Assembly (NCBI RefSeq): GCF_900128735.1
Contig: NZ_LT667503.1
Coordinates: 180,001-212,000 of the forward strand
Length of the DNA: 32,000 nt
DNA from: Candidatus Saccharimonadota bacterium
Lineage (GTDB): Bacteria > Pseudomonadota > Gammaproteobacteria > Enterobacterales > Enterobacteriaceae
Reading direction: 5' to 3'
The notes beneath the pieces were generated by a model. That model was not told the origin of the DNA and did no database searches. It saw nothing but the letters and a program-made list of their open reading frames with translations. How positions within the stretch are numbered: the first letter of the stretch is position 1; each line of letters starts with the position of its first letter. The position numbers were made by a program, and so were the translations under genes. Of this stretch, positions 1 through 32,000 are shown one piece after another.

Positions 1-522
1 ATGGGTAAGTGTATTAGCGTTTTTCAAAATAATTTAAGTAATATACGGGCTAATAATATATCTCCTGCATTATTGAAAAATATTTATATAGAATATTATG
101 GAGTAAAAACTTCTTTATTTCAATTATCTAATATAGTGACAGAAGATAATAAAACATTAAAGTTAACATTATTTGATCTCTCGATAAAAAGTAAAGTAGA
201 AAAAGCTATTATAGATTCGAATTTAGGTTTTAATCCGATTTCTACGGATTCGACTATTCGTATTTCTATCCCAATTTTGTCTGAAGAAAGAAGAAAAAAT
301 TTAATTAAAATTATTCGAAAAGATTCTGAATATACTAAGGTTGCAGTGAGAAACATTAGGCGTGATGCACATGAAAAGTTAAAAATTTTTTTAAAAGATA
401 AAAAAATTACCAAAGATTTAGTACGAGTTTGTAAAAAAGAAATTCAAGAGTATACAGATTTATTTATAAAAAAAGTTAATAATATAGTAAATTTAAAAGA
501 AAAAGAATTAATAACTATATAA
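1..522 (+). CDS. frr: Ribosome recycling factor, 5' end cut by window edge
   Basis: The ORF is colinear with E. coli Frr from about residue 13 (MDKCVEAF vs MGKCISVF; VAVRNIRRDA motif; 185-aa family). The ATG at position 1 is an internal Met, so the true start lies upstream of the window. Confidence 0.93.
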   Translation: MGKCISVFQNNLSNIRANNISPALLKNIYIEYYGVKTSLFQLSNIVTEDNKTLKLTLFDLSIKSKVEKAIIDSNLGFNPISTDSTIRISIPILSEERRKNLIKIIRKDSEYTKVAVRNIRRDAHEKLKIFLKDKKITKDLVRVCKKEIQEYTDLFIKKVNNIVNLKEKELITI

Positions 523-847
523 GAATCTATAAAATATAAAATTATAATCAGTTATAAAATTATTAAGTGCTATTTTTTTAATAAATTTTATATTTGATTC
601 AAGTGATATCATTTTTTTTAATAAATAAATGAACCTTTTTTATTTAAAAAGTAGTTTTTAAATGATAATATTTAATCAATTAAATACATTCAGAGCAATA
701 ATATTTTTTAACGTACTTTTTTTTATTTTTAAGTGAATTACATATCTATATATTACTTAAGAAATAACAGTACTATAAAAAACATTGTATTAAAACTTGT
801 AATGATATTTTTTTTTAATTAATGATAAATAAATAAGTATAATAAAT

Positions 848-3283
848 ATGTTTGATAAAATTTTTGTTTTTTTAGGTATATTATTTTTTTCTACTACTAT
901 TTTTCCTGTCAAATCGTGTGGTATTACGCGTATTTATTTTCATGGAATACAGCACTCGGCTAAATCAAAAATTGTAAGAAAAATGATGGTAAATCATAAT
1001 CGTCATTATTCTTCTAAAGACATTATTAAAAAAATAGAAAAATTGTTTAATACAAATTATTTTATTAATATACGTGTTAAAAAAATAAAAAATTCATTTT
1101 TTTTTTATGTAACAGAATATCCAAAAATCAAAAAAATATATTTTTCTGGAAATCATATTTTTTCAAATCTTTTTTTAAAAAATAGGCTACGTCAATTTAA
1201 TATGATGAAAAATGATTCTTTTGATATTAATAAATATAATCGTTTTTTGTTTTTTTTAAAGCAATGTTATTTTAATTGCGGTATATTTGGTGTGCATATT
1301 GAACCTTTATTAGTTAAATCTTTAAATAATACAGTATTTATTAAAATAAAAATTAATGAAAATCCTTATTTTAATTTATCTAAAATTCAAATTAAAGGTA
1401 ATAAAACTTTTTCTGAATCTTTTATTTTTAAAAAATTTTTTCCATTGTACAGACCTATTTTTTTGCGCGGTTGGTTACAAAAACAATATACTTTTAACGA
1501 ATTGAAAAAATATTTGTTAAATTTAAAAAATTTTTATAAAAAAAATGGATTTTTAAATATAAAAATTAATAGATTAAAATTCTTTGAAGATAAAGATCGC
1601 AATAATATTTCAGTTATAATTATTTTAAATGAAGGTAAAAAGTATCAATTTAAAAAAATTGTTATTCATCAATTTAAATCATTATTTTTTAATAAAAATG
1701 AAAATAAAAAATATATTTTGATTCCTAGTTCTAAGTTTAATTCATCCGGTATACCTTTATTGAAGCAAAAAATAAAAAGACTTTATGCTAAAATAGGTTT
1801 TTCTAATACAAAAATTTTTATGCATTATGATATTGATGAAAAAAATAGCTCTGTTATTTTAAAGATCTTTGTTTATCCTCAGCGTCAGTTTTTTATAAAT
1901 AATATTTATTTTTCTGGAAATAAAAAGTCTAAATATTTATTTTTAAGAAAAGTGATAAATCAATCTAAATATGCATATTTAAATAAATATTCTTTAAAAG
2001 AAAGTTGTCAAAATTTGTTAAATACTCATTTATTTGATTCAGTTTCTATGCGTATATATAAATCAAAAGATGCACTTAATATGATTAATATTTGTTTTTT
2101 TCTTAAAGAAAAAAATGATAATCAGGTGGCTGCATGTTCTCTCGGATATGACGCCACTACTGGACTTTTATTACGTTCTTTGTATTCAAATAAGAATGTT
2201 TTAGGTTTAGGGCGTACAATATATGCAAAAATTATAAAAAATTTACAGTTAACTAATTTACATCTTTCTATTATTCGACCACTTAATTGTTTGAGAAATT
2301 TTACACTTAAATCTCGTTATTTTTTTCATTCTTTAGAAAATATTCATGTTGATCCATCTAAATATTTGGATAAATATTTTGGTTTCGATATAAAATTAAG
2401 TAGTCCAGTTATTAATAAGAAAAAATTTTTTGTTTCTCTTGGTACTTTTTCAGCTAGGTTTCCTAATTTATTGTCTCAATTTTCTTTGATGCGATATATT
2501 GCGTCACTATATAAGAATAAAAAATTTAGTCCGGTCATAAAAAATACTATGATAAATGATTTTATTATTAAATATATTTTTGATTATAATAATATAAATC
2601 AAAAAAAGTTTTTAAAAACTGGAGATCATATTAAGGTAAAAGGTAAATTTACATTACCTGGGTCAGAAAATTATTTTCATAAAATTACTGTAACTTCAGA
2701 TACTATTTTTCCATTAGAACCAACAAAAAATTTTTTATTGCATATTTATTCAACGTTAGGTATAGGGTTATCATTTGGAAAAAAAATTTTTCCGTTATAT
2801 GAAAATTATTATGCTGGTGGTTTAAAATCTATTAGAGGTTTTAAAATTAAAAGTTTAGGTCCTACGGCATTATATTGTAATATTTATAATCTTTTATATA
2901 AAAAAAAGAATAAAATTACTGATCAGACTATGTATGAATCGACGCATCCTTTGGGCGGAAATATTCTGATGAATACAAATATGGAATTATTATTTCCACA
3001 AATTCATACTACAAATTCTTTAGTTCGTTTTTTTCAATATGGATTTTTTTTAGATACAGTAAATATTTGGATGAGTTCTTTAAAATATATGTTAAGTATG
3101 TTTAAAAATACCGATATTAATAAATTGTATAATCCTAGTACCATTTATATGTCTACTGGAATTTTTTTTCGTTTTTTTTCTTTTTTAGGTCCCATGACTA
3201 TAACATTCGCCGTTCCTTTACTTTTTCATAATATACCTACGCATAATTTGTTAAATTTTCATATCGATTTTAATAAATTTTAA
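848..3283 (+). CDS. bamA: Outer membrane protein assembly factor BamA (YaeT/Omp85)
   Basis: 811 aa versus 810 aa in E. coli. It has an N-terminal signal-like hydrophobic segment, the conserved barrel loop-6 motif YYAGGLKSIRGF (E. coli FYAGGSSTVRGF) and a C-terminal aromatic residue (..NKF). It sits between frr and fabZ as in the E. coli frr..bamA-skp-lpxD-fabZ cluster. Confidence 0.9.
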   Translation: MFDKIFVFLGILFFSTTIFPVKSCGITRIYFHGIQHSAKSKIVRKMMVNHNRHYSSKDIIKKIEKLFNTNYFINIRVKKIKNSFFFYVTEYPKIKKIYFSGNHIFSNLFLKNRLRQFNMMKNDSFDINKYNRFLFFLKQCYFNCGIFGVHIEPLLVKSLNNTVFIKIKINENPYFNLSKIQIKGNKTFSESFIFKKFFPLYRPIFLRGWLQKQYTFNELKKYLLNLKNFYKKNGFLNIKINRLKFFEDKDRNNISVIIILNEGKKYQFKKIVIHQFKSLFFNKNENKKYILIPSSKFNSSGIPLLKQKIKRLYAKIGFSNTKIFMHYDIDEKNSSVILKIFVYPQRQFFINNIYFSGNKKSKYLFLRKVINQSKYAYLNKYSLKESCQNLLNTHLFDSVSMRIYKSKDALNMINICFFLKEKNDNQVAACSLGYDATTGLLLRSLYSNKNVLGLGRTIYAKIIKNLQLTNLHLSIIRPLNCLRNFTLKSRYFFHSLENIHVDPSKYLDKYFGFDIKLSSPVINKKKFFVSLGTFSARFPNLLSQFSLMRYIASLYKNKKFSPVIKNTMINDFIIKYIFDYNNINQKKFLKTGDHIKVKGKFTLPGSENYFHKITVTSDTIFPLEPTKNFLLHIYSTLGIGLSFGKKIFPLYENYYAGGLKSIRGFKIKSLGPTALYCNIYNLLYKKKNKITDQTMYESTHPLGGNILMNTNMELLFPQIHTTNSLVRFFQYGFFLDTVNIWMSSLKYMLSMFKNTDINKLYNPSTIYMSTGIFFRFFSFLGPMTITFAVPLLFHNIPTHNLLNFHIDFNKF

Positions 3284-3332
3284 TTTTTTTTATTAAAAAT
3301 TTTTTCTTAACAAAATATATTTTTGGTGAAAT

Positions 3333-3779
3333 ATGTTCAATGATATGAATCAGATTTTAAATGTTAAAAAGATTGTTCAATTTTTACCTCATCGTTTTCC
3401 TTTTTTATTAATTGATCAAGTAATTGAATATAAAAAAAGTATGTTTTTATATGCTAAAAAAACAATTACAGGTAGTAATTTTTTTTTAGGTCATTTTCCA
3501 AAAAAATCTGTTTTTCCCGGAGTTTTAATTATAGAATCTATTGCGCAAGCAAGTGGTTTATTATCTATCTTTAGCAATGGGCAATTAGTAGGGAAAGAAT
3601 TAATATATTTAGTAAATATAAAAAATGCATTTTTTAAAAAAATAGTTCGTCCCGGCAATGAGATGATGATAAATGTTTTTTTAAAAAAACAAAAAAGTAA
3701 TTTTGAAGAATTTGATGGTGTTGTATTGGTTAATAATACGATAGTTTGTACAGCAACATTATTGCTATCACGTTTTTAA
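3333..3779 (+). CDS. fabZ: 3-hydroxyacyl-ACP dehydratase FabZ
   Basis: 148 aa. Hot-dog fold motifs LPHRFPFLLID and GHFP..PVFPGVLIIESIAQ match E. coli FabZ. Confidence 0.95.
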   Translation: MFNDMNQILNVKKIVQFLPHRFPFLLIDQVIEYKKSMFLYAKKTITGSNFFLGHFPKKSVFPGVLIIESIAQASGLLSIFSNGQLVGKELIYLVNIKNAFFKKIVRPGNEMMINVFLKKQKSNFEEFDGVVLVNNTIVCTATLLLSRF

Positions 3780-3955
3780 TGTATAATATAATAAAATTTA
3801 TATAATATATTTTTTTTATATTATGTCATTAAAAACATTTTAGGTATTATTTTTTTTTATGTTTTTATTTTTTTGATATAATGCTATTTATATATTTTGA
3901 ATATTATAATTTATATTGATTATATAATTTTTAATGTTTAACCGGATAAAAAAAT

Positions 3956-6900
3956 ATGTTGCAAGTAAAATTTGTACATTTAAAAGTTCATAGTGATTAT
4001 TCCATGACTGACGGATTAGCTACTCCAGAGTCTTTAGTAAAACATGCGTACCATTCAAATATGATGGCATTAGGAATAACCGATATTAATAATTTATACG
4101 GTGTAATAAAATTTTGTGCTTCAGCTAGTATTTATGGAATTAAACCCATTATTGGCATGGATATTTATATTAGTTCACATATTATAAAAAATAAAATTTT
4201 TCATTTAACAATTTTAACTAAAAATAATATTGGTTATAAAAATCTTATTAATTTAATTTCGGAAGCATATCAAAAAGGTTATACTGAAGATATTGGTCCT
4301 GTGATATCACTACAAGAAATTGTGCGTTATCGAGAGGGCTTATTAATCTTATCAGGAGGAATTACTGGAGATATAGGTACATGTTTATTAAACAATGATT
4401 TATATTTATTAGAAAAATGTATTTTTTTTTATAAAAAATATTTTTTGAATAAATATTATTTAGAAGTTTCTCGTATTGATAAAGAGCAAGAATATGAATA
4501 TATTAAAAAAGTAAAACACACTTCTTTATTTTATTCAATACCATTAGTTGCAACTAATTCTGTTTCTTTTTTAAGAAAAAAAGATTTTAAAATACATAAG
4601 ATTCGAGTAGCAATTCATCAAAAAAAAAATGTATCAGATCCAAATTTTGTTTATACCTATACTAAGGAACAATTTTTAAAAAATGAAAAAGAAATGGCAG
4701 AGCTCTTTTTTGATATTCCGGAAGCATTAGTGAATAGTGTTGAAATTGCAAAACGTTGTAATGTTATTATTCCATCTGGAAAATATTTTTTACCAATTTT
4801 TTCTACAGAAGAAACTAATCTTTCTAATTTTTTTTTACAAAAAGTAACAGATGGATTAAATAGTCGTTTAAAAAACAATTACCCAGATAAAAAAGAAAGA
4901 AAGAAGTATAATTTAATATATTTTAAACGATTATTTTATGAAACAAAAATTATAAAAAAAATGGGGTTTATTAGTTATTTTTTGATCGTTATGGAATTTA
5001 TAAAGTGGGCAAAAGATCATGATGTACCTGTTGGACCGGGACGAGGCTCAGGACCTGGTTCATTAGTAGCATATTCATTATTTATTACAGAGTTAGATCC
5101 TATAAAATTTGATTTATTATTTGAAAGGTTTTTAAATCCTGATCGTGTATCTTTACCTGATTTTGATATTGATTTTTGTATGGATAAACGGGATTTAGTT
5201 ATTGACCATGTTTCAAAAAAATATGGTCGATATTCTGTAGCGCAAATTGTAACCTTTGGTACTATGGCGGCTAAAGCGGTAATACGAGATGTAGGTCGTG
5301 TTTTAGGATATCCGTATGGTTTAATAAATAAAATTTCAAAAATGGTTCCTTTAGATCCTGGCATGACATTAGAAAAAGCATTTTTAATACAAAAAGAACT
5401 GGTAAATTTATATAATTTAAATGATGATATTAAAAAATTAATAGATATAGCTAAAAAATTAGAAGGGGTAACAAGAAATATTGGAAAACATGCAGGAGGC
5501 GTAGTGATTGCACCTACAAAAATATCTGATTTTGTACCTGTTTTTTGTGATTCTCAAGGTAAAAATCAAATTACTCAGTTTGATAAAAATGATGTAGAAT
5601 TTGTTGGTTTAGTGAAATTTGATTTCTTAGGTTTAAAAACTTTAACGATGATTTATTCTTGCGTCCAAAAGATTAATATAGAAAAAAAAAAATTAAATAT
5701 ACCAGAAATTTCAATTAATTCATTAGACTTAAGTGATAAAAAAAGCTTTTTTTTATTAAAAAGTGCTGAAACCATGTCTATTTTTCAGTTAGAATCAGTA
5801 GGTATGCGAAATTTAATTCGTCGATTACAACCTGATTCTTTTGAAGATATAATTGCATTAGTTGCATTATTTCGTCCGGGACCATTACAATCTGGTATGG
5901 TAGATAATTTTATAGCCCGAAAACATGGTCGAGAAAAAATTTCATATCCAGATAAAAAATGGCAGCATCATTTATTAAAACCCATTTTAGAACCGACATA
6001 TGGTATTATTTTATATCAGGAACAAGTAATGCAAATTGCGCAGGTTTTAGCTGGATATACTCCAGGAGAAGCTGATCTTTTACGACGAGCTATGGCAAAA
6101 AAAGATCCGAAAGAAATGAAAAGACAAAAAAATATTTTTAGAATTGGTTCAAACAAAATTGGTATTTGCCCTCATCTTTCTGAAAAAATATTTTCTTTAT
6201 TAGAAAAGTTTTCTGCTTATGGTTTTAATAAATCACATTCCGCTACTTATGCTTTGATATCCTATCAAACATTATGGTTAAAAGCGAATTATTCGGCAGA
6301 GTTTATGGCTTCTGCTATGACTTTAGATATGGACAATACTGATAAAATTATTTTTTTGATACAAGATGCTCGACGTATGAGATTAAAAATTATAGCACCA
6401 AATATCAATATTAGTAATTATTCATTTTCTATTGATAAAAATAAAGTAATTATTTATGGTTTAGGTGCTATTAAAGGTTTAGGAAAAACATCTATCGATC
6501 ATATTATTAAAGAAAGAAATTTGAAGAAAAAGAAATATAAAAATTTTTTAGATTTTTGTATTCGAATACATGCAAAGTGTATTACGCGTCGTATTTTAGA
6601 AAGATTGATTATGTCTGGTGCTTGTGATTGTTTTCAAGTTTGTCGAATTCAATTATTCAAAAGTATCGAATATTGTATGAATTTTGCTAAGCAATATTTA
6701 TCTGCTATTAAATTAAAACAAAATTTTTTATTTAATTTTAATTATAATCATTTTTTAGATAAATACACAAATAATGAAGACGTTAGCTTAATTACTGTGC
6801 AAGATATTGTAGAAAAAAAAATAATATACTTTCAGTGGGAACGTGAGACTTTAGGGTTTTATTTAACTGATCATCCTATTAAAAATTTCTTAAAAGAAAT

Positions 6901-7480
6901 AAATTACTATACAGACAATACTAAATTAAGTGATTGCACGTGGATTAATAAAAAAAAAAATATTATCATTGCAGGTATAATTTTTTCAATAAAAATAAAA
7001 TTTACTAAAAATAATAAAAAGTTTTATCTAATTAAATTAGATGACTCATTTAGTCATTTAGAGATAATATTTTTTAGCGATTCTAATAATGATAATAAAC
7101 ATCGTTTATTAACTAAAAAAAATGTAATTGTGATTACAACAGGTGAAGTATATTTTGATAAATTTCGAGGTTGTTCACGTTTTTTAGTTAAGAATATTTT
7201 TGAACTTGAATCTTTTCGCATAAATCGTATTAAAAGTATTACATTAAAAATTCATGATTTTTTATTATTAAACAATCTAATCATTCATTCTCTAGAAAAT
7301 TATTTAATTCATCATGTCTGTGTAGGTCCAGTATATATATCATTTTTAGTTTCTGAAAAAAATCGAAAAAAATATAATATTTTTCAAAAAAACTGGAAAA
7401 TACAACCTGATAATAATTTCTTTAATTATATAAACTTTCTATCTAAAGAAATAGAAACTGAAATAATTTTTTTTAAATAA
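3956..7480 (+). CDS. dnaE: DNA polymerase III alpha subunit
   Basis: 1174 aa. PHP-domain HLKVHSDYSMTDG, palm motifs GPGRGSGPGSLVAYSL and PDFDIDFC, and FNKSHSATYA all match E. coli DnaE. Two in-frame A11 tracts (5682-5692, 6950-6960) are tolerated. Confidence 0.97.
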   Translation: MLQVKFVHLKVHSDYSMTDGLATPESLVKHAYHSNMMALGITDINNLYGVIKFCASASIYGIKPIIGMDIYISSHIIKNKIFHLTILTKNNIGYKNLINLISEAYQKGYTEDIGPVISLQEIVRYREGLLILSGGITGDIGTCLLNNDLYLLEKCIFFYKKYFLNKYYLEVSRIDKEQEYEYIKKVKHTSLFYSIPLVATNSVSFLRKKDFKIHKIRVAIHQKKNVSDPNFVYTYTKEQFLKNEKEMAELFFDIPEALVNSVEIAKRCNVIIPSGKYFLPIFSTEETNLSNFFLQKVTDGLNSRLKNNYPDKKERKKYNLIYFKRLFYETKIIKKMGFISYFLIVMEFIKWAKDHDVPVGPGRGSGPGSLVAYSLFITELDPIKFDLLFERFLNPDRVSLPDFDIDFCMDKRDLVIDHVSKKYGRYSVAQIVTFGTMAAKAVIRDVGRVLGYPYGLINKISKMVPLDPGMTLEKAFLIQKELVNLYNLNDDIKKLIDIAKKLEGVTRNIGKHAGGVVIAPTKISDFVPVFCDSQGKNQITQFDKNDVEFVGLVKFDFLGLKTLTMIYSCVQKINIEKKKLNIPEISINSLDLSDKKSFFLLKSAETMSIFQLESVGMRNLIRRLQPDSFEDIIALVALFRPGPLQSGMVDNFIARKHGREKISYPDKKWQHHLLKPILEPTYGIILYQEQVMQIAQVLAGYTPGEADLLRRAMAKKDPKEMKRQKNIFRIGSNKIGICPHLSEKIFSLLEKFSAYGFNKSHSATYALISYQTLWLKANYSAEFMASAMTLDMDNTDKIIFLIQDARRMRLKIIAPNINISNYSFSIDKNKVIIYGLGAIKGLGKTSIDHIIKERNLKKKKYKNFLDFCIRIHAKCITRRILERLIMSGACDCFQVCRIQLFKSIEYCMNFAKQYLSAIKLKQNFLFNFNYNHFLDKYTNNEDVSLITVQDIVEKKIIYFQWERETLGFYLTDHPIKNFLKEINYYTDNTKLSDCTWINKKKNIIIAGIIFSIKIKFTKNNKKFYLIKLDDSFSHLEIIFFSDSNNDNKHRLLTKKNVIVITTGEVYFDKFRGCSRFLVKNIFELESFRINRIKSITLKIHDFLLLNNLIIHSLENYLIHHVCVGPVYISFLVSEKNRKKYNIFQKNWKIQPDNNFFNYINFLSKEIETEIIFFK

Positions 7481-7512
7481 ATTTACTTAATAAATAAAAT
7501 TAATAATAAATA

Positions 7513-9111
7513 TTAATATTTTGTGATTTTTTTAATATATTTGATGATACTTGTTAATGAAATATTATTTATTAAACCATTATCCCTGGAATAATATTCA
7601 ACGTATTTCATTTTTATAGATTTTTGACTAATAATAATACCGTGAGGAATACCAATAAGGTTCATATCAGCAAACATTTTTCCAAAACTTTCAGAGCGAT
7701 TATCAAATAATATTTCTATTTTTTCTTTTTTTAACTCATGATATAATAATTCGGCATATTTTTTAACAAGTATAGATTTATTTATTTGAATTGGTATTAT
7801 AAAAACTTGAAAAGGAGCAATATTTGAAGGCCATTTAATGCCTTTTTTATCCGAATGCTGTTCAATAATTGCCGCGATAATTCGATTAATTCCAATGCCA
7901 TAACAACCCATATGAACGAAAGTATTTTTTCCTTTTTTATTTTTTATTTTTTTATTAAAAATAGAAGAATATTTAGTATTTAATTGAAAAATATGTCCAA
8001 TTTCTATTTTTTTTTCTATTTTTTTATTTTTTTCTTCGTTTAAAGAAAAATTATCCCTGTTTATATTTGAAATATCTATGAATTCATGAAAAAAAATATC
8101 TTGATACCAAAGTATATTACTAACTTTTTTTTCTGTATTAATAATAAAATAAGGTATTTTTTTTACATGTAAATCCGCTATTATATAAATAGTATTATCT
8201 ATAATATGTTTTATATTTAAAATATTTTGCATTTTTGGAAAAATATTTTTTATTTTTAAAAATTTGATAGGCTGATTAATTATTGAAATATTTTCTAATT
8301 TTTTGATATTTATTTGATGTATTTTATTAATAATTAAAGCAACATAAGCATTTTTTTTTTTTTTATTTTTGATAGCTACAAAAAATATTTTTATTTCTTT
8401 GGTTTGAATATAATTTAAATTTTTTAAAAATATTTGAGAGTTTTTTTTAGGTATAAGCGCATTAAATTCATGAGATATTGATCCGCCCATTGTAGAAGCA
8501 TCAGCTTTATTAACTTGAAAGATTAATTGAAATTTATTAAAAATTTTTATATATATTTTGAATATTTTTTGATAAGTTTTTTCAAGTGAATTTTGATCTA
8601 TATGAAAAGAATATGCATCTTTCATAAGAAATTCAGTGGATCGTATTACTCCAAATTGAGGTCTTTTTTCGTCTCTAAATTTTTTTTGTATCTGATAAAA
8701 CATAATAGGTAATTGTTTATATGAATTGATTTCATAATGCATAATATATGTAATTATTTCTTCGTGTGTAGGGCTTAAAATAAATTTTTTGTTTCGACGA
8801 TCTGTTAAACTTATTAATTCTTCACCATATAATTGATTTCTTCCGCTTTGATCCCAAAATTTTTTTGGTTGTAATAATGGCAAACATATTTCAAGAGCTC
8901 CATATTGATTCATAATTTTTTGAATTATTCTTGTTACTTTTTTAATTACTCGATATCCTGTGGGAAGCCATGAATATAGACCTGAAGATAACATACGAAT
9001 CATACCTGCACGTAACATTAATTGATGACTGATTGTTTTGCTATGCGCGGGTTTTTCTTTTAAGGTAGATAATAAATATTTTTTGGTATACATGGTTAGT
9101 AAAGTTCTCAT
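7513..9111 (-). CDS. proS: Prolyl-tRNA synthetase (class II)
   Basis: The N-terminus YLLSTLKEKPAHSKTISHQLMLRAGMIRMLSSGLYSWLPTG matches E. coli ProRS almost residue for residue. It is 532 aa versus 572 aa, and the shortfall lies in the insertion/editing domain. An alternative start is Met7 (9093). It contains an in-frame A14 tract (T14 on + at 8351-8364). Confidence 0.95.
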   Translation of the reverse strand: MRTLLTMYTKKYLLSTLKEKPAHSKTISHQLMLRAGMIRMLSSGLYSWLPTGYRVIKKVTRIIQKIMNQYGALEICLPLLQPKKFWDQSGRNQLYGEELISLTDRRNKKFILSPTHEEIITYIMHYEINSYKQLPIMFYQIQKKFRDEKRPQFGVIRSTEFLMKDAYSFHIDQNSLEKTYQKIFKIYIKIFNKFQLIFQVNKADASTMGGSISHEFNALIPKKNSQIFLKNLNYIQTKEIKIFFVAIKNKKKKNAYVALIINKIHQINIKKLENISIINQPIKFLKIKNIFPKMQNILNIKHIIDNTIYIIADLHVKKIPYFIINTEKKVSNILWYQDIFFHEFIDISNINRDNFSLNEEKNKKIEKKIEIGHIFQLNTKYSSIFNKKIKNKKGKNTFVHMGCYGIGINRIIAAIIEQHSDKKGIKWPSNIAPFQVFIIPIQINKSILVKKYAELLYHELKKEKIEILFDNRSESFGKMFADMNLIGIPHGIIISQKSIKMKYVEYYSRDNGLINNISLTSIIKYIKKITKY

Positions 9112-9267
9112 TTTAAGGAGCGATAAAAATAATTTATAAATTTAATTTTTATATTTTTTTTTAGAAAAAATTTTATTATCAAGAATTTTTCAATTTGATA
9201 TGTAAATTTTTTATTTTTTTATACTTTTATATATATAATAAAATATTATAAATTTTTATACAATATA

Positions 9268-10410
9268 ATGGAAAATATCATGAATAGTGAGTCATATGAA
9301 GATAAGAATGAAAAACCTACCCCGCATAAAATTAAAAAATCAAAAGAATTAGGTATTTTAGCATATTCTCATGATATTAACTCTTTTTTTATACTATTGT
9401 TTTGTTTCTTTTTTATAAAAATAAATTGGAAAAAAATTATTTATTTTTTTTATAACTGTTTTTTGCATAGTTTTATTTTTAATTCTAATTCATTAGAAGA
9501 TAAAATTTTACCATTTTTTTTATTTTTTTATTATCTAAAGTATTTTATTTTTTTTTTATTATTTTTATTTATAGGTATTCTTTTTATATTAATTATTTCT
9601 CCAATGGTCTTTTATAATCATTATTTATTTATTAATCAATATAAATTTAACTTATTTTTTTTAAATATTTTTGATAATATAAAAAAAATTTTTTCTTTAG
9701 ATATTTTTTTAGAATTTTTTAAAATTTTTTTAAAAATTGTTTTTTTTATGTTTATTACTGGGTTTTATTTATGGAGATATTATTCTAGCTATATATTATT
9801 AATGAAACTTTCTTTAATGTCTAATTTATTTTTAGGGCTTCATTTTATTCATACTTTTTTTATTATGATAATTGGAATTATCTTCTTTATAGCAATAATA
9901 GATTTTTTTTTGAAACATTATCAAAATTATAAAAATTTGCAAATGACATTACAAGAAATTAAAAATGAATTTAAAGAACTTGAAGGAAATCCAATTATTA
10001 AACAAAATCGTTATCATATTATGAAAAAAATAAAAGGAAAAATAGATAATATTTTTAATGCAGATGTTATGGTTACAGATCAAATACAATATTTAGTAGC
10101 CATACAATATAATGTTACAACTATGTCTGTCCCAAAAGTTTTAATAAAAAGTCAAGGTAAGTCAATAAAAAAGATGAAAATAATTTCTAAAAAACATAAT
10201 ATACCAATTTTGCTTTTACCAGAATTAACTAAGGCATTATATCATAATACTATCGTTAGAAAAGATATACCTAGTTTTTTATATAAACCAGTAGCAGAAG
10301 TTTTTGCTTGGGTCTGGCAATTACAAAAATGGAAAAAATATGGAGGAATTTATCCTCAACCACCAAAATATATATCAGTGCCTACAGCGGTATATTTTAC
10401 TGGAGAATAA
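9268..10410 (+). CDS. flhB: Flagellar type III export apparatus protein FlhB
   Basis: 380 aa. N-terminal EKPTPHKIKKSKELG (Salmonella TEAPTPHRLEKAREEG), four TM-like segments and the C-terminal AEVFAWVWQLQKW (AEVLAWVWQLKRW). The NPTH site is replaced by DQIQ (see findings). Confidence 0.93.
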   Translation: MENIMNSESYEDKNEKPTPHKIKKSKELGILAYSHDINSFFILLFCFFFIKINWKKIIYFFYNCFLHSFIFNSNSLEDKILPFFLFFYYLKYFIFFLLFLFIGILFILIISPMVFYNHYLFINQYKFNLFFLNIFDNIKKIFSLDIFLEFFKIFLKIVFFMFITGFYLWRYYSSYILLMKLSLMSNLFLGLHFIHTFFIMIIGIIFFIAIIDFFLKHYQNYKNLQMTLQEIKNEFKELEGNPIIKQNRYHIMKKIKGKIDNIFNADVMVTDQIQYLVAIQYNVTTMSVPKVLIKSQGKSIKKMKIISKKHNIPILLLPELTKALYHNTIVRKDIPSFLYKPVAEVFAWVWQLQKWKKYGGIYPQPPKYISVPTAVYFTGE

Positions 10411-10415
10411 TTTTT

Positions 10416-12497
10416 ATGATAAAGTTATTACAATTTTTAAAAAAAATAGAAATATTAAAGAATCAGCAATGGCAATTTCTTTCTGTTCCAATATTAATTA
10501 TTATGATTCTGTCCATGTTAGTATTACCGTTACCTCCTATTGCATTAGACATTTTTTTTACATTTAATATAGTATTATCTATTATGATTTTACTTGTATC
10601 TATGTTTACTCAGAACACTCTTGACTTTTCTTCCTTTCCAACTATTTTATTATTTTCAACATTATTACGTTTAGCATTAAATATTGCGTCCACACGTGTT
10701 ATTTTATTATATGGTAATACAGGTTCTTTTTCGGCGGGACATGTAATTGAGGCATTTGGTTCTTTTTTAATTGGAGGCAATTTTGCTATAGGGATAGTGA
10801 TATTTATTATTTTAGTTGTGATAAATTTTTTAGTAATCACTAAGGGATCTGGAAGAATTGCAGAAGTAGGTGCGCGATTTTTTTTAGATTCTATGCCTGG
10901 AAAACAAATGGCGGTAGATGCCGATTTAAATTCAGGAATGATTTCAATAGAAGAAGCTAAAAATCGACGTAATACTATAGAACAAGAATCAGATTTTTAT
11001 GGAGCTATGGATGGAGCAAATAAATTTATTAGGGGTGATGCTATTGCTGGAATATTAATAATGATTGTAAATATTATCGGAGGTTTATCTATTGGAATTT
11101 TACAGTATCAAATGTCATTTTTACAAGCCGCTACTGTTTATAGCATTTTAACTATTGGAGATGGTTTGGTAACCCAAATTCCCGCATTACTTATCTCTAC
11201 TGCTTCTGGAGTTATTGTTACTCGCGTTAGTACTAATGATAAAAATATTGGTGAACAAATGATTTATCAAATTTTTAATAATCCAAAAATTATTTTATTA
11301 GGAGGTATTGTTTTAGGAATTTTTGGTTTAATACCGGGTATGCCAAATTTTATGTTTTTAATTTTTACATTTGGTTTATTTTTTTTGTCATGGTGGATAT
11401 ATACTACAAATGTTGTGCAAATTTCCACATCAGAAGACTCTAAGAATTTTAGTTATTCTGAAATAATGGAGCCATCATGGAGAGACGTTCAATTTGAAAA
11501 TCCAATTGTAATTGAATTAAGTAAAAAATTATTATTTATTATAAAACCGAGTCAAGAAAATGATTTTTTAAAAAAAATTCAGGTAATAAGAAAAAATATT
11601 ACTCAAAATTTTGGTTTTTTACTTCCGAATATTAATATTACTTATAATTCTAGTTTAGAAAATGGTTGTTATCGAATTTTAATAAAAGGTGTAGAGTATG
11701 GACAAGGAAAGGGTTATATAAAAAAATTACTTGCTATTGATTCATTTAGTACTATGCATCAATTGTCTGGTATTAAAATTCAAGAACCTGTTTTTGGTTT
11801 ATCTGCGTATTGGATTGATCCTCTGGAAAAAGATGTAGCCATTCAAAAAAAATTTACAATCGTAGATATCTCTACAGTGTTAGTTACGTATATAAATAAA
11901 ATTCTTATTGATAATATACATGAATTATTAGGATTTCAAGAAATTCATCAATTGATAGAACATATTTCAGAAAATTTTCCTAAATTAATAGATCATTTAA
12001 TACCTAATATAATATCTACAGCAACATTCCAGAAAATTTTGAAAAATTTATTAAAAGAAAAAATTCCCATTCGTGATATCTCTTCTATTTTAGAAGCTCT
12101 TTTGAGTCATGGGGTCAATTTAAAGAATAATATATCAGCTTTAACTAGTGCTGTGCGTATATCACTAAAAAAAATTATTACTCAGAAGTTTTTTTTTCAA
12201 AATTATTATATTAATGCGATTGGTTTAAGTCAAAATCTTGAGAAAATATTATTGCAGCTTGTAAGATCTAAAAATAATATTATGGAACCCAATTTTTTAG
12301 AAAATTTAATTATTAAAACAAAAAATTCTATTGTAAATCAAAAAAAATTAAAAGAACCAATAGTATTATTAGTCCATCACGATTTACGCATAATGTTATC
12401 TGAAGTATACTATTATAGTATACCAGATTTAATTATATTATCTTATTTAGAAATTATTGAAACCCGTAAAATATGTATAACTACCGAAATTAAATAA
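10416..12497 (+). CDS. flhA: Flagellar type III export apparatus protein FlhA
   Basis: The 693-aa reading from ATG 10416 (6 nt after the flhB stop) matches the E. coli FlhA N-terminus (QWQFLSVPILIIMILSMLVLPLPP.. vs QWQILAGPILILLILSMMVLPLPA..) and its length (692 aa). The RFFLDSMPGKQMAVDADLN motif is present. The longer ORF-track start at 10308 overlaps flhB and is rejected. Confidence 0.94.
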   Translation: MIKLLQFLKKIEILKNQQWQFLSVPILIIMILSMLVLPLPPIALDIFFTFNIVLSIMILLVSMFTQNTLDFSSFPTILLFSTLLRLALNIASTRVILLYGNTGSFSAGHVIEAFGSFLIGGNFAIGIVIFIILVVINFLVITKGSGRIAEVGARFFLDSMPGKQMAVDADLNSGMISIEEAKNRRNTIEQESDFYGAMDGANKFIRGDAIAGILIMIVNIIGGLSIGILQYQMSFLQAATVYSILTIGDGLVTQIPALLISTASGVIVTRVSTNDKNIGEQMIYQIFNNPKIILLGGIVLGIFGLIPGMPNFMFLIFTFGLFFLSWWIYTTNVVQISTSEDSKNFSYSEIMEPSWRDVQFENPIVIELSKKLLFIIKPSQENDFLKKIQVIRKNITQNFGFLLPNINITYNSSLENGCYRILIKGVEYGQGKGYIKKLLAIDSFSTMHQLSGIKIQEPVFGLSAYWIDPLEKDVAIQKKFTIVDISTVLVTYINKILIDNIHELLGFQEIHQLIEHISENFPKLIDHLIPNIISTATFQKILKNLLKEKIPIRDISSILEALLSHGVNLKNNISALTSAVRISLKKIITQKFFFQNYYINAIGLSQNLEKILLQLVRSKNNIMEPNFLENLIIKTKNSIVNQKKLKEPIVLLVHHDLRIMLSEVYYYSIPDLIILSYLEIIETRKICITTEIK

Positions 12498-12504
12498 ATA
12501 TTTT

Positions 12505-14232
12505 TTACATTTTATTTACGGTATCAATTCCTAAAATATTTAGGCCTATTTTGATTATTTTAGCGGTTAATTGAACTAATGTTAGTCGACTATATTTAGT
12601 TTTTTGATCGTTAGAAAGTAAGATGCTACAATTTTCATAAAAATGTGAGAAATTTTCTGATAATTCATATAAGTAATTACACATAAGATGTGGCGTTCCT
12701 TTTTTTTCGATGCTATATACTACTTCTTCAAATTGTAATATTTTTAATATTAATTGTCTTTCAAATTTTGTATAGATATGTATTGTATGGTGGATATTTT
12801 TTTTTTGATGATCATTATAAAATTTTTTGAGGATTGATTGTATACGGGTATATGCATATTGAATATATGGTGCAGTATTTCCGGTAAAGGATAACATTTG
12901 GTTCCAGTCAAAAATATAATCATGATTTCTATTTTTTGATAAATCAAAATATTTAATTGCTCCAATTCCAATTATTTTAGCTGTTTCTTTTATTTCTTTT
13001 TTATTGAGTTTTGAATTTTTTTCTTGTAGTATTTTTTTAGCTCTAGAAATTCCTTCATCTAATAAATCTTTTAATTTAATTACATTGCCGTCTCTTGTTT
13101 TAAAAGGTTTTTTATTTTTAGATAAAATCATGCCAAATGAATGATGTTCTAGAATGAGATTTTCTGGGATATATCCAGCTTTCTTAGCGATGTACCATAC
13201 TTGTAAAAGATGTTGTTTTTGTCGGATATCAGTATAATAAATAATTTGATTAGCTTTCAATGTTTCATATCGGTATTTTAAGCAAGCAATATCAGTAGTA
13301 GTATATAAAAATGCTCCGTTTTTTTTTTTAATAATTATACCCATATTTTTACCGTTTCGATTTTTAAATTTATCGGTATATATAATAACTGCACCTTTAT
13401 ATAGAGTTGCAATACCTTTATTTTGTAAATCTTTGACAATATCAGGCAACATAAAATTATAAAAACTTTCACCATAAATATCTTTTTTTTTTAATTTAAC
13501 ATTTAACTTTTCATATATTTTTTGGTTTTTTTCAATAGTTTTTTGGACTATTTTTCTCCAAATATATAAACATTTTTTATTATGATTTTGTAATTTTACA
13601 ACATATTTTTTAGTCTTTTTTGCAAATTCTTTATTGATTATATATTTTTTATATGCCTTTTGATAAATTTTTTCACTTTTGTTTAGTAAATTTTTTTCTT
13701 TTTTTTGATCATACAAATAAGCAATTAACATTCCAAATTGTGTACCCCAGTCTCCTATATGATTTTGTTTGATGACTTGATGTCCTAAAAATTTCATAAT
13801 TCTTACGGTAGCATCGCCTAATATAGTTGATCTGAGATGTCCAATATGTAGTTCTTTAGCTATATTTGGTGATGAATAATCAATAATTACTATTTTTTTA
13901 TTTTTTGTTTTAATTCTGATATTTTTTTTCTGACTAAGAGAATTAATGTGTTTTAGTAACCATAATTGAGAAAATTGAATATTTATAAAACCCGGCTGAG
14001 ATACACTAACACACTGAAAATCTGGAGATAATTTAAGCGAATCGGCAATTTTTTTTGCGAATTGGTATTTTTTTTCGTGAAGCATATTAGAAAGCTTAAT
14101 TATTCCGTTGCATTGATAGTCAATATTTTTTTTTTTATGATTTATTTTAATGATTGGATCAAATTTCTTTGGAGCACCTATTTTAATTCCAATTTTATAT
14201 ATTTTATTGTTTAAAAATTTTTGAACGTACAT
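12505..14232 (-). CDS. argS: Arginyl-tRNA synthetase (class I)
   Basis: 575 aa versus 577 aa in E. coli. It carries the HIGHLRS signature and a KTRDGN (MSTR-like) segment. It is adjacent to flhA as in E. coli and lies upstream of rrs as described for Buchnera. Confidence 0.96.
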   Translation of the reverse strand: MYVQKFLNNKIYKIGIKIGAPKKFDPIIKINHKKKNIDYQCNGIIKLSNMLHEKKYQFAKKIADSLKLSPDFQCVSVSQPGFINIQFSQLWLLKHINSLSQKKNIRIKTKNKKIVIIDYSSPNIAKELHIGHLRSTILGDATVRIMKFLGHQVIKQNHIGDWGTQFGMLIAYLYDQKKEKNLLNKSEKIYQKAYKKYIINKEFAKKTKKYVVKLQNHNKKCLYIWRKIVQKTIEKNQKIYEKLNVKLKKKDIYGESFYNFMLPDIVKDLQNKGIATLYKGAVIIYTDKFKNRNGKNMGIIIKKKNGAFLYTTTDIACLKYRYETLKANQIIYYTDIRQKQHLLQVWYIAKKAGYIPENLILEHHSFGMILSKNKKPFKTRDGNVIKLKDLLDEGISRAKKILQEKNSKLNKKEIKETAKIIGIGAIKYFDLSKNRNHDYIFDWNQMLSFTGNTAPYIQYAYTRIQSILKKFYNDHQKKNIHHTIHIYTKFERQLILKILQFEEVVYSIEKKGTPHLMCNYLYELSENFSHFYENCSILLSNDQKTKYSRLTLVQLTAKIIKIGLNILGIDTVNKM

Positions 14233-14463
14233 ATTAGAATAACCTTTAATATTAATGAAATAGTAAAAATATATTGTAACAATATATTTAGAAAATATTT
14301 TTTTTGATTTTTGAGTTAAAATTGTAACATATTTTTTAAAATTTTATTATTTTTCTTATTTTATAAAATGATTCATAAAATGGTTTATAAATTGAAAAAA
14401 CATATCATTTATTTTAAAAAAACTAAAAATAATTTTATATATTATAATTTATAAAAAAATATG

Positions 14464-14491
14464 TTGACTTTTTTTTTAAAACAGATAATAT
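14464..14491 (+). promoter_or_regulatory. Putative sigma70 promoter of the rrs unit (TTGACT-N16-TAATAT)
   Basis: TTGACT at 14464-14469, a 16-nt spacer and TAATAT at 14486-14491, about 135 nt upstream of mature 16S. The -35 hexamer is a rare GC-containing word in this spacer. The -10 assignment is ambiguous because the background is so AT-rich. Confidence 0.55.
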
Positions 14492-14508
14492 AGAGCTTGT
14501 AAGAAAAT

Positions 14509-14521
14509 TGTTCTTTAAAAA
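14509..14521 (+). promoter_or_regulatory. boxA-like rRNA antitermination element
   Basis: TGTTCTTTAAAAA versus E. coli rrn boxA TGCTCTTTAACAA (11/13). It lies between the putative promoter and the 16S processing stem, as in E. coli rrn leaders. Confidence 0.5.
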
Positions 14522-14527
14522 AATATT

Positions 14528-14548
14528 CAGAAAATTTGTGTGGGCACA
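14528..14548 (+). promoter_or_regulatory. 5' half of 16S precursor processing stem (RNase III-type)
   Basis: CAGAAAATTTGTGTGGGCACA is complementary to 16201-16221 (TGTGCTCACACAAATTTTCTG) over 21 positions: 20 Watson-Crick pairs plus one G-U. The two halves bracket the 16S gene. Confidence 0.8.
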
Positions 14549-14626
14549 TAAAGATTAAATGTTCAGATAAGTATTATAAAATTTTAATTTTTAAAAAAAA
14601 ATTATTTTTATAATAAAGTTTATACT

Positions 14627-16177
<1,551 letters not shown>

Positions 16178-16200
16178 AATATTAAAACATTTAATCGGAA

Positions 16201-16221
16201 TGTGCTCACACAAATTTTCTG
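16201..16221 (+). promoter_or_regulatory. 3' half of 16S precursor processing stem
   Basis: Complement of 14528-14548 (see above). It lies 24 nt after the 16S 3' end. Confidence 0.8.
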
Positions 16222-16237
16222 ATATTTTATTTAAAAC

Positions 16238-16314
16238 AGGCTTGTAGCTCAGCCGGTTAGAGCACACCCCTGATAAGGGTGAGGTCGGTGGTTCAAGTCC
16301 ACTCAGGCCTACCA
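16238..16314 (+). tRNA. tRNA-Ile (anticodon GAT), CCA encoded
   Basis: A 77-nt cloverleaf nearly identical to E. coli tRNA-Ile1: AGGCTTG acceptor, anticodon loop CTGATAA, T-loop TTCAAGT, 3' terminal ACCA. Confidence 0.98.
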
Positions 16315-16351
16315 AAAAATATTTTTTATTTATTTAAATTATGTTTATAAA

Positions 16352-16424
16352 GGGGCTATAGCTCAGCTGGGAGAGCGCCTGCTTTGCACGCAGGAGGTCA
16401 GCGGTTCAATCCCGCTTGGCTCCA
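16352..16424 (+). tRNA. tRNA-Ala (anticodon TGC), CCA not encoded
   Basis: A 73-nt cloverleaf: GGGGCTA acceptor with the G3:U70 identity pair, anticodon loop TTTGCAC, T-arm AGCGG/TTCAATC/CCGCT and discriminator A, followed by AAT. Confidence 0.98.
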
Positions 16425-16668
16425 AATTTTTTTAATATATAAAATTTTATCTTTATATTTTTTTTAAATTATTTTTATTACATACTCTTATTTTTTTATC
16501 AATTTTTCTATTTATATCTTATCATATTAAATATTTTTCTATTTTCTAAAAATCGAAATTTATTTTTATTAATCATTTCTTGAATTATAGACTCTATTTT
16601 TAATAGATAGATGATTTCTTAAATGATTTTAAAATATATTTTATCCTATTTTACCCCCATATATCCTT

Positions 16669-17214
16669 TTAAAATTTTTTATTAATTAAATATACTTTTT
16701 TTTGATTTTTTATTATTATATCTGAATTTTTTTTTAATATTGAATATTTTATTTTTTGTTCGGAATATAAATCAGTTTTTTTTGGATTTCTGGCTTCTTT
16801 TTTTGCTATTTTATCGCACATTGTATTTTCTTTGTGATTTGTATGTGATTTTGTCCATATCCAATTAATATTATGTTTTCTAATCACTTGATCTAATCTT
16901 AACCATAAATCCTGATTACAGACTGGTTTTTTATTTTTTGTTAACCAATAATTTTTTTTCCAACTATGAATCCATAAAATTATTCCCAAACGTAAATATT
17001 GACTATCTGTAATTAAATTAACTATACATGGTTCTAAAAGAGATTCTAATCCCAAAATTGCTGCCATCAGTTCCATTCTATTATTTGTGGTGTAATAAAA
17101 TCCAAATTTAATTACTTTTTGATATTTTTTGTACCGGGTTATTGCACATAACCCTCCTGGACCAGGATTATATAAACACGACCCATCAGTAAATATTTCA
17201 ATTTTTTTTAACAT
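16669..17214 (-). CDS. rnhA: Ribonuclease HI
   Basis: MLKKIEIFTDGSCLYNPGPGG.., TNNRMELMAA and DSQY motifs match E. coli RNase HI. It is 181 aa versus 155 aa because of a Lys/Ile/Asn-rich C-terminal extension. It is divergent from dnaQ as in E. coli. Confidence 0.95.
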   Translation of the reverse strand: MLKKIEIFTDGSCLYNPGPGGLCAITRYKKYQKVIKFGFYYTTNNRMELMAAILGLESLLEPCIVNLITDSQYLRLGIILWIHSWKKNYWLTKNKKPVCNQDLWLRLDQVIRKHNINWIWTKSHTNHKENTMCDKIAKKEARNPKKTDLYSEQKIKYSILKKNSDIIIKNQKKVYLINKKF

Positions 17215-17283
17215 AAAAACCCCTAAGTTAAAATATAAAATGATATAATGTTATGAATTAAAAATTTTTAAATAGAATATTTT

Positions 17284-17997
17284 ATGAGACAAATTGTACT
17301 AGATATTGAAACTACTGGTATGAATAAATATGGAGTAATATATTTAAATCATCGAATTATTGAAATTGGTATGATAGAATTAATTAACCGTCAAGAAACC
17401 GGAAAGATTCTTCATTATTATTTAAATCCAGATCGTCAAATAGATGAAGCGGCTCATAAAATACATGGGATTTCTGAAAATTTTTTAAAGAATAAACCTT
17501 TTTTTAAAGATATTTTTCAGAATTTATTAAATTTTTTATATAAAGCAGAAATAATAGTGCATAATGCTATTTTTGATATTGGATTTTTAGATTATGAGTT
17601 TCATTTATTAAATTTGAATATTAAGAAAATAAATGATTTTTGCGGAATTCTTGATACTTTAAAATTAGCGCGTCAACAATTTCCTGGTAAAAAAAACAGT
17701 TTAAGTGCGTTATGTAAGCGGTATAATATTTGTAATAGAGAACGAACATTGCACGGAGCGTTATTAGATGCGAAATTATTAACTAAAGTATATCTATTTA
17801 TGACAGTAAAGCAAGAAAAAATATTTTTTTCTAATTCTGATAATGAAATTCATAAAAAAAATGAAATAAAAAAAGTAATTTTGACAAAAGATATTTATCA
17901 ACCATTAAAAATACTATATGCTACTAAGGCTGAATTACAATTACATAAAAAATTTTTAATTAATTTTTGTAATAAAAAAAATAAATTTTTATGGTAA
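17284..17997 (+). CDS. dnaQ: DNA polymerase III epsilon (proofreading exonuclease)
   Basis: Exo motifs DIETTG, HNAIFDIGFLDYEF and HGALLDAKLL match E. coli DnaQ. 237 aa versus 243 aa. Confidence 0.96.
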   Translation: MRQIVLDIETTGMNKYGVIYLNHRIIEIGMIELINRQETGKILHYYLNPDRQIDEAAHKIHGISENFLKNKPFFKDIFQNLLNFLYKAEIIVHNAIFDIGFLDYEFHLLNLNIKKINDFCGILDTLKLARQQFPGKKNSLSALCKRYNICNRERTLHGALLDAKLLTKVYLFMTVKQEKIFFSNSDNEIHKKNEIKKVILTKDIYQPLKILYATKAELQLHKKFLINFCNKKNKFLW

Positions 17998-18014
17998 AAA
18001 TTTTTATTTTTATC

Positions 18015-18043
18015 TTGACTAGATAGATAAAGAGATATATAAT
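18015..18043 (+). promoter_or_regulatory. Near-consensus sigma70 promoter for tRNA-Asp (TTGACT-N17-TATAAT)
   Basis: TTGACT at 18015-18020, a 17-nt spacer and TATAAT at 18038-18043. The tRNA 5' end lies 12 nt downstream of the -10 hexamer. Confidence 0.65.
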
Positions 18044-18054
18044 AAAACTATATT

Positions 18055-18128
18055 GGTGCGGTAGTTCAGTTGGTTAGAATATCGGCCTGTCACGCCGGAG
18101 GTCACGGGTTCAAATCCCGTCCGCACCG
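18055..18128 (+). tRNA. tRNA-Asp (anticodon GTC), CCA not encoded
   Basis: A 74-nt cloverleaf: GGTGCGG/CCGCACC acceptor, anticodon loop CTGTCAC, T-arm ACGGG/TTCAAAT/CCCGT and discriminator G, followed by AAAA. It is close to E. coli tRNA-Asp. Confidence 0.97.
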
Positions 18129-18318
18129 AAAACACTCTTAATAAACTAATTAAATATTAAACCATTTTTTTTCAATAAAGAGTATTATTTCTTAATATTA
18201 ATAATATTTTTCAAAAAAAATAAAATTATTTTTATCTTTTAAAAAATATTGATATAAGTTTTATATATTGAAAATATTTTTATATTTAGGATAGTATTAA
18301 TGGGTTTAGGAAACATTT

Positions 18319-18921
18319 ATGTTAAACGATAATAATAAAAAGATTGATTCTTCTATTACTTCTCAAACCTCTCAAGACATTGATAAAAAAAATGACTCTT
18401 TAGATTTTAAGACAGTAATTAAGGAAAAATTATATATAAAAAAAAATAAAAAATATACTTCTTTGGTCAATCAATATGAATTATTAAATATAGAGAAATT
18501 AAAAATATCTAAAGAAAATAAAAAAGAAATAATTAAGATTCGTAATAACTTACAAAAAAAAACAAAAGATGTATATAAATTTTTTTTACATAAGTATTTT
18601 TTATTAATTCTACCTATTTTAGATAGTATTGAGTCATCCTTAAGTGCATTAACTGATATTCATGAAGAAGTTTTTTTAGAAGTTTCTATTCATTTAAAAA
18701 AACTAAATAAATTATTTTTATCAATTTTTATGGATTTTAATGTTACAAAAATTGACTCAATTAATATCCCTTTTAATCCTGAAATTCATCAAGCAATGTC
18801 AATCGATTTTTCCGGAAAATATTTAAATAATTATATTTCGCACGTAATTCAGAAAGGATATTTATTAAATAAACGTTTATTACGTCCTGCTTTGGTTTCT
18901 GTTTCTCAGTCTGAGGTATAA
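18319..18921 (+). CDS. grpE: Nucleotide exchange factor GrpE
   Basis: 200 aa. The C-terminal half LPILDSIE.., FNPEIHQAMS.. and VIQKGYLLNKRLLRPALVSV matches E. coli GrpE (FDPNVHQAI.., MQKGYTLNGRTIRAAMVTV). Confidence 0.9.
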   Translation: MLNDNNKKIDSSITSQTSQDIDKKNDSLDFKTVIKEKLYIKKNKKYTSLVNQYELLNIEKLKISKENKKEIIKIRNNLQKKTKDVYKFFLHKYFLLILPILDSIESSLSALTDIHEEVFLEVSIHLKKLNKLFLSIFMDFNVTKIDSINIPFNPEIHQAMSIDFSGKYLNNYISHVIQKGYLLNKRLLRPALVSVSQSEV

Positions 18922-19036
18922 AAAGTTATTTTATAATCCGGGATGTTTTTATTTTATTTTTTAAATATATAATTCTTTTGACAATAATTATATATTTAAA
19001 ATAATATAAAATTTTTATGGGATATATTTTCCAGAT

Positions 19037-19516
19037 ATGACAACCCAAAATAAAAAAAATAAAAATAAAAAAAAATTCTTAAATAAGAAAGCATATTTTA
19101 ATTTTTATATTGAGAAGAAATTTATTGCAGGGATTCAACTTCTAGGATGGGAAGTAAAATCTATCAGATCAGGTAAAGTACAAATTACCAATGGTTATAT
19201 TGTGATTCGAAATAAAGAAGCTTTCTTAATTAATATTCATTTACAACCTTTATCTGCATCTTCTACATTTTATTTGTATGATGTGAATCGAGAAAAAAAA
19301 TTGTTATTAAAGAAAAAAGAAATAAGAATTTTATCAGAATACTATAATATTAAAGGTTATACATTAATTCCAATTCAATTATTTTGGATAAAATCATGGT
19401 GTAAAATCATGATTGGAATAGCTCGTGGAAAAAATAATCGAGATAAACGTATAGATATTAAAAATCGTTTATGGAATCGAGAAAAAAAAACTGTGCTTAA
19501 AAGAGTTTTAATTTAA
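19037..19516 (+). CDS. smpB: SsrA(tmRNA)-binding protein SmpB
   Basis: 159 aa. KKAYFNFYIEKKFIAGIQLLGWEVKSIRSGK matches E. coli SmpB ([32 protein letters not shown]). A TTGACA at 18978-18983 followed by an AT-rich -10-like word is a possible promoter, at low confidence. Confidence 0.94.
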   Translation: MTTQNKKNKNKKKFLNKKAYFNFYIEKKFIAGIQLLGWEVKSIRSGKVQITNGYIVIRNKEAFLINIHLQPLSASSTFYLYDVNREKKLLLKKKEIRILSEYYNIKGYTLIPIQLFWIKSWCKIMIGIARGKNNRDKRIDIKNRLWNREKKTVLKRVLI

Positions 19517-19536
19517 TCTGCTTATTTTAAAAAAGA

Positions 19537-20043
19537 ATGTTTTTTTATTTAAAAAAAATCTCTTTTAAAGGTCTTTTTTTTATGATATTTAATGATACTT
19601 ATTGGATGAGATACGCCTTATTAGCTGCAAAAATTGGTGAAAAAAAAGGAGAAATTCCAATAGGATCAATTGTAGTTTATAAAAATCAATTAATAGGAAT
19701 GGGTTGGAATAGTTGTATTACTCAGCATAATCCGAGTGCACATGCAGAAATTTTATCTATGCAAAAAGCCGGACAAACATTAAAAAATTATCGATTATTG
19801 AACACTATACTATATGTAACGCATGAGCCGTGTTGGATGTGTTCATCAGCAATTGTATTTTCACGCATTAGCCGTGTAGTATATGGTTCATATAGCTCAA
19901 AATATGAGTGTATTACAAATTTTATGAATATTTTATATAAAAAAAATATCAAGCATCATATAAAAAATATTACTTCTGGAATATTGTTATATGAATGCTC
20001 AATTTTATTAAGTAATTTTTTTAAAAAAAAAAGAAAAAAATAA
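19537..20043 (+). CDS. tadA: tRNA-specific adenosine deaminase TadA (YfhC)
   Basis: Deaminase zinc motifs HAE (..SAHAEILS..) and PCWMC are present, with a length of 153-168 aa. The start may be Met16 (19582). Confidence 0.9.
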   Translation: MFFYLKKISFKGLFFMIFNDTYWMRYALLAAKIGEKKGEIPIGSIVVYKNQLIGMGWNSCITQHNPSAHAEILSMQKAGQTLKNYRLLNTILYVTHEPCWMCSSAIVFSRISRVVYGSYSSKYECITNFMNILYKKNIKHHIKNITSGILLYECSILLSNFFKKKRKK

Positions 20044-20051
20044 AAAAAATT

Positions 20052-20429
20052 TTATTTTTCTAAAATTATAATAGATTGTACATATTTTTCTGTATCAGTG
20101 ATACTAAGAAAAATTTTTTTTACGTTTAATTTTTCTAAAGTTTTTTTTATTTTTCCTGATATCAATAAAACTGGTTTTCCTTTTTTATTATTACCAAGTT
20201 CGCAATTCTTAAAAAACATTTTACTAAAAATATTTAATCCGGATGCTTTTGAAAGAGCTTCTTTTACAGAAAATATTTTTGCTAAGTAATTTTCTTTTTT
20301 TTTATTATTATATTTTATAAGTTCATTCGAAGATAGAATACGATTCAGTATTTTAAACCCGTGTAATAAAATTAATTTTTTACATCTATTAATTTTAATC
20401 ATATCAATTCCAATTCCTATAATAGACAT
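20052..20429 (-). CDS. acpS: Holo-[acyl-carrier-protein] synthase
   Basis: 125 aa versus 126 aa in E. coli. The N-terminus MSIIGIGIDMIKINR matches MAILGLGTDIVEIAR. It lies downstream of era as in the E. coli rnc-era-recO-pdxJ-acpS cluster, but recO and pdxJ are absent here. Confidence 0.92.
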   Translation of the reverse strand: MSIIGIGIDMIKINRCKKLILLHGFKILNRILSSNELIKYNNKKKENYLAKIFSVKEALSKASGLNIFSKMFFKNCELGNNKKGKPVLLISGKIKKTLEKLNVKKIFLSITDTEKYVQSIIILEK

Positions 20430-20472
20430 TTTTTTCTTCTTTTTTTAATTATTTATTAAATATCTTATTTTA

Positions 20473-21338
20473 TTAGATATTTTTTTGAATATTAGATAAT
20501 TTGACCCATAGTTTTAAATGTGTTTTTTTATATAAAAAATTCTCTATTTTTTTTCTTGATATTATACTAAAACGTTTTATTTTTTTTCCTTTTTGACCAA
20601 TTATTATTTTTTTATATCGAATATTTGGAACTAAAATAATAGCATCAATGTTATATTCTTTTTTTAAATTTTTAATAATACTTGGTATATATATCTTTAT
20701 ATTATATGGTATTTCTTTATTTAAAAAATTCAGCAACGTTTCTCTAATTATTTCCGTGATTAAAAATTGTATATTATAGATTGATTTTTTTTCCTTAGGA
20801 TATTGATATATATTTTTTGGCATTTTTTCTTGTATTAATTTAATCACTTGATTTAGATTTTTATCTTTTGTAGCAGAAATTAAAATAATTTTTTTATTGA
20901 GTGTTTTTTGATATATTTTCTTAATATATGGCAATAATAAAGTTTTATTTTTTATTTTATCTATTTTATTAATGATGGTTATATAATATATATTTTTTTT
21001 TTCCATATAATTTAATAAATTTTGTTCTTTATTTGTCCAGATTAAAGATTCTAAAATAAATAAAACAACATTTGCTTTTTTTAAATATTGATATGTATTT
21101 CTGTTTTTTTTTTTTCTAAAAAACTATTTTTATTTTTTTTTAGTCCCGGAGAATCTATTAAAATAGATTGAATGGTATCAGTAGTGTGAATACCAATAAT
21201 ATGTTCTTTTGTAGTATTCGATTTATTAGAGGTTATAGAAATATTTTTTTTTACTATTTTATTTAAAATTGTTGATTTTCCTACATTAGTTCGTCCTACT
21301 AAGAGTACATGACCACAATATTTTTTTTCTTTATTCAT
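20473..21338 (-). pseudogene. era: GTPase Era, reading frame broken once inside an A12 tract (possibly rescued by slippage, or a homopolymer sequencing error)
   Basis: The N-terminal ORF (21338-21081) carries G1 GRTNVGKST and G3 DSPG. The second frame, open from 21122 downward, reads ..KKKNRNTYQYLKKANVVLFILESLIWT..IINKID.. (G4) and the KH motif IIGQKGKKIK, colinear with E. coli Era. The two frames meet in the A12 run (T12 on + at 21104-21115), and A13 or A10 gives one roughly 288-aa ORF. Confidence 0.9.
21104..21115 (-). repeat. A12 homopolymer (sense strand of era) at the frameshift point
   Basis: Counted directly: ctgTTTTTTTTTTTTc on the + strand. Confidence 0.9.
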
Positions 21339-21343
21339 ATATT

Positions 21344-22024
21344 TTATTCAATTTCCATTTTAATTAATGCATTCTGAGCAGCATTTTGTTCTGCTTTTCT
21401 TCTACTAGAACCAATGCCAATTAATATATCATGTATTCCATTGATTTTACAAGTAATTGTAAATACTTGATTATGAGCTTCTCCATATATTTTTCCTATA
21501 TTATATAATGGTAAAGGAAAGTGTTTTGCTTGTAAATATTCTTGTAATCTTGTCTTAGGATCTTTTTGTATACTAAAAGGGTTGATTTTCTTAAAACGAT
21601 ATTTATACCATTGTAAAACTATTTTTTCTACAGTATATATATTGCTATCTAAAAAAATACTAGCAATAATAGCTTCAATGGTATTAGCTAATATAGATTC
21701 TCGTTTAAAACCTCCGCTTTTTTGTTCTCCTTGACCTAATTGTAAATAGTTTCCTAAAGAAAACTCATATGCAATTTCTGCTAATGTATTTCCACGTACT
21801 AATGTAGCTCTCATACGGCTCATATCACCTTCATTTGCTTCTGGAAAATGATGATATAATGCTTTTGCAATGATAAAACTTAATATAGAATCGCCTAAGA
21901 ATTCTAATCTTTCATTATGTTTAATGCTAGCGCTCCTATGTGTTAATGCATGATGTAATAAGGATATATTTGTGAATTTATATCCTATAAATTTTTGTAA
22001 TTTATCTATTACTATCGAATTCAT
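21344..22024 (-). CDS. rnc: Ribonuclease III
   Basis: 226 aa, the same as E. coli. It has the signature [17 protein letters not shown] and a C-terminal dsRBD ..[16 protein letters not shown]. Confidence 0.97.
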
Positions 22025-22121
22025 ATTATCCTAATGAAATAAAGGTAAAAATTAAAATTTAATTTAAACGATAGATTTAATCAATATTTTTAAAAATTTT
22101 TTAAATAATATTTATTAAAAT

Positions 22122-23035
22122 TTATTTAATTTTGTGAAATATTCTATCAAAACGTATTTTTTGAAACCATGTTTTTGTATATTGATTAATACTTAACCAA
22201 ATGTATTGAGCTTTTCCTATAATATTCTTTTCAGATACTAATCCTAAAAGTCGACTATCCATACTTTTATCTCTATTATCACCCATTACAAAATATTTTT
22301 TTTCAGGTATTATCCATCTTCTTTTTACACCACATAATTTTTTATAATATAAAAACGAATAATTCTTTACTCCATGTAATAATATTATATTATGTTTCTG
22401 ATTTTTTATTTTTTCTACATAACAATCAACAATTATTGAATGATATGTTCTATTATTGTTATTTTTTTGTAAATTCTTATCATTTTTTTTAAAAGACTTA
22501 GATGTAACAATTATTTTATTAGAATAATTATGATTTATAAAAGATTTGATTTGCGTATTTTTTTCTATTATATATAATTTTTTAGTAAATGGATTATATT
22601 CAATGATATCTCCAGGTAGACCGATAATACGTTTTATATAATTTATATTTTTGTTTATAGAATATGAAAAAACGATAACATCGTTTCTTTTTGGAAGATT
22701 ATTTTTGATCCAAACATGATTATTAATGGGGTTTTTGATTCCATATAAAAATTTATTAACTAATATAAAGTCACCAGTTAATAATGTCGGATTCATTGAA
22801 TTTGAAGGTATATGAAACGGTTCATAACAAAATAATCGCATTATAGTAATAAAAAAAAGAATAGGAAAAAATTTAGAAGCATTTTTTAAATATTTTTTTT
22901 TTTAAAAATATGAAGATCATCATTATTTCTTGATATATAATATGTGTAATATATTTGATATATATGATTAAAAATCCATAAAATACCAGTACTTATTGTT
23001 GATAAAATTAATAATTTTATAATGAATAAACGCAT
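22122..23035 (-). pseudogene. lepB: Signal peptidase I LepB, reading frame broken once inside an A11 tract (possibly rescued by slippage, or a homopolymer sequencing error)
   Basis: From ATG 23035 the first frame gives MRLFIIKLLILSTISTGILWIFNH.. (E. coli ..LVIATLVTGILWCVDKF, TM1) and stops at 22888-22886. The second frame reads YLKNASKFFPILFFITIMRLFCYEPFHIPSNSMNPTLL.. (catalytic Ser), KRIIGLPGD (catalytic Lys) and GDNRDKSMDSR. The frames meet at A11 (T11 on + at 22893-22903), and A12 or A9 gives a roughly 304-aa ORF. Confidence 0.9.
22893..22903 (-). repeat. A11 homopolymer (sense strand of lepB) at the frameshift point
   Basis: Counted directly: taTTTTTTTTTTTaaaaa on the + strand. Confidence 0.9.
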
Positions 23036-23055
23036 TTTTTTTACCTTTTTTTTGT

Positions 23056-24849
23056 TTATTTTTTATTTATTGCTAGAATAGAAGAAAAGATTTCTGGTGG
23101 AATACTTACCGATCCAAAATTTTTCATTTTTTTCTTACCTTTTTTTTGTTTCTGTAATAATTTCTTTTTACGACTAACATCACCTCCATAACATTTTGCA
23201 ATAACATTTTTTCTAAGTTGTTTGATAGTTTCACGGGCAATAACTTTATTTGATATTTTTGCTTGTATAGAAATATCAAACTGATGTCTGGGCATAAATT
23301 TTTTTATATTTTGAATAATACTTTTAGCTTGATCTTGTATTTTATTTTTATGAGTTATAGTTGATAAAGCGTCTAACTTTATTAAATTAATAAAAATATC
23401 TATTTTTAAGAGTTCACTTGTTTTAAATTTTTTAAATTTATATTCTAGAGACGCATATCCACTTGAAACAGATTTTAATTTATCAAAAAAATTTAAAACA
23501 AGTTCAGATAAAGGGATTTCATATGATATCACAGTTTGCGTCTCATGATATATTAAACTTTTTTGTTTTCCTCTGTTTTTTTTACATAATTGCATCACGT
23601 TACCAATATATTTGATTGGAGTAATAATAATACAGTCCGCAATTGGTTCACGAATTTTTTTAATTAAATTCAGAGAAGGGAGTTTAGTTGGATTATCAAT
23701 ATATATTTTTTTTTTATTATTTAAGATAATTTCGTATCCTACTGTAGGAGATGTAATAATTAAGTTAATACTATACTCACGTTCTAAACGTGATTGAATA
23801 ATTTCTAGATGTAATAGCCCTAAAAATCCACATCTAAATCCTAAACCTAATACTTTTGAATTGTCTGGTTCATAATATAGAGCTGTATCATTTAATTGTA
23901 ATTTCATTAAAGCGTCTTTAAAATATGGAAATTGATCAGGATGTTTTGGAAAAAAACCAGCATAAATTTTTGGTTTAATTTTTTTAAATTTTGGTAAAGC
24001 TTTTTGGGCTGGTTTATTATATGAGGTAATTGTTTCTCCGACTACTAAAGAAGAAATATTTTTAATACCACAAATAATCCAGCCTACTTCGCCACATGAT
24101 AACATCTTTTTTATTTTTCTTTTTGGAGTAAATATACCTAATTTTTCAACTTGATAAATGTTTTGAGAATTTACGATTTTAATTTTATCTTTAATTGCGA
24201 TGCAACCATTTTTAATACGGATTAAAGAAACTACACCTAAATACTTATCAAACCAAGAATCAATTATTAAAGCCTGTAAGGGATTTTCTTTACTCCCTTT
24301 GGGAGCGGGAATTTTTTCAATGATTTTTTCTAATAATTGTAAAATGCCAAATCCTGTTTTTGCTGAGCATTTAATTGCATCTTCCATAGATATTCCTATA
24401 ATATTTTGAATATCTTGAGTTACTTTAACTGGATTGGCATTTGGTAAATCAATTTTATTTAATACAGGTAGAATTTTTAAATTTAAATTTAGTGCGCTTC
24501 GACAATTAGCAATAGTTTGAGCTTCTACTCCTTGAGCTGCATCAACAACAAGTAAAACGCCTTCACATGCTGATAATGATCTAGATACTTCATAAGAGAA
24601 ATTTACATGACCCGGTGTATCGATAAAGTTTAAAAAATAATTTTTTTTATTTTTAGCTTGATATTTAATCATTACGCTTTGTGCTTTAATAGTAATTCCG
24701 CGTTCACGTTCTAAATCCATGGAATCAAGAACTTGCGAAGACATTTCTCTTGGTGATAAACCGCCACAAATTTGTATTAATCTATCAGATAACGTTGATT
24801 TACCATGATCTACATGGGCAATAATAGAAAAGTTTCTTATATTTTTCAT
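23056..24849 (-). CDS. lepA: Elongation factor 4 (LepA)
   Basis: 597 aa versus 599 aa. [31 protein letters not shown] and NKIDL GTPase motifs are present. It lies upstream of lepB as in E. coli. Confidence 0.97.
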
Positions 24850-25196
24850 AGATTTTGTTTCTCGTTATTGTAGATTGTTTTTAAAAAGAGTTATCTTTAT
24901 TTTTTATTTTTAATTTTTTATATTTTTTAGTTAATAATATCATATTTCTTTATATATTTTTATACCGATAAAAATTTTTGTGTTAAAATTAAAAAATAAT
25001 TTTTATATTGGAAAATATTTTTTCAATAAATATTGAATATTTTGATTATTAATTAGATTTATTTTACTAAAAAATAAATTTTTTTTTATTTATTTTTTAA
25101 AGATCGTATTATATTGATATTCCTGATTATATATCATTAAAAATTTATATTTTTTTTTCCATTTGTTATATTTTTAAAAAAAAAATCAAGGTATAG

Positions 25197-26327
25197 ATGA
25201 TTTTTAAGCATGAGCAATTTATGAAAAAAAATAAAAAAGTTATTTTAGCTATGTCGGGAGGAGTGGATTCATCTGTTTCTGCGTGGTTTTTATTGAAAAA
25301 AAAATATCATGTAGAAGGTTTATTTATGAAGAATTGGGAAGAAGATGATACTAAAGAATATTGTGCTGCACGAAAAGATTTAGAAGATGCGCGTCATGTT
25401 TGCAAAACACTTGGTATTTATTTACATGTAATAAATTTTTCTACAGAATATTGGGAAAAGGTATTTATAAAATTTGTTAAGGAATATAAAAAAGGAAATA
25501 CACCTAATCCAGATATATTATGTAATCAAGAAATAAAATTTAAAGTTTTTTTTAAATTTGCCATTGAAATATTAAAAGCGGATTATATAGCTACTGGACA
25601 TTATGCAATTATAAAAAAAATAAACTTAAACTATTATCTTTTTCGAGCTATGGATGTAAATAAAGATCAAAGTTATTTTTTATATACTTTAAAACAAGAT
25701 GTTATGTCAAAAATTTTATTTCCATTAGCTAAAAAAAAAAAAGTAGAAATTAGAAAAATTGCTAAAAAAATAAATTTATGTGTTTTTAAAAAAAAAGATT
25801 CTACAGGAATTTGTTTTATTCCTCCTCAAAAATTTTCTATTTTTTTAAGTCGTTATATACCTATATCAATAGGAAAGATTTTAACTATGTCTTCTGAGCA
25901 TATAGGATTTCATATTGGATTTTCTTATTATACAATAGGTCAAAGAAAAGGATTAAAAATTGGTGGACAAAAAAATAAGGGAGTTTTTCCGTGGTATGTT
26001 GTAAAAAAAGATATTTTTAAAAATATTATTTTCGTAGTTCAGGGCAAAGGTAATCCTTATCTTTTATCTTTTGGTATTTTAGTTAAAAAAATAAATTGGA
26101 TTGATAAGATTAATCTTTTAAACAACATATATTGTACAGTACAAATTAGATATCGTCAGATTGCAGTTCCTTGTATAGTGATATTTTTAAAGAATCGATT
26201 ATTAACTAAAATTTTATTTTATAAACCATTATTATCAGTCACTATAGGTCAGTCAGCTGTTTTTTATCAAAATAAAAAATGTATCGGTGGAGGTGTAATT
26301 AAATCAATTTTTCCTTATTTACCATAA
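25197..26327 (+). CDS. mnmA: tRNA 2-thiouridine(34) synthase MnmA (TrmU)
   Basis: PP-loop [18 protein letters not shown] and [13 protein letters not shown] match E. coli MnmA. The start may be ATG 25221 ([14 protein letters not shown]). It contains an in-frame A12 tract (25731-25742). Confidence 0.95.
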
Positions 26328-26456
26328 ATTGCTTTGTATTAAAATGAAAAGATATAATTTGCACTAGAAAAAATAGTCTTTTTATACAGAGAACTTTTAA
26401 TTTTTTAGATACTTTTATAACATTAGTATCTTGATATAATAGGTATAAAATTAATT

Positions 26457-27235
26457 ATGCATTTTTTAAAAAAAAAAAAATATTAATAGTTGGTATTACT
26501 AACATTTTTTCAATATCCTGGGGTATTGCTAAAGTTATGTATAAATTTGGAGCGGAATTAGCATTTGTTTATAAAAGGAAAAAATTAAAAAATCGTATTC
26601 AAAATTTTGCAAAAACATTAAATTCTAATATTGTTTTACAGTGTAATATAAATTCTGATACTGAGATAAAAATTTTGTCGCGTAAATTATATCAACATTG
26701 GAAAAAATTTGATGGCATTATACATGCTGTTGCGTATGTACCTTTATCACAATTACAAGAAAATTATCTTCAAATAGCTAATCGTCAGGATTTTTTAGCA
26801 ACTCATGAGTCTTGTTCCTTTAGTTTAGTAGCTTTAGTAAAAGAATTGTATCCATTATTAAATGAAAATTCATCTATTGTAACTTTATCATATTTAGGAT
26901 CTATAAAATATATTCCATTTTATCATGTTATAGGTCCTGCAAAGGCATCTTTAGAAGCCAATGTGCGTTATTTAGCATATTGTGTGGGGAAAAAGAATAT
27001 TCGGATTAACGCAGTATCATCTGGACCAATAAAAACTTCTTCTTCCTATAAGATTCCATTTTTTAAAAAAATTTTTTCATTATATAAGAGTTATTCACCG
27101 TTAAAAAAAAACACGACCAGTAAAGAAATAGGTAATGTAACTTCTTTTTTATGTTCTGATTTAGCTAGCGGTATTACTGGACAAATTATATATGTTGATT
27201 CTGGTTTTAGTATTTCTAATATGTTCCCATCGTAA
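26457..27235 (+). pseudogene. fabI: Enoyl-ACP reductase FabI, 5' end out of frame at an A13 tract (possibly rescued by slippage, or a homopolymer sequencing error)
   Basis: ATG 26457 reads MHFLKKKKY-stop. The main frame reads (K)n-ILIVGITNIFSISWGIAKVMYKFGAELAFVY.., then YHVIGPAKASLEANVRY (Tyr/Lys catalytic pair). With A14 the N-terminus becomes MHFLKKKKILIVGITN.., exactly colinear with E. coli MGFLSGKRILVTGVAS. The main frame has no ATG upstream of Met 26537, and starting there would delete the dinucleotide-binding loop. Confidence 0.88.
26468..26480 (+). repeat. A13 homopolymer at the fabI frameshift point
   Basis: Counted directly: ttttttAAAAAAAAAAAAAtatt. Confidence 0.9.
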
Positions 27236-27387
27236 ATTTTTCTTATTTTTATTAAAAAACATTTAACGGATATTTAAAAATTTTTTTTTAAAATATTAAT
27301 TTAATATACAGTCTTTATATATATTTTAAATGTAAATCTTTAATTTTATATTTTTTTATGTATAAAAAAGGATTAAATAACATTATT

Positions 27388-29334
27388 ATGCTTCAAAATA
27401 ACCCTGTACTTATGAAGTTAAAAAAAAAATTCAATAAAAAAAATATAAAAGCAGAAGGTATTGTAAGAAGTACATCTAAAAGTTATGGTTTTTTAGAAAT
27501 AGATTCTAAAAAAAAATATTTAATTGCTTCTAAAAATATGAAAAAAGTTATGAATGGCGATAAAATTATTGGTAGTATAATTGTAAAAAATAACCGAAAA
27601 ATGATATATCCAGAAAAATTGATAGAACCATTTTTAAAAAAATTTATCGGAAATGTTTATAAAATCAATGATTTAATTTTTCTTCAACCAATTTATCCTT
27701 ATTTAAAGGGAGTGTCATTACATTGTTTATGTGCTGTTAATACTTCTATTTTAAAAGATGGTGACTGGGTTCTTGGAAAATTAACTAGCCATTGTTTAAA
27801 TCAAAAAAATGTTTTTGAAGCAAAAATTATCGATTTTATTGCTCAGAAAGAAAATCCATTAGCTCCATGGTATGTTGTATTAACTAGATATAATTTAGAA
27901 AAATCTTCACCAGAGATAAAAAAAAATAATTTAATATATCGCAATAATAGTCTAAAAATTCGTAAAAATTTAACTCATTTAGATTTTATAACTATAGATA
28001 ATAGTAATACAAAAGATATAGATGACGCAGTTTTTGTAGAAAAAATTTCAAATGAGAATTATTCTTTAACTATTGCTATAGCTGATCCCACTGAATATAT
28101 ATCTAATAATACTGATCTTGATAATATTGCAAAAAAAAGAAGTTTTACAAATTATTTACCAGGATTCAACATACCTATGTTGCCAAAAATTTTATCAGAA
28201 GATTTATGTTCTTTAAAGCAAAATGAAATTCGTCCTGTTTTAGCATGTCGTGTTATTATAGATGCGAAAGGAAATATATTATATAAAGATTTAGAATTTT
28301 TCTTAGCATATATTCAATCTAAGAGTCAGTTATCATATGATAATGTATCAAATTGGTTAGAAAAATTAGGAATTTGGAAACCTAAAAATAAAAAAATTAA
28401 GAAACAAATAAAATTATTAAAAATAATATATGATATTAGATATAAATGGAGAAAAAAGAATGCATTAATTTTTCCTAACTATCCAGAATATCGTTTTAAT
28501 TTATCTGAAAAGAAAGAAGTTTTAGGTATTTTCATTGAAAATCGTAGAGTAGCGCATAAAATTATAGAAGAGTGTATGATTACAGCTAATATATGTGCAG
28601 CTTTTTTTTTAAAAAATACTTTAGGTTTTGGTTTATATAATACTCATATAGGTTTTGATGTTGTAAATGCTAACTCTGCTTCTAATTTTTTAAAAAAATA
28701 TAACATTTTTGTTCAGTCTCATGAAATTATGACGTTAAAAGGATTTTGCAAATTACATAAATATTTAAAAAATTTGTCAAATAATTATATTTATAATCGA
28801 ATTTGTAAACTACAAGCTTTTGGTGAACTTAGTTTAATACCACAAGCGCATTTTGCCTTAGGTTTAGATTATTATGCGACTTGGACATCTCCTATTCGAA
28901 AATATAGTGATATTATCAATCATCGTTTAATAAAATCTGTAATTATGGGTTTAAAAAATATTAGAAAACCAGAGCAGGATGTTGTTACTCATATTTTAAA
29001 TCGTAGACGACTTTATCGCATTGCAGTTAAAGAATTAGAGAAATGGTTATATGTCCAATTTTTTTTCAAATATTATAAAAATAATCAGTACTTAAAAGCT
29101 ACCATCACTGATATTTTTAAAAATGGAATACAGGTACGTTTAATTAATAATGGTGCCTTTGTTTTTATACCAGCATCTTTTATACATCAATTAAAAACAG
29201 AGATAACTTTTAATACTGAATTAGGTGTGGTATACATACATAATAAGATTTACTATTATGTTACAGATATTATTAAGGTTCGTTTATTAAGTATTAAAAA
29301 AGAAAATAATACAATTATTGCGAGTATAATTTAA
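27388..29334 (+). CDS. rnb: Exoribonuclease II (RNase II)
   Basis: From Met 27388, MLQNNPVLMKLKKKF..KAEGIVRSTSKSYGFLEID matches E. coli MFQDNPLLAQLKQQL..RAEGVVKATEKGFGFLEVD. The RNB motif TKDIDDAVFV and a C-terminal S1-like domain are present. The ORF-track start at 27358 adds 10 unsupported codons. Confidence 0.94.
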   Translation: MLQNNPVLMKLKKKFNKKNIKAEGIVRSTSKSYGFLEIDSKKKYLIASKNMKKVMNGDKIIGSIIVKNNRKMIYPEKLIEPFLKKFIGNVYKINDLIFLQPIYPYLKGVSLHCLCAVNTSILKDGDWVLGKLTSHCLNQKNVFEAKIIDFIAQKENPLAPWYVVLTRYNLEKSSPEIKKNNLIYRNNSLKIRKNLTHLDFITIDNSNTKDIDDAVFVEKISNENYSLTIAIADPTEYISNNTDLDNIAKKRSFTNYLPGFNIPMLPKILSEDLCSLKQNEIRPVLACRVIIDAKGNILYKDLEFFLAYIQSKSQLSYDNVSNWLEKLGIWKPKNKKIKKQIKLLKIIYDIRYKWRKKNALIFPNYPEYRFNLSEKKEVLGIFIENRRVAHKIIEECMITANICAAFFLKNTLGFGLYNTHIGFDVVNANSASNFLKKYNIFVQSHEIMTLKGFCKLHKYLKNLSNNYIYNRICKLQAFGELSLIPQAHFALGLDYYATWTSPIRKYSDIINHRLIKSVIMGLKNIRKPEQDVVTHILNRRRLYRIAVKELEKWLYVQFFFKYYKNNQYLKATITDIFKNGIQVRLINNGAFVFIPASFIHQLKTEITFNTELGVVYIHNKIYYYVTDIIKVRLLSIKKENNTIIASII

Positions 29335-29441
29335 TCTTGTTTTCAAGGTAAATATAATTTAAACTTAATGTATATAGTATATGACTATTTAAAACTTTTT
29401 TTTATAATTTTATCAAAAAACATATCATTTAGGAATTTCCA

Positions 29442-30110
29442 ATGAATTTTTTTAATACAGAATTATATGTATATATCAAATTTTTTATTAGTCTTTTTAC
29501 AATTATTAATCCAATTGGAATGATTCCGGTTTTTATCAGTTTAACGAATAATCAAACCAATAATGAAAGAAATAAAACCAATATGAAAGCAAATTTTACA
29601 GCTTTAATTATTTTATTATTTTCTTTATTTTATGGTTGTTATGTTTTAGACGTTTTTAATATATCAATTGAATCCTTCCGTATAGCTGGAGGTTTATTAA
29701 TTTTTACGATCGCTTACTCTATGATAAACGGAACATTATTAAAAAATATATCATGTTTTACATCTAAAAATAATATTTCTAATATAAATAAACAGAAAAA
29801 ATTATCTGCACAAGATATTTCTATTATGCCGTTAGCTATGCCATTAATAGCAGGGCCAGGTGCTATTAGTTCTGTGATTTTGTGGAGAATGCAGTATTCT
29901 AATTATTATCACTTAATTGGTTTTTCTTTTGTTATTGTCTTTTTTTCTTTTTTTTGTTGGGTAGTTTTTAAAATATCTCCATATATTACTACTATTATAG
30001 ATGAAATTTATATTACAGTCATTAATCGTATAATGGGTTTATTGTTATTAGCTCTTGCAGTAGAATGTATTTTTAACGGTATGAAATCAATTTTTTTTAG
30101 TTATATTTAA
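29442..30110 (+). CDS. ychE: UPF0056/MarC-family inner membrane protein YchE
   Basis: 222 aa. FISLFTIINPIGMIPVFISLT, FRIAGGLLIF, PLAMPLIAGPGAISS and INRIMGLLLLALAVE match E. coli YchE block for block. Confidence 0.88.
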   Translation: MNFFNTELYVYIKFFISLFTIINPIGMIPVFISLTNNQTNNERNKTNMKANFTALIILLFSLFYGCYVLDVFNISIESFRIAGGLLIFTIAYSMINGTLLKNISCFTSKNNISNINKQKKLSAQDISIMPLAMPLIAGPGAISSVILWRMQYSNYYHLIGFSFVIVFFSFFCWVVFKISPYITTIIDEIYITVINRIMGLLLLALAVECIFNGMKSIFFSYI

Positions 30111-30186
30111 TTTTTATACCTGACATTACTTAATTTTATTTTAAAAATTTTTATATTTAATCAATATTTATATTTAAAATTATAAT

Positions 30187-30828
30187 ATGCATATTATTAT
30201 TCGAGATCTAGGTTTGTGTAGTTGGTTAGAAGTATCAGAAAATATGAATCATTTTACAAAGCATCGTAAGGATGGGACGTTTGATGAATTATGGTTAGTT
30301 GAACATTATCCTGTATACACTCATGGTTTATCAGAAAAAAAAATAAAATTGAAGTATATTCAAGAGATACCGGTTTTTTTTTCAAATCGAGGAGGAAAAA
30401 TTACGTATCATGGTCCAGGGCAATTAGTAATATATATATTATTAAATCTAAAGCGTAATCATATTAAATTTAGAAATTTTATTCATATTATAGAAAAAAT
30501 CATAATTCAAGTACTTCTTTTTTTTTCTATTACGGCACATATTAAAAAAGATCAACCAGGAGTATATATTAATAATCAAAAAATATGTTCTCTTGGTTTT
30601 CGTATTATAAAGGGGTGTTCTTTGCATGGCGCTTCTTTAAATATTAATATGGACTTAACTCCATTTAAATATATCAATCCGTGCGGAAGAAAAGATATTA
30701 TAATGACACAAGTATGTCATCATAATAAACATGTTACAATAAATATTGTAAAAGAAGTTTTAATAAAAATTTTTTGTAAAAATTTTAAAATTAAAAAATA
30801 TTGTAAAAAGAAAATGGAGCATGATTAA
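30187..30828 (+). CDS. lipB: Octanoyltransferase LipB
   Basis: 213 aa, the same as E. coli. LWLVEHYPVYTHG, GGKITYHGPGQLVIY, KICSLGFRI (catalytic Cys) and INPCG are present. Confidence 0.95.
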   Translation: MHIIIRDLGLCSWLEVSENMNHFTKHRKDGTFDELWLVEHYPVYTHGLSEKKIKLKYIQEIPVFFSNRGGKITYHGPGQLVIYILLNLKRNHIKFRNFIHIIEKIIIQVLLFFSITAHIKKDQPGVYINNQKICSLGFRIIKGCSLHGASLNINMDLTPFKYINPCGRKDIIMTQVCHHNKHVTINIVKEVLIKIFCKNFKIKKYCKKKMEHD

Positions 30829-30905
30829 ATTATTTTTCTTTTTAATATTAATATAATATCAAAATAAAATAATATAGTTGATAAAAATATGAAAAATCAT
30901 AAAAT

Positions 30906-30921
30906 AAAAAAAAAAAAAAAA
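30906..30921 (+). repeat. A16 homopolymer between an upstream ATG (30889) and the lipA reading frame
   Basis: Counted directly: aaaatAAAAAAAAAAAAAAAAt. Confidence 0.9.
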
Positions 30922-30983
30922 TAAATATACCAGTACACGATATTACATATACTCAAAATAAAATAAAAAGAAAGATAGAGTAT

Positions 30984-31832
30984 TTGAAAAAACCAGACTG
31001 GTTACGAATTCGTTTACCAGTCGTTACAAAAAATGTAAAAAATATTAAATTACTACTAAGAAAATATAAATTATATTCTGTGTGTGAAGAAGCTCAATGT
31101 CCTAATTTATCTGAATGTTTTAATCGAAGTACGGCGACTTTTATGATTTTAGGATTTATTTGTACAAGAAAATGTCCATTTTGTGCTGTTATAAAAGGTC
31201 GTCCAATTATTCCTGATGATCAAGAACCTGAAAAATTATATCATGTAATTATGAAATTAAATTTAAAATATGTTGTGTTAACTTCAGTGACTCGGGATGA
31301 TTTATATGATGGAGGAGCTAAACATTTTTATAATTGTATACGTTTTATTCGTAATATAAAAAATATTAAAGTAGAAATTTTAGTTCCCGATTTTCGAAAA
31401 AATATTAAAATAGCTTTAAAAATTATTAGAAAATGTCCACCAGATGTATTTAATCACAATATTGAAAACGTTCCTCGTTTATATTCGATTATTCGTCCCG
31501 GAGCTAATTATCAACATTCATTAACATTATTACGTACATTTAAGAAATATTGCCCTGATATACCGACTAAATCTGGTTTAATGTTAGGATTAGGAGAATA
31601 TCCTGATGAAGTTTTTTCTGTTTTAAAAGATTTAAAAAAGAATGGAGTTTCTATTATTACAATAGGTCAGTATATGCAACCAAGTAAAAAACATTTACCG
31701 GTTAAAAAATACATTACCCCACAGGATTTTGATCTTTTTCAAAAATATGCAATATCTTTAGGTTTTCGTCATGTCTTTTGTGGTCCACTAGTACGTTCCT
31801 CTTATCATGCTGATCAACAAATTATGACTTAA
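30984..31832 (+). CDS. lipA: Lipoyl synthase LipA (minimal ORF from TTG 30984; it may start at ATG 30889 if the A16 tract is read as A17 or A14)
   Basis: [24 protein letters not shown], the radical-SAM motif [10 protein letters not shown] and a C-terminal RSSYHAD all match E. coli LipA. The frame stays open upstream through ..[22 protein letters not shown] back into the A16 run, but it has no ATG there. Confidence 0.93.
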
Positions 31833-31906
31833 TGAAAATTTAATTTTTTCATTATACTCTTGAAATTTTTTCTTGTTTTATAGATGTAAGAAATTTAAAA
31901 ACATAG

Positions 31907-32000
31907 AAAATATTAACTTTCTTACACATAATATATAAAAACACCAATAAAGTTTCTTATTGGTGTTTTTATATATTATGTGTAAGAAAGTTAATATTTT
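31907..32000. terminator. Perfect 44-bp-arm inverted repeat with a 6-nt loop, whose core looks like a bidirectional rho-independent terminator; truncated by the window edge
   Basis: The left arm 31907-31950 is the exact reverse complement of the right arm 31957-32000, verified base by base, with loop AGTTTC. The inner part AAAAACACCAATAA-AGTTTC-TTATTGGTGTTTTT has an A-tract/stem/T-tract layout. It lies 75 nt downstream of the lipA stop. Confidence 0.7.

Follow-up and report, generated by a model that had tools for sequence, protein, structure and literature searches.

Frameshifts within poly(A) tracts, in cell-wall genes of Buchnera and in a histidine gene of Blochmannia, were reportedly found by Tamas et al. 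in 2008 (PNAS 105:14934) to be rescued by transcriptional slippage.

Homopolymer frameshifts have since become familiar in these insect endosymbionts: eight frameshifted genes were recorded in B. vafer (PMC3017870), and, according to the summary given in PMC5009743, between 12 and 50% of the transcripts of frameshifted Buchnera and Blochmannia genes were corrected. Curators of Buchnera genomes annotate such frameshifted genes as functional (bioRxiv 10.1101/2022.08.28.505559). Transcriptional slippage at homopolymers in Buchnera is strongly biased towards insertion, with 151 of 157 insertions lying in homopolymers as against 16 of 57 deletions, and it climbs steeply with run length (PMC5574713).

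The window analyzed here is a stretch of 32,000 nucleotides (contig NZ_LT667503.1, positions 180,001 to 212,000). Its GC content is 24%, its gene order is Buchnera-like and its RNase III has as best match the enzyme of Buchnera from C. tujafilina, with 92% identity. Its proteins are recorded in NCBI under Buchnera aphidicola. The window is that of Buchnera aphidicola from a Cinara-type aphid, a reduced, AT-rich obligate insect endosymbiont, the kind of host in which the class of Tamas et al. (2008) occurs. The gloB gene is missing from this genome and ychE is missing from several relatives.

Four genes of the window, era, lepB, fabI and lipA, have reading frames that are interrupted at poly(A) tracts. 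All four share these features with the class: the break lies inside a long sense-strand A run, a single-nucleotide change in the run restores a full-length orthologous ORF, and the gene is otherwise intact and under purifying selection.

Poly(A) tracts and reading frames in the window

The coding regions of the window contain exactly ten sense-strand runs of at least 11 A and no sense-strand T run of at least 11 nt. The tracts are listed in Table 1. The frame is broken at four of them, each of which requires the addition of one A (or the removal of two), and is kept at the six others, which range from A11 to A14. No frame break was found at the approximately 120 runs of 8-10 nt. No further break was detected by tblastn with orthologues: in the interval from 12.5 to 32 kb the other genes were matched in a single frame. 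Full-length matches to NCBIfam models were obtained for dnaE, argS, mnmA, bamA and rnhA; proS matched its model in two stretches, owing to an internal shortening and not to a frame shift.

Table 1. Poly(A) tracts, broken genes and candidate start codons of the window (coordinates are those of the window).
Feature	Position	Strand	Description
dnaE A11	5682..5692	+	in frame, comparator
dnaE A11	6950..6960	+	in frame, comparator
proS A14	8351..8364	-	in frame, comparator
argS A11	13319..13329	-	in frame, comparator
argS A11	14126..14136	-	in frame, comparator
era (GTPase Era)	20473..21338	-	ORFs 21338-21081 (85 codons) and 21006-20473, in different frames; 288 codons with one A added
era A12 (T12 on + strand)	21104..21115	-	codons ~74-78; break site, +1/-2
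lepB (signal peptidase I)	22122..23035	-	49-codon N-terminal ORF (TM1 and loop) and 239-aa catalytic ORF, in different frames; 304 codons with one A added
lepB A11	22893..22903	-	cytoplasmic loop directly before TM2; break site, +1/-2
mnmA A12	25731..25742	+	in frame, comparator
Candidate fabI start ATT	26450..26452	+	body frame, upstream of tract; possible bypass of the break
fabI (enoyl-ACP reductase)	26457..27235	+	ATG 26457 opens a 9-codon ORF; body frame open from 26435; 259 codons with one A added
fabI A13	26468..26480	+	codons 4-9; break site, +1/-2
lipA (lipoyl synthase)	30889..31832	+	ATG 30889 opens an 11-codon ORF; body frame open from 30903; 314 codons with one A added
lipA A16	30906..30921	+	codons 6-11, ahead of the conserved LipA region; break site, +1/-2
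Candidate internal lipA start TTG	30984..30986	+	body frame, ORF 30984-31832; would make the A16 break irrelevant

In each of the four broken genes the tract lies inside a zone in which the upstream and the downstream frames are both open. For lepB and lipA this zone is essentially the tract alone: 16 nt in lepB, made up of the tract and TATTTAA, and 22 nt in lipA, made up of the tract and its flanks. For era the zone is 43 nt long and the A12 is the only long run within it.

Addition of one A produced a stop-free ORF in all four genes, and each restored protein matched its family model in a single stretch that spans the junction. Residues 7-282 of Era aligned with positions 2-276 of the 291 of NF000908 (GTPase Era), residues 8-299 of LepB with positions 8-320 of the 324 of NF008114, residues 1-256 of FabI with positions 1-256 of the 262 of NF005938 (FabI) and residues 23-310 of LipA with positions 5-292 of the 302 of TIGR00510.

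The same addition brought all four products back into residue-for-residue register with their orthologues and regained the ancestral spacing. In the restored Era, 25 residues run from PGL to the VxF strand, the same number as in the related Buchnera locus L083 and in E. coli, the latter counted by direct reading of the E. coli sequence. The restored lipA has the spacing of C. tujafilina (MKNNKINKKKSLNIP). The orthologous fabI tracts, all in frame, are A14 in L083 and in the C. cedri strain BCc, and A11 in C. tujafilina.

The initial annotation had reported about ten such runs, four broken frames with none elsewhere and a common phase of +1 A (or -2 A); the inventory, the frame zones together with tblastn, and the phase of all four breaks agree with it. 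Its estimate that about 15% of the genes are affected is right for the window (4 of 24), and its choice of +1 for fabI was confirmed by the regained register. Its choice of -2 for era was not, as the ancestral spacing favours +1 in this gene too, and the bidirectional drift of tract length proposed from these two genes lost its support, +1 A fitting all four. Occurrence of a single phase in four of four breaks is by itself not significant (P = 0.125).

The broken genes are under ordinary purifying selection, without extra decay. Their downstream frames are open for 216-309 codons with no further stops or indels; the frequency of random stops in this genome, estimated from base composition, is about one per 11 codons. 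Relative to C. tujafilina, dN/dS was 0.20-0.34 in the broken genes, within the 0.05-0.52 spanned by intact neighbours. Unique substitutions on the branch of the window numbered 74 against 92 in the broken set and 120 against 172 in the intact set, indicating no acceleration.

Orthologous tracts in related Buchnera

The comparison set consisted of the window and ten related Buchnera loci (designated by L numbers or by strain), representing 11 lineages. The orthologous lepB tract was found to be broken, in the same phase, in L083, L084, L085, L088 and L089, which are independently assembled Buchnera lineages. With the window included, lepB is out of frame in six of the 11 lineages and in both major clades. 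Lineages with the frame intact and lineages with it broken are intermixed on the tree, the state of the gene toggling between them, and the catalytic domain is conserved across both deep clades despite the break. Two automatic read-level assemblies are among the sources of the broken lepB, as are curated records, which treat the gene as one coding sequence of non-triplet length. As far as sequence comparison goes, this evidence favours a real event, at least for lepB.

All internal poly(A) breaks in the ten related loci had the same "one A short" phase (+1/-2). Besides lepB, they were found in lipB (L082, L085 and L088), acpS (L083) and smpB (L084-L086 and L089). The breaks were clustered by site, with 6 of 7 tracts broken in lepB and 3 of 4 in lipB, and in a length-stratified permutation of nine related loci this clustering was matched by none of 20,000 random sets. 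The broken fraction did not rise steadily with length: none of the 17 tracts of A14, A15, A17 and A18 was broken, versus five of the 23 A12 tracts. Inherited or tolerated frameshifts account better than random miscalling of homopolymers for breaks that share a phase and cluster by site.

The breaks of era, fabI and lipA are unique to this genome, and none of the ten relatives is out of frame at the corresponding tracts. Tract comparison across sister strains, a check put forward by the initial annotation, gave a divided answer, with one break common to more than half of the lineages and three confined to the window. Among tracts of at least 11 nt the window has four breaks and every relative at most two. 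This load had been called unusually heavy; it is the highest of the 11 lineages, although the phenomenon itself is routine in the clade.

None of the 25 tracts of at least 11 nt was broken in the orthologous region of BCc, which was sequenced by the Sanger method, and none of 14 in L090. The difference between the window (4 of 10) and BCc gave a Fisher P of 0.004, and that between BCc and all non-Sanger loci a P of 0.02. The genes for Era and LepB are kept in all 11 lineages.

Explanations for the frame breaks

The explanation that we judge probable, with modest confidence, is that single A residues were deleted in the genome from lysine-coding poly(A) tracts of a very AT-rich Buchnera and that the frame is restored by slippage. 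Replication slippage in A runs of at least 11 nt would drop one A and break the frame. The genes would stay in use if RNA polymerase slipped back on the T-run template and placed an extra A in some of the transcripts, and non-programmed -1 slippage of the ribosome on A-AAA-AAA could assist the rescue. The outcome would be a reduced yield of full-length Era, LepB, FabI and LipA rather than their loss. For fabI and lipA, in which the break lies beside the start codon, part of the product may come from initiation at a different codon of the body frame.

Both routes would add one nucleotide, and only "one-A-short" alleles would be rescued efficiently and survive selection. The uniform phase could thus arise because alleles of other lengths are left unrescued. 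Since transcriptional slippage in Buchnera is strongly insertion-biased, one-A-short alleles are the class expected to survive. More tentatively, the uniform phase may be a selective filter and not an error signature, with lepB, lipB and smpB as long-lived, repeatedly toggling frameshift sites and an unusually high load in the lineage of the window (4 of 24 genes, including era and lepB); we regard this as possible. Against rescue count the Buchnera data of Traverse and Ochman, in which no frame-restoring transcription error was seen. No downstream RNA structure able to stimulate frameshifting was found: the 60 nt after each tract fold no better than shuffled sequences (z-scores of -0.67, -0.07, -1.19 and +0.42 for the four tracts).

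Alternatively, some or all of the four tracts could have been under-called by one A, through homopolymer error or PCR stutter, the real genes being in frame. We consider this unlikely but worth serious weight. All four tracts are exactly one A below the length given by ancestral spacing, the broken genes show normal purifying selection without secondary damage, and the inaccuracy of 454 sequencing in homopolymers is admitted in the endosymbiont literature (PMC3622351). For era, fabI and lipA an artefact is plausible because three of the four breaks, those in these genes, are found in this genome alone and because the top break load of the 11 lineages stands against 0 of 25 in the Sanger-sequenced BCc.

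Miscalling does not readily account for the related assemblies, where the breaks are non-random by tract, the same sites recur whatever the length and the broken fraction shows no steady rise with it (0 of 17 for A14, A15, A17 and A18; 5 of 23 for A12). Within the window, six other tracts of A11-A14 are in frame, and a noisy long-read platform is hard to reconcile with the absence of breaks from about 120 runs of 8-10 nt. The break in lepB, moreover, is shared in the same phase with five other lineages, in automatic read-level assemblies as well as curated records. The two alternatives posed by the initial annotation, artefact or tract drift with slippage rescue, are both possible; the lepB comparison favours a real event, and the uniform phase, which it had read as typical of under-calling, is not diagnostic of an artefact. 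Its suggestion of dosage tuning found no support in any test run.

It is improbable that the start-adjacent breaks are bypassed by alternative initiation, at the ATT of fabI, reading through the tract, or at the TTG of lipA, downstream of the tract, which would then fall in the 5' leader. Such initiation would be compatible with the other explanations and inapplicable to era and lepB. The fabI body frame is indeed open from upstream of the ATG, and RefSeq gives for this genome a FabI of 261 aa that starts at the ATT, begins MNYAFFKKKKILIVG and is preceded by AGG 6 nt upstream. The LipA family model begins at restored residue 23, past the tract, and conservation among lineages is poor over the N-terminal 30 residues. 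Both ATT and TTG, however, are weak starts, and in the upstream frame the window and C. tujafilina have in common the ancestral ATG and the opening residues (MxFL in FabI, MKNxKI in LipA). The codon orthologous to the lipA TTG is TTA in C. tujafilina, which is no start codon, and initiation at the TTG would cut about 10 residues that align with the LipA model.

In E. coli, Era and LepB are essential single-copy functions, which counts against loss of these genes. That the breaks are real and unrescued, the four genes being very recent pseudogenes heading for loss, is very improbable: gene erosion in endosymbionts usually starts with homopolymer indels (PMC3017870, PMC3622351) and neighbouring genes have been lost in the clade (gloB here, ychE in several relatives), but Era and LepB are retained in 11 of 11 lineages, the downstream codons have acquired no more stops or indels, dN/dS and branch lengths are ordinary, and the lepB break has lasted in both deep clades while the catalytic domain stayed conserved.

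Significance and comparison with known systems

The phenomenon is already known in such genomes, having been described by Tamas et al. (2008), and the current understanding of it is unchanged by these findings. Real breaks would add to the known cases in which, in the most degraded bacterial genomes, essential genes persist as formal pseudogenes and rely on polymerase infidelity for their expression. The functions concerned are a ribosome-assembly GTPase, the sole signal peptidase I, and fatty-acid and lipoate synthesis. Should the phase reflect a selective filter, a sizeable share of the essential proteome would be made only through errors of transcription or translation.

Annotation pipelines split or truncate such genes, as seen for the C-terminal part of Era, named "KH domain protein" in RefSeq, and for FabI, which is started from ATT; metabolic reconstructions of the aphid symbiosis hinge on whether genes of this kind are counted as functional. 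The consistent phase and the recurrence of lepB, lipB and smpB breaks in Cinara Buchnera offer material for a quantitative test of insertion-biased slippage as a force shaping allele survival.

The phase-variable loci of Neisseria, Haemophilus and Campylobacter (PMC2831843) are similar in that a change of homopolymer length switches the coding frame. Those loci are surface or restriction genes of free-living pathogens, turned on and off heritably by DNA slippage, whereas here the symbiont is clonal and vertically inherited. Classification as a phase-variable contingency locus was rejected, the affected genes (Era, signal peptidase I, FabI and lipoyl synthase) being housekeeping genes.

Ribosomal -1 frameshifting of the dnaX type, on A AAA AAG, also involves an A-rich slippery run and tRNA-Lys, and a -1 shift would correct the +1/-2 phase. 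A programmed site of this type was likewise rejected: slippery A runs are present, but no stimulatory structure was found in the 60 nt downstream (z from -1.19 to +0.42), and any contribution of the ribosome would be non-programmed.

The proposed rescue also resembles programmed transcriptional realignment, as in IS transposases, Thermus dnaX and potyvirus P3N-PIPO (PMC1088944, PMC4552492). There, too, polymerase stutter on an A/T run reframes part of the mRNA pool, and the dominant product carries one extra A, as proposed here. Those systems make use of both products, and their slippage site is conserved as a means of regulation, whereas here the shift would only repair a defect.

The ancient homopolymer frameshifts of Blochmannia, reportedly maintained by selection (Wernegreen et al. 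2010, Mol Biol Evol 27:833), resemble lepB in this genome, and lipB and smpB in its relatives, where several species or clades share both site and phase while the rest of the gene is conserved. They differ in that here the frame state toggles and that the era, fabI and lipA breaks are limited to one lineage.

The class of Tamas et al. (2008) comes from the same group of organisms. The genes here are others, era, lepB, fabI and lipA of a Cinara-type Buchnera. As in that class, the host is an insect endosymbiont, sense-strand A tracts with a length of at least about 10 nt carry breaks corresponding to single-A deletions, and essential functions are hit in genes that are otherwise intact and under purifying selection.

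Interrupted reading frames at poly(A) tracts

Three-frame translation and frame bookkeeping divided era, lepB, fabI and lipA into two ORFs each, one beginning at the ancestral ATG and a long one further downstream that is read in a different frame. In all four genes the two open frames overlap over a zone (16 nt in lepB, 22 nt in lipA) that includes the poly(A) tract, and the phase is the same at all four breaks, where one A must be added, or two removed, to restore the frame (+1/-2). Insertion of one A yielded stop-free ORFs of 288 codons for era, 304 for lepB, 259 for fabI and 314 for lipA. Each restored protein matched its NCBIfam model (Era, signal peptidase I, FabI or lipoyl synthase) as a single stretch across the junction; the predicted junction peptide of FabI in the restored frame is MHFLKKKKILIVG.

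The four breaks and their common phase had been proposed in the initial annotation, and its ten A runs of at least 11 nt were recovered with the same genes and lengths: exactly ten such sense-strand runs lie in coding regions of the window, and no sense-strand T run of this length was found there. Its further claim, that the frame is broken nowhere else, also held, since tblastn with orthologues and family-model matches detected no frame change in the remaining genes of the window. Start-adjacent breaks were overlooked by tblastn alone, because its matches run through stop codons, and were located by frame bookkeeping. A suspected fifth break at the 5' end of proS (A9 run, 9154-9162) was rejected: the MRT... 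start at 9111 agrees with the usual N-terminus of ProS, and the A9 run lies between genes. Breaks affected 4/8 tracts of at least 10 nt in the second half of the window and 0/9 in the first, a post hoc difference (P ~0.03 by hand) which is nominal only and was not used. Two metagenome scans, using the flanks of the era tract and a fabI 29-mer, gave no match.

With the threshold at 10 nt, the window contains 17 sense-strand A and 2 sense-strand T homopolymers, a strong strand bias; a single homopolymer of this length is intergenic (25176-25185). The RefSeq annotation avoids frameshift calls: FabI (26450-27235) is a 261-aa protein starting from ATT (MNYAFFKKKK...), and in era (20473-21338) the C-terminal part of the product appears as a 'KH domain-containing protein', of 189 and 194 aa.

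The window (32 kb, G+C 24%) carries, in order, dnaE, proS, flhB, flhA, argS and a 16S rRNA gene with tRNA-Ile and tRNA-Ala, followed by rnhA, dnaQ, tRNA-Asp, grpE, smpB, tadA, acpS, era, rnc, lepB, lepA, mnmA, fabI, rnb, ychE, lipB and lipA. Its RNase III matched that of Buchnera aphidicola from Cinara tujafilina at 92% identity; all other top matches were also from Buchnera. Next to dnaQ, the rnhA ORF (16669-17214, minus strand, 181 aa) covers positions 2-147 of the 151 of the RNase HI model and extends about 30 aa beyond it at the C-terminus. In Buchnera from C. tujafilina (L081) a 180-aa gloB remnant lies beside rnhA (15269-15811); gloB had no tblastn match in the window, and its absence appears to be a lineage-specific loss. 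The proS gene (7513-9111, minus strand) encodes just 532 aa and has no frame break; its match to the ProS models falls into two discontinuous parts, which suggests an internal deletion, possibly in the editing-domain region. At 25197-25221, 12 residues of the mnmA ORF precede the beginning of the MnmA models, and the true start is probably ATG 25221.

Tract length and phase in related Buchnera

The window was aligned with the orthologous DNA of ten Buchnera loci (L081-L090), retrieved via RNase III proteins. In every case the ancestral spacing was regained by adding one A and not by removing two. With the added A, era reads ...LEKKKNRNTYQYLKKANVVLFILE, which can be aligned gap-free with ...EKKKLRDTFNLINEMNIIIFLI of L085, and the distance from PGL to the next strand becomes 25 residues, the same as in L083. 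The in-frame fabI tract is A14 in L083 and in BCc, the C. cedri strain, and A11, also in frame, in C. tujafilina; an A17 tract gives lipA the spacing found in C. tujafilina. Judged from these alignments, each of the four tracts lacks exactly one A. The initial annotation had favoured removal of two A residues in era and saw in this a bidirectional drift of tract length; since one added A restores the spacing everywhere, era included, this argument fails.

The era gene of C. tujafilina (L081, ~10900-10960), compared with 21040-21125 (minus strand) of the window, shows several mutually compensating non-triplet indels, and the segment TCAATATTTAAAAAAA has a different reading frame in C. tujafilina. 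This looks like a past frameshift mended by nearby indels, similar to the repair described for Blochmannia. In BCc the era ORF runs 17 codons beyond the usual stop and overlaps acpS.

Poly(A) tracts with a frame change in the window and in related Buchnera loci (L081, C. tujafilina strain; +1/-2, one A added or two removed restores the frame; +2/-1, opposite phase)
Gene	Locus	Coordinates	Tract	Phase
era	window	21104-21115 (-)	A12	+1/-2
lepB	window	22893-22903 (-)	A11	+1/-2
fabI	window	26468-26480 (+)	A13	+1/-2
lipA	window	30906-30921 (+)	A16	+1/-2
lepB	L083	9132-9143	A12	+1/-2
lepB	L084	9157-9175	A19	+1/-2
lepB	L085	9140-9151	A12	+1/-2
lepB	L088	9131-9141	A11	+1/-2
lepB	L089	9149-9164	A16	+1/-2
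lipB	L082	1278-1290	A13	+1/-2
lipB	L085	1751-1762	A12	+1/-2
lipB	L088	1878-1889	A12	+1/-2
acpS	L083		A11	+1/-2
smpB, 5' end	L084-L086 and L089			+1/-2
argS, near 3' end	L081	19833-19842	A10	+2/-1
lipA, near 3' end	L081	382-389	A8	+2/-1
flhA, near 3' end	L081	20138-20146	A9	+2/-1

The internal poly(A) breaks of the relatives all share the phase seen in the window. Comparison of the tracts across sister strains, which the initial annotation had proposed as a check, gave a divided answer: lepB is out of frame, in the same phase, in five relatives, whereas all ten keep era, fabI and lipA in frame, so that lepB is the only break conserved across species. At the tract of the LepB cytoplasmic loop the frame is broken in 6/11 Cinara-type lineages, the window included, at lengths from A11 to A19, and kept in five, among them BCc (A15). 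On a concatenated-protein tree the lepB break is present in both major clades, interleaved with in-frame lineages. The lipB breaks concern one orthologous tract, ~65% into the gene, in three lineages; the lipB of the window is in frame there. An apparent two-frame tblastn match in acpS of C. tujafilina was left out of the counts.

Frameshifts or under-called tracts

Site clustering was analyzed for 79 sense-strand tracts of at least 11 nt from nine loci, excluding BCc and C. tujafilina, the genome of which we take to be 454-sequenced. The 14 breaks among them were clustered by site, with 6/7 tracts broken in the lepB loop and 3/4 at the lipB site. This clustering was matched by none of 20,000 length-stratified permutations, and the broken share did not rise steadily with tract length. 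Such a site-clustered pattern would not be predicted by purely length-driven miscalling, but would be by inherited or site-specifically tolerated frameshifts. The loci with breaks include two automatic read-level assemblies (L083 and L084) and three curated records, where each broken gene is entered as one CDS of non-triplet length (890, 896 and 617 nt). We lean, with caution, towards the four breaks being real and rescued, lepB being the most secure of them.

It is possible, if doubtful, that some or all of the tracts were under-called, mainly the three singletons era, fabI and lipA. The in-frame state of these genes in all relatives would fit, and the break load of the window is the highest among the lineages compared. 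Over the orthologous 20 kb of Sanger-finished BCc (L087 1-20681), 25 sense-strand A tracts of at least 11 nt, up to A18, all keep the frame (Fisher P = 0.004 for BCc against the window). C. tujafilina has three opposite-phase changes in A8-A10 runs near 3' ends, so assemblies within this group do differ; these changes could reflect genuine C-terminal remodelling, or else homopolymers over-called in the C. tujafilina assembly. Evidence for real events is seen in the single phase of every internal break in the relatives, the recurrence by site without a steady length dependence, and the occurrence of the lepB break in both clades and in both kinds of record.

The dN/dS values against C. tujafilina were 0.34 for era, 0.30 for lepB, 0.20 for fabI and 0.21 for lipA, compared with 0.05 to 0.52 for 12 intact neighbours. 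With L083 as outgroup, unique amino-acid changes numbered 74 on the window branch and 92 on the C. tujafilina branch for the four broken genes, and 120 and 172 for the intact genes; thus there is no acceleration in the broken genes. Their downstream frames are open for 216-309 codons, where about one stop per 11 codons is expected at random, as estimated from the base composition of the window. The four genes are therefore functional, or were so until very recently. These selection data fit rescue, artefact and a very recent break equally well; that the genes are unrescued, recent pseudogenes seems to us highly improbable.

Proposed rescue of the frame and relation to known frameshifts

In Buchnera and Blochmannia, 12-50% of the transcripts of frameshifted poly(A) genes are frame-corrected, according to a review that cites Tamas et al. 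2008 (PMC5009743), and such genes are counted as functional in annotations of Blochmannia (PMC3017870) and Buchnera (bioRxiv 10.1101/2022.08.28.505559). Among Buchnera transcription errors, 151/157 insertions versus 16/57 deletions were in homopolymers; the insertions were mostly single-base, at rates growing exponentially with run length (PMC5574713). These published data favour the standard explanation: transcriptional slippage adding an A would restore the frame of one-A-short genes, probably the class that it corrects best. The initial annotation had seen in the uniform short phase a reason to treat an artefact as a serious alternative; an artefact retains some probability, but if slippage is insertion-biased a uniform phase would be expected under selection, and would thus be no indicator of artefact. 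The same phase would also be mended by a -1 ribosomal slip on A-AAA-AAA. Programmed -1 frameshifting with a downstream stimulatory RNA structure was rejected, as no such structure was found 3' of the four tracts.

Alternative initiation may play a further part in fabI and lipA: the RefSeq start of fabI, ATT 26450, is in the frame of the long downstream ORF, and in lipA TTG 30984 immediately precedes the conserved core. It is ruled out for era and lepB, because the breaks lie inside the GTPase domain (~codon 75) and between TM1 and TM2, respectively.

Tamas et al. (2008) reportedly described a poly(A) frameshift phenomenon of this kind, which Wernegreen et al. (2010) are said to have extended. 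The window shares with the class of Tamas the type of organism, sense-strand tracts of ~10 nt or more, frames that one base restores, and genes under purifying selection. By these sequence features the breaks of the window belong to the phenomenon of both reports and are of an already known kind, and the individual cases are routine in Cinara-associated Buchnera. Only two angles are mildly new relative to it: that the phase is consistent, and that the lepB, lipB and smpB sites toggle recurrently within the clade.
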